Part shown: positions 1 through 64,000 of the stretch, one piece after another
How the letters are laid out: every line of letters starts with the position of its first letter
Numbering within the stretch: the first letter of the stretch is position 1
Assembly (NCBI GenBank): GCA_051859245.1
Contig: JBHYGA010000001.1
Coordinates: 1,245,722-1,309,721, forward strand
Direction: 5' to 3'
Source: Gemmatimonadaceae bacterium
Lineage (GTDB): Bacteria; Gemmatimonadota; Gemmatimonadetes; Gemmatimonadales; Gemmatimonadaceae
DNA: 64,000 nt
Translations under genes and position numbers: made by a program
Notes under the pieces: generated by a model
What the model saw: only the letters and a program-made list of their open reading frames with translations
What the model was told of the DNA's origin: nothing
Databases searched by the model: none

Positions 1-2
1 TC

Positions 3-191
3 CCGACAAGAACACGCGACTTGGCCTGCTTCGCACAGTTTCTCGAGGAACGCTGCGTCGCGCGGCTCGGCGATTTGCGGCTCGCGCTGGTTGACCATCT
101 CGTTCAGCAAAATGGTGCCTCTCGTCGCAGCGTGACACGGGATGTGTACGCGCTTTTGCCGCCAGCCCGCGACACGGGAGACGGTCGATGA
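3..191 (+). CDS. Partial hypothetical protein (5' end outside window)
   Basis: Open frame ...ASRRSVTRDVYALLPPARDTGDGR* whose TGA overlaps the ATG of the next ORF (ATGA 188-191). Confidence 0.55.
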   Translation, partial: PTRTRDLACFAQFLEERCVARLGDLRLALVDHLVQQNGASRRSVTRDVYALLPPARDTGDGR

Positions 192-562
192 ACGCCGGTA
201 CTCGACGCCCGCCACGCCGCCAACTGCGTTCGGTGTCGCGCGGGAATGACGCGCTGGCGTTTCCAGTTGGTCACGAAGCGGCGGTGCGGCTCGCCGATCT
301 ACAGCGGGACGAGTCACTCGCCCATTCGATTTCGAACATTCTCGCCCCGACCAATAGCACGCTGCACGGAGAACGTGGTCGGACGGTACGATTGCTCGCT
401 ACCCTCGCCCACGAACGCAAGCTTTCTTGGCGGACGGCACGTCGCGTGCTCGTTGCGCACAGCACCTTCGAATGGGATCGGGGCGATCCCAACGCGATCG
501 CCGACGCGCTCGAAGCTTTAGCATACGAGCGCGTGCGTCTGCGTGACACGGAGGCCGCATGA
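188..562 (+). CDS. Hypothetical protein of the element
   Basis: 124 aa, ATGA coupling at both ends, GGGAG upstream. Confidence 0.7.
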   Translation: MNAGTRRPPRRQLRSVSRGNDALAFPVGHEAAVRLADLQRDESLAHSISNILAPTNSTLHGERGRTVRLLATLAHERKLSWRTARRVLVAHSTFEWDRGDPNAIADALEALAYERVRLRDTEAA

Positions 563-1641
563 GCGCGTGCCTTTGGTTGGCGCCGTTGCCGACGACCCGC
601 GCACTTGACGACGAGGCAACGGGGTACAGTGCACTCGCGCACGCTCTCGCTACGTTCGCTGATCAGCGCTTGGTCAACCGACGCGACGTGTGGGGCGGCT
701 ACTGGCCCAACGGTATGCGCGAAACGCTCGGCAAGGTCTACACGGCGCCGCGCGTGAAGGACCGGGGACGCGTGTTGTTGGCGCCATCGGTACTGCGCCA
801 ACACTTCGCGTCACGCGATGCCGGTGACGTGATCGGTCTGCATTCCACGAGTGAATCCGATTCGTCGCGCTGGCTCGCGTTTGACATCGACGCGCACGAC
901 GAAACGGTGACGCCAGAGACCACGCGATTGAGTGCGTGCTATCTTGCGGAACGCCTCGCGGAGCGCGGTGCTGCGGTGCTGCTCGAAGACTCGGACGGCG
1001 CCGGTGGGTATCACGTTTGGATCCATTTTGAGGCGCCAGTTGCAACCGCTGCCGCCTACGAATGGGCGCGGCGGCTCGCGGATGATTGTGCGTCGGCGAC
1101 TGGACTGCGGCCCGAAACATTCCCCAAGCAAGCGAGCGCCGCGGGTGCGTTCGGCAACTGGCTGCGTTTACCGGGGCGCCATCATACGCGTTCGCATTGG
1201 TCGCGGGTGTGTCGTCCTGGCGAAGCGTGGGCGAGCGGTGCCGACGCCGCGACGTGCGTGCTCTCGTGGCCTGCAACGCCTGCGGACGTCGTACCGCCGG
1301 TCGATGCATGGCCGCAACCGCAGCGCGTACACACACCGCTGGTGGTGGCAACGAACGATGCGCCGACCGATCGTGCGCGCATCATTGCCGCGTACGTGCG
1401 CCGCCTTCCGCACGGCAAGGCGGGCAGTGCACGCTCCGACCGTCTCTTCAGTCTCGCGCGGTTTCTTCGCCATGGCATGCAGTGCAGCGACGCCGAAGCG
1501 TTGCCGGTGCTGCACGCGTGGAATAGTGGCAACGCCCCGCCACTGCCTGAAGCCAAGGTGCTGATCACATGGCAAAACGCGGCAACCTATGCGAGCCGCC
1601 CCGTCGCTGTCCGTGTAAGCGGGAGGCGTCATGCAGCGTGA
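559..1641 (+). CDS. Archaeo-eukaryotic primase (AEP) family primase-polymerase with PriCT-like C-terminus
   Basis: AEP motifs WLAFDIDAHD, SDGAGGYHVWIHF, ETFPKQ, GNWLRLPG; C-terminal RSDRLFSLA...WNSGNAPPLPEAKV. Confidence 0.85.
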   Translation: MSACLWLAPLPTTRALDDEATGYSALAHALATFADQRLVNRRDVWGGYWPNGMRETLGKVYTAPRVKDRGRVLLAPSVLRQHFASRDAGDVIGLHSTSESDSSRWLAFDIDAHDETVTPETTRLSACYLAERLAERGAAVLLEDSDGAGGYHVWIHFEAPVATAAAYEWARRLADDCASATGLRPETFPKQASAAGAFGNWLRLPGRHHTRSHWSRVCRPGEAWASGADAATCVLSWPATPADVVPPVDAWPQPQRVHTPLVVATNDAPTDRARIIAAYVRRLPHGKAGSARSDRLFSLARFLRHGMQCSDAEALPVLHAWNSGNAPPLPEAKVLITWQNAATYASRPVAVRVSGRRHAA

Positions 1642-3304
1642 CGATCCCGCGCTGAGCGCCATTCGCGAGCAGGATCGCGCGCGCGGTCACGACTCGCCCT
1701 CCCCCACGGTCTCTGCACTCGAAGCACGCGTCGACCTGGCATCGGGCGCGGGATACATCACGGTGCGTTGGGATCGCGGCGAGAAACGCCCCGCCGTCAC
1801 ACTGGTCATCGATGGTGCGCCGGTTGGTGTTGAGCGGTTCGATCTGCTGAACGTGCGCGCCCGCACCCGGTTCGCCGAGATGGCGCCGGACGCGCTACGC
1901 GCAGAGACGGAGCGCGCGCTGGTTGATCTGGCCCTGCGGCCACCGCCCACCACACGCGTCGATGAACCGTCGAGCCGTGCGGTGCTGGTCGCGGATGACG
2001 AGCCGAGCGACGAGCCGGTTGTGCTCGGCGACGTGCTGCACGCGGCGCGCACGGCGTTCACACGCTACGCCGTGTTGCCTGCGCATGGCGATATCGTGCT
2101 AACGCTGTGGGTGGTCGCGACACACTTTGTGCAGCACTTGCACTACTTCGGCATTTTGCATGTGCAAAGCGCGGTGCGAGAGTCCGGCAAAACGCGCGTC
2201 CTTGAGCTCGTGCATTTGATGTCGGCGCGGTCGTGGTCGCTCGTGCAGCCGACGATGTCGACACTGTTTCGCGTGATTGAAGCGAAAGCGCCAACGGTGT
2301 TGATCGACGAAGCCGACACGTTGTCCCGAGAGCAGATCTCCGACTTTACCGCGCTACTGAACGATGGTGTTAAGCGCGGCGGGTGCATCCCGCGCACGGC
2401 CGAACGCTCGGATGGCTCCTTCGAAGTGGAAGGCTTTGCGATCTACTGTCCGAAGGCGATCGGCTCTATCGGCGTGCCATTTACTGACGCGACGGTGAGT
2501 CGGACGATTCGCCTCGTGATGGATCGCGCGGATCCGTCGGCTCTTGCGCGGCTGACACCGTTTCGCATGGATCGCGCGGAACAACGGTGGGCCCGATCGC
2601 TTCGGCGCCAGCTGGTTCGCGCGGGCAACGATTATGGCGAGCGGTTGGCCGCGCTGCTCGATGTGGGCGACGACGACGAAACAAACGTGCCGCTTCCGGC
2701 CGGTGTCGATGGACGGCAAGCGCAGATTTGGGAACCGTTGTTGGCGCTCGCGGATCTCGCGGGCGGCGAGTGGCCGGTGCTCGCCCGGACTGCGTGTCTG
2801 CACTTTGTGTCCGCGCTGAAAGCGGCAGAGCCAGCGGACCCGAAGGTTCGGCTGCTGAGCGATTTGCGCGAGTTCTTCCATGAGAAGCCGAGCATCGCGT
2901 ACGCGACGTCTGAACAGATTATCGAGTTCCTGATTGCCGACGAGGCGCGGGGCTGGTCAGAGTATCGGCGCGGTCATCCGATCACGCCGCATCAGCTCGC
3001 CCGGTTGCTGAAGCCATTCCGCGTGCGCCCCGCGATTCAGCGCGCGAGCGAACTACCGCAAGGGCGAGCACGAGCATGGGCACGCGCCGAGCTGGAGCCC
3101 GTGTGGGAGCGACTCGCACCACAAAGCGAGACGATTGACGACGCCGCAAACCCGACAGCGCACAGCGCCTCCGGTGTCACGGATGTCACGCTTGTCACGG
3201 ATGTCACACTTGCCAGTGACACAAACGATGTCGGTCCCGGCCTCGAAGTGCTGCCTTCGAGCTACTGGGATGCGTACGATCTCCTCCACGAGGACGCCGC
3301 CTAA
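1631..3304 (+). CDS. DUF3631-like replication NTPase/helicase
   Basis: Walker A-like SAVRESGKT, Walker B VLIDEAD, GRQAQIWEPLLALADLAGGEWP, ITPHQLARLLKPF; follows primase. Confidence 0.8.
   Translation: MQRDDPALSAIREQDRARGHDSPSPTVSALEARVDLASGAGYITVRWDRGEKRPAVTLVIDGAPVGVERFDLLNVRARTRFAEMAPDALRAETERALVDLALRPPPTTRVDEPSSRAVLVADDEPSDEPVVLGDVLHAARTAFTRYAVLPAHGDIVLTLWVVATHFVQHLHYFGILHVQSAVRESGKTRVLELVHLMSARSWSLVQPTMSTLFRVIEAKAPTVLIDEADTLSREQISDFTALLNDGVKRGGCIPRTAERSDGSFEVEGFAIYCPKAIGSIGVPFTDATVSRTIRLVMDRADPSALARLTPFRMDRAEQRWARSLRRQLVRAGNDYGERLAALLDVGDDDETNVPLPAGVDGRQAQIWEPLLALADLAGGEWPVLARTACLHFVSALKAAEPADPKVRLLSDLREFFHEKPSIAYATSEQIIEFLIADEARGWSEYRRGHPITPHQLARLLKPFRVRPAIQRASELPQGRARAWARAELEPVWERLAPQSETIDDAANPTAHSASGVTDVTLVTDVTLASDTNDVGPGLEVLPSSYWDAYDLLHEDAA
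3175..3221. repeat. Iteron-like array: TGTCAC x4 at 9-bp period plus one inverted GTGACA
   Basis: TGTCAC at 3175, 3184, 3193, 3202; GTGACA at 3216. Confidence 0.75.
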
Positions 3305-3753
3305 TGGCGCGCCGTGCAAAGGATGATGCGAACCTCGGCCCGAAAAAAGCCGAAGAGAAAGCCGTGAAAAGGGCACCAAACACGCCGTCCGACGACGCGC
3401 CGCCGTCCGAGCCATCGGCCGAACCGATGCAACTCGAAACGCCGAAGCACGGCAAAGGACTGCTCCGCCGCAGTGGTGTGTCGCCCGGTTCGGGACGGCG
3501 CCCCTCCGCGCTCAGAGCGATCGCGATGAACGGTGTTGATCGCGCGTTGCCGCAGATCCAAGCGCTTGCCGAAGCAGGCGGGCCGGACGCGATCCCAGCC
3601 TTCAATGCGCTGGTGAAGGTCGCGGGATTGGACGGCCGGATTTCGCCGGCCGACGTGCGCGAACGCTTACGGGCGCAAGTCGAAATGATTCGCTCCCGCT
3701 CACAGTGGACACCACAAGAGCTGCTCGATCAGCTCGGGGAGATTTGGAGATGA
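3304..3753 (+). CDS. Hypothetical protein, possibly terminase small subunit-like
   Basis: 149 aa, TAATG-coupled; disordered N-terminus, GVSPGSGRRP motif then helical region; PICI-like position after rep. Confidence 0.5.
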   Translation: MARRAKDDANLGPKKAEEKAVKRAPNTPSDDAPPSEPSAEPMQLETPKHGKGLLRRSGVSPGSGRRPSALRAIAMNGVDRALPQIQALAEAGGPDAIPAFNALVKVAGLDGRISPADVRERLRAQVEMIRSRSQWTPQELLDQLGEIWR

Positions 3754-6206
3754 CAATGCCGGCTATGACGCCGCCACCGGCGCCCCCTCGCGCTCGCCCA
3801 CTCTCGTTCGAAGAATGGAAGGCTGCGGGGAAGCCGACGGGCGCACCCGATCAGCGGGAGCGCAGGTCGCTAGAAGAGATTTTTGGGGACGAGAGACCCG
3901 CGGCGCCGAAGGAGACGCCAGGACACCTCTCGGGCATCGCGGGTCAGCTTGCACAAGGCGTGACGTTCGGTGCCATGGCGCCGATTGCCGGCGCCGCTGG
4001 AACGGTTGTGCGCAAGATCCAAGGGGATGGCCGACCGATCGGTGACATCTACACGCAACTGCGCGACGATTATCGCGGGCATGATGACACCTACCGCGAC
4101 GCGTACCCGAAAACAGCGTTTGCCGCGAACATCGTCGGCGGTGTCGCCTCGCCTGCATCATCGGCGTTGAATGCGGTGAGGGTGTCATCGAAAGCGGGAA
4201 TGCTCGCCAAGGCCGCCAACGCCGGCACGCAAGGGGCCCTCGCTGGCGCCGTAGGTGGCGCCGCAAATGCTGACGACGGCAAGGTGTTGGGCGGGGCGGT
4301 TGGTGGCGCCGCACTAGGCGGGATGCTCGGTGGTGGCTTCAGTGTCTTTACTGACGCGATGCGGCAGGGAATGCGCGTCGTTGGTGCCGGTCCGCGCGCC
4401 GCGGGTGATCCGTCGGTGATCGGACGTATGCGGAGCGCGGTTGGCGCCGAGACGGCGGAAGAAAGCGCGGCGCGGCGTGTGCTGCGATTGGGTGAGCAGA
4501 CCGGGCGCACCGTCGACGACTTGCGCAATGCGAGTGCACAGGCGGACGATCCGACCATTCTCGCCGAGTTGTACGGTCCGAAGGGAGCACAGCGTTTGCG
4601 TACGGTGCGCTCGCTTGGCAATACCGCGCGCGAACAAGTCGACGAAACACTCAACGATCGCGCCAGTAATGAGACCGCGCGTTTGCGTGCACGATTCGGC
4701 GAGCTGACTGGTGTCGAGCAGCGCGACGCGGGGGACGTTGCCAAGGGTGCCATGGCGAAGACTGAGCCCGACTACTCGATGCGGTACAAGCTGGCGAACG
4801 AGATCGCGCTCCCGGAGGACGCGGCCCGCGCGGTGGCGGACATCATTTCGCCCCTCGACGTGGACGGACTGAACATTTCCGGCATGGCGCGCAAGCTGGG
4901 CAACATGCCCCAGACGCTGACGGCCAAGCCGAAGGATCCGGCTGGCCCGGGTGCCGTGGCAGAATCCGCCGTGGAAGGCGTGCGCCGCGCGTACCAAGAG
5001 GCGAGCGAGCGCGCGGCCATGCTCGAATCGATGGAAGGGCTGGTCAATCAGGTGGATGCCGACGGACTCCGGACGCGCAGCACGAACATGACGCCTGCTA
5101 TGCGCCGAAAGAACACGATGGCGAAGAAACGGCCGACGGACGAAGTGCTGTCGCGTGGCGAAAAGCGCGAGCTGGGGATGGATCTGACCGAAGATGCGCG
5201 GGCGCGGATTGAAGAGGCCGGCATGTCGGTTGAGGAATACCGCGCGCTGGTCCGTGAAGGGCGCGACGCGCAGCGCCGACTGCCGGCGCTCGAACAGCGA
5301 TTGCAGCAGGCGCAGGGGGCCGCGGATCGCGTGGCGCCGAATGACGCGCCACCGCTGCCGTCCACACTCGGCCAGGTACTCAACTATCGCAACGTGCTGG
5401 ATGCGCTGATTGAAGACAATCAGGCGACATCGTACGGGCGCAAGCTGAACGTGCGCCTAGTGCAGGCGCGCAACGCCCTCGATGCAATTGCGAAGTCCGG
5501 TGGTGGCGACCGCGAAGGCGCGCAACTTGTGCAAGAGGCCGACGAACTGTTTGCGAGTGCAAAGGCTGTCGGCGAGTCTTTCGCTGGCGGCATTCGTGCT
5601 GCGCAGAGCGGCGCCGGTCCAACGGCGGCTCGCATTGTGCGCGAACAACCCAATCAGGAAATGGCACGACAAGGCGTCGCGTCTGACTTTCTGCGTCGCC
5701 TCGGCAACGTCAACGATGAAGGGCGGATTTCAAACCCCGTTCCGACCATGGTTGGCGGACAGAACCGGCGTGACGTGGCGCGGATGGCATTCCCCGATGA
5801 CGACAGCTTCGGGCAGTTTCGCGAGTCGGCGCGCGATGTGGTCAAACGACTGGGCACACTGCGCACGGCAACCGGCGGCTCCCAAACGTCTGACAACGCG
5901 ATTGATGCGCTGTCGGAGTTTATTGATCCGTCCACCGTCTCCGCTGCGATGGGCGGAAGCCCGCTCGGCTTCCTGAGTCGCATTGCACAGAACGGCGCCG
6001 TTCGCAAAGTGTTTGACGCCAATGCGCGTGAAGCCGATGCCATGGCGCCGCTCCTGCTTGCGGGCGGTCCTGAGCAACTCCCGCGAAAGGACGCACTCGA
6101 AATGTTGGCGAAAATGGAGCCCTTCATTCGCGCACGGCTTGCGGCACAAGCCAACCGCGCGGGCGTCGTGGGCGGCACCACATCCAGCTACCTCAACCGG
6201 CGTTAG
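3750..6206 (+). CDS. Large Gly/Ala-rich phage ejection / DNA-transfer-like protein
   Basis: ATG at 3750 overlaps previous stop; PLSFEEWKA and RSLEEIFG N-terminal motifs, glycine-zipper hydrophobic segments, long helical body. Confidence 0.6.
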   Translation: MTMPAMTPPPAPPRARPLSFEEWKAAGKPTGAPDQRERRSLEEIFGDERPAAPKETPGHLSGIAGQLAQGVTFGAMAPIAGAAGTVVRKIQGDGRPIGDIYTQLRDDYRGHDDTYRDAYPKTAFAANIVGGVASPASSALNAVRVSSKAGMLAKAANAGTQGALAGAVGGAANADDGKVLGGAVGGAALGGMLGGGFSVFTDAMRQGMRVVGAGPRAAGDPSVIGRMRSAVGAETAEESAARRVLRLGEQTGRTVDDLRNASAQADDPTILAELYGPKGAQRLRTVRSLGNTAREQVDETLNDRASNETARLRARFGELTGVEQRDAGDVAKGAMAKTEPDYSMRYKLANEIALPEDAARAVADIISPLDVDGLNISGMARKLGNMPQTLTAKPKDPAGPGAVAESAVEGVRRAYQEASERAAMLESMEGLVNQVDADGLRTRSTNMTPAMRRKNTMAKKRPTDEVLSRGEKRELGMDLTEDARARIEEAGMSVEEYRALVREGRDAQRRLPALEQRLQQAQGAADRVAPNDAPPLPSTLGQVLNYRNVLDALIEDNQATSYGRKLNVRLVQARNALDAIAKSGGGDREGAQLVQEADELFASAKAVGESFAGGIRAAQSGAGPTAARIVREQPNQEMARQGVASDFLRRLGNVNDEGRISNPVPTMVGGQNRRDVARMAFPDDDSFGQFRESARDVVKRLGTLRTATGGSQTSDNAIDALSEFIDPSTVSAAMGGSPLGFLSRIAQNGAVRKVFDANAREADAMAPLLLAGGPEQLPRKDALEMLAKMEPFIRARLAAQANRAGVVGGTTSSYLNRR

Positions 6207-6379
6207 TTCAAATCGCGGTAGGAGAGACGACTACCGATGAGCCAACACAGGCCGATGAACGCCACGCACGCCGCTTCAAGGGGTTCGCCGTCAAGGGCGA
6301 GCCCCGCGATGGCGATGCACAGCAGTAGAAATCCGATAAAGACACAGACTCGTTGAAACGTGCTCAGCGTCGGCGGCAT
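6203..6379 (-). CDS. 58-aa two-TM membrane protein (not in ORF track)
   Basis: Hand translation MPPTLSTFQRVCVFIGFLLLCIAIAGLALDGEPLEAACVAFIGLCWLIGSRLSYRDLN*; stop overlaps stop of convergent gene (TTAG). Confidence 0.65.
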   Translation of the reverse strand: MPPTLSTFQRVCVFIGFLLLCIAIAGLALDGEPLEAACVAFIGLCWLIGSRLSYRDLN

Positions 6380-6408
6380 AGCGAATGCGAAAAGGTGAGT
6401 GTGTGAGT

Positions 6409-7776
6409 TCAGCGCGCGGCGCGTGTGAATGCGAGCACTCTGGTGCTACTCGTTCCCGTCAGATACTGGTCGATCGTCTGCGCGATCGCGTCCGCGGCGT
6501 GGCGTACGGTGGCGTCTCTCACTTCACCGTATCGCGACGTCATGCCAGGCAGGGTGTGTCCCACGAGGCGCGCAATCACATGATCGCCGAAGCCGAGTTC
6601 ATCACGCGCCACTGTGGTGAACGAATGCCGCAGATCGTGCAGTCGGAGCGGCGCCGACTCCTCAAGTGCGGCCGCGTGCTTGACGTTCTGCCAGAGTCGT
6701 TTTGGGTCGACGACGTGCGTTCCCTGCGACGTGCCGGGAAACACATAAGGATTGTCCAGCTGTGGCGACTGCGCTCGAATGATCGCGAGCGCGGCACTCC
6801 CAAGCGGACGTTCGCTTCGGCCGCTCTTGGTATCGGTGAGCACCGCAACGCCACGCGCGAGATTGACCGCATCCCATCGCAGCGTCAGGACTTCTTGCTC
6901 TCGCCATCCGGTGACCACGAGAAAACGCAGTGCGGCAACGAGGACCGGATTCGCCGGTGTGAGCACGGGGCTCGCGGGCAATAAGAACGGCGCGCGCGAC
7001 GCGTACGGACCGCGCACGCGACCACTGTGCTTGGCCCGCCGCTGCGAGGAGACACCGCGTGTCTGTGCTTGCAACGTCGGCGTTGCCGGAAGCCCGACGA
7101 GCGCCGCGGCGCTGAGTGCTGAGCCAAGGCGCCCGTACTCGTCCGCCGTCAGGCTGCGACTCTTGCGCCGCTCCTCGAAGCGTTCGACATCAACGCACGG
7201 GTTGGTGTGTTTAGCGCGGTAACCGCGTCGCTCCGCCCACACAAAGAACGTCGACAACAGATCAACCGCGCGATTGGCGAGTATCGGGGTAGCGCGTCGC
7301 TCGCTATGCCAGCGCGCAACCGTCGCCTCGTCGACGGCCGCGAAACGCATACCGCCGAACGTGGGCGCGAGCGTCATGCGCCAGACCCGCTCGTATTCCG
7401 CGTGCGTGCGCGGCGCCAACTTGCCTTCGCGTTCTTTCAAGTAGTCGGGGAAGACATCGGCGAGCACCTGGCGCCCGCGTCCGTCGGCGTCGTCGCCTTT
7501 CGGATCGCGCCCTTCCGCAACATCGGTTGCAGCGCGACGTGCCAGTGTGCGCGCGGTGTCGACGGTAATGCTCGGGAACGTGCCCAGCGCGAGACGCCGC
7601 GTCGCGCTCGTGTTCGGCGCCTGATACTGAAACACGAACACGCGCCGGCCGCTCGCGTACACGCGCAATCCGAAGCCGCGTTGCTCCGCATCCCAGACGA
7701 ACACTTCACCGCGTGCGGGCGCCTTGGTGGCATCCACGGCGCGTTTGGTGAGCTTGATGTGCGAGAGCTTGGGCAC
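6409..7776 (-). CDS. int: Tyrosine integrase with arm-DNA-binding N-terminal domain
   Basis: VWDAEQRGFGLRV arm-binding domain; catalytic R (TGWR), K (DTKSG), HDLRH, LVGH, SRY. Confidence 0.95.
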   Translation of the reverse strand: MPKLSHIKLTKRAVDATKAPARGEVFVWDAEQRGFGLRVYASGRRVFVFQYQAPNTSATRRLALGTFPSITVDTARTLARRAATDVAEGRDPKGDDADGRGRQVLADVFPDYLKEREGKLAPRTHAEYERVWRMTLAPTFGGMRFAAVDEATVARWHSERRATPILANRAVDLLSTFFVWAERRGYRAKHTNPCVDVERFEERRKSRSLTADEYGRLGSALSAAALVGLPATPTLQAQTRGVSSQRRAKHSGRVRGPYASRAPFLLPASPVLTPANPVLVAALRFLVVTGWREQEVLTLRWDAVNLARGVAVLTDTKSGRSERPLGSAALAIIRAQSPQLDNPYVFPGTSQGTHVVDPKRLWQNVKHAAALEESAPLRLHDLRHSFTTVARDELGFGDHVIARLVGHTLPGMTSRYGEVRDATVRHAADAIAQTIDQYLTGTSSTRVLAFTRAAR

Positions 7777-7800
7777 GGCGGAACCCCTGCGGTTAATCTT

Positions 7801-7916
7801 CCGGAATGACTCCGGAAGATACGGAGCGGGAATGTGGGAGCGGGTTCCGGGAAGATACGGGAACGTCTCCCCTCTGTAAATGCGATGGGGAGAGTATGTG
7901 CGGGAACTGGCGGGAA
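7801..7916 (+). repeat. Putative integrase arm-type sites (C[C/G]GGAA pairs; GGAAGATACGG x2)
   Basis: Pairs at 7801/7812, 7848/7858, 7901/7911; GGAAGATACGG at 7814 and 7850. Confidence 0.55.
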
Positions 7917-7930
7917 CGCAAGTCCGCTGG

Positions 7931-7978
7931 ATGGGGTTCAGGGGGTCGCGGGTTCGAATCCCGCCGTCCCGATGTTTG
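7931..7978 (+). repeat. att core 1: 3' fragment of tRNA-Pro(GGG)
   Basis: ATGGGGTTCAGGGGGTCGCGGGTTCGAATCCCGCCGTCCCGATGTTTG: anticodon loop, T-arm, acceptor 3' strand; no 5' half; identical to 14593-14640. Confidence 0.9.
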
Positions 7979-8004
7979 GAAAGTGCTGATTTTGTTGACG
8001 TTAC

Positions 8005-8038
8005 AGTCCCTCGCTCGGCTTTCGCTGAGCGGGGGATT
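8005..8038 (+). terminator. Hairpin downstream of att core 1
   Basis: AGTCCCTCGCTCGGC-TTTC-GCTGAGCGGGGGATT (with GU pairs). Confidence 0.6.
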
Positions 8039-8058
8039 GTGCGTTTATGGTGGTTGAC

Positions 8059-8094
8059 TGTGCGAGTAGTGTGCGAAATCGAAAAGCTGTGCGA
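8059..8094 (+). repeat. Putative arm-type sites TGTGCGA x3
   Basis: Copies at 8059, 8070, 8088. Confidence 0.6.
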
Positions 8095-8182
8095 GAAGGC
8101 CGGTTAGCGAGGGCTCGCGAGCCGCTGCGCGGGAGGATACCGTAAGCCGTCCTTCACCTTCCTTTCACCAACAAGCGAACGC

Positions 8183-8776
8183 ATGTCGTTAGCCCCCACG
8201 CTTCAAGCTCCCGAGCCGGAAAAGGCTGGTCTGTGGCCCGTCTTTCTTGGAGCGTTGTTCACTTTCACTGGCTGCAGGCTCATGGCCGCGACGGATGACG
8301 GCTTCGGAACGACTCTGATCGGTGTGGCGCTGCTGTCTTGGGGCTCCTATCGGCGGTGGATCGGCCCAAAGCGTCGTCGTCAGGCGATGGAGCAGGAGCG
8401 CGAGACCGTTTTGAACGATCCCGCTCGACTGCAGCGCCTCGAAGCCTACGAGAATGGCTCGTGGTTTGAGTCAGTGAAGCATCAGGACTCGTTTCTCACG
8501 GCACCATGCACGTGGTACACGCCCACTCCCTCGGGGCAGATCAAAGAGCGGGACGCGGGCACCCTGAACGTCAACGCGAAGGGTCTACGACTTTCTGGAA
8601 GCGCGCGGTCGCTCGACCTTCCATTCACGCGAATCGTTGGTATCACTGCGAAGCGCGACGGGCTGGTCGTGGAGAAAACCACGGGGCCTCACCTAATCAT
8701 CGCCGTCGAGGATCCCATTGAGGTTGCGCTCGCGTGCCAAGCCGTGAGCAGAGCGCGAGTCGTTGGCAAAGTGTAG
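8183..8776 (+). CDS. Membrane protein, two N-terminal TM segments and PH-like C-terminal domain
   Basis: Hydrophobic N-terminus; DAGTLNVNAKGLRLSGSARSLDLPFTRI. Confidence 0.6.
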   Translation: MSLAPTLQAPEPEKAGLWPVFLGALFTFTGCRLMAATDDGFGTTLIGVALLSWGSYRRWIGPKRRRQAMEQERETVLNDPARLQRLEAYENGSWFESVKHQDSFLTAPCTWYTPTPSGQIKERDAGTLNVNAKGLRLSGSARSLDLPFTRIVGITAKRDGLVVEKTTGPHLIIAVEDPIEVALACQAVSRARVVGKV

Positions 8777-8831
8777 CGCTCCGCGGGAGAGGTGATGCTA
8801 GCCCTTAGTCCCTCAAGTCGATGCGCGTACC

Positions 8832-9131
8832 CTACTCTGACAGCTCTGCCGCAGTACGCGCGTCCATCTCTCTCAGGAATGTTTTGTACGCCTCGGGGCC
8901 GGCGAGCGAAAGTGCCATTTCTCGCGTCATACCGTCTCTCGTGTGCGCTTCAAAAGTGATTCCGTTGTCCTCCCCTGTCGTGCTGAGGTGCGCGGCGAAT
9001 CCGGTGCTGAAGTCCCACGGAATCCCGTTTGGGTAGGCCGCGCACGTGCTGGTGAACGTGATCTTGTGTACGCAATAGACGCAGAGGCCGACTGGTCCGC
9101 CGCCCTCGTGAGGGTTTCGCTTTCGTTTCAT
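8832..9131 (-). CDS. Small CxxCxH...CxAYPxGIP protein (phage-associated family)
   Basis: CVYCVH...CAAYPNGIPWDF...H...GEDNGITFE; ATG at 9131 chosen over track start 9182. Confidence 0.65.
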   Translation of the reverse strand: MKRKRNPHEGGGPVGLCVYCVHKITFTSTCAAYPNGIPWDFSTGFAAHLSTTGEDNGITFEAHTRDGMTREMALSLAGPEAYKTFLREMDARTAAELSE

Positions 9132-9232
9132 TTCGATCCTGTTGAAGTAGCAAGCCAGTTCCAAGTTGCGGCGCGTTCGCAAACTTTCTTCTTTTTTGAG
9201 TTCATTTCACACCTAGTCGGGCCGGAGAAGAA

Positions 9233-9934
9233 ATGCGCGAATACGTAGGTCGAATGACGGTCGATTGGATGCGTGAAATAGTTTTCGACGATCACGCCGA
9301 CTCAAGGAACGATTTCGCTTCAGCTCTCCCAGATGAAGTCACGGCCGCGGTGCAAGCGTTAAGCGACGTGTACGGGGCGTTCCAAGACGTCGTGGCTCGT
9401 TTCCCTTCCGGCGAACGCTCCGCTACTGTTTTCGGCTTTTTGCATGTCGCTAACAACAGCCTCGTTGGCGCGCTCAACTTGCTGATGTCCGGCTACCTCG
9501 TTCCGGCCGGCAACCTAATGAGGCATTTCGCGGAGGCCTCAGCCATGGCGCTGTTGTGTTCGGAACAGACGAACGGGACGCTCGAATCGTATAGAACGCA
9601 TGGAATGAAATATCCATTTCATCATTCCATCGATCGTGTCTCGAAGAAAAAAGTTATGCAGGCGCTGGGTATTGAGCGCGACGAGTGGGAATCATTCAAG
9701 AAGTCTGCGAAGTTCTATGATCTGCACAGTCACGCTTCTGATATGGCCGTTGCTGCGAATATCATCTTCGACAATCCAGGCATGGTGGTGATGGGTGGCC
9801 AGTTTGATCCCGGGAAAGTTGAGCATTACAGACTCGAAAGCGCACAGATCACCTTCGCATCCGTGACACTGCTCGGATTGATGTCAATCGTGGAACGCCA
9901 CCTTATGGCAGCGCAGGGGAATCCTGATTCTTGA
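9233..9934 (+). CDS. All-helical DUF5677/HEPN-like protein
   Basis: GYLVPAGNLMRHFAE and FYDLHSHA motifs; GGAG RBS. Confidence 0.5.
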   Translation: MREYVGRMTVDWMREIVFDDHADSRNDFASALPDEVTAAVQALSDVYGAFQDVVARFPSGERSATVFGFLHVANNSLVGALNLLMSGYLVPAGNLMRHFAEASAMALLCSEQTNGTLESYRTHGMKYPFHHSIDRVSKKKVMQALGIERDEWESFKKSAKFYDLHSHASDMAVAANIIFDNPGMVVMGGQFDPGKVEHYRLESAQITFASVTLLGLMSIVERHLMAAQGNPDS

Positions 9935-9970
9935 GTCGCAAATAAGCACTCCCTAAGCGGGTCCACTCAT

Positions 9971-10840
9971 CTACGTCGGATCGGCGCCGTCGGCAGCTCT
10001 CACGCGCCATCTTCGCGTGTGCAACGCCGCCTTCGCTCCCGATATCTCTGCTCGCCACGCCGCAAGAACAGTCGTGACGGGGTCTTGAGACGCGGTGCGC
10101 ATGTCGCTCGCGGAGTATCCGGTGTAGCAGCGCAGCATGCGGTGCAGGTTGGACGGGGCCGACGCGCCAACGTGGGATGCGATGCGTTCAAACGATTCTC
10201 CATGCGCGCCAAGATACCAGGCGGTGTGAAGCAGGCACGCCCAGTTCGGCAGTCGGTGCGGGGCGAGGGTGGGACACAGGGAGTCCAACTGCCGTCGCAG
10301 CGTACGCTCGGACATGTGCAGGACTCGGGCGAGTGTTGGCACATCGCGAGCAGCGGGATTTAGTCGAACCGCCGCGACGAGCGCTCGAGTGGGCAGATCA
10401 TTGCATGAGCTGCCAATTCGTCCCACAAGAACCTCGGCTACCTTATTGTGTCGGACGGCTCGGAGCGCGTCGTGCAGCGCGAGCGGTGTGCCTTGGAGTT
10501 TGGTGACGACCAAGAGCGCATTTGGCGCGATTCGAGCGCCCCATTGATGTCTCTCGCCGGATGCGTCGGCCGGTAGAAGCAAAACAAACCGAGCCGCCGA
10601 CAGCACGCCCGATCCAGTCCGGTCGGCGTACTGCGCTTCGGCCCATGCAAGCGATGCAACAACGATCGCGCCGTGGGGCGGCGCATCGTTAGGAGCAATA
10701 AACTGCGAAGTGTTGACCACCACCTCGTAGTCCCAACCAGCCGCCGTTCGCACTCCGGCCAACTCCTCGTCGGAGAGGCCAAGCGTTTCAATGCGTTCGC
10801 GAACGTGGTTCGACGGACGGTCTCTACTCGACGAGCGCAT
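9971..10840 (-). CDS. AraC-family transcriptional regulator
   Basis: Two HTHs: VPTLARVLHMSERTLRRQL and FERIASHVGASAPSNLHRMLRCYTG. Confidence 0.8.
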   Translation of the reverse strand: MRSSSRDRPSNHVRERIETLGLSDEELAGVRTAAGWDYEVVVNTSQFIAPNDAPPHGAIVVASLAWAEAQYADRTGSGVLSAARFVLLLPADASGERHQWGARIAPNALLVVTKLQGTPLALHDALRAVRHNKVAEVLVGRIGSSCNDLPTRALVAAVRLNPAARDVPTLARVLHMSERTLRRQLDSLCPTLAPHRLPNWACLLHTAWYLGAHGESFERIASHVGASAPSNLHRMLRCYTGYSASDMRTASQDPVTTVLAAWRAEISGAKAALHTRRWRVRAADGADPT

Positions 10841-12107
10841 TCACCGTTTGGGTCGGAATCCCGATCACTGGCTCAAGGCAAGCGAGCCGAGCGAGCGCAA
10901 CGGAGACCGCCGTGCTCGCTGATGCATCAGATCGCACCATGGCACCAGCAGCGAGAGAGTCGCGCAGCTGATCGACGCGCTGCACATCAAGCAACCTGTT
11001 GGCTGCCCAACCCACCGATTCGTTGCGCGACTGAAGAACGTCGACATCGATTCTGAGTTCGCCAATTAACCGATTCGCCTGATGGTGCTCGCCGAGAAAA
11101 AAGTACGCCTCGAGCGCGTCAAAGCGCGCGTGCAAACGCTCCCACTGTTCGTTCGCGTTCTGCGCCTCTACCAAGAGTGCCTCGACGTGGTGGAGCACGT
11201 CGTTCCGCGTCTCGCTGCGAGTGTCGGCTAGGTGCCACGCATCCAAGGCTGCGCGCAACAAACCTGATAGCGCCGGACGCCGGACGCGCATGGTGCGCGC
11301 GAAGGAGAGTACGACGTTAAATCCTCGCTGCGCTGCACCCAGCTGCCCGCGCAAAAGCGCGAGGTGACTGAGTTCGACGAGCGCCATTCCGCGTCGCTCG
11401 TCTCGCTCGTCAACGAGATCATGTGCATGCCAAGCGTATCGCAGCGCCGCCTCAGTCCGGCCCCGTTTTCGATTCATCACCGCGAGCGTGAGCAGTGCGG
11501 CGACGAGGGCATAAGTCGGCACGACCGCGTGATTCATTGCAACGAGTCGGGAGAAGCGCTCGGCCGTCACGCTGTCATCACGAAACTGCGCGCAAGCGGC
11601 GAGTCCCTGGATGCACGCGCCCCATGCATCGCGGTGACGCGCGCCATTGGCGCGAGCGAGACCACGCTGATACCAGTCCACGGCTGCGTCGATCTCGCCG
11701 CGCTGGCGCGCCAACCGTCCGCGTCGCGCACACACAAGCGCAAGAAACTCCGCTGCGTCCGGCGCGGGAAGTTGCGGTGGCACTTTGGACTCAAGACGAT
11801 CGAGTACGTCGCGCGCGCCGTCGACGTCGCCGACGAAGTCGAGGGCAGAAGCGATACGAAGCCAACGATAGGGAGCTCGTGGCGCCATCTCCTGAGAAAC
11901 GTCCGGCGGCATTGCGGGCACGTGGGCAAACAGCGCTTCCTCGAGCCACGCGGGCGGCGGCGCGCCAGGTCCGACGCCGTCAAACCATGCGAGGGCGAGG
12001 CGAAGTAGTTCACGCACGCCGCCGGAGTCGGACGGCGCGGTGTAGCGGTCTTTCGTGCGAATGCGAGTCACAAAGTAGACGTTGACGCAGCGACTGCATA
12101 TGCGCAA
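10824..12107 (-). CDS. Tetratricopeptide-repeat protein (start uncertain)
   Basis: Repeated TPR-like units RGRLARQRGEIDAAVDWY, LAVMNRKRGRTEAALRYA, LSHLALLRGQLGAAQRGF; overlaps AraC start. Confidence 0.75.
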   Translation of the reverse strand: MRICSRCVNVYFVTRIRTKDRYTAPSDSGGVRELLRLALAWFDGVGPGAPPPAWLEEALFAHVPAMPPDVSQEMAPRAPYRWLRIASALDFVGDVDGARDVLDRLESKVPPQLPAPDAAEFLALVCARRGRLARQRGEIDAAVDWYQRGLARANGARHRDAWGACIQGLAACAQFRDDSVTAERFSRLVAMNHAVVPTYALVAALLTLAVMNRKRGRTEAALRYAWHAHDLVDERDERRGMALVELSHLALLRGQLGAAQRGFNVVLSFARTMRVRRPALSGLLRAALDAWHLADTRSETRNDVLHHVEALLVEAQNANEQWERLHARFDALEAYFFLGEHHQANRLIGELRIDVDVLQSRNESVGWAANRLLDVQRVDQLRDSLAAGAMVRSDASASTAVSVALARLACLEPVIGIPTQTVNALVE

Positions 12108-12240
12108 GTAGGCTCAACAAAGTGCAGTGGACGGAGGAAAACTTGTCCGATTCTGATATTGCTGGACGGAGGTTCGCAGAAGACCTTGTCGTCTACTTCG
12201 CCGGGAAGCGCTATGGACTATCGCATTTCTGGAGGTACGA

Positions 12241-12366
12241 GTGACGATCAATGATAGACCTGTCGCACAACTCGGACTGGTTCTTGCCGCAGTGCCGGCG
12301 AACATAGTTCTGCGGACGCCGGATCAGAAGCGTCGAGGCCGCCAACCCGCACCGGATGTCTGTTAG
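12241..12366 (+). CDS. Candidate 41-aa peptide
   Basis: GGAGG 5 nt before GTG; MTINDRPVAQLGLVLAAVPANIVLRTPDQKRRGRQPAPDVC*. Confidence 0.25.
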   Translation: MTINDRPVAQLGLVLAAVPANIVLRTPDQKRRGRQPAPDVC

Positions 12367-12576
12367 CAAAGCTACTTGGAACTGTCGCGTAGGCAGCCGC
12401 AGCCCTTCCTCGCAACGCAATGTCAAGCGTTGGTCTTCAATGACTTGTTCGCATTGATGCAAAAGATCGCATCTCAGTTTGCCGTTCCTTCCATTCGCGG
12501 CGGTGCTGTAGTGAACGCGTTGTGGCATGCGATTCGCTACCTGCCCGTCCTCACCCACACGCCAGCCAGAGCGCTC

Positions 12577-13704
12577 ATGACTACCATGTCTCATCACGCC
12601 GCAGCACGGACGCTACTCGGCATATCGCTCGTGCTAGCATTCCTATCAGGATGCGACACCGACAGCGCAGTTGCACCAGTGGAACCGCCACCACCATCCG
12701 TCGCACCAAGTCAGGCGCCGCCCGCGCTAATGGCCATGCAGCACTCGAACGCCAACAGCTGCACAGTGCACCTCAATCCCTCGCGAGCAACACGAACGGA
12801 AACGCGCTTGGCGCTGCCGGAGCGCTCGCGACGCGCAGCGCCCGGCAAGCCGCTGTCCCGAATGCAGTTTCTCCGGTGGGACGGTGTGTCCAAGCAGCCT
12901 AGCGCGCTCATTGACTGCGTCATCCCGAAAGACAGTCTCGCCGTTGAAGCGCTGAAGGACTACTTCCTCCGCGATGAAGGGGCTGCCATCGGACAGCGCT
13001 CCCGGACAAGTTCCGCCCTCAACTCCGATGCGAGCGCGCTTGCGAACACGTTCTACGATGGCATGACGTGCTGGTACGATCCGTGGCTTAACGACTTTGA
13101 CTGCGACGGTATAGACTGCACCGCGAATGGTAGCGCGATGGTGGCCGGCGTGAGCCAGATCAATTCGGCTGCTGCGTCGGGAGGGCAAACTAGCGCGACG
13201 CAAGAGCCGAGCGGTCAGTACATCTGTGAAAACGGTTGCACACTCTGGGCAGATGGAATGGGTGGCGTGGGATTCAATTGCCCTGAGGATGACGGTGACG
13301 GGGAGGGTGGTGGTGGGGGGGGAGGTGGCAATCCTGGCCCCGCGCCTGATGAACCCGATGTGGATCCCGCTGGTCTTTGCTCGGACCTGATTGATTCGGT
13401 CGTTGAAGGATCGATGATCGAGTGCGGAGTGGGTCCGGATCCGATCCTAGTGAAGGCGGCAGTTCTCAGGTTATGTCCGCCGACCGCGGTTGGAGTGGTG
13501 ATTCACCCGCAATCACTTCAGACAGTCAGCTTTAGCCTCACACGAGCACCGTCTGGTATCAGGTCGAAATCGTTCGGTGGCGTAGTGCGATATGACGTTG
13601 CCGAATACCGCGGTACCATCTCTCTGGGTGGCGTACCCTCAACTATGCGCGGATCAGTATGGTGCAGCGTTGGAGTTGGCATCTTTGAGCCGGTTCCGAC
13701 TTAG
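12577..13704 (+). CDS. Cys-rich lipoprotein with Gly-rich linker and distinct C-terminal domain
   Basis: Signal ending LAFLSGC; Pro linker; many Cys; DGDGEGGGGGGGGNPGP linker. Confidence 0.75.
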   Translation: MTTMSHHAAARTLLGISLVLAFLSGCDTDSAVAPVEPPPPSVAPSQAPPALMAMQHSNANSCTVHLNPSRATRTETRLALPERSRRAAPGKPLSRMQFLRWDGVSKQPSALIDCVIPKDSLAVEALKDYFLRDEGAAIGQRSRTSSALNSDASALANTFYDGMTCWYDPWLNDFDCDGIDCTANGSAMVAGVSQINSAAASGGQTSATQEPSGQYICENGCTLWADGMGGVGFNCPEDDGDGEGGGGGGGGNPGPAPDEPDVDPAGLCSDLIDSVVEGSMIECGVGPDPILVKAAVLRLCPPTAVGVVIHPQSLQTVSFSLTRAPSGIRSKSFGGVVRYDVAEYRGTISLGGVPSTMRGSVWCSVGVGIFEPVPT

Positions 13705-13785
13705 AACAGTTACGTTTACTGAACTGGCCGTTAAGTTGCCGCGCGCCCATACTATCTTTTTCGCAGCCATTCGGTCTGATGACAC

Positions 13786-14121
13786 ATGTATCCTTCAATC
13801 GACGTTAGCGCTATCCATGCGGGGGCGAGACTTCTACTCGAATTGCAAGATCGACTGCTAGAGCCCATCTCCGACCCCTCTGACCTTTTGTTTCGACGAG
13901 ATATCCAAGGTCTCGCAGGCAGACTATCCGACTCGGACGAGGAAGAGTGGTCGTCGGGTGCGATGCGCTCGGTGCTCTCACCGTTGGATGTTGGAGTAGT
14001 GGAGAAATGCGAGAGGATTCTTTCGTCGACTCACGGCGAAGGCCATCCATCATGGAGCATCGCAGCGGCCAGTGGGCTTGTCGATCTTCGGCTAGAGCTA
14101 ATACGCTACATGCAGTTGTGA
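13786..14121 (+). CDS. Hypothetical 111-aa protein downstream of lipoprotein
   Basis: Same strand, 81 bp after lipoprotein stop, helical acidic composition. Confidence 0.5.
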   Translation: MYPSIDVSAIHAGARLLLELQDRLLEPISDPSDLLFRRDIQGLAGRLSDSDEEEWSSGAMRSVLSPLDVGVVEKCERILSSTHGEGHPSWSIAAASGLVDLRLELIRYMQL

Positions 14122-14446
14122 CCAAGTGCATGAGAAATGCAAAATCGTGAGGAAATGCCTGCGCGGTGGTCTAGGAACAGGTTCTTGTCGGGCTCGCTCC
14201 GGAGGTTTCGACGTACCACAGCACGCGACGGTGTGCGCCGGCCCAACAGTGTGTCTGTTTACACCTAGGTCGCCGGAGCAGGTAGCCGCTCTAGACGTGC
14301 GGTGGCGCGTCTTGGCGAATCTCATGAGCGCTGGTGCGCGGCTGGTTCGGGATTGTAGATCGAGCGCGGCGCCTTCCTCAGGTACGACTTTCTCTTCGAC
14401 GACCACGACTCAGCGTGGCGTTTCCCGCGAAGATTTCCGGTGCGCT

Positions 14447-14486
14447 GGGGGACGATCGGGGGACGATCTTTAAGCTGGGGGACGAT
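14447..14486 (+). repeat. Putative arm-type sites GGGGGACGAT x3
   Basis: Copies at 14447, 14458, 14477. Confidence 0.7.
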
Positions 14487-14592
14487 ATTTCACCCCAAAA
14501 CCGCGAACCTTCTTTGCGAACTCAGCAGTGGAAGTCGTTGTTAATGAACACTTTCCACGTTCACGCAAAAACCAGTTTCGCGTCTGATTCGC

Positions 14593-14640
14593 ATGGGGTT
14601 CAGGGGGTCGCGGGTTCGAATCCCGCCGTCCCGATGTTTG
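14593..14640 (+). repeat. att core 2: 3' fragment of tRNA-Pro(GGG)
   Basis: 48/48 identical to 7931-7978; AAAGTG matches again after one mismatch. Confidence 0.9.
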
Positions 14641-14674
14641 CAAAGTGAAGTGAAATAGAGATTTAAGTCAGACT

Positions 14675-14710
14675 CCCGGCCCCGAGGCGCACTGCGTTTT
14701 CGGGGCCGGG
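14675..14710 (+). terminator. GC-rich hairpin downstream of att core 2
   Basis: CCCGGCCCCGA...TCGGGGCCGGG. Confidence 0.55.
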
Positions 14711-14848
14711 GTACGTTTGGGGGACGAAGTTACAGCAGCGCCAGGCTTCTCGCGTTGCGATCAGAGAGGGCGCCGAGAAATCCGACACGGCGAGTTGGCT
14801 GACATTTTCAGCGCTCCGTCGACGCACAGTGGACGTTCGCTCGCGCCG

Positions 14849-15595
14849 CTAACCACCATAGCGCTCTGTCTTGATATTTGACGCGTCCAAGCCGGCCAGC
14901 AGCACGGCGTCGGTCGCGATGTTGACAAAGCGATTTGACCCGCAGACGAATACGTGGGCGGGCAGTTGAGGAAGCCGTGTTAGCATTTCCTGAACCATCA
15001 CGCCGTCAATCCGTCGTGCAAAGTCCGATGCGCAGGTTGGGCGCTCGCGCGTAATCGCGAGCGCCAGCACGAACGCCGGATCGCTGGTTGCGATGGAAAG
15101 CAACTCTTCTGCAAACAAAACGTCACTCGCCGTTCGCGCGGAGAGGAGCAACGCTGTCGGCACGGACTGGGCCGTATCGCGGCGTTGCCGGATCATTGCC
15201 ATCAACGGCACGAGGCCGGAGCCTGCACCGATCAACAGCACTGGGCCTCCAGCAGGATCAGGCCATAAGAAATGGCCGCCCAGCGGACCGCGAAGCTCGA
15301 TCTCGTCGCCGATCGCCGCGACATCGTGAAAGAACGGCGACACTTCGCCGTCCGCGAGGCGCTCGATGGCGAGCTCGATAATCGGGGACGAGCGTGTCGA
15401 CGACGCGATCGAATAACTGCGCATCGCACGGTAGCCATCAGGCGCGGTCAGTCGGACGTCGACGTGTTGCCCTGCGATATGCACGAACGGATTGCGCAGC
15501 CGAAGGAAGAAGCTCTTGATGCGTGGAGTTTGCTGGACGATGTCGTCGATGACACATGACTGCCACGATGCGATGTGTGCGCTGCGCTCAGTCAT
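14849..15595 (-). CDS. FAD/NAD(P)-binding ferredoxin reductase-type oxidoreductase
   Basis: RSYSIAS, GEVS, GAGSGLVP, FVCGS, ERYG; start overlaps upstream stop. Confidence 0.9.
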   Translation of the reverse strand: MTERSAHIASWQSCVIDDIVQQTPRIKSFFLRLRNPFVHIAGQHVDVRLTAPDGYRAMRSYSIASSTRSSPIIELAIERLADGEVSPFFHDVAAIGDEIELRGPLGGHFLWPDPAGGPVLLIGAGSGLVPLMAMIRQRRDTAQSVPTALLLSARTASDVLFAEELLSIATSDPAFVLALAITRERPTCASDFARRIDGVMVQEMLTRLPQLPAHVFVCGSNRFVNIATDAVLLAGLDASNIKTERYGG

Positions 15596-16193
15596 GGGTG
15601 TATCGTTGCTCACGCCACGGATCGCCGTACATGTGATATCCGCGTAGCTCCCAGAAGCCAGCCTCGTCGCGCGTTGTGAACTGCAACGCATTCACCCATT
15701 TGGCGGACTTCCAGAAGTAGAGGTGCGGCACCAGCAGACGCGCGGGCCCACCATGATCGCGTGAGAGCGGCTCGCCTGCATAGTTGAGGGCGACCATCGC
15801 TTTTGCGGAGAGCAGATCAGTCAGCGGCACGTTCGTCGAATAACCATCGTAGCAGAGCGCCAACACAAACTCGGTGGGCCGCTCGAGTCCTGCGTCAGCC
15901 AGGATGTCTTCGATGAGTACGCCCTCCCACTCGGTATTCAGCTTGGACCAAGCGGTGACGCAGTGAATGTCCTTGGTGACTTTCGTTTTCGGCAAGGTGT
16001 TGAACTCGTCCCAGCTCCACACCTTGACGGGCTTCGGGCCGATCTTGACGGTGAACTTCCAATCCGCAGTGTCCACGGTTGGCGCTGGCCCCGCGGACAG
16101 AACAGGGAAATCCTCCACGAGATGCTGACCTGGCGGAATACGATCGGGGTGCTCGCCGCTTCTCGCGCGGCCGGTGAAGCCTCTGGTTACCAC
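15588..16193 (-). CDS. Sulfite oxidase-like molybdopterin oxidoreductase
   Basis: RIPPGQ, DIHCVTAWS, HGGPARL, YFWKSAKW, GFWE..GYH. Confidence 0.92.
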   Translation of the reverse strand: MVTRGFTGRARSGEHPDRIPPGQHLVEDFPVLSAGPAPTVDTADWKFTVKIGPKPVKVWSWDEFNTLPKTKVTKDIHCVTAWSKLNTEWEGVLIEDILADAGLERPTEFVLALCYDGYSTNVPLTDLLSAKAMVALNYAGEPLSRDHGGPARLLVPHLYFWKSAKWVNALQFTTRDEAGFWELRGYHMYGDPWREQRYTHD

Positions 16194-16347
16194 AGCGAAC
16201 CTCCTGGCTCGTCACGGCAGAACGTAGCCTGTCGTGTGCATATGATGGTGAATATCGGGTGGACGGTTGCAGCGCGCCGTCCGAGAGTATCGCATGCTGA
16301 ATCACACGATCCCCTACCGCGAACGCCTGGTTGTCAGCGACGGGTTC

Positions 16348-16542
16348 TCACCGCTTTCGCTCGTTCTGCGCTCGATCCGACGTTGGCAACGTTGCCCAGG
16401 TCGATGATCCGCTCAGGTTCCGGTTCGTGTCCGCGTCACCGAGATCGGCGTGCTCCTCAGACTCGCGACGCAGCTCCGCCTGCAGATCCGCTTCAGTATC
16501 CGCCAGCGGCTCCGCGTTGTTTCTCTTTGGATCGGGTTTCAT
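16348..16542 (-). CDS. Small acidic hypothetical protein
   Basis: 64 aa with strong GGAGG RBS. Confidence 0.6.
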   Translation of the reverse strand: MKPDPKRNNAEPLADTEADLQAELRRESEEHADLGDADTNRNLSGSSTWATLPTSDRAQNERKR

Positions 16543-16587
16543 TTCTACCTCCGGTAATGGGATTGGGGGTGGGACTGCAGCTGCAGT

Positions 16588-17574
16588 TCAGACTCCTTGG
16601 TAAATCAGTCGAGTAAAGAATGCTGGCCCGATGATGGGCCAGCTCCACGCAGCGTCGAAGTCCGCTGTCGGCCGAGCCGCGACCGCCTGTTCGATCGTTC
16701 GACCCTGCTGTTTCAGTGAGGCCACTTGCTCGCGCGTGGTCACCAACATGTCGCGATATCGCTGTAGCTCTGTGCGTCCTCCCACAGCGCCGTGTCCGGG
16801 CACGAATATGGTCTGGGTCGTCGCTCGCGCGAGATTCCTTTCGGCCGCGGCGATCATGCCGTCAATGCCGCCACCAGTGGAGTAGTCGATGAACGGGTAG
16901 ACGCCGTTCCACCAGGTGTCGCCGAGATGCACGACGTCGACGTCGGGAAGATCGACGAGCAAATCTGAGTCCGTGTGCGCGGGCGCGTACTGGCTAACAA
17001 CGATTTGTCGGCGCCCGAAGTTCAGAATCTCCTCACCGCTCAGCAGCTTCGTCGGTCTGGCCGCCAACGGCGCTGCAGGAAAGGTGAAGTCCCAGTCCTT
17101 CACCGTCGTCGCGATCGAGAGATGGTGCAAGGTGTTGACCTGGCCCGAAAGCTCGGCGCCTCGTTCGCGCATCCACGCGTTGGCGTCGGTGTGATCGAAA
17201 TGCCAATGGGTGTTCACAACCTGACGGATCGGCGCACGACTCACGGTGGCAACGGCCGCCGCAACTTTTGCGCCGACGATCCCCGAGTCGACAAGCAATA
17301 CTCCATCCGCCTCCGTCACGGCAAGCACGTTGCCGCCGGAGCCGGACAGCACGAAGAGCCCGTCGCGTAGCGCCTGCACCTTTATCGGATCTTGAGCGGC
17401 CGCGGCCCGGATCGCCTGCACCGGGCCGTCCTTCGTGGGAAGGCGGAGTGCTCTGTACTCTGCACCCGTCAGTTGCCGCGGCGCGAGCCACGCCGCCGCA
17501 GCGAAAGTGGCGGACACGCCGAGGAAGCGGCGGCGTGAGAGCGTGAGTCTATCGGTGGGCGTGGGATTCGTCAT
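16588..17574 (-). CDS. Tat-exported MBL-fold metallo-hydrolase (cyclase-like)
   Basis: SRRRFLG Tat motif; THWHFDHT, AHTDSD, HLGD, PGHG. Confidence 0.9.
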   Translation of the reverse strand: MTNPTPTDRLTLSRRRFLGVSATFAAAAWLAPRQLTGAEYRALRLPTKDGPVQAIRAAAAQDPIKVQALRDGLFVLSGSGGNVLAVTEADGVLLVDSGIVGAKVAAAVATVSRAPIRQVVNTHWHFDHTDANAWMRERGAELSGQVNTLHHLSIATTVKDWDFTFPAAPLAARPTKLLSGEEILNFGRRQIVVSQYAPAHTDSDLLVDLPDVDVVHLGDTWWNGVYPFIDYSTGGGIDGMIAAAERNLARATTQTIFVPGHGAVGGRTELQRYRDMLVTTREQVASLKQQGRTIEQAVAARPTADFDAAWSWPIIGPAFFTRLIYQGV

Positions 17575-17695
17575 GGCTCGTCCGTGGGAAGGAGTAACGA
17601 TGCGATTCAGCGCCGGCGACCGGAGTGTCGTCTGCACGACCGTGGTAAATGGTCGCATTGCAGAACGGTGGGCGCGTCTGTCCTCTGGACGATCA

Positions 17696-18142
17696 CTACA
17701 TCCCCCGATCGAACGACTCGCGGCCTGTCCGATTGGGGTACCGCTCGACTAGCGGTTGTGCCGTCGCGTTTTTCACCAACGGCGCGACCTTGGTCCCGAG
17801 GAGTTCGATGGCCTTCATGAGTTTGTGATGAGGAAGCGACGCGACGTTCATCTGAAACGTGTAACGCGAGACACCGCCGAGCACTTCACTATGCCGCAGA
17901 ATCTTGTCGGCAATCTCCTCGGGCTCTCCAACAAGCAAGGCGCCGTGCGGCCCGTTCTGCGCGTCAAATCCTGCGCGCGAAACGGGGCCCCAGCCTCTTT
18001 CCTCGCCGACACTGTCAAAGGCGACCTTGTATCCCGGGAAGAAATCAGCCTCTTCCACCAAGTCGCGGAGCCGATTCGACGGCTCGATGGCTAGCGCAGC
18101 ATAGCTGTACGCGGCAGCGAAACTGTCGATCCCGATTTCCAT
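17696..18142 (-). pseudogene. Internally deleted luciferase-like (LLM) flavin-dependent oxidoreductase
   Basis: Family N-terminus MEIGIDSFAA...RLRDLVEE fused directly to C-terminus DFFPGY...ERGW...GALLVG...IELLGTKVAP; central GEHH region missing. Confidence 0.75.
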
Positions 18143-18407
18143 GTGAAGGTCGCGCCTCATCTCTGGTGTCGGCACAGCGGCGGAAGTGGTCTGCCTATCG
18201 ATTCCGTCGCGACGTGTGACGGGTGTATCGCCACGATACCGATTTACGTGACGCGCCGTATCGACCCAAACGGGAATCTTGCGCTAGACCGAAGGTGGTA
18301 GAGATCCGCACTTGATTCGAACGCGGACCGGATGATTGGCAGACTCGGCCGAATCACCTACGTCTGTCGACGTACGCGCTTGTGAATGCGCGATTATAGA
18401 TTCGGTG

Positions 18408-19040
18408 ATGCATCTGCCACCGAGCATTCGTGTCCTCACCGTAGATGACCATCCACTAATTCGAAGCGGTCTCGAAGTAGTGCTTGGTAACGAAGCCGAC
18501 ATGCAGTTGGTCGCCGAGGCGTCCAACGGCGAAGAGGCGCTGGAGATGCATCGAGAGCACCAGCCTGACGTCACGCTCATGGATCTTCGGATGCCGGTGA
18601 TGGATGGAGTGGCTGCCATCAAAGCCATCCGAGAGGAATTCCCGTCAGCGCGAATCGTGGCCCTTACCACGTACGAAGGCGACGAGGACGTGCACCGCGC
18701 GCTCGCCGCCGGCGCCGTCGGCTACCTGCTGAAGGACATGCTGCGCACGGATCTGGTCGAGATGATCCGTCGCGTACACAGAGGCTATCGTGCGATACCA
18801 CCCGCCGTCGCAGCGAAGCTTGCGGAGTTCACACCCCGCATCGAGCTCACGCCGAGGGAGCTCGAGGTGCTGCACTGGATGGCGAAGGGGCGCAGCAATC
18901 CGGAAATTGCAGCAACGCTCGGCCGCGCAGAGAGCACCATGAAAGTACACGTGCGAAATATTCTGCAGAAACTCGGAACAGACGATCGGACGGATGCGGT
19001 GATGATCGCGGTACTGCGCGGCATCCTGCATTTGGAGTAG
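18408..19040 (+). CDS. NarL/LuxR-family response regulator
   Basis: VDDHP, LMDLRMP, GYLLKD, LTPRELEVL HTH. Confidence 0.95.
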   Translation: MHLPPSIRVLTVDDHPLIRSGLEVVLGNEADMQLVAEASNGEEALEMHREHQPDVTLMDLRMPVMDGVAAIKAIREEFPSARIVALTTYEGDEDVHRALAAGAVGYLLKDMLRTDLVEMIRRVHRGYRAIPPAVAAKLAEFTPRIELTPRELEVLHWMAKGRSNPEIAATLGRAESTMKVHVRNILQKLGTDDRTDAVMIAVLRGILHLE

Positions 19041-19044
19041 CGGC

Positions 19045-22000
19045 TTGCGCAGCGCGGCGCTCAGCGGACTTGGCGGCTCACTGCTGATCGCAGTGGCGTC
19101 GCAGGCCGTGGCGCAGACCGCAGCCCCAATTGATCGGCCACTCGCGCGCTGGCAACACACCACATGGTCGGCCGAATCCGATTTACCGCGTTACGGCGCA
19201 CACTTACCGCTGATAAGTCCCGACGGCTACTTGTGGCTGAGCGCACGCCGGAGCCTGATCCGATTTGATGGCGTGCAGTTCATGGTCTTCGACAGCACGA
19301 CTTCGCCGGCCCTGCGCACCACCAGCGCCGGCGAGTTCTTGCCTTGGGCTGTCGATCGACGTGGCGTCATGTGGATTGTCGGACCCGACGGACAGCTCAT
19401 CGCGTACGAGAACGGAAACCTCCGGATCGTGCTCCCAGCGGGAAGTGCGGTGGCCAGTTCGGTCACGAGTGATAGCGCCGGACGTATCTGGATACGCACG
19501 TCCGAGATGCGCGCAATGCTTGACGGAAAGTTTGTGGAGTCCCCACTCCCGAAGAGCATCGACCCGCGACGGATCAACGTGGTGCGCGCCGATACTGGGC
19601 GTGGTCACTGGGTGGGGACTGATGACGGCCTCCTTCACGTGGTCGACGGAGTCGTCACACGCATCGGCTCGGGTCAGATCAGTCCGATGCTTCAGTCGCG
19701 TGACGGCCGGCTCTGGGCGGTTGGCTCCGGGCTCGGGGGCGGCACCTGGCACTATGATGGCAAGCGATGGACACCGCTCATCTTGCCCGGGGGCACGAAG
19801 CCCGTGTTCGCGCGCTCGGCGCGAGAAGGACCTGACGGTTCTGTATGGATCAGCTCGAACATCGACGGGCTGGTGCGATGGCGGGCCGGGCGCATCGAGC
19901 GCTTTACTGAGGCGGACGGGCTGTCGAGTGACAGGATGTCCGCCGTCGTCGCGTTCGACGAGGACGGCGCCGTCTGGGCGACGACGCAGGAGGGCATTGA
20001 TCGGCTCCGGCCCAGCTCGTTCATGCGAGTGGACTCGCTGATCGAAGGGGCGTCGACCTCGCTGGGCGAGATTGCGACGGATGCCAGCGGCGCGCTTTGG
20101 ATGATCAGTCGCTCGCGGCAGCTGCTTCGGCTCGACTCCGGGCTGGTTCGTCCACGCGGCCTGGCCTGGGAGGCGAGCAGAGTACCCACTCCTGACGTCT
20201 TCGGGGGGAGGTTCGTCGCCCCCTCGCGTGAGGGCGTCTGGCTGCTGACAAGGCCGAATCGGTTGATGCACCGGACGCGCACGGCTATGCGCGTCTACGG
20301 GGCGGCGGGACTGCCGGAGGCCCAGCCCCTCGCCGCTCTTGAAGGTCGCGACGGGGCGCTGTGGTTGGCGTACGGGCCCGAATTCGGTCGGCTTCGAGAC
20401 GGGCGGTACCGAACGGTGGACCGCCCGGACTGCAACTTCCCGGTGGGCGCTCTTCTCAGCTTTGCCGAGGATGCACGCGGTGACATCTGGGCTGCGTGCG
20501 GGAAGCACGGCCCGCTCATGATCATCCGCGGGGATTCGGTGATTGATACCGTCTCTGTCCCCGGTCTCGGCGTTGGCGTGATCAACCGCATTGTTCATGA
20601 AGGTGGCGACACGCTCTGGTTCACCTCGTCGTCCCGTGTGCACCGCATCATTGGTCGACGTGTTGACGCGGTCGACGTCAAGGGAATCAGCTCCGTGCTT
20701 GAGGCGCAGACGCTTGCAGTGCTGGCGCAAGGACAGCTGTGGCTTGCGAGTGTGAATGGCATCGTGCGACTGCCGTTGAAGGCGTTGCACGGCGCGGCCG
20801 ACGGGACTGGTGTGCCCGTACGCGCGGAGTTCCTCGATGCACTGGATGGACTCCCTCGCCCGCGCCTCAATCGGCTCAATCCTCGTGCATTGCACGCCGG
20901 TGCGGATGGTCGAGTCTGGGTTGTCGCCCGCTCCGGGCTCGCGGTGAGTGACGGCTTTGTGCCACCGGGCGTTGCGCGTGCACCCGAAGCGCGTGTGGAT
21001 GAGGTGCGAGTGAACGGTCGCGTCTTTGCGCTCGACGCGCAGGACAACCGCTCTGTCATCGGCCAAACGCTCTCCTCCCGCGATGATCGCCTCGAGATCC
21101 GATTCTCCGCGCCGCACCTCTCGCTCGCGCGTCGAGTGCTCGTGGAGTATCGCCTCGAGGGCGTCGATGCGGACTGGCGCAGCGACTCGCTCACGCGCGT
21201 CGCGCAGTACTCACGCCTAGACCCCGGTGATTACCGCTTTCGCGTGCGCGCTTGGTCGCCGGATGGCAGTCGGTTTGGACAAGAAGCGTTGGTTGATTTT
21301 TCGGTGAAGGCCGTGTGGCATGAGAGTGCGTGGTTCCGTGCCGTGATTCTCTTCGCCGCCACCGCGATTGCCTTCGCGGTAGCGGTCACCTTGCAGCGCC
21401 GCCGCGCCCGCTTCGAGGCCGCCCGCATGCGGCGCGAGTTCGACGCCGTGCTCACGGAGCGCACGCGCATCGCGGGAGAACTTCACGATACGCTTCTCCA
21501 GGGCATCGCTGGCATCACACTCCATCTCGAGGGAGTTCGAGGCAAGCTTCCGCGCGACAGCGCGGTCACTGCTGCGCTCGCGGACATCGTGGGTCGCGCC
21601 GAGCACACGCTACGCGAGGCGCGCGCGATGGTCTGGGATATTCGGTCGGCGCCGGCAACGCCGCGTCCGGTCCACGAGTTGCTGCGCTCGCTGGCGTCTG
21701 AGGTGATTGGTTCGGAGTCGATCATTGTCACGTGCGAACACACCGGCGAGCCGCGATTGCTTGGCAACGAACTCGAGCACGCGATTCTGCGTGTAGCGCG
21801 CGAGGCACTACTGAATGCAGTGAAGCACGCCGAGCCGCGCAGCATCAGCATTGTGCTGCACTACGAACGAGAGCGCGTCACCCTCGAGGTCCGCGACGAC
21901 GGGAAGGGCACCGACGGCGCGCGCTTCAGCGACGCTCGAGCTGAGGGGCACTTTGGTGTGGCGGGGATGCATGAGCGGGCGCGTCGCGCTGGCGGAACAC

Positions 22001-22083
22001 TCACGTTGCATTCGGCGCCCGGACGCGGAACGCAGCTTCGACTCACGCTCCCGTCTCGCCCGTTGAATACGCAACAAGACTAG
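19045..22083 (+). CDS. Sensor histidine kinase (beta-propeller, Y_Y_Y, HisKA_3)
   Basis: Signal peptide, DGYLW repeats, YSRLDPGDYRFRVRA, TM, ERTRIAGELHDTLLQ, DDGKG. Confidence 0.92.
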   Translation: MRSAALSGLGGSLLIAVASQAVAQTAAPIDRPLARWQHTTWSAESDLPRYGAHLPLISPDGYLWLSARRSLIRFDGVQFMVFDSTTSPALRTTSAGEFLPWAVDRRGVMWIVGPDGQLIAYENGNLRIVLPAGSAVASSVTSDSAGRIWIRTSEMRAMLDGKFVESPLPKSIDPRRINVVRADTGRGHWVGTDDGLLHVVDGVVTRIGSGQISPMLQSRDGRLWAVGSGLGGGTWHYDGKRWTPLILPGGTKPVFARSAREGPDGSVWISSNIDGLVRWRAGRIERFTEADGLSSDRMSAVVAFDEDGAVWATTQEGIDRLRPSSFMRVDSLIEGASTSLGEIATDASGALWMISRSRQLLRLDSGLVRPRGLAWEASRVPTPDVFGGRFVAPSREGVWLLTRPNRLMHRTRTAMRVYGAAGLPEAQPLAALEGRDGALWLAYGPEFGRLRDGRYRTVDRPDCNFPVGALLSFAEDARGDIWAACGKHGPLMIIRGDSVIDTVSVPGLGVGVINRIVHEGGDTLWFTSSSRVHRIIGRRVDAVDVKGISSVLEAQTLAVLAQGQLWLASVNGIVRLPLKALHGAADGTGVPVRAEFLDALDGLPRPRLNRLNPRALHAGADGRVWVVARSGLAVSDGFVPPGVARAPEARVDEVRVNGRVFALDAQDNRSVIGQTLSSRDDRLEIRFSAPHLSLARRVLVEYRLEGVDADWRSDSLTRVAQYSRLDPGDYRFRVRAWSPDGSRFGQEALVDFSVKAVWHESAWFRAVILFAATAIAFAVAVTLQRRRARFEAARMRREFDAVLTERTRIAGELHDTLLQGIAGITLHLEGVRGKLPRDSAVTAALADIVGRAEHTLREARAMVWDIRSAPATPRPVHELLRSLASEVIGSESIIVTCEHTGEPRLLGNELEHAILRVAREALLNAVKHAEPRSISIVLHYERERVTLEVRDDGKGTDGARFSDARAEGHFGVAGMHERARRAGGTLTLHSAPGRGTQLRLTLPSRPLNTQQD

Positions 22084-22219
22084 TGCGACGGAAGTAGAGA
22101 AAAACACTTCTAGCGGTCGATTCGGGCGAGCACCGCGAGCCGTAACGGACGCGCACCTGAAGAATGAAGGTTCCGGAGGGTAAACCTTCCCGGGTTTGGT
22201 GGACACGGGGCGCTCGCTC

Positions 22220-22254
22220 GCCGTGATGCCGCGTTGTCGGCGCGGCATCACGGC
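22220..22254. terminator. 14-bp stem hairpin between convergent genes
   Basis: GCCGTGATGCCGCG-7nt-CGCGGCATCACGGC. Confidence 0.65.
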
Positions 22255-22263
22255 TAGTGAACA

Positions 22264-23280
22264 TCAGCTCCTCACGAACGCGAGCAGGTCCTCGTTCAGC
22301 CGCGCTTTATGTGTGTCGGTGAGCCCATGCGGCGCGCCCTCGTACACCTTGAGCGTCGCGTTACGCACGAGTTTCGCAGAAGCGTGTGCCGCTGCGCCGA
22401 TTGGTACCACCTGATCATCATCACCGTGCACGATGAGTGTCGGCACATCGAACTTGGCGAGGTCTTCGGTAAAGTCCGTTTCTGAGAACGCCTTGATGCA
22501 GTCGTACGCACTCTTGTGGCCACAGAGCATGCCCTGCATCCAGAACCATTCGGCGGCGCCCGCGGAGACTTTCGCTCCAGGTCGGTTGAAGCCGAAGAAC
22601 GGTCCATTCGCGAGGTCGCGGTAGAGTTGGGCGCGGTCGGCGATTGATGCGGCACGCAGACCGTCGAACACTTCGATCGGCAGGCCACCGGGATTCTTTG
22701 CGGTCTTGAGCATCAGCGGTGGGATCGCAGAGACAAGGACGATTTGGCGCACACGACTCGTGCCGTGGCGTCCGATGTAGCGTGCGACTTCGCCGCCGCC
22801 GGTAGAAAAACCGATGACGGTGATATCGCGGAGGTCGAGTGCTTCGATCAGTTCTGCAAGATCGTCGGCGTAGGTGTCCATCTCATTGCCGTCCCACGGC
22901 TGGCTCGATCGACCATGTCCGCGTCGATCGTGCGCAATGCAGCGGTAGCCGTTCGTCGCCAGGTGCATCATTTGCGCTTCCCAGCTGTCGGAGTTCAACG
23001 GCCATCCGTGACTGAACACTACGGGACGACCTTTGCCCCAGTCCTTGTAGTACATGGTGTTGCCATCGCGAAGCGTCAACGTGTTGCCCGTCAGCAGAGC
23101 CGTGGTGCTCATCGGTGGATTTCCTGTGGTGAGAGAGGGTGTTGGGTGGCGCGGCGAGAGCGTGGTGGAAGCGCTGGCGAGTGCGCCCGGAATTGCGGAC
23201 ACAGCAACTGTGGCCGCGCTCGCCGCGAGGAAGCGGCGGCGCGAGGGCAGCGCACTCGATCGTGCGGAGTCGTGATCCAT
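22264..23280 (-). CDS. cpo: Non-heme chloroperoxidase-type alpha/beta hydrolase, with in-frame Tat leader
   Basis: [47 protein letters not shown] leader. Confidence 0.9.
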
Positions 23281-23515
23281 CGAGTTCTCTCCATCGAGAA
23301 AGTGGTCAGCGATCTATCGTGCATCGGTGACGGTACGTTAGACGGCCTGGCCCGCGCTCGAATCGACCTGACGATGTGTTTTTCCGTTCTCCTTTCGACG
23401 TAGAAAAAGAGCATGCGAATGGGTGCTGCGCGGTCACGAGCGGCGACGGCATTGTGTGTGCACGCTCGGGCTCACCTTCTGCGGCCCACGCACCACACCG
23501 ACAGGAGTCATCACG

Positions 23516-24220
23516 ATGTCAGAATTCAACGGCGTTCAAGCGCTCAGCGAAAAGGGGCTGCTTACACCATCGAACTCGGTGGTCGCCATCATTGATTTGC
23601 AGCCGCAAATGGTCTTTGGTGTGTCGGGGGCAGACCGCCAGGCGATTATTGACGCCAATCTTGTCCTGGCAAAAGCCGCACGCGTGTTTGATGTGCCCAC
23701 GGTGCTCTCCGCCGTTGAGACGACTACGTATAGCGGTCACATCCTCCCGCAGCTGCAAGCGGTGTTTCCCGCGGAGCCTGTGATTGAGCGCACCAGCATG
23801 AACGCGTGGGATGACGAAGCATTCCGTCGTGCAATCTCACAGACTGGTCGTCGCAAAATCGTACTTGCGGGTCTCTGGACTGAGACGTGCGTCGCGTTGC
23901 CAACGATTCAGGCGATTCACGATGATTTCGAGGTCTACGTCGTGGAAGACGCGTGTGGCGATGTGAGCGAGCTGGCGCATCGCAATGCGATGCAGCGCGT
24001 GATTCAGGCGGGCGCCAAGCCGGTCACCGCACTGTCCGTGATGCTGGAGTGGCAGCGTGATTGGGCGTACAAGCGCACGTACGACGCGGTCATGGGAATT
24101 GTTCGTACGCACTGCGGAGCGTACGGCGTTGGGGTGGAATACGCGTACACCATGGTGCATGGGGCGCCGCGTGCCACGTGGCCTGCGTACGAGCCCGGCG
24201 TACACGCCGCCAACGCATAG
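23516..24220 (+). CDS. ycaC: YcaC-like isochorismatase-family hydrolase
   Basis: IDLQPQM, ERTSMNAW, GLWTETC, EWQRDWA; AGGAG RBS. Confidence 0.88.
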   Translation: MSEFNGVQALSEKGLLTPSNSVVAIIDLQPQMVFGVSGADRQAIIDANLVLAKAARVFDVPTVLSAVETTTYSGHILPQLQAVFPAEPVIERTSMNAWDDEAFRRAISQTGRRKIVLAGLWTETCVALPTIQAIHDDFEVYVVEDACGDVSELAHRNAMQRVIQAGAKPVTALSVMLEWQRDWAYKRTYDAVMGIVRTHCGAYGVGVEYAYTMVHGAPRATWPAYEPGVHAANA

Positions 24221-24229
24221 GACCGCATC

Positions 24230-26053
24230 ATGACCGCCATCGCCGACCTCGTGCTCACGAACGCGCGCATTCACACGATGCACCCTACGCGCGCGACGGC
24301 AAGCGCGCTTGCTGTTGCCAACGGGCGCATTCTCGCCGCTGGTTCCGCCGCCGACGTGGCGCGGTTTGAGGGTCCCGACACACAGCGCATTGATGCGGGT
24401 GGCCGCACCGTGATCCCGGGCCTGAATGATTCGCACATTCACAGTATTCGCGGCGGCCTCAACTTCAATCTTGAGCTGCGTTGGGACGGTGTGCCGTCGC
24501 TGGCGGACGCGCTTCGGCTGTTGAGAGCGCAGGCGGCACGGACACCTGCAGGGCAGTGGGTGCGTGTGATCGGCGGCTGGAACGAGTTTCAGTTCGCGGA
24601 GCAACGCCCGCCCACACTCGATGAACTCAATCACGCCGCGCCGGAGACGCCTGTCTTCGTGCTGTATCTGTACGGCTACGCGCTGCTGAATCGTGCTGCA
24701 CTGGCTGCGGTGGGCTACACTCGCGACACACCGAATCCGATCGGCGGCGAAATCCAGCGTGACAAAGCCGGGCACCCCACGGGGTTACTCATTGCCAAGC
24801 CCAACGCATCGATCCTGTACGCGACGCTCGCCAAGGCTCCGCGACTTTCATTCGACGACCAGTTGAACTCGTCGCGACATTTCAATCGTGAGCTGAATCG
24901 ACTCGGCGTGACGAGCGTGATCGACGCCGGTGGCGGTTTTCAGAACTATCCCGACGATTACCGTGTCGTTGAGTCGTTGCACCGGTCTGGCGAGCTCACG
25001 GTGCGCGTGGCCTACAATCTCTTCACGCAACGTCCAGCAGACGAACTGGCGGACTTTCAACGCTGGTCCGAGCTGGTGCGACCGGGCGATGGCGACGCGT
25101 TCTACCGGATGAACGGTGCTGGCGAAATGCTGGTGTTCTCTGCCGCAGACTTTGAAGATTTTCTCGAGCCTCGCCCAACCCTTGCACCCATCATGGAACG
25201 TGAGCTGGAACAGGTGGTGCGTCATCTGGCACAGCAGCGATGGCCGTTTCGCCTGCACGCAACGTATGATGAGTCAATCACACGTTTCCTCGACGTGCTT
25301 GAACGCGTGAACCGTGATGTGCCATTCAGCGGACTCCGTTGGTGGTTCGACCACGCCGAGACGATTTCGGTACGCAATCTCGAACGCACGGCGGCCCTCG
25401 GGGGCGGCGTCGCCATTCAACATCGCATGGCGTTCCAGGGCGAGCACTTCATCGCACGTTATGGTGAGCGTGCTGCAGCGGAAGCGCCACCGGTGCGTCG
25501 CATGCTCGAGATGGGATTACCCGTTGGCGCGGGCACTGATGCAACGCGCGTTGCCAGTCACAATCCGTGGGTCGCGTTGTACTGGTTGGTGAGCGGCCGC
25601 ACGGTTGGTGGAACACTGATCCACCCGCTGGCGAAGCGACTGGATCGTGTCGAGGCGCTGCGACTGATGACGCATGGCAGTGCGTGGTTCTCCGGCGAAG
25701 AACACAGCAAGGGAGTACTCGACAGTGGAATGCTCGCGGATTTTGCGGTGCTGTCAGACGATTACTTCAGCGTCCCTGAAGACGAGATCAAGCGCATCGA
25801 GTCGGTGCTCACGGTGCTTGACGGTCGCGTGGTCCATGCGAGTGGACCTTTCGGCCCACTCGCTCCCGATGTCCCCGCGGTGAGTCCGGACTGGTCGCCC
25901 GTTGCGCATCGCGACGCTGAGCATCACCACCACCACCACGATCACCACTTGCAGGACTCGCATCAGCGCCACGCGCACCGCCGGCACGCGCATTCGCACG
26001 GGTTTTCACCAGGCGATCCGTTCGCGTCCGGGTGCAACTGTTTCGTATTCTGA
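24230..26053 (+). CDS. YtcJ-like amidohydrolase with His-rich tail
   Basis: PGLNDSHIH, FRLHATY, DHAE, GTDATRV; C-terminal poly-His and GCNCFVF. Confidence 0.92.
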   Translation: MTAIADLVLTNARIHTMHPTRATASALAVANGRILAAGSAADVARFEGPDTQRIDAGGRTVIPGLNDSHIHSIRGGLNFNLELRWDGVPSLADALRLLRAQAARTPAGQWVRVIGGWNEFQFAEQRPPTLDELNHAAPETPVFVLYLYGYALLNRAALAAVGYTRDTPNPIGGEIQRDKAGHPTGLLIAKPNASILYATLAKAPRLSFDDQLNSSRHFNRELNRLGVTSVIDAGGGFQNYPDDYRVVESLHRSGELTVRVAYNLFTQRPADELADFQRWSELVRPGDGDAFYRMNGAGEMLVFSAADFEDFLEPRPTLAPIMERELEQVVRHLAQQRWPFRLHATYDESITRFLDVLERVNRDVPFSGLRWWFDHAETISVRNLERTAALGGGVAIQHRMAFQGEHFIARYGERAAAEAPPVRRMLEMGLPVGAGTDATRVASHNPWVALYWLVSGRTVGGTLIHPLAKRLDRVEALRLMTHGSAWFSGEEHSKGVLDSGMLADFAVLSDDYFSVPEDEIKRIESVLTVLDGRVVHASGPFGPLAPDVPAVSPDWSPVAHRDAEHHHHHHDHHLQDSHQRHAHRRHAHSHGFSPGDPFASGCNCFVF

Positions 26054-26074
26054 CCTCTGCCAGGGATCGCCACC

Positions 26075-26554
26075 ATGCGCCGTACCAAGCACGATCTGCC
26101 CGAAGCAATCCGAAGCGCGAACGTCGAGTTGCTCAATGCGCGACTCGCAGACGCCGTCGACCTGATGATGCAAGCCAAGCAAGCACACTGGACGGTGCGC
26201 GGCCCCGCGTTCATCGCGCAGCACGAATTATTTGACAAGGTGCACGAGTCTGCGCGCGCGCACGCGGACCTGTTGGCCGAACGTGTGTCCCAACTCGGAG
26301 GACTGGCGGAGGGAACAGTGCGCCACGCCGCGAAAAGATCAACACTGCCGCACTATCCGGAGTCGATCTCGGCGTCGCAGGAACACGTTGACGCACTTTC
26401 GTCGGCACTGGCAGCGTTCGCCGCGACGGTTCGCACTGCAATCGATACCACGGCCGAACGCGGAGACGCTGGAACCGCAGACGTCTTCACGGAGATCTCT
26501 CGAGACACGGACCTGATGCTCTGGTTCGTGGAAGCACATCTTGATGCGGACTGA
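26075..26554 (+). CDS. dps: DNA starvation/stationary phase protection protein Dps
   Basis: KQAHWTVRGPAFIAQHELFD, DLLAER, LWFVEAH. Confidence 0.93.
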   Translation: MRRTKHDLPEAIRSANVELLNARLADAVDLMMQAKQAHWTVRGPAFIAQHELFDKVHESARAHADLLAERVSQLGGLAEGTVRHAAKRSTLPHYPESISASQEHVDALSSALAAFAATVRTAIDTTAERGDAGTADVFTEISRDTDLMLWFVEAHLDAD

Positions 26555-28172
26555 TCCAGACCTTCGTGGGGCCGCGAACCCGCGCGTTGCCGAGAGCAGC
26601 GGTTCGGCGCTCCGGCCGTTGCACAGCACTGCGTTTCGCGTGCTTTGGACGGCGACGATCGTCAGTAACGTGGGGGCCTGGATTCACGATGTCGGCGCCG
26701 CGTGGTTGATGACCGAACTCACGTCCTCTCCGCTCATGGTATCACTCGTGCAGACGGCCACCACCTTGCCAGTACTGCTCTTCGCGCTACCGGCAGGCGC
26801 GCTGGCCGACGTATTTGATCGACGACGCGTTCTGATCGCGGCGCAGGTCTGGATGACAGCGGCGGCGGGATCGCTGGCACTGTTGACGTACGCTGGTGGC
26901 ATCACAGCAACCAGCTTGCTGCTGCTCACGGTGGCGATGGGTGTGGGAACCGCGTTGAGCGCGCCGGCGTGGCAATCAATCGTGCCAGAACTTGTGCCAC
27001 CCGGGGAGTTGCCAGCCGCAGTTACGCTTAACAGCGCCGGAATCAATGTCGCGCGCGCCGTCGGCCCCGCGATCGGCGGTGTGCTGATTGCCGCATTCGG
27101 CCCGGCCATTGCATTCCTCGCGAATGCGCTCTCGTTTTTCGGTGTCACCGGTGGGCTACTCTGGTGGCGCCGACCGACGCCTGCAACGTCTCTGCCACGA
27201 GAACAATTGGGTGAGGCGGTTGGGCTCGGCGTTCGCTACGTGCGCAACAATCCGCAGTTGCTTGTCGTGCTCTGGCGAACGATGTCGTTCATCGTGTTCG
27301 GGAGTGCGCTGTGGGCGTTGCTCCCAATCGTGGCGCGCACACAGCTGGGCGCTACCGCTTCCGGGTACGGCGTCCTCCTTGGCGCCATCGGCGTTGGCGC
27401 GCTGCTCGCAACGCCGATTCTTCCGATGCTTCGTGAACGTCTGTCGGCAGACACGCTAGTCGTTCTGGCCACGCTCAGCTACGCCGGAGTGATGATGGTC
27501 GCGGCGCTTGTTGGCGAGTTTGCGATCGTCCTCGGAGCACTCGTGATTGCCGGCGGCGCGTGGCTCGTGCTTCTCGCCACTTTTCAAACTGGTGCGCAAC
27601 TGACTGTGCCGTCGTGGGTGCGCGGGCGTGCACTTGCTTTGTACCTGATGGTGTTCTTCGGCGGTCAGGCGTTCGGCAGTGTCGCCTGGGGATTCTGTGC
27701 GGAACATGCTGGCGTCCCGCTCGCGCTCAGCTTGGCAGCCGTCGGGGCCGCGCTCGCGCTGGTCGTGCAGCGTTGGTTTCCACTCAACGCGCTCAAGCGT
27801 GTCGATCATTCATCGTCGCGGTATTGGCCTGCGCACGACGCGGTACCACTCGATGCGAATGCACGAACAGAACGTCGGGTGTTGGTGACGACGGAATACA
27901 TTGTGCGCGAACAAGAACAGGTCGACTTCACGCGTGCGATGATGCCGTTGCGCCGCGCGCGTCTTCGCAGTGGGGCGCACAGTTGGGAGCTCGCGCAGGA
28001 CATGGCCAACCCTGAACGCTGGCTGGAACTGTTCACCCTATCATCATGGGAAGCGCATCTGCGTCAACATGAGCGTGCGTCTGCCGACGACTGGGACGTG
28101 CGCGTCGCCGCGAGGCGGTTTCATGTCGCAGAGCAGGATCCGGTAGTTACACATCTCCTCATTGCCCGCTAG
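26544..28172 (+). CDS. MFS transporter with C-terminal soluble extension
   Basis: ~12 hydrophobic segments, GALADVFDRRR, C-terminal SWEAHLRQHER. Confidence 0.92.
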   Translation: MRTDPDLRGAANPRVAESSGSALRPLHSTAFRVLWTATIVSNVGAWIHDVGAAWLMTELTSSPLMVSLVQTATTLPVLLFALPAGALADVFDRRRVLIAAQVWMTAAAGSLALLTYAGGITATSLLLLTVAMGVGTALSAPAWQSIVPELVPPGELPAAVTLNSAGINVARAVGPAIGGVLIAAFGPAIAFLANALSFFGVTGGLLWWRRPTPATSLPREQLGEAVGLGVRYVRNNPQLLVVLWRTMSFIVFGSALWALLPIVARTQLGATASGYGVLLGAIGVGALLATPILPMLRERLSADTLVVLATLSYAGVMMVAALVGEFAIVLGALVIAGGAWLVLLATFQTGAQLTVPSWVRGRALALYLMVFFGGQAFGSVAWGFCAEHAGVPLALSLAAVGAALALVVQRWFPLNALKRVDHSSSRYWPAHDAVPLDANARTERRVLVTTEYIVREQEQVDFTRAMMPLRRARLRSGAHSWELAQDMANPERWLELFTLSSWEAHLRQHERASADDWDVRVAARRFHVAEQDPVVTHLLIAR

Positions 28173-28210
28173 TTCCGGTTCCTACGCCACCGATGTTCGA
28201 ATCGGACTCG

Positions 28211-28834
28211 CTAGTCGTCGAGGTGAATAATCCCGCGCTGCAACGCGATCGTCACCGCCTCGGTGCGATCCACCACGCCCAGTTTCGCCAGGATATGTCG
28301 CAAGTGAATCTTCACCGTTCCTTCGGTGCGTCCGATGACGCGAGCAATCTCCTTGTTGCGTAATCCTTTGGACGCGTAACGCAGCACCTCAACTTCGCGA
28401 GTCGTCAGTTCCATACGCGGGGTGAACTCGGCAAGCCGAGCCGCAACAGCAGGTGGAATAACGCGTCGACCGTCTGCCGCCGATCGAATCGCCGCCACCA
28501 CAGACGAGCCCAGCATCTCCTTCAGCAGATAGCCGACCGCCCCAGCCTCCAGCGCGCGATGAATATCCGCGTCGCCGTCGTATGTCGTTAAAGCAATGAT
28601 GCGAGCGCGTGGATGTTTATCTCTGATCGCGCGAATCGCTGCATGGCCGTCTGTTCGCGGCATGCGGAGGTCCATGAGGACCACATCCGGCTGGTGCTCC
28701 AGATAAAGCGCAATGGCTTCATCACCGTCTGACGCCTCGGCCACTACCTCGAGGTCCGGCTCAGTGCCGATGAGGGTTCGCAGTCCCAGGCGCACTACGG
28801 GATGGTCGTCGGCAAGGAGAACGCGGATGGTCAC
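28211..28834 (-). CDS. NarL/LuxR-family response regulator (paralog of 18408)
   Basis: ADDHP, LMDLRMP, LTTREVEVL; GTG start chosen, track extension judged spurious. Confidence 0.93.
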   Translation of the reverse strand: MTIRVLLADDHPVVRLGLRTLIGTEPDLEVVAEASDGDEAIALYLEHQPDVVLMDLRMPRTDGHAAIRAIRDKHPRARIIALTTYDGDADIHRALEAGAVGYLLKEMLGSSVVAAIRSAADGRRVIPPAVAARLAEFTPRMELTTREVEVLRYASKGLRNKEIARVIGRTEGTVKIHLRHILAKLGVVDRTEAVTIALQRGIIHLDD

Positions 28835-29084
28835 GGAGATGAAGAAACGCTTTCGTCGCGACTTGAACAATATCTCCTTCGGATAGTTCAGCGCGCGGGG
28901 GGTTGCTTTGACACCGACGGAGCGCACTCGCATGTTCTCCTCAGCTCGTTCCGTCGTTCCGTGCCGCGGTTGCAGAACCACGAAAGGAGACCACGCCATT
29001 CTTAACTTCAGGGCGAGAATCCGTAGTCGGCTGCGATCACTGCGCTGGCCCGGCACCCCGTTACAATGTCGACGTACGGACACC

Positions 29085-32060
29085 ATGGCGTTCGCCCTAT
29101 TGTGCACGGTGAGCTGTGTAAGTGCGCCGAGTGCGAACGCGCAGCTTGCCTCGCCGCCGCTCAAGCTCCGTCAGCTCGATCACACTCGCTGGTCGGCACG
29201 CGAGGGAGCACCAACCGATATCGTGGCGCTCGCGCAAACTGCCGACGGCTTCCTTTGGATTGGAGCGAGTTCCGGGCTCTATCGATTCGATGGCGTGCGC
29301 TTTGAGCGATTCGATTCGAATAGCGGCCGGGCGCTTCAGTCAGACAACGTGTCTGCGCTCCACGCGCTGTCTGACGGGTCGTTGTGGATCGGGTATCGGT
29401 TCGGCGGTGCGAGTCGCTTGGCGGAGGGTAGGGTGGCGCAGTTCGGTATCTCCGAGGGGCTACCCTCAGCCACAGTGTGGGATTTTGCGCAAGACTCGTC
29501 CGGTGTAATGTGGGCGGCCACGCGAGCTGGTCTTTTTCGGCTTGCTGCCGAGGGCTGGCGCGGTGTCGGGCGCGAGGACGGCCTTCAGGACTCGGACGCA
29601 CTCGCGCTGCTTGCCGACCGTCGGGGAACCCTTTGGGTGGCCACACGTGCGGGCACGTACGCCATGCCCAAGGGAAGTCGAACGTTTGAACGTCGAGCGA
29701 ATCCGCCGGGTGATGTCGTGGCGGGCAGTCTGCGTGAGGCATCGAACGGTGCCGTGTGGAGCGCCTCCATGACAAATGGGCTCGCCTTGCTCGCCGACAC
29801 TGTGGGTGCAACGCCGGAGAACGGTGGCGTGGCCCGCGTTGGTACGGCGAGGCCAGCGCGTACGATGTACGTTGATCGAGCGGGCGTCATTTGGCTCGCT
29901 TCGATCGATCGTCTGCGAAGGTATGTGATCACAACCGCGCAAGACGGGTCACCGCGCATCGCGGCCGAGACGATGGATGACGCGCGCTTGGCAGAGAACA
30001 CTGCGGCATTCGCGTTTCTCCAGGACCGCGAAGACAATGTGTGGGTCGGTACTGCGCAAGGACTCGAACGGTACCGGCCGACCAAACTCACGCGGCTGCT
30101 GATGCCCCAGGCGATACTCGGACCCGCGATTGTCGCTGCCGATTCGGGGGGTCTGTGGATGGGCACTGCCAACGGTGCGACCTACAGGATTGGTGACACG
30201 ATTGCCCGTGACGATGCCGCGCCGCGATTTGTGTCTGCGGCGCACCGTGATCAGCAAGGAACGTTCTGGCTCGGTGGGGATCCGGGGCTTTGGCAACATC
30301 GAAACGGTGTGTTCGATCGCATCACACTTCCCGTCGAGTGGGCGCGCAATCCGATTCAGGCTGTGGCCCACGACGTCGACGAGCGACTCTGGGTCTCCGC
30401 CGTCGGAGCTGGAGTGTTTTGTCGCGAGAAAAACAGGTGGACACTCTTTGGCAACGGGCTTGGAGTCGAACGCACTCCAGCCATCACGATTGTTTCCGAC
30501 AGTGCTGGTCGCGTGTGGCTGGGCTACACACAAAACCGTCTCGTGCTCGTGGGGCGCGATGGCCCCGCATCCCGCGTGTTTACTGAGCAACACGGATTGG
30601 ATGTCGGCAATGTGATGGCAGTGCACATTGCGGGCGATCACGTCTGGGTGGGCGGCGGTCGCGGACTCGCCTATCTTCGAGGCGAACAATTCCAGTCGCT
30701 TCGCGTTTCGGGTGCCGACGCTCCCCGTGGCATCTCTGGAATTGTTGAGGTGGCGGGCGGCGAGCTGTGGCTGAACGCAGCCAACGGTGTCACGCGTATA
30801 CCAGCCGGCGAGATTTCCCGCGCGCTAACAGATACGCTGCATCAGGTGTTGGCGGAACGGTTTGATTTTCGCGACGGAATTGACGGCACCGCGCCGCAAA
30901 TTCGGCCGCTGCCAAGTGCCGTTTTGGGAACGGATGGCCGCGCGTGGTTCGCAACCAGTTCACACGTATTCTGGATCGATCCGCACAACGTGAGAAGAAA
31001 TCGCGTTCCGCCTCCGGTGCACATTCGCGCACTGGAGGCCGGCGGGATTGCGTATGCTATGGCTGGTAGCATTGCGCTGCCTGCGCGAACAACCGCAGTG
31101 AACGTGCGCTACACGGCAGCGAGCCTCGCGATTCCCGACCGCGTGCGCTTTCGCTATCGACTTGAGGGCTCGGATACCACTTGGCAGGACGCCGGGAATC
31201 GACGCGAAGCGATCTATACGAACCTCGGCCCGGGCACATACCATTTTCGGGTCATCGCGGCAAACGAGGACGGCGTGTGGAATGAGGACGGGGCGGCCGT
31301 CGAATTTTCGATTGCGCCAACCTTCATGCAGACGCCACTGTTCGTCATGCTCTGCGGCGTCGCCGTAGGCGGAATCGTATGGCTGCTTGTGCAACTGCGA
31401 CATCGGCGCGCGACGGACGCAATTCGCGCACGCTTTGATGCAACGCTTGCCGAACGTACACGAATCGCCGGCGAGCTGCACGACACGCTGCTGCAGGATT
31501 TCAGCGGCGTCACGATGCAGCTGCACGCGGTTCAGCGATTGTTTGAGTCACGACCGGCCGACGCCGCTCGAACCCTTCGGGAAGCGATCGAAACGGCCGA
31601 TGGATCGCTGCGCGACGCACGGCACGCTGTATGGGAGTTGCGATCGCCGGAACTTGAGTCGCTCGACCTGCCTGATGCGCTTGTCGCAGCGGCGCGCACG
31701 GTGCTTGCGTCCACGCGGATCGAGCTGACTGTAGACGTGCGAGGGGCGCGGCGTCGCCTGTCGCCAGCGGCAGAGGGTGCGGCGTTCCGCATCGGAAAAG
31801 AGGCCATCGCCAACGCCGCAAAACACTCTGCGGCGCAGACAGTGACACTCTCGTTCCACTACGAGGCGACACGTTTCATGCTATGCATCAGCGATGATGG
31901 CAACGGCTTTTTGCCCGCGGAGAGCGAGCGCCACGTGCGCCGGGGACACTGGGGTCTGACGGTGATGCGCGAGCGCGCGCAACGAGTGGGAGGCTCGCTG
32001 GAGATTGACGCTTCGCCTGGTGGCGGTACGCGTATCACTCTTGAGCTTCCGCTGTCCTGA
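29085..32060 (+). CDS. Sensor histidine kinase (beta-propeller, Y_Y_Y, HisKA_3)
   Basis: QTADGFLWIG, YTNLGPGTYHFRVIAANEDGVW, ERTRIAGELHDTLLQ, DDGNG. Confidence 0.93.
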   Translation: MAFALLCTVSCVSAPSANAQLASPPLKLRQLDHTRWSAREGAPTDIVALAQTADGFLWIGASSGLYRFDGVRFERFDSNSGRALQSDNVSALHALSDGSLWIGYRFGGASRLAEGRVAQFGISEGLPSATVWDFAQDSSGVMWAATRAGLFRLAAEGWRGVGREDGLQDSDALALLADRRGTLWVATRAGTYAMPKGSRTFERRANPPGDVVAGSLREASNGAVWSASMTNGLALLADTVGATPENGGVARVGTARPARTMYVDRAGVIWLASIDRLRRYVITTAQDGSPRIAAETMDDARLAENTAAFAFLQDREDNVWVGTAQGLERYRPTKLTRLLMPQAILGPAIVAADSGGLWMGTANGATYRIGDTIARDDAAPRFVSAAHRDQQGTFWLGGDPGLWQHRNGVFDRITLPVEWARNPIQAVAHDVDERLWVSAVGAGVFCREKNRWTLFGNGLGVERTPAITIVSDSAGRVWLGYTQNRLVLVGRDGPASRVFTEQHGLDVGNVMAVHIAGDHVWVGGGRGLAYLRGEQFQSLRVSGADAPRGISGIVEVAGGELWLNAANGVTRIPAGEISRALTDTLHQVLAERFDFRDGIDGTAPQIRPLPSAVLGTDGRAWFATSSHVFWIDPHNVRRNRVPPPVHIRALEAGGIAYAMAGSIALPARTTAVNVRYTAASLAIPDRVRFRYRLEGSDTTWQDAGNRREAIYTNLGPGTYHFRVIAANEDGVWNEDGAAVEFSIAPTFMQTPLFVMLCGVAVGGIVWLLVQLRHRRATDAIRARFDATLAERTRIAGELHDTLLQDFSGVTMQLHAVQRLFESRPADAARTLREAIETADGSLRDARHAVWELRSPELESLDLPDALVAAARTVLASTRIELTVDVRGARRRLSPAAEGAAFRIGKEAIANAAKHSAAQTVTLSFHYEATRFMLCISDDGNGFLPAESERHVRRGHWGLTVMRERAQRVGGSLEIDASPGGGTRITLELPLS

Positions 32061-32092
32061 TCGAATAGGCACATCCGCAACACGCGGCTGCT

Positions 32093-32128
32093 CTACGCCG
32101 TGGTCGTCTCACCATCCGGCGGCACGAT
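32093..32128. repeat. 36-bp direct repeat, copy 1 (duplicated 3' end of CDS 36996-37454)
   Basis: CTACGCCGTGGTCGTCTCACCATCCGGCGGCACGAT identical to 36996-37031. Confidence 0.92.
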
Positions 32129-32179
32129 CGGAGTCAGCCTCAGCAACGCTCCGGCGAGAGGCTCCCGCATGCGCGCGGA

Positions 32180-33535
32180 TCATGGATTCGTCGGAGACTT
32201 CTCACTCACGTCGACTTCCCATTTGTCGAGTAGTTGCTTGAGCGCAGTCACGCGATCGGGATGACGCGCTGCCAGATCCGTCCGCTCTCCTACGTCGACG
32301 GCGAGATCGAACAGGAGCAACTGTCCCGCGTCGTCCACCAACTTCCATGCGCCAGCACGGACGGCGCGCTGTTGCCGATTCGGTCGATTCCATCGCCAGA
32401 ACAGTTGTCGCTCGCGAACGGGTTCCGTTCCGCGCAGTATCGGCAAGATGTCGATCCCATCCGGTCGGTAGCTCGATGGCAGGCGAACTCCAGCTGCGCT
32501 GAGGATTGACGCCGTAATGTCGGTGGTGATGGCAACCTGCTGAGACACGGTGTTGCTCGGTAGTCGACCCCGCCAACGAAGAATCAGCGGCACGCGAATT
32601 CCGCCTTCCCACAACGTACCTTTTCGGTGAAACAACGGCCAATTGTTCGACAGCCATTCGCCGCCGTTGTCGTTGGTGAACACAACCAACGTATTGTTCG
32701 TGAGCCCGAGTTGGTCCAATGTCGCCAGAATAGCCCCGACACCCTGATCCGCGCGCTCGACCATTCGCACATAGTCCTGTCGGGTGGCTGGTGCGTGCTC
32801 GTCGGGCATCTGACGCAATGATGTGGCGGTTCCAGACGCCGTCATCGGCGCACGAAGATCGGGCGGTTCGAACGGCCAATGCACGGCGTTGTACGCGACC
32901 TCAAGAAAGAACGGCGCGTCAGCATTGCGCGTGATGAATGCGGTGCCGCGACGCGTGAGTTCATCCGTGAGATAGCCCGTGGCTTCAACTGGCGTTGCAT
33001 TTTCGAAAAGGTCAGGCGGACCAGCTCCAACTCCCCTGATGTCAGCGCGATTGGTGTAATAGGAGTGTGCGCCGCCGAGGAACCCGTAAAACTGGTCGAA
33101 CCCATGCGCGTTGGGTCCGAACTCCCGCTTCCATCCGAGATGCCACTTACCGACGAGGCCGGTCACGTATCCGCGCGTCTTGAGTAATGCTGGTAAAGAC
33201 GTGCCAACCGCGGGCAGCCCGAGTTCCTGATCGGCCGGAGATATCGTGAGAATGCCTTCGAGACCAACGCGTTGCGGATAGCGGCCACTCATCAAGGCGG
33301 CTCGCGTCGGCGTACAGACAGGGCCGTTGGCATAGGCATCGGTAAGCCGTACGCCTTCACGCGCCAAGCGATCGATGTTGGGCGTACGCACGTCCGCAGC
33401 GCCGAAGCTGCCGAGATCGCTGTAGCCGAGATCGTCCATCATGATGAGGACGATATTGGGAGGCCGCTGCGCAGATACGGGAGCGCCGATGACAAGCCAC
33501 AGAGCTGCAAGAATGACGATTCGCGATAGCATCAT
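32180..33535 (-). CDS. Secreted Cys-type (formylglycine) sulfatase
   Basis: PNIVLIMMDDLG, CTPTRAALMSG, GKWHLG, NDNGG, EGGIRVP. Confidence 0.95.
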   Translation of the reverse strand: MMLSRIVILAALWLVIGAPVSAQRPPNIVLIMMDDLGYSDLGSFGAADVRTPNIDRLAREGVRLTDAYANGPVCTPTRAALMSGRYPQRVGLEGILTISPADQELGLPAVGTSLPALLKTRGYVTGLVGKWHLGWKREFGPNAHGFDQFYGFLGGAHSYYTNRADIRGVGAGPPDLFENATPVEATGYLTDELTRRGTAFITRNADAPFFLEVAYNAVHWPFEPPDLRAPMTASGTATSLRQMPDEHAPATRQDYVRMVERADQGVGAILATLDQLGLTNNTLVVFTNDNGGEWLSNNWPLFHRKGTLWEGGIRVPLILRWRGRLPSNTVSQQVAITTDITASILSAAGVRLPSSYRPDGIDILPILRGTEPVRERQLFWRWNRPNRQQRAVRAGAWKLVDDAGQLLLFDLAVDVGERTDLAARHPDRVTALKQLLDKWEVDVSEKSPTNP

Positions 33536-34977
33536 TGGATTTTCTGCGGATTGCGTGGCGGGGTGTCGGGGCCACTGGGCGGTGTCAGCACGCGACCTTG
33601 CTTCATACGCAGTCGAATACGCCGCACATTTGCCCAGTTGACGAGAGGGTCACCTTCGAGCGCGAGAAAGCTCGCCTCGTAACCGTCCTCCAACGCGCCG
33701 ATCCGGCGACCCGGGAAAATCGCTCGTGGCGTATCACTGCTCCACATCTTGAGCAGCGAAGCACGGCTCCAGACTCCGAGAGCTTCCAGCTGTTCTGCCT
33801 CTCGCACTGACGTATCAGTGGGATCGTCACTGCCGACCACGACTGTAACGCCGGCGTCACGCAGCTGGCGCAAACTGGCGGCGACATGTGGTCGCAATGC
33901 CGCGCGTAATGAGTCCGGAGCGCGTGTGAGTACTGCGACGGTGGTGATCACTGCAATGCGGCGGCGCGCTGCTTCGCGCGCATCAGCAAGCGCAATCGGA
34001 GCATAGGCGCCACCCGGTGGGTTGGGCGAAGTGAGCACGTCGACCAGCCGACGAGAGAGTCTCGCAGGGTTCGCCATCGCGCGAGGATCGGCGGCTTCAG
34101 TCTCGATAGTATTGAAAAAGCTTGGCGCGCCGGAATGTGCGATCATATCGACACCGGCCGATACGGCGTTTCGAAAGTCGATGGCGTCGTTCACGTGCGC
34201 GCTGACACGCAAGCCGTCACGATGCGCTCGCGTAACGAGCGCCGACAGCACCTCCGGTGCAAGACCTCGACGTCCCGAATAGGAGGAATCGCTGCGACGG
34301 CGCTCGTGCTCATCCGAGCCCCAGAGCACTGCTTTCACGAAGTCGGGACGAAGTGCACGCACGCGTGCCCAGGTGGCCTCCAACTCGCCCAAGGAATCAA
34401 GCGTGACATATGTGCTGTCTCGCAAGCGATCAGGGCCAAAGGCAGACGGGTACCATCCTTGGGCACGAAGTACGCGCTCGTGCAGCGGGATGGGGTGTCC
34501 ACCATCGGCGGTGACAAATGCCTGTGCCAGTGCGACGTCGGGGCCATCGAGTCCGTTCATCGGCAACTGCGCACGAAGCGAACTGCTGACCGCAAAGTTG
34601 CCCTGGATGGCGACGTACAGAACGCCATCGGCGACGTATCGGGCGAGCGCAGCACGAGCGCGCGCTGGCACGGCACCGTCCACATTGTGGTTGTGCGCCT
34701 CACCGAACGGCGGCACGACCCAAGCGCCCACCAGGTCAATCGTGCTGTCCACACGCGCTGGACGACGTGATGCAAAGCGCCCGGAAACGATGTAGACCGT
34801 GCGGGATACAAATCTGGTGCCGTCGAACCATCGTCCGCCGGTCAGTTCGAAGTTGCGTTGCGGCTGGGCTCGCCTACTGATCGCAGCCTCTTGCATTGCC
34901 GCGCGTTCAGGCACGAGCACGGTGCACAGCGCGACCATGGCAGCGGTGATCACTGACCGCGTCAAAGAAAGTGGCAA
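33532..34977 (-). CDS. Secreted amidohydrolase-family protein
   Basis: PPFGEAHNH, VSAHV, IAH, GSD, IGALEDGYEASF; TTG start after GGAGG. Confidence 0.85.
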   Translation of the reverse strand: MPLSLTRSVITAAMVALCTVLVPERAAMQEAAISRRAQPQRNFELTGGRWFDGTRFVSRTVYIVSGRFASRRPARVDSTIDLVGAWVVPPFGEAHNHNVDGAVPARARAALARYVADGVLYVAIQGNFAVSSSLRAQLPMNGLDGPDVALAQAFVTADGGHPIPLHERVLRAQGWYPSAFGPDRLRDSTYVTLDSLGELEATWARVRALRPDFVKAVLWGSDEHERRRSDSSYSGRRGLAPEVLSALVTRAHRDGLRVSAHVNDAIDFRNAVSAGVDMIAHSGAPSFFNTIETEAADPRAMANPARLSRRLVDVLTSPNPPGGAYAPIALADAREAARRRIAVITTVAVLTRAPDSLRAALRPHVAASLRQLRDAGVTVVVGSDDPTDTSVREAEQLEALGVWSRASLLKMWSSDTPRAIFPGRRIGALEDGYEASFLALEGDPLVNWANVRRIRLRMKQGRVLTPPSGPDTPPRNPQKIQ

Positions 34978-34987
34978 GGGTGCCTCC

Positions 34988-35524
34988 CTACTGTCCGGGG
35001 AGGCGCGGCATCGCTTCCGTGTTCTGCGATGCCACAACCACCCAGCGAGCACCCTGCTTCTCAACAATCCAGGTGAAGAGTCCGCGCCGCGGCTCTCCAA
35101 ACTTGACGTGCGGCACACGGTCTCCCGTCGTTCGCCAGACGACGTGTACAATGGCGATATCGGGGCGGAGCCATCGGACGACGGTGACGTCTTCGGTTGT
35201 CCATTGGCTGTCCGCGAACATGGATCGCAGGATGACCTCGTGGCCTGCTCTGAACGCGTCTCGGCCGCCGCGCCCAAATCCCGGTGTTTCGGGTCCCTTA
35301 ACTGATACGAATACCAGTCGGGGATCCATGATGGACGCGAGACCGTTCGCGTCACGACGATTCCAGGCCTCCTCCCAGACCTTCGCCAGCGAACGAATCG
35401 CGAGCTCGTCTGGGCGGCGATCCACGGTGCTCGCCTCTTGGGAGATCCCTTGGCGAGGTAGCATGCCAGTCAATACCAGAATGCTCATCGCAACGCTCAG
35501 CCATTTGCTTCGAACTATCGTCAC
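34988..35524 (-). CDS. Secreted SnoaL/NTF2-like (SgcJ/EcaC-type) protein
   Basis: Signal peptide; WEEAWNRRDA, VRWLRPDIAIVHV, WVVVASQNT. Confidence 0.82.
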   Translation of the reverse strand: MTIVRSKWLSVAMSILVLTGMLPRQGISQEASTVDRRPDELAIRSLAKVWEEAWNRRDANGLASIMDPRLVFVSVKGPETPGFGRGGRDAFRAGHEVILRSMFADSQWTTEDVTVVRWLRPDIAIVHVVWRTTGDRVPHVKFGEPRRGLFTWIVEKQGARWVVVASQNTEAMPRLPGQ

Positions 35525-35639
35525 GACTCGATCCTCGTGGTTGTGAACAGGGGCATTCGTAACGGTTGCTGTGGACGGGTCGCTGTCTCTTGCGTGGCAA
35601 ACGCACGCCGCGAATATTCGCGTTGTCGACCCCGCGCGC

Positions 35640-35657
35640 GTCCACCGAATGGTGGAC
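35640..35657. promoter_or_regulatory. Palindromic operator candidate GTCCACC-GAAT-GGTGGAC
   Basis: Perfect 7-bp inverted repeat in divergent intergenic region; second palindrome CGCGAATATTCGCG at 35609-35622. Confidence 0.55.
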
Positions 35658-35688
35658 ACCGCCGCGTCGCAGCGGTGTACTCGTCCCT

Positions 35689-36888
35689 ATGGCAAGCATT
35701 GCATCGACTGCGTCATTTTCTCATCTGGTCGGACGCATCTACGATTCCGCAATCGACCCGGATGTCTGGCCCGAGACGCTTGCGCTGTTGCAGCAGGAAC
35801 TCGGCTTCTCAACCGCCTCCCTCACACTCGTCGCGCTTCCGGCAGGAGAACTGCTGCTACAAGTCGCGAGCGGCATTCCGCAGGAGTGGCTCGCGCGCAC
35901 TGGAGAGTATGCCGCCGACGTGATCGAGTTATGGGGTGGTGCCGAGGTTGCGCAGCGATTTCCGATCGATCGTGCAGCCGTCGTGTCACGAGTCAACCCT
36001 GCAGCTCTCCGTCCAGAATCGCTCAATCGATATGCTCGCGAGTGGGCCTTTCCGCAGGGCTTGGTTGACTCCATGGCGCTCCTACTTGCGCGCAATCAAT
36101 TCGCGGTGGGATCGATTGGCCTAGGCCGCCACATTGATGACGGCCCGATCGGCGATAGAGAAGTCGCACACGGCGAGCTGTTGCTCCCGCACCTCCAGCG
36201 CGCGGCTGCGATCAGCCGTTTGCTGGATGTGCGAGGCTCGGGCACGAGTGCCTTCTCATCGGTGATTGATGCGCTCACGACGCCAGTGTTTCTCGTCACC
36301 AGTGACGCAACCATCCTGTACGCAAACGAAGCGGCCCAAATATTTCTATCGTCGGAGACCACGCTCACGACGTTCCGCAATATGCTGTCCGCGACGCAAC
36401 CTCACGTAGCGCGAGCACTCGCTCGTGCAATTTCGCAGTGCGCATCAATGGATGTGGCTCAGTACGCAACCCGTGTGTCGGATGCGCGCGATATTGAGCC
36501 GCTGGGCATAGCCGTGCGAAGCATAACAGGGATACATGCACTGCATATCCTCCCGCTACGCGGGGAGGCACGATCTGCCATACTGTCCGGTGCTGCCGCT
36601 GCGGTGTTCGTCGCAGGGGCTGCGAAACCCGCGAACGGAGCGGCAATGACGGCTGCTGCACTATTCGGACTGACGCCGGCAGAAACGAGAGTGTTCGAAC
36701 GCATCGCGTCTGGACTGACGCGTGCGGAGACCGCCCACGCACTCGGCATCAAGTCGAGCACCGTGCAGACGCACTTGCTCCGCGTGTTTGCCAAGCTGGG
36801 TGTGCGTCGCCAGGCGGACGTCGTACAGCTTGCGGCAACGCTTGCGCCGCCGATTTTACATCTCGATTCGCGACCAGTTCGCACTTAG
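35689..36888 (+). CDS. LuxR-type HTH regulator with GAF/PAS-like sensor
   Basis: IYDSAIDPDVW, LLLPHLQRA, FGLTPAETRV...TVQTHLLRVFAKLGVRRQADVV. Confidence 0.9.
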   Translation: MASIASTASFSHLVGRIYDSAIDPDVWPETLALLQQELGFSTASLTLVALPAGELLLQVASGIPQEWLARTGEYAADVIELWGGAEVAQRFPIDRAAVVSRVNPAALRPESLNRYAREWAFPQGLVDSMALLLARNQFAVGSIGLGRHIDDGPIGDREVAHGELLLPHLQRAAAISRLLDVRGSGTSAFSSVIDALTTPVFLVTSDATILYANEAAQIFLSSETTLTTFRNMLSATQPHVARALARAISQCASMDVAQYATRVSDARDIEPLGIAVRSITGIHALHILPLRGEARSAILSGAAAAVFVAGAAKPANGAAMTAAALFGLTPAETRVFERIASGLTRAETAHALGIKSSTVQTHLLRVFAKLGVRRQADVVQLAATLAPPILHLDSRPVRT

Positions 36889-36958
36889 CAACGTGGACGC
36901 CTCCGCGATCGGTGTGCGTAGTGATCGAAGGGGAGCCCCCAAGTTCTCGCGCTCATGT

Positions 36959-36981
36959 CGGCCACCTGATCTCGGTGGCCG
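36959..36981. terminator. Hairpin between convergent genes
   Basis: CGGCCACC-TGATCTC-GGTGGCCG followed by TTTG. Confidence 0.6.
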
Positions 36982-36995
36982 TTTGCGTTTCTGCA

Positions 36996-37031
36996 CTACG
37001 CCGTGGTCGTCTCACCATCCGGCGGCACGAT
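36996..37031. repeat. 36-bp direct repeat, copy 2
   Basis: Encodes IVPPDGETTTA* of the minus-strand gene. Confidence 0.92.
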
Positions 37032-37454
37032 GTCTTCGATCGTGAAGCGGCCGTGGAACGTGACCGTGTGCGCGTCGTGCTGCGCGAGAATCTCCGACGC
37101 ACGCTCCTTGCGCTCTTCGGTGGGCGCGGCGACGAGCACCACATAGTGCCCGTCACGCATGGCCTGCTCGTAGCGCGACTTTACTTCCATTTCCACGTTC
37201 TCAATGCCGAGTGCTTCGGCGATGCGGATCGCGATGCCGGCCAGGCCGGTGCGGCCGGGACTGGCGTCGAGTTCATTCGCGTACGTCGTGCCGCAGTGTA
37301 CGTGAATTTCGGAATCGAGGAAGCCGTTGGCCATGAGATCCGGCACCAGCGCTGACACGTGCTGCGCGGTGTCCACGACGCCAACGACATGGTTGGCGGG
37401 ATAGTGAATGAGATCGCCTTCGTCGGCGACGTGGTTCGCTTCGTCCTGTGTCAT
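36996..37454 (-). CDS. Hypothetical protein (general-stress-protein-like)
   Basis: 152 aa; YPANHVVGVVD...YEQAMRDGHYVVLV...ILAQHDAH. Confidence 0.8.
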   Translation of the reverse strand: MTQDEANHVADEGDLIHYPANHVVGVVDTAQHVSALVPDLMANGFLDSEIHVHCGTTYANELDASPGRTGLAGIAIRIAEALGIENVEMEVKSRYEQAMRDGHYVVLVAAPTEERKERASEILAQHDAHTVTFHGRFTIEDIVPPDGETTTA

Positions 37455-37532
37455 GCAGATTCACATATGAGAGAGATGGTGGCGCGCGCAGTTCGCGCTG
37501 CGGACCGGTTGAAAGCTAGTGAGCGACATCGC

Positions 37533-37565
37533 TGACGGCGGCGGCAATTGGCACCGCCGCCGTCA
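37533..37565 (-). terminator. 12-bp stem hairpin
   Basis: TGACGGCGGCGG-9nt-CCGCCGCCGTCA just after stop of 37574-37792. Confidence 0.55.
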
Positions 37566-37573
37566 CGGCTCCG

Positions 37574-37792
37574 TTACTTCCGGCGCGTCTGTCGGCTCAG
37601 CAAGACCATGCTGGCAACAAACAACGCGCCGCACAGCGCCAGCAACGGCGTCTTGAGCGACGGCGGTGCGTAGATGGCGGCGATGAGCGGAACAAAGCAG
37701 GCCAGACACACAACCAGCCAGGGTTCCTGCTGGTACCATGGTCGATGATCAATCTGCCGCTGGGGTGATACGTCGTGGTCGTCGGATTTCAT
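37574..37792 (-). CDS. Small two-TM membrane protein
   Basis: 72 aa from ATG 37792; two hydrophobic segments, basic tail. Confidence 0.7.
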   Translation of the reverse strand: MKSDDHDVSPQRQIDHRPWYQQEPWLVVCLACFVPLIAAIYAPPSLKTPLLALCGALFVASMVLLSRQTRRK

Positions 37793-37919
37793 TGAGAATA
37801 TGCAGTTGCTCGACATCCACGTGCAGCGCGGGCGCGCCAAGGGCGCAGCCTCCCGGAAGCGGGATGCCAATAGTTTGGTGCAAGGGCGCACTGATGCGCG
37901 ATTGAGTCTTCGCGAGCGA

Positions 37920-38300
37920 CTAGAGTCGCGGCGGCGGCGCGGTGGGAAAGTACGGAAGCACACTCCCGCGCGACGCGACGCGGTGATGTGTTGCGCGAAC
38001 AACTCGCTGGCCAGCGTTGGCGGCAGCGGCGCGCGAGCGAAACGCCGCGCGCTCGAGTGGTGGCGAGTCGCTTCGATCGGGGATCACCACGCCCGACGAC
38101 TGCGAGACCAGCACCGCGGCGGTTCGAGCAGGGCTGCGTAACGCGTGTTGTGACGACAGCGCGGATGCAGTGGCCCAGCCCGGATTCGAATCACTGGCTG
38201 CGGCAATCGCCAATGCACGCTCGCTCAGCGCCGTGGTCGGCGAACACGAGTGCGAAAAGGCGCCGAGCAGCGCGAGCCAGAGCAGGGAGATGCAACGCAT
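37920..38300 (-). CDS. Exported low-complexity protein ending in YFPTAPP (RAPP-like)
   Basis: Signal-like MRCISLLWLALLGAFSHSC; C-terminus HHRVASRGSVLPYFPTAPPPRL. Confidence 0.6.
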   Translation of the reverse strand: MRCISLLWLALLGAFSHSCSPTTALSERALAIAAASDSNPGWATASALSSQHALRSPARTAAVLVSQSSGVVIPDRSDSPPLERAAFRSRAAAANAGQRVVRATHHRVASRGSVLPYFPTAPPPRL

Positions 38301-38362
38301 TACAGCGAAAGCTATCGAACTGGACACGAACGGTGGTGGTGCACGGCGATTAGCTTGAGCAG

Positions 38363-39688
38363 ATGGGAGAAATCGTCACCGAAGTGATCGTCATCTTGAT
38401 TCTGCTCGTGATCAACGGCGTGTTCTCCATGTCCGAGTTGGCGGTCATGACAGCGCGTCGTACGCGGCTCGAGCATCGATCGGAAGAAGACGGCGATCTG
38501 GGCGCCCGGGCGGCGCTCGAACTCGCCGCACATCCAACGGCGTTCCTTTCCACGGTGCAGATCGGCATTACGCTTGTTGGCGTGCTGGCCGGTGCGTTTG
38601 GTGGCGCGGGTATTGCCGAGGTGCTCGCCGAGCAGATGCGCGGTGTGACATGGCTCGCGCCCTACGCGACTACGCTGGCGTTCGCGATTGTTGTGGCGGC
38701 GATCACATTTCTGTCGCTGATCATCGGTGAGTTGGTCCCCAAACGCATCGCGCTGAGCAATCCGGAACGTGTCGCCTCTCTGGTCTCACGACCCATGCGA
38801 GTTGTGGCCAGCTTTGGCGGCCCGGTGGTGCGCATGCTCACCAAAACCACGAATCTGGTGCTGCGCGTGCTGGGTCTGGGCACGGTGAGCGAAGCCGGTG
38901 TGACCGAGCAGGATATTCGCGCGATGGTCGAACAGGGCGCGGAATCCGGTGTCGTGCAAGAAGCCGAGCGCGCGATCGTGGAGAACACGTTCCGACTCGG
39001 CGATCGTGCGGTGGAGTCCATCATGACACCACGTCCGGATGTGCAGTGGGTGGATCTGGCGGACGGGCCAGACGCGGTACGCGTCCAGTTGGAAGAAGCG
39101 GTGCGTGATCGGTTTCTTGTGTGCGATGGCACGCTGGATCACGTGGTGGGATTGGTGCACGCCGAGGACATTGTATCGCGCCTTTTTGCCGGCGACGCCG
39201 TGCCGGATTCGGCCGGACTGCGCACGCTGGCACGTGAGTCGATCTTTGTGCCCGCCACCATGCCGGTGTTTGAAATGCTCGACCGCTTCCGTCAGTCGCG
39301 ACAGCACGCGGCGATTGTACTGGACGAATACGGGAGCGTCGCTGGACTGGTATCGCTGGATGATGTGCTCGAGGCTCTGATTGGCGAAGTGCCAGACGAC
39401 GCAGCCGATGAACTCGATTTTGTTCGCGCCGCTGACGGCTCGTGGATTGTGGACGCCACGGCCCCGCTCGATGAAGTCGAGAGCAACCTGGATCTCGAGA
39501 TCACTGAGGACGAGCGCGAAGAGATCCTGACCTTGGGCGGTTTTGTGATGGCACGGCTGGGACGCGTGCCTCGGGAGGGCGACATGTTCCAGTGGTCCGG
39601 TCGCACCGTGAAGGTGCTCAAAATGAAAGGCCGGCGAGTGGAGCGGGTCTCGATCAGCAGTTCGACAACCATACGAGACGAACAGTAG
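38363..39688 (+). CDS. Hemolysin-family/CNNM (DUF21-CBS-CorC) protein
   Basis: NGVFSMSELA, FLSTVQIGIT, GELVPK, IMTPR, DEYG, TLGGF. Confidence 0.93.
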   Translation: MGEIVTEVIVILILLVINGVFSMSELAVMTARRTRLEHRSEEDGDLGARAALELAAHPTAFLSTVQIGITLVGVLAGAFGGAGIAEVLAEQMRGVTWLAPYATTLAFAIVVAAITFLSLIIGELVPKRIALSNPERVASLVSRPMRVVASFGGPVVRMLTKTTNLVLRVLGLGTVSEAGVTEQDIRAMVEQGAESGVVQEAERAIVENTFRLGDRAVESIMTPRPDVQWVDLADGPDAVRVQLEEAVRDRFLVCDGTLDHVVGLVHAEDIVSRLFAGDAVPDSAGLRTLARESIFVPATMPVFEMLDRFRQSRQHAAIVLDEYGSVAGLVSLDDVLEALIGEVPDDAADELDFVRAADGSWIVDATAPLDEVESNLDLEITEDEREEILTLGGFVMARLGRVPREGDMFQWSGRTVKVLKMKGRRVERVSISSSTTIRDEQ

Positions 39689-39733
39689 ATTCTGGTAGCT
39701 CGTGGTCTGTTGTATCCCGCCTCCGGAGTGCTC

Positions 39734-40588
39734 ATGCGCAACATCCTGTCTCTCAGCACCGTCGTCTTGCTCGCCGGTTGCTCGCTCCTTGGCGGTCGGT
39801 CCACTTCCAGCGACGGCCCCGCGTCAACGCAACCGGTGACCATTGCGCCTGGTGCGGGCACCGCGCAGGCACGAATCGCCGCGTCACCACGCAGAGCGGA
39901 ATGGGTGGCGATCAAGGTTGGCGCCATCGATAGTGTGATGGCGTGGGTGGTGTATCCGTCGCGCACCGACAAGGCGGCGGTGGTTATCGCGTTGCACGAA
40001 AACACGGGCATTAATACATGGACCCGCTCGGTGGCCGATCAGTTGGCCGCAGACGGATTCATCGGGATCGCGCCCGACCTCACCACCATGTTCCGCGAAG
40101 GCGATCTCAAGGCGGATCCAACGTCTGATCTCGGGCGCGCGGCGATCGGAAAAGTGACGCCGGAAATTGGCACACGCATTCTTGACGCGGTGGCGAAGTA
40201 CGGCATGGCACTGCCAAACGCACTCCCGAAATACGGCATCGTTGGATTCTGCTGGGGCGGGGCGCGCTCGTTCCTGCACGCGACCACGTCACCCGCACTT
40301 GGTGCTTCGGTTGTGTACTACGGCTCGCCGCCAACACCAGAACAAATGCGTGCGATCAAAGCGCCCGTGCTCGGCTTGTATGGCGGCAACGACGCGCGGA
40401 TCAACGCCACGATCCCTGCCACCGATTCCACGATGAAGGCGCTCGGCAAGTCGTACGAGTCGCACATTTTCGAAGGCGCTGGGCACGGGTTCTTGCGAGC
40501 GCAAGACAACAATCCGGCGAACGCATCGGCGTCGGCGCAGGCGTGGCCGAAAACGATCGCATTCTTCAAACAACATCTCTCACGCTGA
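39734..40588 (+). CDS. Dienelactone hydrolase-family lipoprotein
   Basis: Lipobox LAGC; GFCWGG; AGHGF. Confidence 0.9.
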   Translation: MRNILSLSTVVLLAGCSLLGGRSTSSDGPASTQPVTIAPGAGTAQARIAASPRRAEWVAIKVGAIDSVMAWVVYPSRTDKAAVVIALHENTGINTWTRSVADQLAADGFIGIAPDLTTMFREGDLKADPTSDLGRAAIGKVTPEIGTRILDAVAKYGMALPNALPKYGIVGFCWGGARSFLHATTSPALGASVVYYGSPPTPEQMRAIKAPVLGLYGGNDARINATIPATDSTMKALGKSYESHIFEGAGHGFLRAQDNNPANASASAQAWPKTIAFFKQHLSR

Positions 40589-40601
40589 GATGATGCGTTC
40601 G

Positions 40602-40625
40602 GCGCGCGCGATCACTCGCGCGCGC
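40602..40625. terminator. Hairpin between convergent genes
   Basis: GCGCGCGCGA-TCAC-TCGCGCGCGC. Confidence 0.55.
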
Positions 40626-40637
40626 GCTGTCTCGCTC

Positions 40638-41165
40638 TTAGAATCCCCAGCCGATGGAGAGGCGCAGAATAGGTAACACCGCGCGGAAAGCCGGTCGATC
40701 CTCCGCGAAGAAAATGCGCGTTGCCCCTGCGCCCGCCGTCACGGCCACGCGTTCTTCTGCACCAAGCAGCCACTGACGCTCACCGGTGAAGCCAAGATTC
40801 ATGCCTACGCTGTTCTCACCGTTGTCTGCGTCTTCAGACAGGCGAACAAATCCGAGCACGGCACCGACAGACACACCGTCAAGCGCGCGTCCGCTCACGT
40901 AATAGCGAGCGCGTCCTTCCAGCGTGAGGTAGTCGGCTTTTGAAAAGTTGAAGCTCGCGAACGAGGCACCCAACGAAACGCTTGGGCCGACACGCTGCTC
41001 AATGTCGGCGGCGAGACTGCCTCGCACCACGAGCAGCACCGGGTTCACGCTCACGATGCGCGAGAAGCCCACGGGCTCATCAGAGAAGCTTTGCGCCGCC
41101 GCCAACGACGGCGACGCGGCAACGAGTAGCGAACAGGCAAGCGCAGAGAAAAATCCAGCGCGCAC
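40638..41165 (-). CDS. Small outer-membrane beta-barrel protein
   Basis: Signal peptide, alternating beta strands, terminal IGWGF. Confidence 0.8.
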   Translation of the reverse strand: MRAGFFSALACSLLVAASPSLAAAQSFSDEPVGFSRIVSVNPVLLVVRGSLAADIEQRVGPSVSLGASFASFNFSKADYLTLEGRARYYVSGRALDGVSVGAVLGFVRLSEDADNGENSVGMNLGFTGERQWLLGAEERVAVTAGAGATRIFFAEDRPAFRAVLPILRLSIGWGF

Positions 41166-41309
41166 ACGTACCTCCGAGTGAATACGAGTGAACTGCGAGC
41201 GAACATAAACTGCCTCGGCTGGAACTTAGCCTGTTCTCCTGGCGAAATTCCATCGTGCCCGCATGTGTAAATTAGCGGGAACCTCTCCCCGTGATTGACA
41301 CACGTACCT

Positions 41310-41843
41310 ATGCCACCGATTGTCCTCGAGCGCCGTCCTTCCCCACGCCACGGCGATGGCATGTTTGCCGCGGCGGCGATTCCACGGCACGCGTTAGTGA
41401 TTGAATACACCGGCGAACTCGTGTCGCACGAAACGGCGCAACAGCGCTACGCGGCAAACGATGCCCACGATCGGGCGCCGCACACGTTCGTATTGCAGCT
41501 CGATGACGACCGGGTCATTGACGCGAACGTTGGGGGCAACGATGCGCGGTACATCAATCACTCCTGCGAGCCGAATCTCGAACCGATTGTGATTGGAGAT
41601 GCGCTTTGGCTCGTCGCGCTGCGTGATATCGACGTTGGAGAAGAACTCGGCTACGACTACGCGATTGAGCTGGATGAGGTGCATACGCCGTCGGCGAAAC
41701 GACGCTTTCCGTGTGCCTGCGGTGCCGCAAGCTGCCGTGGTACGTTGCTCCGGCCAAAACGCACACCGCAGAGTGCACAGTCACGTGAGGCGCGGCGCGT
41801 GATTGCCGCGCGGGTGCGGGAGCTTGTGAGGCAAGCGCCCTGA
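41310..41843 (+). CDS. SET-domain protein-lysine methyltransferase with post-SET
   Basis: HGDGMFA, IEYTGE, ARYINHSCEPN, GEELGYDY, CACGAASCRG. Confidence 0.93.
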   Translation: MPPIVLERRPSPRHGDGMFAAAAIPRHALVIEYTGELVSHETAQQRYAANDAHDRAPHTFVLQLDDDRVIDANVGGNDARYINHSCEPNLEPIVIGDALWLVALRDIDVGEELGYDYAIELDEVHTPSAKRRFPCACGAASCRGTLLRPKRTPQSAQSREARRVIAARVRELVRQAP

Positions 41844-41879
41844 CGCACGTACTCGCCGCGGTGTCGTCGACTGCATGAA

Positions 41880-41902
41880 CGCGCAGTCGCAGCGACTGCG
41901 CG
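41880..41902. terminator. Inverted repeat between convergent genes
   Basis: CGCGCAGTCGC-A-GCGACTGCGCG. Confidence 0.55.
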
Positions 41903-41903
41903 A

Positions 41904-44276
41904 CTATTGCAGTCGAAACAGATAGCTGAACTTGGTGAAGAACGCGTCGCGCGTACGGGTCAGGCGATCTGGACCGATGGGTTCGTCTGCGCGGCGCTGG
42001 TCGCCGTAGCCAAAGAACAGCACCGTACCCGGCGTGGGCAGATAGGAGAAGAGCACATCGAGCCGCGTGGCCGAACGTTTGAACGCCGCCGCGCGCGTGA
42101 GGGTACCGTTGCTGGCGCGGTAGTACACCGGAAGGTTGGTGCGAGAATCATCGCGCAACGAGTCCTGGTCTGTGACCGCATGCTCACCGATCACACGAAA
42201 GAAAATCTGCCGCGTAATCTGGTACTCTGCGCGCACGCGCCGTGTGAATCGGCGCTGCACTTGCGTGCGGTCACTCACGCGATTGAACGTGTCGTCATTC
42301 ACGGTGGCCGAAATGCGTAACTGATCGGTTGGGCGCAGATTCAACGCGCCCTGCAAAATCCGAACGCCCGCCGAGCTCCACTCGGGAAAGTTCTCGTCGC
42401 GTCCGATAATCCCGAAAAAGTTGAACGAAAAGCGTTTGAATTCGGGTGAGGTAATCGACATCACCCAATCGAGGTTCGGCAGCATGGGCGTGCCGGTGTA
42501 ACCCGTGGTATCCACGCCGCCTCCCGCGCGCGGCACAAGCAACGCGTAGTTCGCGTAGAGCGACGGATCATAGCCGAACTCTTCGATCAGCACCTGCGCA
42601 CCAAACTGCCAGCCACCGCGGAATCGCGTGTTGGTGCGAAAGTGAATCTGCGCGTCCTGCGCGTGACGACGATTGACAATGTCGGTGTATTGCCAGCGGC
42701 CCAGCATATACACTTCAGGCACAAAGGCCTCAACCAACGCACCAGGCGCGCCGAACCATGTGTAGCGATGCGTGGCCTGCAGGTTCGAGATTCCGGGACG
42801 CGCAATGAATCCGGACTGTGCATCAAAATCCGGGCTGATACCGTTGAACGCGTAACGTGCGTAGTACTTGCGTCCGGTAAAGTTGGCCGAAAGATCCCAG
42901 AGCGGCGCGGAGTTCGTGTCGTCGCCGTTGCCCGTGAGTGAGCCGGCCAGCTGCCCTTGTGCACTGAAAATGCCGCGTACAAACCGACCGTCTACGCCAA
43001 GGACACGATTCCATCGATCGCCTTCGATTTTATCCGTGTAGACCAGTCCCATGCGACTGGTGGTGCCAAGGTCACGCTGAATGCGCACAATATTGTAAAG
43101 CGGTGTTTCACGCTGATTGTATGATCCATCGCGACTGTCCACGGCTGACAGCACGCCAATGTCATAGCCATTGTGTTTACCCGTCAGCTTGGCGGAGGCA
43201 ATCGGCTGCGTGATTCGCCGCGTGTAGATCAGGCGATTCGGCGTGGTGAACTGCTCCTGGCTCTCCAAAAAGAACGGTCGTCGTTCGGCGAAAAAGATCG
43301 CGCTTCGCGGATCGAACGTGTATTGCGTGGCATCTGCTTCGACCTGGCTGAAATCGGGATTCGCCGTGCCGGAGAGTGTGAGGTTGCTGGTGATACCCCA
43401 GCGCGCGCTGCCCCCGATTTCGGGGCGTGTCGCGTCATAGTTCCAGCGAGTGGTGCCGGGCGTGGGTGCGCCGTTGGCAACCGCCGTGATCGTTGGAATC
43501 ACATCAACGGTCAAGCCGCGTTGCAAATCCCGCAATCCGGTGAGCGTTCCTGATTGTGCGAGAAAACTTGCCGCCGCTCGAAGGGCGGGCGCCCAGCTTT
43601 GTTCGTGTCCGGTCAGCTGAACCGTTCGAATCACGTTGAGTTGCCACTTTTGCTCGTCCCCTGCACGATAGCGCAAACTCTTGAACGGAATGGACATCTC
43701 CACTTCATATCCGAAGTCCGTGACCCGCCCCTTTGATTTCCACACATAGTCAGGCGCAAGGTCAACGCTTTCGCGCGTGCGCGGCGTGCTGCTGGTAAAT
43801 CCGCCGCCGCTTTGCGCGCCGGTTTCGTTGATGACGCCGTCGCTCTGAATGCCGAGCGGATTCACACCGAACACCAGCGCTTGCCGACTGTCGCTGTAGG
43901 TGCCGAGGAACACCTGAATATTGTCGTCTTGTGTGATGCGGTCTCGGTCGGCAAGGTTAGCGCGCACGGTGCCTTGAGGCGCATATGCGCGTACTCCGAT
44001 GTGCAGCGCCGTGGCGGAATACCACACAAACACTTCCGTGCTGTCGCGCGCGTCCACGCCATCCGTGGGGAAGTACTGCGAGAATCCGGTGAGCACCGCG
44101 GCGTCGCGCCACGGCGCTTCGTCCAACACACCGTCAACATTGGGAGCGGCGTCTATTCGTGGCGTGGGCACCGAGGTGGCCCCGCGTCGACCATCGAAGA
44201 CCGGACCGGGTTCACTGGGGCGCGTGCCGGGGAGGGAGTCGGCCAACGCAAGACTGAGGAGGAGGGCGGGGAGCAT
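41904..44276 (-). CDS. CBM9-like/DUF5916 outer-membrane protein
   Basis: DGVLDEAPW, NPLGIQSD, EMSIPFKSLRY, NPDFSQVEAD, ERRPFFLE, TKFSYLF. Confidence 0.85.
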   Translation of the reverse strand: MLPALLLSLALADSLPGTRPSEPGPVFDGRRGATSVPTPRIDAAPNVDGVLDEAPWRDAAVLTGFSQYFPTDGVDARDSTEVFVWYSATALHIGVRAYAPQGTVRANLADRDRITQDDNIQVFLGTYSDSRQALVFGVNPLGIQSDGVINETGAQSGGGFTSSTPRTRESVDLAPDYVWKSKGRVTDFGYEVEMSIPFKSLRYRAGDEQKWQLNVIRTVQLTGHEQSWAPALRAAASFLAQSGTLTGLRDLQRGLTVDVIPTITAVANGAPTPGTTRWNYDATRPEIGGSARWGITSNLTLSGTANPDFSQVEADATQYTFDPRSAIFFAERRPFFLESQEQFTTPNRLIYTRRITQPIASAKLTGKHNGYDIGVLSAVDSRDGSYNQRETPLYNIVRIQRDLGTTSRMGLVYTDKIEGDRWNRVLGVDGRFVRGIFSAQGQLAGSLTGNGDDTNSAPLWDLSANFTGRKYYARYAFNGISPDFDAQSGFIARPGISNLQATHRYTWFGAPGALVEAFVPEVYMLGRWQYTDIVNRRHAQDAQIHFRTNTRFRGGWQFGAQVLIEEFGYDPSLYANYALLVPRAGGGVDTTGYTGTPMLPNLDWVMSITSPEFKRFSFNFFGIIGRDENFPEWSSAGVRILQGALNLRPTDQLRISATVNDDTFNRVSDRTQVQRRFTRRVRAEYQITRQIFFRVIGEHAVTDQDSLRDDSRTNLPVYYRASNGTLTRAAAFKRSATRLDVLFSYLPTPGTVLFFGYGDQRRADEPIGPDRLTRTRDAFFTKFSYLFRLQ

Positions 44277-44409
44277 AGGCCAGAGACTATGTGTCAGACG
44301 AGTCGCGCGCGAGAGGGACCGCTACCAATAGGGACGAATCGCACGGTATCTTCTTCCAAATGGAGATTCCGTGTCGTCTTCCGACCTGTGGTGCCACAGC
44401 TCGTGCACA

Positions 44410-44982
44410 ATGAGTGACGACCGTGATCGCGAGATACGCTCGCCTGGGTGGCGGCGTTGGGTGACCTGGACAAACCTGTTCGTGCTGGCGGTGGCGATCT
44501 GGGCGGCGCCGCGGCTGCTGCCGCATCTGGGCGCGGTGTTTGGAGTGCGCAGTGGTGAGGCGCTGCGCCCGGTGTATTCCGTCACGACACGTGACGGTCA
44601 CCTCGTCACGCAGGACAGCCTTCGCGGGCGCGCGGTGCTGGTGAATGTGTGGGCCACGTGGTGTGCGCCCTGTCGCGTGGAGATGCCGGCGCTGCAACAA
44701 ATTGCCAATCAATACGCGAACGACGGGCTTGTCGTGCTTGGGCTGTCGGTTGACCGCGGACCAGCATCTGAGGTCGACGCGTTTCTTGCCGAGCGAAAGA
44801 TCTCCTATCCGGTTGCGATTGTTGATGATCGCACGATCGCCGCGCTCGGCGGCGTGCGGGGGTACCCAACGAGTTTTTTACTCGACCGGAACGGCGTCGT
44901 GCAACATCGCGTGCTAGGGCCGATTGGAGTGGTCAGTTTGCGACCGGCGATTGGTCGGGTGCTTGCCGATCCAGCGCCGTAA
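44410..44982 (+). CDS. TlpA-family thiol-disulfide reductase
   Basis: N-terminal TM; NVWATWCAPCRVEMP; GYPTSF. Confidence 0.92.
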   Translation: MSDDRDREIRSPGWRRWVTWTNLFVLAVAIWAAPRLLPHLGAVFGVRSGEALRPVYSVTTRDGHLVTQDSLRGRAVLVNVWATWCAPCRVEMPALQQIANQYANDGLVVLGLSVDRGPASEVDAFLAERKISYPVAIVDDRTIAALGGVRGYPTSFLLDRNGVVQHRVLGPIGVVSLRPAIGRVLADPAP

Positions 44983-45047
44983 ATATTTCGTGAGTGATCG
45001 CGTCGTGTGCGTGATCAGTCCTTCGCTGTGAACTTCTAAACGAACTC

Positions 45048-46160
45048 ATGTCATCATCTGTTGCTCCTGCGACCCGTTTGCTACAACAGGTTCGAATTGC
45101 TGCCACCGATTCTGTGCTCTATTTCCATCCGGAATCGAGTGCCACAGTTGCCATGGGTGCGCGCGCAGCTGACAACGGTCGCGTGGTGGTGTCGCACCGT
45201 CGGTGGCCGGTGGTGACTCAGCTGAGACGAGACCTTGAACTGGTTGGTCTCGCGCAGGTGCAGGTGCATCATGCGCACGGATTGGCGAAATGGTTCTCGG
45301 CCGTCGCTGCGCAGGATAAGACGTTCGATCTGGTGGTGATTCGTTTGCCATCGGAGCGCGTCGCGTTCTATCAGCTGGTGCTTGATGCCGTGCAGGTGCT
45401 GAAGCCTGGCGGACGTTGTGTGGTGGTGGGCGGTAATGAAGAGGGCGTGAAGCCTGCCGCGAATGTGCTGGAGGGTGTGTTCGGCAAGTGTGCCGTGATG
45501 GGTCATGCAGGCGGGCATCGTTTGTTGATGAGCGTTCGAGGCGAACGTGTTGATCTCTCCGCGCTTCAGCCGCTCGTTGCGCCGTTCGATGACGTTCAGG
45601 CCTTCATGGAAGTCTCGCATGTACTGCGTGGATCGCCGCTCTCCGTGTTCACACGCCCCGGCGTGTTTTCGTGGGAGCATCTTGATGAAGCCACGGCGAC
45701 GCTCGTTGAACACATGCACGTTCCGGAGCGAGCCGATGTGCTGGACCTTGGCTGTGGCGCCGGTGTGCTCGGCGCGGTTGCTGGCCGTCTCCTGAAACAG
45801 GGCACCGTGACGCTGGTGGATGCCGACAGTGAAGCGATTCGCTGCGCGACGGGCACCATGACTTGTTCAGGCACAACTCAGTGGCGAGTGCTGGCGAGTG
45901 ACGTCTGCGAAGCTGTTCGTGACGAACGTTTTGATCTCGTGCTATGCAATCCACCGTTTCACGTTGGCAAAACAACGGACCTGTCGCTCCCCGTGCGGTT
46001 TATCGAAGAAGCCGCGCAGGTGTTGCGGCCAGGTGGCACGCTGCAACTGGTGGCCAACCGCAAACTTCCCTACGAGTGGGAGCTGGAACGCGTGTTTGGT
46101 AATCGACGCACCGTGTTCGATGGCAACCGCTTCAAGGTGCTTTCCGCGACGCGCGAGTAG
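45048..46160 (+). CDS. rsmC: RsmC-like small methyltransferase
   Basis: TRPGVFS..LD, LDLGCGAG, NPPFH, LQLVANR.LPY. Confidence 0.75.
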   Translation: MSSSVAPATRLLQQVRIAATDSVLYFHPESSATVAMGARAADNGRVVVSHRRWPVVTQLRRDLELVGLAQVQVHHAHGLAKWFSAVAAQDKTFDLVVIRLPSERVAFYQLVLDAVQVLKPGGRCVVVGGNEEGVKPAANVLEGVFGKCAVMGHAGGHRLLMSVRGERVDLSALQPLVAPFDDVQAFMEVSHVLRGSPLSVFTRPGVFSWEHLDEATATLVEHMHVPERADVLDLGCGAGVLGAVAGRLLKQGTVTLVDADSEAIRCATGTMTCSGTTQWRVLASDVCEAVRDERFDLVLCNPPFHVGKTTDLSLPVRFIEEAAQVLRPGGTLQLVANRKLPYEWELERVFGNRRTVFDGNRFKVLSATRE

Positions 46161-46881
46161 CGCGCGCCGCTTCGAGAGCGACATGCAGCGATTCACGCTC
46201 GCTCGCCGAGAGCACGCGCCACTCGCCCTCGCGCACACCATCGAGTGTGATCGGTCCAAACGCGTCGCGATGTAATGTCTGCACGTGGTTTCCCACCGCG
46301 GCGAACATCCGTCGCACCTGATGATAGCGGCCTTCTGTAATGGTCACGCGGGCGACACGCGGCTCGAGCAGTTCCAGCGTGGCGGGCAGCAGCGGTGTGT
46401 TCTCTCCGGTCAGCAGGAGAGTGCCGCTGGCAAATACCTCCGCTGCGTCCTCCCGCAGCGATTCGGCCAGATGCGCCACGTAGCGCTTGGGCAGGTGTGA
46501 CTTTGGCGACGTGAGACGATGCAGCAGCTGGCCGTCGTCTGTAAACAGCAAGAGACCGGTGGTATCGCGATCCAGACGCCCCACTGGTGACATGATCGGG
46601 GAGCGTTCACGGAAACGAGACGGCAGCAGATCGTAGACGAGCGGATTTTGATCTTCTGTAGAGCACACCATGCCCGCGGGCTTGTGCAGAAGAATCACCG
46701 CGCCGGGAGGCGGGTCGAGCGGCAGCCCCATCACGCGAAGGTCGTCATGGGGTGGCACAGCCTGCGCGCTGTCGCGCAACACGCTGCCATTGGCGAGCGT
46801 GATCTGCTGGCTTTCGAGCATACGTTCCAACTCGCGCTTGGTGCCGTAACCAAGATTCGAGAGATAGCGGGCCAGTTTCAT
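46132..46881 (-). CDS. rsuA: RsuA-family pseudouridine synthase
   Basis: HKPAG, GRLDRDTTGLLL, EGRYHQVRRMF. Confidence 0.9.
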   Translation of the reverse strand: MKLARYLSNLGYGTKRELERMLESQQITLANGSVLRDSAQAVPPHDDLRVMGLPLDPPPGAVILLHKPAGMVCSTEDQNPLVYDLLPSRFRERSPIMSPVGRLDRDTTGLLLFTDDGQLLHRLTSPKSHLPKRYVAHLAESLREDAAEVFASGTLLLTGENTPLLPATLELLEPRVARVTITEGRYHQVRRMFAAVGNHVQTLHRDAFGPITLDGVREGEWRVLSASERESLHVALEAARATRASRKAP

Positions 46882-46930
46882 GCGATGGCCCGGTCGGGAA
46901 GCGTGTTGCGTGTCATCACACAACGTACAC

Positions 46931-46964
46931 AAAAGGCGCGCGCCCGTGGAGTCGGGCGCGCGCC
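46931..46964 (-). terminator. Intrinsic terminator of TonB receptor gene
   Basis: 12-bp stem GGCGCGCGCCCG/CGGGCGCGCGCC followed by TTTT on minus strand. Confidence 0.7.
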
Positions 46965-47027
46965 AGTGTCCGGCGAGCGGAAGCGGTCGCAGTGCGGCGA
47001 GCGCAGTCTGCCGCAGTCTACCGAAGT

Positions 47028-49562
47028 CTACCGCAGCGAGTACGAGACCTGCAGCGTGAGGAACTGCGGCGCGCCCGCGATGAACGTGGGAATGCCGAAT
47101 GCGTTGCCCGTATTGCCGGCGTCAATGATGTACTGCTGATCAAAGATATTCCGGCCGATCAGCGAGATCTCGGTGCGGCGATCGGGCAACGCATACGCGG
47201 CGCGAAGATTCACGAGCGCGTAGCCGTTCTCACGAATGTTGGGCTGATTGAGATCTTCGAAGAACACGCGTCCCCGGTACACCACGTTCGGTGACACGAC
47301 CAGCCGTCCACGCGCGCCATCCAACGCGGTGATGGAAACACCGGTGCTGTACGAATGCATGGGCGTGAGACGGAACCGATTGCCGGAACGTGCCTGACGA
47401 TCGCCGTTCGCGTCGAGCGAATCGAACTTGGCGTCGATGTAGCCGAATGTGGCGAACGCGCTGACCTTGTCGGTGAGCTGTCCGCGCAGACTGCTTTCAA
47501 TTCCCCACGACGTGGCGCGACCTACGTCGAGCGTCAGGTTTTGCAGTCCCTGATCGGTAATGCGGACAATCGACGTCTGGAAGTTGTTGTAGTTGTAGCG
47601 ATAGCCGTTGGCGTCAAACTGAATGCGGCCACCAGCGAGCTGACCCTTGAGTCCGCCTTCGTAGCTCCACACCGTTTCTTCATTGAGCGTGTTGGTGCCG
47701 GCGGCGTTCACCACCACCACGTTCGGTCGACGTCCCTTGGACACGCTGGCAAAGCCGAGATAGCCACGGCCAAAATCGTAGCTCGCGATCGCGCGGCCAA
47801 CGCCGGAACGGAACGAGCCGGTGCCTTCGTTGCGTCCGTTTGTTGGCGCAAACAGGTTGTTCGGTGTCGCACTCAGAATGAAACCCAGCGAGCCCGGTGT
47901 GGCCGAGTTTTTCACTTCGTACGCGTTGTTCACGTCTTCGAAAGTACCGCGAACGCCCGCGGTCAGCGTGAGCTTGTCGGTTGGACGGAACGTGGCGTCG
48001 GCGAACACTTCGTAGGCCGTGAGTTCACCAAAGTTCTGATACTGTTCTTCGTGCTGCGTTTTGAACGGACGGCCGGTGAGCGGATTGTTGGCGACCGCAA
48101 AGTTCGGTGAACCGTCGTTGTTGATGAGCGGGATTCGTGGCACACCAGCGGCGGCCAGGAACGGGCTGAAGAGGGCAAACAGGCTGCGTTCATCGGTGAA
48201 GAACGGGACACGCTGACTTCCCTTTTCGTTGAACACACTGGTTCCCACGAAACCCGTCACGCGTCCGCCAGCATCGTAGTTGAAGCGCACTTCCTGACTG
48301 AGCTGCGACCCTTCGGCGACTTCGCGAAACTGCAGCACCGGCGCGAGCGTGCCGTCAGCGTCAAAGGCTTCGTCGGAATAGAAGCGGCGCCACGCACTCG
48401 TGGACGTCAGACTCCAGTTGCGGCCGAGCTGCTGATTCCAGAGCAGCGTCACGCCACCCACCTGACGATCAATGCCCAGCGAGTCGCCACCGTTCAGTGC
48501 CGCACGTGCAAATGGCGTGCGGTCGCCGCCAGGCGTGTTGTACACAAGGCTCTTGAACGACGTGCCCGGTGAATCGTCACTCTGGAAGTTTGCCACCAGG
48601 TCGACCGTGCTGGACAATGACGGCAACCAGCGCAGCGACGTCCGAATAGCCGCTGTGTTCTTGCCGTTGAGTGTGCCACCGTCTGCGTTTTCAATGAAGC
48701 CATCGCGCTTGTTGTAAATCGCAGCAACGCGGCCGAAGAGTGTATTGGAAACGAGCGGCTGGTTGACCATGGCCGAGGCGAACACTTCGCCAAAGTTGCC
48801 ACCACCGGCGGTGACTTCTGCCTGACGCGCGTTGACGGCCTTGTTCTGAATCACATGCACAGCGCCGATTTGCGCGCCACGACCAAACAACGTGCCTTGC
48901 GGTCCTTTCAGCACTTCAACGCGTTCAAGATCGAAGAGTTCAACCACCGAACCGCGCGACTTGGAGATCGACACACCGTCCTGAAACACCGACACGCGCG
49001 GTTCAACAAAGCTGGTGCCGTCGTCTGATGTGATGCCGCGAATCACGAACCCCGGGTTGTTCGGGCTCTGCAACTGCACGTTGAGGCCTGGCACATACGA
49101 CGACAGCGCGTCGAACTGTTGCACGCTCTGTTCTTTCAGAAAGCGATCGTCATACGCGGTGATCGGCACCGGAACGTCCTGTACGGATTCGGTGCGCTTC
49201 TGCGCCGTGACGGCCACCGCGCTGATGGTATTTGCCGGGCGACGGAGACGCGACTCGATGTTCACCGTCTGGCCACTGGTCACCGTTACCGCCACCGTGT
49301 CCGGGGTGAGACCCACGGCGCGCACGACCAGACGCTGCGCTCCGGCGGGAACGCCAGCCAGGCGAAAGCGGCCCGAGACGTCGGTGTTGGCGCGGAGCGG
49401 CGAGCCGAGCAGCATGACCTCTGCGGCCTCAAGCGGACGGCCAGCCTCGGCGGTCACCACCGAACCGGCGATCACGCCGGCCTGAGCCTGAGCCGTAGCG
49501 GGCGAAACCAGTAGAAGCGCAAGACTCAGCGACGTGAGCCGTAGAACCATCGAACGGTGCAT
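47028..49562 (-). CDS. TonB-dependent receptor
   Basis: Signal, CarboxypepD_reg-like domain, VTAQKR, SPNNPGFVIRG, VEVLKGPQGTLFG. Confidence 0.95.
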   Translation of the reverse strand: MHRSMVLRLTSLSLALLLVSPATAQAQAGVIAGSVVTAEAGRPLEAAEVMLLGSPLRANTDVSGRFRLAGVPAGAQRLVVRAVGLTPDTVAVTVTSGQTVNIESRLRRPANTISAVAVTAQKRTESVQDVPVPITAYDDRFLKEQSVQQFDALSSYVPGLNVQLQSPNNPGFVIRGITSDDGTSFVEPRVSVFQDGVSISKSRGSVVELFDLERVEVLKGPQGTLFGRGAQIGAVHVIQNKAVNARQAEVTAGGGNFGEVFASAMVNQPLVSNTLFGRVAAIYNKRDGFIENADGGTLNGKNTAAIRTSLRWLPSLSSTVDLVANFQSDDSPGTSFKSLVYNTPGGDRTPFARAALNGGDSLGIDRQVGGVTLLWNQQLGRNWSLTSTSAWRRFYSDEAFDADGTLAPVLQFREVAEGSQLSQEVRFNYDAGGRVTGFVGTSVFNEKGSQRVPFFTDERSLFALFSPFLAAAGVPRIPLINNDGSPNFAVANNPLTGRPFKTQHEEQYQNFGELTAYEVFADATFRPTDKLTLTAGVRGTFEDVNNAYEVKNSATPGSLGFILSATPNNLFAPTNGRNEGTGSFRSGVGRAIASYDFGRGYLGFASVSKGRRPNVVVVNAAGTNTLNEETVWSYEGGLKGQLAGGRIQFDANGYRYNYNNFQTSIVRITDQGLQNLTLDVGRATSWGIESSLRGQLTDKVSAFATFGYIDAKFDSLDANGDRQARSGNRFRLTPMHSYSTGVSITALDGARGRLVVSPNVVYRGRVFFEDLNQPNIRENGYALVNLRAAYALPDRRTEISLIGRNIFDQQYIIDAGNTGNAFGIPTFIAGAPQFLTLQVSYSLR

Positions 49563-49615
49563 GAACACTCCCTGATGAGAAGAGAAAACCGACCATCAGG
49601 TAGAAGCACGGCACG

Positions 49616-49658
49616 TGTCACGGCCTGTATCACGGCGGGTCAAGAATCGGTCACGGCC
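49616..49658. promoter_or_regulatory. Pho-box/OmpR-type direct repeat array (~11-bp period)
   Basis: GTCAC 49617, ATCAC 49629, GTCAA 49639, GTCAC 49650. Confidence 0.5.
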
Positions 49659-49759
49659 TCGCATCAGTCAGGCGACCAGCGCTTCACCGAGCCGGGACGT
49701 AGACTCAGGGACGGCCCGTTGGGCCCGCCTCCCTTGATTTCCTGCCTCCCCGATCAGCC

Positions 49760-52552
49760 ATGACCCCAGATTCGCGTTTCGTGCGGACAGTCGGCCTGCG
49801 TGCCGCGTCCGTCGCACGCACCCTGTTGCTCGGCACCGCGTTCGCGCTGCCAGCCGCCCTTTCGGCGCAATCCCGCGTCACATCTCCCGAGCAGTTCTTC
49901 GGCCATCGGATCGGTGCCGACTATCAGCTGCCGAACTACACGAAGTTGCATCAGTACTTCGCCAAGGTCGCCGGCGAGAGTGATCGTGTCGTGCTCGATA
50001 CGATCGGCCTCTCCGAGGAGGGTCGGCCGCAGATCATGGCGATCGTGACGAGTCCCGCGAATCATCGCAATCTCGCGCGCTACAAGGACATTGCCCGCCG
50101 CCTCTCTCTCGCCGAGGGAGTGGATTCCGCAGAAGCGCGTCGTCTCGCGCGCGAAGGCAAGGCGATTATCTGGATTGACGGCGGTTTGCACGCCACGGAA
50201 GTGCTGGGTGCGCAGCAGCTGATCGAAACGTTCTGGCAGCTCTCGAGCATGAGCGACGAAGAGACCACGCGCTTTCTCGACGATTGCATCATTCTCATGG
50301 CGCATGCCAATCCCGACGGCATGGAACTGGTGAGCGATTGGTACATGCGTTCCTCGGACAGTCTGCGCCGCACCACGGGTGGTCTGCCGCGTCTCTATCA
50401 GAAGTACGCGGGACACGACAACAATCGTGACTCGTACATGAACGCGCTGAAGGAAACGGAGAACATGAGCCGTCAGCTGTTCATTGAATGGCATCCGGTG
50501 ATCATGTACAACCATCACCAGACCGGACCGGCCGGTGCCGTCATGTTTGCGCCGCCGTTTCGCGATCCCGCCAACTACAACTTTCACCCGTTGATCATCA
50601 CCGGGCTCGATATTGTCGGTGCGGCCATGCACAACCGCTTTGTCACCGAAGAAAAGGGTGGCACGGTGATGCGCAGCGGTGCGAACTACTCCACGTGGTG
50701 GAACGGTGGTCTGCGCACTACGGTGTACTTCCACAACATGATTGGTCTGCTTACGGAAACGATCGGTAATCCAACCCCGATGCGTGTGCCGCTGGTGGCC
50801 AATCGCCAGCTGCGGAGCGGCGATCAGCCGTTGCCGGTGGAGCCGGGACTCTGGCGTTTCCGTCAGTCGATTGACTACTCCATCACGGCCAATCGCGCCG
50901 TGCTGGACGTGGCATCGAAGTATCGCGAAACGCTGCTGTACAATCGCTGGAAAATGGCGAACGATCAGATCGAAAACGGCAAGAAAGATTCGTGGACAAT
51001 CTGGCCATCGCGCATTGCGGTACTCAACGATTCCATGACCAAGCTGCGTGCGAACACGGCCGCGGCGGCCGCTGGTTCGAACGAGGCCATGTTTGGCGTG
51101 CTGCGCAAGCCGGAAGACCGGAATCCGCGTGCGTACATCTTGCCGAGTTCGCAGCCGGACTTTGCGACGGCTACGAAGTTCGTGCGCGCGTTGCAGAAAT
51201 CGGGTGTGGTAGTGCACCGCGCAACGGCGCCGTTCACTGTGTCCGGCAAGCAGTATCCGGCCGGTTCGTGGGTGTTCAACTCGTCGCAGGCGTATCGTCC
51301 GCACATTCTCGACATGTTTGAACCGCAGGATCACCCGAATGACTTCCGCTTCCCGGGTGGCCCGCCAATCCCGCCGTACGACAACGCCGGCTGGACGCTC
51401 GCGATGCAGATGGGCATGCAGTACGACCGTATCTTTGAGAACGTCGACGGTCAGTTCGAAAAGGTGTCTGAAGTCACCGCGATGATTCCCGGTACGGTGA
51501 ACAAAGGGCGCGCCGGTTATCTCGTACACGCGTCGGTGAACGATGCGCTCACCGTGGCCAACCGTCTCACCAAGCGCAACTCGCCGGTGTTTCGCACCAC
51601 GACTGCGGTGACGGCAAATGGTCAGACGTATCCCGTCGGCTCATGGTTCATTCCGTCTGGTGGGTACGCCGATCAGGTTGTGACGCAGGCCGCGAAAGAT
51701 CTCGGCGTGTCGTTCGCCGCAGCCGATGCACGTCCGGCGGCTGAGCAGGTTCGTCAGCTGCGCGTTGGCGTATGGGATCGTTACGGCGGATCCATGCCGG
51801 CCGGCTGGACGCGTCTCGTGCTCGAACAGCTCGAAATGCCGTTCACCACGGTGTACGCGAAAGAACTCGACGCGGGCAAGCTGAACGCCAAGTACGACGT
51901 GCTGCTGTTTGTTGACGGCGGCATTCCGGCGGCGCGTGGTGCACGTGGTGGTGCTGGTGGTGGTGGTGGTTTTGCGGGCGGCGGCGCCTCGGCGGCCGAC
52001 TCAACGCTCATTCCGCGCGAGTACTGGCCCGCGCTTGGTAACGTGTCGGCGGAGCGCACGATTCCCCAGCTCAAGGCATTCGTTGAGGCGGGCGGAAAGA
52101 TCGTCACGATCGGCAGCTCAACGTCCATCGCGCAGCACTTCCAACTGCCGATTGAGAATCACCTGCTCGACAACGGTCGTCCGCTCACGAATGAGCAGTA
52201 CTACATCCCGGGTTCACTGTTGCAGGTGGCACTCGATCCGTCGCGTCCGGTCACGGCCGGTATGGATGCGCGTCCGATCGTCATGTTCGACAACAGTCCG
52301 GTCATGAAGCTTGGTGCGGATGCGGCGGCCAAGGGCGTGCGCGCGATTGCCACGTTCGATACGCCGAAGCCCCTGCGCAGCGGTTGGGCCTGGGGACAGG
52401 AGCGGTTGCAGGGTGGTGTCGCAATGGCCGAAGCCACGGTGGGCAAGGGCACCGTGTACTTGCTTGGACCCGAAGTGATGTTCCGCGCCCAGTCGCACGG
52501 CACATTCAAACTTGTGACCAACACGTTCTACGGAAGCGGCGCGGCGAAGTAA
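49760..52552 (+). CDS. M14-family zinc carboxypeptidase with C-terminal GATase-like domain
   Basis: GGLHATE, ANPDG, HDNNRD, YNHHQ. Confidence 0.9.
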   Translation: MTPDSRFVRTVGLRAASVARTLLLGTAFALPAALSAQSRVTSPEQFFGHRIGADYQLPNYTKLHQYFAKVAGESDRVVLDTIGLSEEGRPQIMAIVTSPANHRNLARYKDIARRLSLAEGVDSAEARRLAREGKAIIWIDGGLHATEVLGAQQLIETFWQLSSMSDEETTRFLDDCIILMAHANPDGMELVSDWYMRSSDSLRRTTGGLPRLYQKYAGHDNNRDSYMNALKETENMSRQLFIEWHPVIMYNHHQTGPAGAVMFAPPFRDPANYNFHPLIITGLDIVGAAMHNRFVTEEKGGTVMRSGANYSTWWNGGLRTTVYFHNMIGLLTETIGNPTPMRVPLVANRQLRSGDQPLPVEPGLWRFRQSIDYSITANRAVLDVASKYRETLLYNRWKMANDQIENGKKDSWTIWPSRIAVLNDSMTKLRANTAAAAAGSNEAMFGVLRKPEDRNPRAYILPSSQPDFATATKFVRALQKSGVVVHRATAPFTVSGKQYPAGSWVFNSSQAYRPHILDMFEPQDHPNDFRFPGGPPIPPYDNAGWTLAMQMGMQYDRIFENVDGQFEKVSEVTAMIPGTVNKGRAGYLVHASVNDALTVANRLTKRNSPVFRTTTAVTANGQTYPVGSWFIPSGGYADQVVTQAAKDLGVSFAAADARPAAEQVRQLRVGVWDRYGGSMPAGWTRLVLEQLEMPFTTVYAKELDAGKLNAKYDVLLFVDGGIPAARGARGGAGGGGGFAGGGASAADSTLIPREYWPALGNVSAERTIPQLKAFVEAGGKIVTIGSSTSIAQHFQLPIENHLLDNGRPLTNEQYYIPGSLLQVALDPSRPVTAGMDARPIVMFDNSPVMKLGADAAAKGVRAIATFDTPKPLRSGWAWGQERLQGGVAMAEATVGKGTVYLLGPEVMFRAQSHGTFKLVTNTFYGSGAAK

Positions 52553-52561
52553 CTTTCGCTC

Positions 52562-53512
52562 GTGCATGCGACCGACGTGAAATTGCAGCAGCAAACGGGT
52601 GCGTTGTTCGGAGACCGGTTTCCGGTGTCTGGATGGCGCACCCGCTTTGCGCCCGCGCCAACGGGCTATCTGCACCTCGGGCATCTGGTCAACGCCATCC
52701 ATGTGTGGGGACTGGCCAGACGCCACGGCGGCGTGGTGGTGTTGCGCGTTGAAGACCACGATCTCACACGCTGCCGGCCTGAGTACGAGTCGGCGCTGCT
52801 CGAAGATCTCGAGTGGTTGGGCTTCGAGCCCGACGAAGCCAGTGTCAAGAGCTTCCGCGACGGACGAACCGCGTATCGGCAATCAGATAACAGCGACGCG
52901 TATCAACGGGCGCTCTCCATGCTCGATGCACAGCAACTGGTGTATCCATGCACGTGCTCGCGCCGCGATATTCTGCGCGCAGTGGGACCGGTCGCGGAGG
53001 GTGAGGAGCCACGCTATCCAGGCACCTGTCGAACGCTCGGTCACCCCAATGATGCAACGCGTGCGCGGCGCGTGAAGATCGATTCACAGCGTGTCGTGTT
53101 TTACGATCTTCGTGTCGGCGCGCAGACGCAAACACCGGCCGATGACTGTGGCGACGTACTGGTGCGCGATCGGTTCGGACACTGGACATACCAGTTTGCC
53201 GTGACCGTTGATGATCGCGATCATCGAATCGACGTGGTGATTCGCGGTGAAGATCTGCTCAGTTCAACGGGTCGACAGATTCTGATCGCACAGTATCTCG
53301 GTCGCGCTACTCCGCCGGCGTACTTTCACCATCCATTGCTGCGAACCGCCGAGGGGAGGAAACTCAGCAAGGCAGCCGGCGATACGTCGCTGCGTGAGTT
53401 GCGCGCAGCGGGCGCACGCGCCGAACAACTGATTGGTGATGCGGCCTATCGTTGCGCGTTGCAGCCCACGCCCGCACCAATCTCAGCGGCGGACGTGGCG
53501 CAACTTTTCTGA
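52562..53512 (+). CDS. gluQ: Glutamyl-Q tRNA(Asp) synthetase
   Basis: RFAPAPTGYLHLGH, YPCTCSR, YPGTCR, VIRGEDL, KLSK; no anticodon-binding domain. Confidence 0.88.
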   Translation: MHATDVKLQQQTGALFGDRFPVSGWRTRFAPAPTGYLHLGHLVNAIHVWGLARRHGGVVVLRVEDHDLTRCRPEYESALLEDLEWLGFEPDEASVKSFRDGRTAYRQSDNSDAYQRALSMLDAQQLVYPCTCSRRDILRAVGPVAEGEEPRYPGTCRTLGHPNDATRARRVKIDSQRVVFYDLRVGAQTQTPADDCGDVLVRDRFGHWTYQFAVTVDDRDHRIDVVIRGEDLLSSTGRQILIAQYLGRATPPAYFHHPLLRTAEGRKLSKAAGDTSLRELRAAGARAEQLIGDAAYRCALQPTPAPISAADVAQLF

Positions 53513-53550
53513 CGGCTCGCGCAATGCCGGCGCGTGTGTCGTGCGCTCTA

Positions 53551-54816
53551 CTATTTGACGCCGAGCAGTCCGCTCACGAGCAACAAAATCCACTGCGGAC
53601 CTTTGAAGCCGTCGGTGCGGTCATCGTACGATTCGTCGAGTGAGTGCGAGGCGCGTCCCACGCCACCGCCGTCAACCGTGATCGCCGGAATGCCAAGATT
53701 GATCGGGAAGTTCGCGTCGGTGCTGGAGGCGTTGAGCGGTGCGTACAACTTGAGTGCATCCGCGGCCGCCTGCGCTACACGCACAATGCGCGAGGAGTCG
53801 GGTGTGGTGCCGGCCGGACGAATGCCGATCGTGTCCACCTTGAGCACCAGCTTGCCACGCGAGTTCGGCCAACGCGCCTGCTCGGCTGCCACGGCGTCCG
53901 CCACCAGCTTTTGCACCTTCGCGTCAACTTCCATCAACGTTGACATGGATTCACTGCGCATGTCGAGATCGAACGATGCGTCAGCGGAAATGGTGTTGAC
54001 CGAGGTACCACCGGTGATCAGACCCACGCTGAATGTGGTGCGCGGTTCGGTCGGCACCTGCATATCGCCGATGGCCGCGATTGCGCGCCCGACTGCGTGA
54101 ATCGGATTCACCAAACCGAAGGCGCCGTAGCTGTGACCGCCGGGGCCCTGCACGGTGAAGCGATAGCGTGCGCTGCCAACGGCGCCGTTGGTGATGGCAA
54201 TGCCGGTACCGTCAACGCTGATGAAGTAGTCGATGGAGTCGCGCAGCGGACTGGTGAAGAGCGCACGCACGCCACGCAGATTACCGGGGCCTTCTTCTCC
54301 CACGGTGCCAATCACCAGCAAGCGACCGGTGATCGGCACTTTGTTGGCGATCAGCGAGCGCGTGACGGCGAGTGTCACGGCCAGTCCGCGGCAGTCGTCT
54401 CCGATGCCGGGGCCGATGAGACGGGTCCCTTCACGCGTGACTTTGACGTCGGTGCCTTCGGGAAATACGGTATCAAGATGCCCGCTGAGCACCACCGTGG
54501 GCCCCGATCCGCTGCCACGCAGTTCGCCGATCACGTTGCCTTCGCCGTCCACACGTACCTGGGTGAGACCCAGCGCGGTGAGCTGATCGCGGAAGTACAC
54601 GCCGCGCGCCGTTTCCTTGAATGGCGGGGCCGGGATCTCGCACAGGGCGACCTGCTGATTGAGCGTCCACGAGTTGTCGCGCTCAATCTGCGAGAGGGCG
54701 GATTTGACGGTGGAGTTCTGCGCGGGCACCGTGACGGCCTGCGCAAGTACGACGGCGGGTACGAGCGCCAGCGCTGCGGTGGCGAGCGTCACTCGTGAGG
54801 TAAGGCGAAGCGGCAT
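53551..54816 (-). CDS. Secreted M20/M25/M40 metallopeptidase
   Basis: SGHLDTVF, GIGDD, VGEEG, GGHS, SSTDAN, HSLDE. Confidence 0.9.
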   Translation of the reverse strand: MPLRLTSRVTLATAALALVPAVVLAQAVTVPAQNSTVKSALSQIERDNSWTLNQQVALCEIPAPPFKETARGVYFRDQLTALGLTQVRVDGEGNVIGELRGSGSGPTVVLSGHLDTVFPEGTDVKVTREGTRLIGPGIGDDCRGLAVTLAVTRSLIANKVPITGRLLVIGTVGEEGPGNLRGVRALFTSPLRDSIDYFISVDGTGIAITNGAVGSARYRFTVQGPGGHSYGAFGLVNPIHAVGRAIAAIGDMQVPTEPRTTFSVGLITGGTSVNTISADASFDLDMRSESMSTLMEVDAKVQKLVADAVAAEQARWPNSRGKLVLKVDTIGIRPAGTTPDSSRIVRVAQAAADALKLYAPLNASSTDANFPINLGIPAITVDGGGVGRASHSLDESYDDRTDGFKGPQWILLLVSGLLGVK

Positions 54817-54992
54817 ATTGAGGGCGGCAGAGGCGAGGGACAGCCCGCCAATGACTGTGGCGGCGCGGCTAACAATGAAAGATGGGCAAACACCGCTCAT
54901 TATTGCATTGCCTCGACGGGTAAGGCTTTGTAGCCTCCGGACTATCTCAACACCCGTTCGCCTTTCCAACGTTCTCGTCACCAGGCGTTTAC

Positions 54993-55991
54993 ATGACCTC
55001 CCCGATCGAATCGTTGCCGGATCTGCACGCCTTGCGCGCGGCGCAGCAATTGGTGCATCAAAACTTTGGACCAACCGCGCAGTATCGCTGGCCCCTGCTC
55101 GAAGCGCGCGTCGGGTCGGAGTGCTGGGTCAAGCACGAGAATCACACGCCGGTGGGAGCGTTCAAGGTGCGCGGCGGCCTGGTCTATCTTGATCGTTTGC
55201 AGCGGTCAGGCGTGCCTGTGCCCGGACTTGTGTCTGCGACACGCGGCAATCACGGACAGTCCATTGCGTTTGCGGCGGCGCGCTACGGCATTCCCGTGGC
55301 GATTGTTGTGCCGCGGGGCAACAGTCGGGAAAAGAACGCGGCCATGCGTGCACTCGGCGCGGAGGTGCTGGAGGTTGGTGAAGACTTTCAGGCATCGGTC
55401 GAAGCTGCGATCGACATCGCGGCGCAACGCGGGTGGATCCGTGTGCCAAGTTTTCATCTTGATCTCGTCGCGGGCGTCGGCACGTGGGCGCTGGAGTTGC
55501 TGGAGGCGGTGCCTGACTTGGACCGACTCTACGTGCCCGTGGGGCTCGGCAGTGGATTATGCGGGGCCATTGCCGCCAAGCGCGCGCTTGCGCATGCGGT
55601 GGAGATCATCGGCGTGGTCTCCACAGGCGCACCTACATACGCGCTGTCTGTGGCGGCGGGGCACGCCGTATCGCACGCGGTCACCACGCAGCTCGCCGAC
55701 GGCATGGCGTGTCGAACGCCCGATCCGAGTGCGCTGGCCATCATCAGCGCTGCTGCGGTGCCGATTCAGCAGGTGACGGACGAACAGGTGGCTGACGCGA
55801 TGCGCGTCCTGTTTTCAGCCACGCACAACGCGGCCGAAGGAGCGGGTGCGGCTGGCCTGGCGGCGTTGCTTGCGGACGCAACGCGCGATCGGACGCAGCG
55901 CGTTGCGTTCGTGTTGTGCGGCGGTAATGTGGATCGCGATGTGTTCAGTGAAGTGCTTCGCGTTAGCGACCAAACCAGTAGCTCGCCTTGA
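54993..55991 (+). CDS. PLP-dependent threonine/serine dehydratase
   Basis: KHENHTPVGAFKVRGG, ATRGNHGQS, PVGLGSG, CGGN. Confidence 0.92.
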   Translation: MTSPIESLPDLHALRAAQQLVHQNFGPTAQYRWPLLEARVGSECWVKHENHTPVGAFKVRGGLVYLDRLQRSGVPVPGLVSATRGNHGQSIAFAAARYGIPVAIVVPRGNSREKNAAMRALGAEVLEVGEDFQASVEAAIDIAAQRGWIRVPSFHLDLVAGVGTWALELLEAVPDLDRLYVPVGLGSGLCGAIAAKRALAHAVEIIGVVSTGAPTYALSVAAGHAVSHAVTTQLADGMACRTPDPSALAIISAAAVPIQQVTDEQVADAMRVLFSATHNAAEGAGAAGLAALLADATRDRTQRVAFVLCGGNVDRDVFSEVLRVSDQTSSSP

Positions 55992-58584
55992 TCAGGAACG
56001 TGTTATCTGGTGCGACACCGAACAAGTTGCCGAAATCCCGCGACACATCGAACGAACCGTTGTCGAGTCCGTCCTGACTGCGTCCCTGTTGCCACACAAA
56101 AAACAGCGTGCTACCGGGGCGGTACTCCCAGCGCGCGACAACGTTTGAACGAAACTGCTTCACGTTAAATCCACCGGGGTCGCCGGCGTACGGTTGAAAT
56201 CTCGAGTCGTAACTGGCTGCGCGCGGATCGGCGAGCTCGCGCCAGTTGCTGTACGCGCCCGTGGTGACAAACGGCTGTGCGTACACCTGCAACGACAGCG
56301 TGGGTGACGCGGTCACGTCGAATCGTGCCGTCAGGCTGTGCGTGTGCTGGTCCAGTGTTGCGAATGTGTACGATGTGCCCGGCTCACCAACGGCGCCCAC
56401 GTTTCGCACCCACTGCCAGTCGGCGCGTCGGCGCGCACTGTTGATCGACACACTGCCTTGTACACGACTCGAGCCGCGAAACTGCACCCGAGGACCAAGG
56501 CTGATATTCCACGATCGTCCGCCATCGCCAACATTCCAGTTCAGGTTACCGCCCGGAATGATCGGCTTTCGCGTATCGGTATCAAACCCGAGCCAGCCAA
56601 AGGCGAATGGGTTGCGACGCACGGCCGGGCCGCCGCGTGACGCGCGATCATCGTACGCGGCAAGCAGATTCTCGGCGCCAATGCCACCCCACACGCTCCA
56701 GAACGACTTGAGTTCCGAAAACGCGTTGATGTTGCCGCCGTTGTTCAAGGTAAGACCCGATGTATTCCAACCGGCCCACTGATTGAAGTTCACCGAGAGT
56801 CGACGGTAAAAGTGCGCGGGCTGCAACGCCTGGATCTGAAACCAGCTGTATTGCGACTGCAAATCGCTGCGCGTGAGAAATCCGACATCGTTGATTTCGA
56901 ATCCGGGGTTCTTTCGCTGATAACTCAGCTGAAAGCGCGTGCGACCACCGCCAACCTTGGCCAATCGCAGGTCGCCCGCTGCTGCCGCCAGTGATGTACG
57001 CCATCCCTCGACTGAGCGGTCGCCATCGGGTCGGGTAAACGCGTGCACAAGACTCTGCTGCGTCCGCCGCATTGCAGCCGTGTCTCCGGTGACTCGACTG
57101 GCCGCAAGAAATCCGGAGATTTCATAACGATTGCCGAGGAAACGATGCCGCGCATCGAATCCACCGGTCAGTGCGTTGTTGCGAAGAAACGGTGCACTGG
57201 ATTCATCAAGCTGACGCTGCACGCCGGTGGTCATGAAGCCCACGGTGCTGTTGCCGCCGCGAAACTCCTGCACGAGACGCGCGACCATGTAGTTGGTTTG
57301 TGGTTCTACGGTGCGATCGTTCGATCCAACGCTCCGCCCGGTCACAGCGTCGAGCAATCCAACGGACAATCCGCTGGGTAACCGACCACTCATTTTGGCC
57401 GCGCCCAGAATGGACGAGAACTGTGGTGTGTCGCGATCTCCGTAGAGTCCGGCGAGCTGCGGTGCGCGGCCAATGCGGCGCGGATAAAACAGCCCGGTGC
57501 ACTCTCCGTCATTGCAATCGATGTCGTAACGGAAAATGCCAACGCCCTCCACGAAAAACGGGCGTCGCTCCTGAAAAAACTGCTCGAATGCCGAGAGGTT
57601 GAGGACGGCAGGATCTGCTTCGACCTGTCCGAAATCCGGGTTGACCGTGGCATCTACGGTGAAGTTCGCACCAAGCCCGTATTTCACATCAAGTCCGGCC
57701 GCATGTTGCTGCTCACGAAATGCGTCGCGACGTCCCGGAGTATTGCGGAGTTTGGTGACGTTGCGTTCAACGAGATACGGTCGCACTTCTAGCCGGCGCG
57801 ATGCCGGTAGACCATTGAACCCGCTCACATCGCCGAACTGCGAGACGAGACCAACGCGCGACCGTCGCAGCACGGGCCAGGTATATCGTTCGCCTCGACG
57901 CTGCACTTCGCGCAGCACCATCACGCCGAACGTGCGCTCCGCCTGATCCGGGAAGCGCAACTGATTAAGCGGAATACGGAATTCGGCCGACCAGCCGAGA
58001 GAATCGATCGAAGTCTTGGCGTCCCACACGGCGTCCCAGGTGAGGTCCTCGTTGCCGTCGTTGTAGATGTACCAGTCACGCTGCGTGCCCGTGGGGTTCA
58101 CGGAGAACGCGTACGCCGTGCGCTTGTCGTGGTACGAATCAATCATGATGCCGAGATAATCCGACGGCGTGCGCTGATCGCGTCGACTCAACAGTCCGAC
58201 AATGGAGTCGGGATTTGGATCGAAGGCGCGCACCAACACGTAGACGAACTTGTTGTCGTACGCCACGCGCGCCTCCGTGCGATATGCTGGCTCACCGTCT
58301 TCGTTTGGCTGGGTCTCGCGAAACTCCGTAAGGGCGACCGCGTCACTCCACGCGGTTTCATCTCCACGACCATCAAGTGTGATCGGAGTCGCAATACGAA
58401 CTGCCGCCGCGGCGCGCGACGGCACGGGAACGATGGTCGTGCGGCTCGCGTCTGTCAGGGCAGCAGGCTGGGCCTCAAGAGTCCAGCCGCAGATTCCCGT
58501 TGCGCACAACAGCCACGCAAACGCGGACGATCGGCTGCGTCGGGGGTACAGGACTGACAGTGAGAGGAGCGACGAGGTGGGCAT
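55963..58584 (-). CDS. CBM9-like/DUF5916 outer-membrane protein (second paralog)
   Basis: WDAVW, AEFRIPLNQLRF, NPDFGQVEADP, ERRPFFVEG, IKASYW; track extension to 59892 overlaps TamA and is rejected. Confidence 0.87.
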   Translation of the reverse strand: MPTSSLLSLSVLYPRRSRSSAFAWLLCATGICGWTLEAQPAALTDASRTTIVPVPSRAAAAVRIATPITLDGRGDETAWSDAVALTEFRETQPNEDGEPAYRTEARVAYDNKFVYVLVRAFDPNPDSIVGLLSRRDQRTPSDYLGIMIDSYHDKRTAYAFSVNPTGTQRDWYIYNDGNEDLTWDAVWDAKTSIDSLGWSAEFRIPLNQLRFPDQAERTFGVMVLREVQRRGERYTWPVLRRSRVGLVSQFGDVSGFNGLPASRRLEVRPYLVERNVTKLRNTPGRRDAFREQQHAAGLDVKYGLGANFTVDATVNPDFGQVEADPAVLNLSAFEQFFQERRPFFVEGVGIFRYDIDCNDGECTGLFYPRRIGRAPQLAGLYGDRDTPQFSSILGAAKMSGRLPSGLSVGLLDAVTGRSVGSNDRTVEPQTNYMVARLVQEFRGGNSTVGFMTTGVQRQLDESSAPFLRNNALTGGFDARHRFLGNRYEISGFLAASRVTGDTAAMRRTQQSLVHAFTRPDGDRSVEGWRTSLAAAAGDLRLAKVGGGRTRFQLSYQRKNPGFEINDVGFLTRSDLQSQYSWFQIQALQPAHFYRRLSVNFNQWAGWNTSGLTLNNGGNINAFSELKSFWSVWGGIGAENLLAAYDDRASRGGPAVRRNPFAFGWLGFDTDTRKPIIPGGNLNWNVGDGGRSWNISLGPRVQFRGSSRVQGSVSINSARRRADWQWVRNVGAVGEPGTSYTFATLDQHTHSLTARFDVTASPTLSLQVYAQPFVTTGAYSNWRELADPRAASYDSRFQPYAGDPGGFNVKQFRSNVVARWEYRPGSTLFFVWQQGRSQDGLDNGSFDVSRDFGNLFGVAPDNTFLIKASYWFGR

Positions 58585-58770
58585 CAGTGGGGGAGTAGGC
58601 GTCGGCACTCGTGTCGCGATGGGCGTCGCCTGCAGGAAGCGGCCACACGGTGTGTTGAGCTGTAGACAACGGGTCGACTCGATTGGTTTGGATGCCGGGA
58701 CGATAGAATTCCGGTTCGGCGCTGGCGAAGCGGCGTGGCGAAGCGAACGCGTGAAGGAGAGATTGAAGGA

Positions 58771-61104
58771 GTGAACATCAGCCGACTCGCACGATTGAAG
58801 CTCAGCAGCGCCCCTCGGCGACCTCGTGGCCGTGAGGGGCGCCGTGTTGTACGCGAGTGCTATTGGCTGATGGTGCTGTTGCTGACGCTGTTGGTCCCCG
58901 GTGAACGCGCTTTGGCACAGGCCACAGAGCGCTGTGATCAAGCCGATCGTGTGCGGAGCATCGCCATCGAGGGGTCGGAAATTCAGACGGATGAACTGCT
59001 CACCGTACTGGCGACCACTGGCCCGTCGTTCTTCACACGCGTATTCAGAATTGGCGCCGCGCCATGCATCGATTCGCTCGAGGTCGAGCGCGACGGCCTG
59101 CGCATCGCGGTGCTGCATCGTCAGCGCGGTTGGTTTGGCGCCGGTGTTCGACCTGTTCTGAACAGAGATGCGAAGGGCACTCGCGTTCGCTTTCTGGTCG
59201 CCCCGGGTCCGGTCGCGCGACTTCGCACCATCACGGCAACTGGTCTCCCTGATTCTGGCCAGAACGGTAGCGCGCTCGCCGAGCCATTGCTCGCGCTGAA
59301 AGGGGAAGTGTTTGACCGCGTCCGGGTACAGGCAGTCACCGATCGCGTCCTCTCGCAGCTGCAAGACGCGGGATACGCGCGCAGCGCGCAGCCCGTCAGC
59401 ACGGTCACAATCGACACGGCCGAAGCACTCGTTGATCTCTCTGTTGCGTTTGCGCCCGGATTGCCGCTGCGCACCGGAAATGTTCTGATCGACATTACGC
59501 CGGTCGCGCGCCGAGCAGCGCGCTACGATTCCGCTGACGTGCTGCGCATGTCGAAGTTGGTGTCGGGCGAGCGGTATCGCGCGGTGAACGTTCTTGATGC
59601 GCAGCGCGCACTGTATCGCACGGACGCGTTTCGACTGGTGTTGATCGACACGATCACGCCGGCGGCAGGAAGTCCTGACAGCACCATTGATCTGCGCATT
59701 TCTGTGGCGGAAGCGCGAACGCGCTCGGCGCGTGTGGGAATCGGTTGGGGTACGCTTGAATGCGGCCGCGTACAAGGTCGAATTACCGACCGTGGATTCC
59801 TTGGGCCGGGCCGTCGTGTGGAGTTTGTGGCGCGCGCCTCGCGCATTGGCATCGGTCGGCCGCTCGATCAATGGCCCGGCTTGTGTCCGCAATTCCTGCG
59901 CGACGACCCCTACAGTCAGGAGCTCAACTACTACGTGGGCGTGTCGCTTGGCAACTCAACGTTCTTTGGTGCGGATCTGGCGCCCACGATTGATGTGTAC
60001 AGCGAGCGTCGTGGCGAGTTCAATGCGTTTCAGCTGGAAACGGATATCGGTGTTGGTGTCGCGCTTTCAAAGTCGCTCGGTCGTCGCACGTCAGCGAGCA
60101 TCGGTGCGGAGTACGAATCGGGCCGCATTGTCACAGACGCCGTGCTGGCCTGCGTTCGGTTCGCATTGTGCCAGCCGGCCGACTTCGCGCTCGCTCGCCA
60201 GGGGAACTCCACGCGCGCATTGACGGCGTCGTGGTTTCACGACCGCGTTGACAATGTGACGGACCCGTCGCAAGGTGGACGACTGCGGGCCGATTGGCGC
60301 ATTGGACTCACACGGTTTGCAGATTTGCAGGACTCTGCCGATCGTACGCAAGCGTATGCATTCAGTCGTCCGACGCTTGATGCTACCGGCTTCATTCCCG
60401 TGGGTGATGGCACGATTGCCGCGCGCGTGCAATGGTCACAGGTGTTCGCGCCCAATGCGATTCAGATTGCCGGCGCACCGTTCCTGCCGCCGCAGGAGCG
60501 ACTGTTCTCAGGTGGACAAAACACGGTTCGCGGATACCAACAGAACTTGCTCGGCCCCGTGGTCTACCGCGTAGATCGCTCGGGAGTGGATTCCGTCGCG
60601 TTCGGCAACTCGTATCAGCTCGTCGTACGCCCCGATGCAGCGGTGCGACTGCCGTCTCCAGAAGGTGGTACCGGTTCGGTGGTGGCGAATGTTGAGTACC
60701 GACGTCGCTTTGCGTGGCCCACGCGCGATTTGCAGTGGGTCGCATTTGTCGACGCAGGTACGGTGTGGGCGAGTGGTGTATCCGCGTTCTCGGTGCGCGA
60801 GATTCGCACAACGCCCGGCATCGGCGTGCGCCTCGATACGCCGCTGGGTCCGTTCCGCGTTGATATCGGATACAACCCGTTGCGGGCCGACGCTGGCAAG
60901 GCGTTTCTCTTTGACCTTGTTGACACACGCCGTGATGGTTCGGGCGTGCCGTACGTGATTTGTGTGAGTCCGGGACAGGAGCTTGAGTTCGACGAGCAGA
61001 TTGCCAGCGGGGGACTGGCGTGTCCGCGCACATTCCGGCCGGCTGCTGGTCGAAGTGCGCTGTCGCGGCTGGTCTTCCACTTCAGTCTTGGCCAGGCATT
61101 TTAA
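58771..61104 (+). CDS. tamA: BamA/TamA-family outer-membrane protein (start uncertain)
   Basis: POTRA-like domains, FSGGQNTVRGY, FVDAGTVW, GVRLDTPLGPFRVDIG, FSLGQAF. Confidence 0.9.
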   Translation: MNISRLARLKLSSAPRRPRGREGRRVVRECYWLMVLLLTLLVPGERALAQATERCDQADRVRSIAIEGSEIQTDELLTVLATTGPSFFTRVFRIGAAPCIDSLEVERDGLRIAVLHRQRGWFGAGVRPVLNRDAKGTRVRFLVAPGPVARLRTITATGLPDSGQNGSALAEPLLALKGEVFDRVRVQAVTDRVLSQLQDAGYARSAQPVSTVTIDTAEALVDLSVAFAPGLPLRTGNVLIDITPVARRAARYDSADVLRMSKLVSGERYRAVNVLDAQRALYRTDAFRLVLIDTITPAAGSPDSTIDLRISVAEARTRSARVGIGWGTLECGRVQGRITDRGFLGPGRRVEFVARASRIGIGRPLDQWPGLCPQFLRDDPYSQELNYYVGVSLGNSTFFGADLAPTIDVYSERRGEFNAFQLETDIGVGVALSKSLGRRTSASIGAEYESGRIVTDAVLACVRFALCQPADFALARQGNSTRALTASWFHDRVDNVTDPSQGGRLRADWRIGLTRFADLQDSADRTQAYAFSRPTLDATGFIPVGDGTIAARVQWSQVFAPNAIQIAGAPFLPPQERLFSGGQNTVRGYQQNLLGPVVYRVDRSGVDSVAFGNSYQLVVRPDAAVRLPSPEGGTGSVVANVEYRRRFAWPTRDLQWVAFVDAGTVWASGVSAFSVREIRTTPGIGVRLDTPLGPFRVDIGYNPLRADAGKAFLFDLVDTRRDGSGVPYVICVSPGQELEFDEQIASGGLACPRTFRPAAGRSALSRLVFHFSLGQAF

Positions 61105-61105
61105 C

Positions 61106-64000
61106 GTGGCCACTCGTCGAACCTACGTCCGCGTGTCGTTCGGAACGCTGGCCATGATTGTACTCACGGTCGTCGGTCTGGCGTGGTGGCTCTTTCGCTC
61201 AGATGGCGGACGTGCGCGGCTGGCGGCAACCATTGTTGCGGCGGCCAACAACGCCTTCGACGGGCGCGGACAGTTGGTGATTGGCTCCGTTCGCTCTGCG
61301 AATCCCGGCTCGATTGATTTGCGTGATGTGCAGCTGGTCGACACGCTTGGCGTGCCAATCCTGACCGTTGCGCAGGTGCGCGCAAAACTCGCCGTGCGCC
61401 CGTTCTTTTCAAAGGCGGTTCGCATTCGAGAACTCGAGCTTGATAGTGTGCGGCTCGAGCTGCGAAAAGATTTTGTGGGTCCGTTCAATCTGCAGTGGTT
61501 GCTCACGGGTGACCCCAACAAACCGCCCGCGCCACCGCGAGCTCTGCGCATTGGTGACGACGTCCTGATTGATCGGGTGGTGTTGCGCGAAGCAAAGATT
61601 GTGGTCACGCTGCCATGGTCACCGCATCCGCTTTGGGTGGGCGCCGAGCGGGACAGCATCACCGCGCTGCGAGACAGCCTGCACGAGTTGGTGCGGGTAC
61701 CGGGCGGAATTTTTGAGATTCGGCGTTTTGACATCGGGCGACTGGTCGGGCGTGATCTGTACGCGATCACGCCTGACGATGCGCCTGGAGCACTCACGAT
61801 AGACAGCGCCACGTTGCTTGTGTCGGACCCGCCGGTGCGTGTGCGCGATCTTGGTGGTGAAGTGAAGTGGTACGACGATTCACTCAGCTTCCGCGCGACG
61901 CGTGTGTTGTTGCCCGACTCGAAACTTGCCGCGGGTGGCATGATTTCGTGGTACCGACCCGGGCCCGTGCAATACGATGTCAGCATCAGCGCGCCCGACG
62001 TGGCGCTGACCGACATTAACTGGACGTGGCCCGTGTTGCCTGAGAGTGGTCGAGGTTCGGCCACCGTGCGCATGCGCACACTCGAAAATCCGGACCACCT
62101 CGAGATTGCGATCACTGATCTCGATGCGAAAGCGATGGAGTCGAGCGTCGCTGGTAACATCACGATGGTGGTAGAGCCGCGAGACTTTTTGCTCCGCGAC
62201 GTAGCGCTCGATTTCGAGCCCATGACCACAGCGCTTGCGGCCCGACTGACGGAAGATGTGCTGCCGCCAGAACTCGACGGCTCGTTTACGGGCCGATTCG
62301 TTGCGAAAGCCGGCGGTTCGCTGAACGCACTGCGCATTGACTCGCTGCGCCTGGCGTTTGACGACGCGACCACACCGGGCGCGCGCTCTCGCGTCAGTGC
62401 CAATGGCGTCGTCGCGATCGGCGTCAATCCCACGGCGCGTGATGTGCGGTTCAGCAACTTGTCCGTCGACCTTCGCACCGTACGCACGATTGTGCCGGAT
62501 TTGCCGGACGCGGTGAACGGTATGATCACCGGCAACGGTCGCGTGGCGTCTGCGTCGCTGGACGCGGCGGACGTTCGCGATCTGACACTGCAGTGGACCG
62601 ACGACGCGGGACATGTCTCGGCCGTGACTGGTCGCTCGGCCGCTCGCTGGAATACGCGAACCACATCGGTGGATGTGGCGCTCGCGTTCTCACCGTTTGA
62701 TTTGCAATCAATTGCGCGGTGGGACACGGCCTTTGTTGGGCGCGGCATGTTGCGCGGCAGCGTTGAAGCGAAGGGCGCATTGGACAGTCTGCCCTTCTCG
62801 GTGATGCTGACGCAGGTAGAAGATGGAGCGGGTGCGCTGAACGCCACCGGCTGGCTGGGAGCCACCACCAACGCGGCGGATTCGCTGGATTGGCGCACGA
62901 ATGTTGCCCTGACACTGGATTCCGTAAACGCTGAGCGCTGGCTACGTGCGGGAATGGCTCCAGTGACGCGTGTGGGTGGCACGATCAATGTTGTGGCGCG
63001 TGGGTCGGGTGGCACGGCGGATACGGCACGCGTCACCGCAGCACTGTTGCAGCCCGGCGCAGACACGCGCACACCGTTCTCACTGTTTGGTGCCGGAAGT
63101 TGGGGCGCCGAGGCGTTGAGCGTGGACTCACTGCGTGCGTTCGCGCCCGGCTTCGTGTTTGAAGGCGACGGTGGTCTCGCGCGCGACTCGGCTGGCCGCG
63201 CCACGTTCCGCGGCTCGCTGCGCATGGACTCGCTCAGTCGTGTTCGGGCCGAGTTGCCACGATTGGCTGGCATGATCGCACAAGTGGACACTGCGCTGGC
63301 CGCGACGGTACGCGGATACGCGGCCGACTCGTTATCCGGAGATCTCAATCTCTCGGCGTACGGCGAGGGATCGTTCGCAAACTATCTGACCAGCCTGGCG
63401 GTTGCCGGCAATCAGATTCAGGTGGGCGAAATCGTCATCGGGCGACTGTTCGGCTCGGCGCGCGCCGACAACTTGCCTGGTGAAGCGTCGTTTGTTGTGG
63501 CCGCCACGGCGGATTCAGTGGAAGGCGTTGGAGGGCTACGCATCGCCACCGCAAACTTTGGCGTTGACGATGCCACCTCCAAAGCGGGCGCGTTACGCTT
63601 TGATTTGCTCGCGCGCGATACGTCGCGACTTCGCATGCGCGGACAGTTTGCGCGAGGCGATGATACGTTACTCGTGCGCACGGACAGTGTGCGCTTCAGT
63701 TATGCGAACGTGGTGTGGACCAACCCGCGACCGCTGGTGTTGCGTGATCGTGCCGATGGATTCAGCATCGATTCATTCAGCCTGCTGTCGAATCAGGGCG
63801 GCAGTTTGCAACTGGGCGCGCAGGTGCCGCTCACGGATCCGATCAGTGCGTATCTGCGACTTGATCAGTTTCCGGCCGGCGAAGTAGCGGCGTTTGCGCT
63901 CGGGACAGAGCGCCTGCCAGGGTTGATGAGCGGATCGGCGGAGCTGAGCGGTGTGCGACGTGATCCACGGATCACTGCCGATTTTCAGGTAGACTCGCTC
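61106..64000 (+). CDS. tamB: TamB-like translocation and assembly module protein (3' end outside window)
   Basis: GTG 1 nt after tamA stop; MATRRTYVRVSFGTLAMIVLTVVGLAWWLFRSDGGR N-terminal anchor; absent from track, consistent with no stop in window. Confidence 0.85.
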   Translation, partial: MATRRTYVRVSFGTLAMIVLTVVGLAWWLFRSDGGRARLAATIVAAANNAFDGRGQLVIGSVRSANPGSIDLRDVQLVDTLGVPILTVAQVRAKLAVRPFFSKAVRIRELELDSVRLELRKDFVGPFNLQWLLTGDPNKPPAPPRALRIGDDVLIDRVVLREAKIVVTLPWSPHPLWVGAERDSITALRDSLHELVRVPGGIFEIRRFDIGRLVGRDLYAITPDDAPGALTIDSATLLVSDPPVRVRDLGGEVKWYDDSLSFRATRVLLPDSKLAAGGMISWYRPGPVQYDVSISAPDVALTDINWTWPVLPESGRGSATVRMRTLENPDHLEIAITDLDAKAMESSVAGNITMVVEPRDFLLRDVALDFEPMTTALAARLTEDVLPPELDGSFTGRFVAKAGGSLNALRIDSLRLAFDDATTPGARSRVSANGVVAIGVNPTARDVRFSNLSVDLRTVRTIVPDLPDAVNGMITGNGRVASASLDAADVRDLTLQWTDDAGHVSAVTGRSAARWNTRTTSVDVALAFSPFDLQSIARWDTAFVGRGMLRGSVEAKGALDSLPFSVMLTQVEDGAGALNATGWLGATTNAADSLDWRTNVALTLDSVNAERWLRAGMAPVTRVGGTINVVARGSGGTADTARVTAALLQPGADTRTPFSLFGAGSWGAEALSVDSLRAFAPGFVFEGDGGLARDSAGRATFRGSLRMDSLSRVRAELPRLAGMIAQVDTALAATVRGYAADSLSGDLNLSAYGEGSFANYLTSLAVAGNQIQVGEIVIGRLFGSARADNLPGEASFVVAATADSVEGVGGLRIATANFGVDDATSKAGALRFDLLARDTSRLRMRGQFARGDDTLLVRTDSVRFSYANVVWTNPRPLVLRDRADGFSIDSFSLLSNQGGSLQLGAQVPLTDPISAYLRLDQFPAGEVAAFALGTERLPGLMSGSAELSGVRRDPRITADFQVDSL

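What the first reader, a model, noticed from the sequence alone, without database searches (positions are those of the whole stretch)
3304..6379. Satellite-like element carrying its own ejection/DNA-transfer-like protein instead of capsid genes
Seen: after the primase and NTPase, the coupled operon continues with a TerS-like ORF and an ~820-aa Gly/Ala-rich helical protein with glycine zippers. It then ends at the integrase, with no capsid, portal or tail genes in this segment. Known: PICIs have int-pri-rep-terS; P22-like podoviruses load ejection proteins (gp7/gp20/gp16) into the head. Inference: a satellite that redirects helper packaging and supplies its own internal virion protein for DNA entry, host range or helper interference. 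I know of no such module described for this lineage.
Basis: partly seen in the sequence, partly recalled or inferred. Interest (0 to 1): 0.8.

Follow-up and report, generated by a model that had tools for sequence, protein, structure and literature searches.

The report
Small island carrying podovirus ejection-protein gene
A 12.9-kb mobile island inserted in a proline tRNA gene has no capsid or tail genes yet carries a full-length relative of the last ejection-type protein gene of short-tailed phages, so it may be a phage satellite that supplies or sabotages a DNA-entry protein.

Summary
The ORFs are real. A 149-aa ORF (3304-3753) and an 818-aa ORF (3750-6206) overlap their neighbours' stop codons, directly behind a PrimPol and a DUF3631 (RepAM-type) P-loop protein.

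I found the boundaries. A 43-bp repeat of the 3' half of tRNA-Pro(GGG) brackets a 12,936-bp island that starts about 5 kb upstream of the window and ends at 7973. The island holds an integrase, an AlpA-like HTH and an XRE HTH. No capsid, portal, tail or terminase gene was recognised.

The 818-aa protein belongs to phrog_5880, a family with no Pfam model. Members are the last gene of the structural module in four roughly 36-43-kb phage genomes and one P22-like prophage. That is the slot of P22 gp16, although no sequence similarity to gp16 was detectable.

Four islands with a related backbone carry restriction-type cargo in the same slot, and one carries an Sf6-type small terminase.

Not shown:
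- that the 149-aa protein is a TerS
- that the island is a working satellite (3 of 5 PICI core functions)
- that a helper exists (none found in this genome)

The AlphaFold job for the large protein never finished.

Verdict: a credible and unusual satellite-like island with a captured ejection-protein gene. What the gene does there remains open.

The parts
1..7973 (.). The window part of island 1. The whole island is 12,936 bp and begins about 4.96 kb upstream of the window, at the tRNA-Pro(GGG) 3' half (L002 15038-15080).
   Evidence: A 43-bp exact direct repeat lies at L002 15038-15080 and window 7931-7973. The tRNA is at L002 15006-15079.
188..562 (+). 124-aa ORF of unknown family, first gene of the overlapping gene string.
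   Evidence: Its stop overlaps the PrimPol start (ATGA at 559).
559..1641 (+). AEP-type primase-polymerase (360 aa).
   Evidence: PF22548 AEP-TOTE E 1.3e-14; phrog_21866 primase E 3e-4; PADLOC PrimPol E 2e-9.
1631..3304 (+). DUF3631 (RepAM-type) P-loop protein, 557 aa, the putative replication initiator or helicase.
   Evidence: PF12307 E 1e-30. Walker A at residues 181-188 and VLIDEAD. DUF3631 is RepAM of pMEA300-type elements, often paired with Prim-Pol (PMC3218068, passages read).
3304..3753 (+). 149-aa protein of unknown family. It has a disordered basic N-terminus (1-66) and four predicted helices, and is translationally coupled on both sides.
   Evidence: Only 3 homologs found (59-63% identity). 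AF2 mean pLDDT 57.9. No family hit.
3750..6206 (+). 818-aa phrog_5880 protein, a homolog of the podovirus terminal ejection or internal-virion-type protein. Regions: Gly/Ala-rich, mildly hydrophobic N-terminal part (61-215); conserved N half (to about 385); subfamily-specific insert (about 390-530); conserved C half (540-800).
   Evidence: phrog_5880 E 3.9e-20. Profile search gave 1795 relatives at E <= 1e-3. 23 of 25 sampled relatives hit phrog_5880, most over nearly the full length. Composition, insert.
6203..6379 (-). 58-aa hydrophobic ORF (two hydrophobic stretches) between the large gene and int. It overlaps the large gene's stop by 4 bases.
   Evidence: No family hit. Whether it is a real gene is not shown.
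6409..7776 (-). Tyrosine integrase (455 aa) with an arm-binding domain, next to attR.
   Evidence: PF13356 E 4e-17 and PF00589 E 2.6e-14; phrog_1 E 1.1e-47.
7931..7973 (+). attR of island 1, which is also attL of island 2: a 43-bp copy of the tRNA-Pro 3' half.
14593..14635 (+). Third copy of the 43-bp repeat, the right end of the integrase-less tandem island 2 (6,705 bp).

Best explanation
Island 1 is a 12.9-kb integrative element in tRNA-Pro(GGG). It belongs to an int / AlpA-like HTH / Prim-Pol / DUF3631(RepAM) class and is best read as a PICI-like phage-satellite candidate.

The slot downstream of the replicase holds restriction-type cargo in related islands. Here it holds a two-gene module fused into the replication operon. 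The module is a small unknown protein plus a full-length, conserved homolog of the terminal ejection or internal-virion protein of podoviruses (phrog_5880, the P22 gp16 slot).

Most likely mechanism (inferred, not shown):
- An infecting podovirus with P22-type virion architecture activates the island.
- The island excises and replicates through PrimPol and RepAM, and co-expresses the module from the same operon.
- The 818-aa protein is loaded into helper-built capsids together with island DNA. On the next infection it leaves the particle and uses its Gly/Ala-rich N-terminal segments to form part of the envelope-spanning DNA conduit.
- It thereby replaces or supplements the helper's own protein.

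What is shown: island boundaries, gene content, family membership and the family's position in phage genomes. What is inferred: satellite lifestyle, packaging, virion loading and the role in DNA entry.
For: 1. The element is bounded and small. A 43-bp tRNA-Pro repeat brackets 12,936 bp.
2. It holds int, an HTH_17/AlpA-like protein (PF12728 E 4e-12; phrog_66 'excisionase and transcriptional regulator' E 2.5e-8), an XRE HTH, a PrimPol and a DUF3631 protein.
3. No morphogenesis gene was recognised in the island ORFs I scanned: 13 window ORFs and 17 upstream ORFs in Pfam, 10 and 15 in PHROGs.
4. The 818-aa protein hits phrog_5880 (E 3.9e-20). Of 25 sampled relatives from the exhaustive search, 23 hit phrog_5880. 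It keeps all 15 nearly invariant positions of the 90-sequence family alignment.
5. Family members are the last gene of the structural module in four phages: Rhizobium phage RHph_I1_23, Rhodoferax phage P26218, Microcystis phage MJing1 and Podoviridae sp. ctjLE16. P26218 has a 'gp10-like' protein upstream, and its own match is weak (E 2e-4 over 20% of the query). In MJing1 the member sits directly after a SleB cell-wall hydrolase protein.
6. The same holds in a prophage of a same-family bacterium (G031) that begins with a P22_portal-type gene.
7. Ejection proteins are usually matched by size and synteny rather than by sequence (PMC8954989, passages read).
8. The protein-language-model look-up places the protein nearest to viral clusters. 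The nearest Pfam-bearing cluster is Phage_P22_gp16, at 0.95 (a lead only).
9. Genes 188 through 6206 overlap start to stop, so the module is co-expressed with replication.
10. Four related-backbone islands were found among 400 other genomes of the order. One (L020) has an Sf6-type small terminase (PF20901, E 9e-18) between the AlpA-like gene and DUF3631.
Against: - Only 3 of the 5 PICI core functions are recognisable. No TerS and no capsid-morphogenesis gene were found.
- No helper was found in this genome. There was no P22_portal, Terminase_6N, TerL_ATPase or HK97 capsid match, and no tblastn match to the G031 prophage structural proteins.
- There is no detectable similarity to P22 gp16 or gp20 themselves (hhalign probabilities 0.4% and 0.05%) and no PF26808 hit in the Pfam scan.
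- The virion role of phrog_5880 is positional only. PHROGs lists the family as 'unknown function'.
- The arrangement could not be shown to recur. The four close homologs lie on metagenome contigs I could not fetch. No relative turned up in the genome, viral or metagenome pattern scans.
- In three of the four related islands the same slot holds restriction-modification-type cargo. That points towards defence rather than virion function.
- No structure is available for the large protein.
Confidence: 0.4

Rival explanations
1. Interference or exclusion cargo. The ejection-protein homolog, possibly with the 149-aa partner, is anti-phage cargo of the island. It may insert in the inner membrane and poison the DNA conduit of incoming podoviruses, as superinfection exclusion does. 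Alternatively it may be co-packaged into helper progeny as a dominant-negative subunit that lowers helper infectivity and favours the island.
For: - In three of four related-backbone islands the slot downstream of DUF3631 carries restriction-type cargo: type I R-M, an MmeI-like enzyme with a DEAD helicase and T5orf172, and a methylase with REase_MTES_1575. In the fourth an HSDR_N-domain ORF lies downstream, after two unassigned ORFs.
- The P22 conduit proteins gp16 and gp20 are a known target of exclusion. SieA escape mutations map to their C-terminal regions (PMC10461980, abstract read).
- The subfamily has a strongly conserved insert of about 140 aa that is absent from ordinary family members. 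Only 9 of 90 have anything at that site, and only the 4 nearest homologs share it at 52-64% identity. This could mark a change of function.
- No helper prophage is present, so a constitutive protective role would still pay.
Against: - No PADLOC family matches the 149-aa, 818-aa or 58-aa proteins. PADLOC holds only known systems.
- The module is fused into the replication operon with overlapping stops and starts. In the closest related island, L017, the cargo starts after a 210-bp gap (ORF coordinates). Induced co-expression fits a life-cycle function better than standing defence.
- All nearly invariant family positions are retained, as expected for a working conduit protein.
Confidence: 0.3
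2. Passenger remnant. The island is a non-satellite integrative replicative element with a PrimPol/RepAM module, as in AICE-type elements. It picked up the end of a podovirus structural module by illegitimate recombination, and the gene has no role in the island's spread.
For: - DUF3631/RepAM with Prim-Pol is a replication module of integrative elements that are not phage-dependent (PMC3218068, passages read).
- The island has no recognisable packaging gene.
- The arrangement was seen only once. Five other phrog_5880 loci were examined in the bacterial family. None had a homolog of the island's PrimPol, DUF3631, 149-aa protein or integrase in the fetched stretch.
Against: - The ORF is intact and full length.
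- Four homologs of the same long architecture exist at 45-61% identity, which suggests maintenance by selection.
- The gene is precisely coupled to the operon rather than lying in a scar.
- No other prophage-derived gene accompanies it. tblastx of the island against the G031 prophage and two phages matches convincingly only the large gene. Besides the alignments inside that gene, three short alignments elsewhere in the island (17-44 aa, 27-32 bits) were listed.
- No conjugation gene such as FtsK/SpoIIIE Tra was found in the Pfam scans of the island ORFs.
Confidence: 0.2
3. phrog_5880 is not an ejection protein. It may be another late function placed at the end of podovirus structural modules, such as a tail-associated envelope-degrading or lysis-related protein. 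The island gene would then serve that other function.
For: - PHROGs gives 'unknown function'.
- There is no sequence link to P22 gp16 or gp20 and no PDB sequence match.
- In RHph_I1_23 and ctjLE16 further structural or lysis genes follow.
Against: - The size (median 694 aa in the 90-sequence set) fits the ejection-protein pattern of podoviruses, where such proteins are usually matched by size and synteny (PMC8954989 passages). So does the position after one or two other large unnamed proteins, next to a peptidoglycan-hydrolase-bearing protein.
- The Gly-rich, weakly hydrophobic N-terminal segments would suit the membrane-inserting role I propose. That link between composition and role is my inference.
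- The nearest Pfam-bearing Atlas cluster is Phage_P22_gp16.
Confidence: 0.1

Closest known systems
PICI (phage-inducible chromosomal islands), as defined for SatelliteFinder (PMC10085698)
   Same: Small size: 12.9 kb here, against a median of 9.5 kb with a few at 20-28 kb. Site-specific integrase at one end. An alpA-type regulator. A primase-replicase module. No tail or holin genes. A related-backbone island carries a small terminase.
   Different: No recognisable TerS or capsid-morphogenesis gene, so only 3 of 5 core functions. The replicase is PrimPol plus DUF3631/RepAM. The island carries a phage ejection-type structural gene, which is not among the PICI core components named in the passages I read. 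No helper is known.
P22 gp16 / Sf6-type terminal ejection protein (Pfam PF26808 Phage_P22_gp16)
   Same: Size class. Family members occupy the last position of the podovirus structural module, after other large internal proteins. PF26808 is the nearest Pfam-bearing cluster in the language-model look-up, at 0.95.
   Different: No Pfam hit and no hhalign similarity to P22 gp16. The island copy also has a central insert of about 140 aa and sits outside any phage.
phrog_5880 (PHROGs v4, unknown function)
   Same: Direct profile match, with reciprocal matches of relatives over nearly the full 661-position profile.
   Different: The island protein matches the profile only over its N half (residues 65-385) at E 3.9e-20. 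Its C half is linked through the family profile search. It is encoded in a 12.9-kb island and not in a phage genome.
cfPICI (capsid-forming PICIs)
   Same: Precedent for satellites that encode virion structural proteins of their own (PMC10085698 passages; abstract of 10.1101/2022.09.08.507074 seen in the listing).
   Different: cfPICIs encode capsid, portal, head-tail connectors and TerL. None of these is recognisable here.
AICE-type integrative elements with RepAM (DUF3631) and Prim-Pol (PMC3218068)
   Same: The same pairing of replication proteins plus a tyrosine integrase.
   Different: AICEs are actinobacterial and carry an FtsK/SpoIIIE Tra protein. No such gene was found in the island ORFs scanned.

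Membership tests
PICI (SatelliteFinder core set, PMC10085698) | Integrase | tested here: met
   6409-7776 (-): PF00589 E 2.6e-14, PF13356 E 4e-17, phrog_1 E 1.1e-47. It lies next to attR.
PICI (SatelliteFinder core set, PMC10085698) | Regulation module (alpA, merR or stl homolog) | tested here: met
   L002 15596-15955: HTH_17 PF12728 E 4.2e-12 and phrog_66 E 2.5e-8. L002 16641-16952: XRE HTH PF13560 E 1.6e-11. Naming PF12728 as the AlpA-type fold is from recall.
PICI (SatelliteFinder core set, PMC10085698) | Primase-replicase module | tested here: met
   AEP PrimPol (PF22548 E 1.3e-14) plus a DUF3631 P-loop protein (PF12307 E 1e-30). I did not run SatelliteFinder's own profiles.
PICI (SatelliteFinder core set, PMC10085698) | Small terminase subunit | tested here: inconclusive
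   No TerS family hit for any island ORF scanned. For the 149-aa ORF there was none even at Pfam E <= 10. hhalign against the L020 Sf6-type TerS gave probability 0.3%. Fold search gave best Z 4.7. The Atlas gave a lead to viral small proteins with AT_hook or DUF5681 at 0.86-0.88 only.
PICI (SatelliteFinder core set, PMC10085698) | Capsid-morphogenesis gene | tested here: inconclusive
   Nothing recognised in Pfam or PHROGs. Several island ORFs remain without any family.
Pfam PF26808 Phage_P22_gp16 | Sequence match to the family profile or to P22 gp16 | tested here: not met
   No Pfam family at E <= 0.01 for the 833-aa reading and none in 66 relatives. hhalign of the 90-sequence family profile against P22 gp16 gave probability 0.4%. 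Whether PF26808 is in the Pfam copy used was not checked.
Pfam PF26808 Phage_P22_gp16 | Position as the last of the ejection-protein genes in a podovirus structural module | tested here: met
   This holds for relatives, not for the island copy: P26218_27, EVC28_015, WKV16950, UOF79589 and the G031 684-aa gene.
phrog_5880 | Profile match | tested here: met
   E 3.9e-20, residues 65-385. 23 of 25 sampled relatives match, most over nearly the whole profile.
P4-like satellites | psu-delta-sid operon, epsilon, alpha primase-helicase | tested here: inconclusive
   The PHROG and Pfam scans of the island ORFs gave no such names. The specific P4 profiles were not run.
AICE (actinomycete integrative conjugative elements) | FtsK/SpoIIIE-type Tra protein | tested here: not met
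   No PF01580 hit among the island ORFs scanned.

The most novel reading that the evidence does not exclude
This is a phage satellite of podoviruses that encodes no capsid or tail gene. It does encode its own terminal ejection (DNA-conduit) protein, together with a small coupled partner. The satellite would then control how its DNA enters the next cell: it could be independent of, resistant to exclusion aimed at, or incompatible with the helper's own ejection proteins. That would be a hijacking layer at the DNA-entry step, which I did not find described in the literature searches I ran.
Probability: 0.35. Interest if true: 0.75.

Novelty: new variant of a known kind. Interest (0 to 1): 0.55.

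Why it matters
The satellite strategies in the papers I read or listed manipulate helper capsid size or packaging specificity, or encode their own capsids (PMC10085698 passages; abstracts listed). If this island really supplies or sabotages an ejection protein, the DNA-entry step joins the stages at which satellites and helpers compete.

It would also give an experimental handle on phrog_5880. That family has about 1,800 detectable relatives, no Pfam model and no assigned function. The case extends PICI-like islands to a PrimPol/RepAM backbone, in which related islands carry restriction-type cargo and one carries an Sf6-type TerS.

Literature searches:
- 'phage satellite' with 'ejection protein' returned 4 papers (3 listed), none on this subject by title or abstract.
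- 'phage satellite' with 'internal virion protein' returned 0 papers.

These searches cover only the held open-access library.

Tried and rejected
- **Structure of the 818-aa protein.** The AlphaFold job had not finished after 31 polls, the last being. No fold search of the large protein was possible.
- **Direct tblastn of the 818-aa protein against 50,697 phage records.** No match. A close family member, P0011, also gave none. The phage examples were reached through more typical family members.
- **PDB sequence searches.** The protein and the 90-sequence profile gave nothing below E 0.04. The 149-aa profile gave nothing below E 0.1.
- **Pattern scans for syntenic loci.**
  - A1 in genome contigs, viral contigs and metagenome contigs.
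  - P0005 in metagenome contigs.
  - A4 in genome contigs and viral contigs.
  - P0024 and P0012 in viral contigs.
  - All returned no confirmed relative.
- **Broader alignments A2 and A3.** Both were too divergent for the pattern tool (errors).
- **Cluster look-up.** It gave no names or accessions for the close homologs.
- **Empty-site test in the same genus.** Inconclusive. The flank right of the islands is not conserved at DNA level in the 14 other genomes searched.
- **Fold search of the 149-aa model** (48,161 chains, best Z 4.7). No terminase was among the 50 rows shown, and the model is low-confidence.
- **Earlier-findings look-ups.** Both returned nothing.
- **'Decayed full prophage' reading.** Rejected, because the att repeats bound only 12.9 kb and no other prophage-type gene is present.
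Full report
**1. The observation**

The + strand carries an unbroken string of overlapping genes:
- 188-562, unknown
- 559-1641, an AEP primase-polymerase (PF22548, E 1.3e-14)
- 1631-3304, a DUF3631 protein (PF12307, E 1e-30)
- 3304-3753, 149 aa
- 3750-6206, 818 aa (833 aa if read from the GTG at 3705)

The junctions are TAATG at 3302-3306 and ATGA at 3750-3753, with GGAG 5 bases before the ATG.

The large protein is 16% Ala and 10.9% Gly. Residues 61-215 are 20% Gly and 20% Ala and contain three weakly hydrophobic segments. Small-xxx-small-xxx-small motifs number 44, against 26.8 +/- 5.5 in shuffles (2 of 1000 reach 44).

A tyrosine integrase lies at 6409-7776 on the minus strand. Between it and the large gene is a 58-aa hydrophobic ORF.

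**2. The element has ends**

The window is G000:C1:1245722-1309721. I fetched the 20 kb upstream (L002).

- A tRNA-Pro(GGG) lies at L002 15006-15079.
- Its 3' 43 bases recur exactly at window 7931-7973 and again at 14593-14635.

So two tandem islands sit in this tRNA gene. Island 1 is 12,936 bp and contains the finding. Island 2 is 6,705 bp and has no recognisable integrase.

The upstream 5 kb of island 1 holds:
- an HTH_17 protein (PF12728 E 4.2e-12; phrog_66 'excisionase and transcriptional regulator')
- an XRE-type HTH
- several ORFs with no family, one of which hits phrog_5176 (unknown function)

No capsid, portal, tail, terminase or lysis family was hit.

**3. The large protein**

- Pfam and NCBIfam gave nothing.
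- PHROGs gave phrog_5880, 'unknown function', at E 3.9e-20 over residues 65-385.
- The word-based search found only five relatives (45-61% identity; four of the same long architecture) from metagenome assemblies.
- An exhaustive profile search with their alignment found 1795 proteins at E <= 1e-3, 250 at <= 1e-10 and 41 at <= 1e-30. Most are 620-750 aa and match both the N half and the C half.
- None of 66 sampled relatives has a Pfam domain.
- 23 of 25 sampled relatives hit phrog_5880, most over nearly the whole 661-position profile.
- The island protein keeps all 15 nearly invariant positions of a 90-sequence family alignment.
- It has a central insert (about 390-530) shared only with its four nearest homologs, at 52-64% identity. 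Only 9 of 90 sequences have anything aligned at that site.

**4. Where the family lives**

tblastn with typical members found the family in four phages:
- Rhizobium phage RHph_I1_23 (EVC28_015)
- Rhodoferax phage P26218 (P26218_27; a weak match, E 2e-4 over 20% of the query)
- Microcystis phages MJing1 and Mae-JY35
- Podoviridae sp. ctjLE16

In the four records I opened, the genomes are 36-43 kb. The member is the last large gene of the structural module. It follows one or two other large unnamed proteins, and a peptidoglycan-hydrolase-bearing protein lies directly before or after it. P26218 has coat, a 'gp10-like' protein and then this trio.

In a bacterium of the same family (G031) a 684-aa member ends a prophage structural block. 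That block begins with a P22_portal-type gene (PF16510, E 7e-11) and is followed by regulators, a YqaJ recombinase and an integrase.

This is the slot of gp16 in P22. A review states that podovirus ejection proteins are mostly matched by size and synteny and not by sequence (PMC8954989, passages).

The protein-language-model look-up put the island protein nearest to viral clusters. The nearest Pfam-bearing cluster was Phage_P22_gp16, at 0.95 with 167 shared features, which is a lead only.

Against family membership: hhalign of the 90-sequence profile against P22 gp16 and gp20 gave probabilities of 0.4% and 0.05%. No PDB sequence match exists.

I therefore file the protein under phrog_5880. It works like a gp16-position ejection protein by position, but it is not a shown member of PF26808.

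**5. The small protein**

- Only three homologs were found (116-124 aa, 59-63% identity), all from metagenomes.
- The N-terminal 66 residues are predicted disordered and are followed by four helices. Mean pLDDT is 57.9.
- No family matched in Pfam (even at E <= 10), PHROGs, NCBIfam or PADLOC.
- hhalign against the Sf6-type TerS of a related island showed no similarity.
- The best structural Z was 4.7, to generic helical hairpins.
- The Atlas look-up gave viral small proteins at 0.86-0.88, some with AT_hook or DUF5681. That score is below the tool's own threshold for more than a lead.

'TerS-like' is therefore unproven. A partner or chaperone role for the large protein is equally possible. The complex predictor was unavailable.

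**6. The island class**

The DUF3631 protein has homologs in 4 of 400 other genomes sampled from the order, all in the same bacterial family. Around them, an AlpA-like HTH lies beside the DUF3631 gene in all four. A homologous integrase was found in three (not L019), and a Prim-Pol in two (L017 and L018). Variable genes follow:

| Locus | Genes downstream of DUF3631, and other notable genes |
|---|---|
| L017 | type I R-M (HsdM/S/R) |
| L018 | MmeI-like enzyme, DEAD helicase, T5orf172 |
| L019 | N6_N4 methylase, REase_MTES_1575 |
| L020 | Sf6-type small terminase (PF20901, E 9.2e-18) between the AlpA-like gene and DUF3631; an HSDR_N protein further downstream |

A backbone that sometimes carries a TerS and often carries defence genes matches what is described for PICI and P4-type satellites (PMC10085698 passages; titles and abstracts listed).

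DUF3631 is also the RepAM initiator of actinobacterial integrative elements, often paired with Prim-Pol (PMC3218068 passages). The replication module alone therefore does not prove phage dependence.

In island 1 the variable slot holds the 149/818 pair. Unlike the cargo in L017, which starts after a 210-bp gap (ORF coordinates), the pair is fused to the replicase gene.

**7. Helper and recurrence**

- The genome (99.87% complete) has one phrog_5880-type gene only.
- It has no match to P22_portal, Terminase_6N, TerL_ATPase or HK97 Phage_capsid.
- It has no tblastn match to the G031 prophage structural proteins.

Any helper would have to come from outside.

phrog_5880 genes occur in 6 of 200 other genomes sampled from the bacterial family. 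I fetched five such loci. None has a homolog of the island's PrimPol, DUF3631, 149-aa protein or integrase in the fetched stretch. Three of the five are preceded by one or two large co-directional ORFs, as in G031. That blastp comparison is too insensitive to name their capsid genes.

Pattern scans of the genome, viral and metagenome collections found no further relatives of the 818-aa subfamily or of the 149-aa protein. The arrangement is so far unique among what I could read. The contigs of the four close homologs could not be read.

**8. Reading**

Best supported (0.4): a PICI-like satellite candidate that has captured a podovirus terminal ejection-protein gene. It expresses the gene with its replication genes and uses the protein in helper-built particles for DNA delivery.

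Rivals:
- The protein is interference or exclusion cargo aimed at the DNA-entry conduit (0.3). This is supported by the defence cargo in sister islands and by SieA targeting gp16 and gp20 (PMC10461980 abstract).
- It is a functionless passenger in a non-satellite element (0.2).
- phrog_5880 is not an ejection protein at all (0.1).

**9. Novelty and score**

Two literature searches found nothing describing a satellite with an ejection or internal virion protein. One search returned 4 papers (3 listed), none on topic by title or abstract. One search returned 0 papers. Both cover only the held open-access library.

I rate this a new variant of a known kind, with interest 0.55. The anatomy is solid and unusual, but the satellite lifestyle, the packaging determinant and the protein's function are all inferred.

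Noticed in passing
window 7931-14635: A second tandem island (6,705 bp) is bounded by the same 43-bp tRNA-Pro repeat but has no recognisable integrase. It has lower GC (about 0.54-0.60) and holds an AraC-type HTH protein (9971-10840, -), a TPR protein (10824-12107, -) and several ORFs with no family. It could be a decayed island, or one mobilised in trans by the island 1 integrase.
   Followed up: partly
window 6203-6379 (-): A 58-aa ORF with two hydrophobic stretches lies between the large gene and the integrase and overlaps the large gene's stop by 4 bases. It matches no family. It might be a small membrane protein (exclusion, toxin or holin-like) or not a gene at all.
   Followed up: partly
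window 4917-5339 (residues about 390-530 of the 818-aa protein): A central insert is shared only with the four nearest homologs. It includes a nearly invariant basic stretch around residues 452-490 that is more conserved than the flanking family core.
   Followed up: partly
L020 6261-6854 (G154:C17): A related int / AlpA-like / DUF3631 island in another genus of the family carries an Sf6-type small terminase (PF20901, E 9.2e-18) where the other islands have Prim-Pol. This is a stronger satellite candidate than the island in the window.
   Followed up: partly
L017, L018, L019 (G162, G156, G004): Sister islands carry type I R-M, an MmeI-like enzyme with a DEAD helicase and a T5orf172 protein, and a methylase with REase_MTES_1575, all downstream of the DUF3631 gene. 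This looks like a defence-cargo hotspot in this island class.
   Followed up: partly
window 14640-14727: An element of about 85 bp just right of the last att copy matches at 79-92% identity on several contigs of four other genomes of the genus, some near contig ends. It is probably a dispersed repeat.
   Followed up: no
G100 (five contigs): One genome of the family has five separate phrog_5880 matches on different short contigs. This suggests several podovirus prophages or a fragmented assembly.
   Followed up: no
L002 10762-14937: A 1391-aa hybrid histidine kinase (Reg_prop / Y_Y_Y, PAS, HisKA, HATPase, receiver) ends just before the tRNA-Pro that serves as the attachment site.
   Followed up: no
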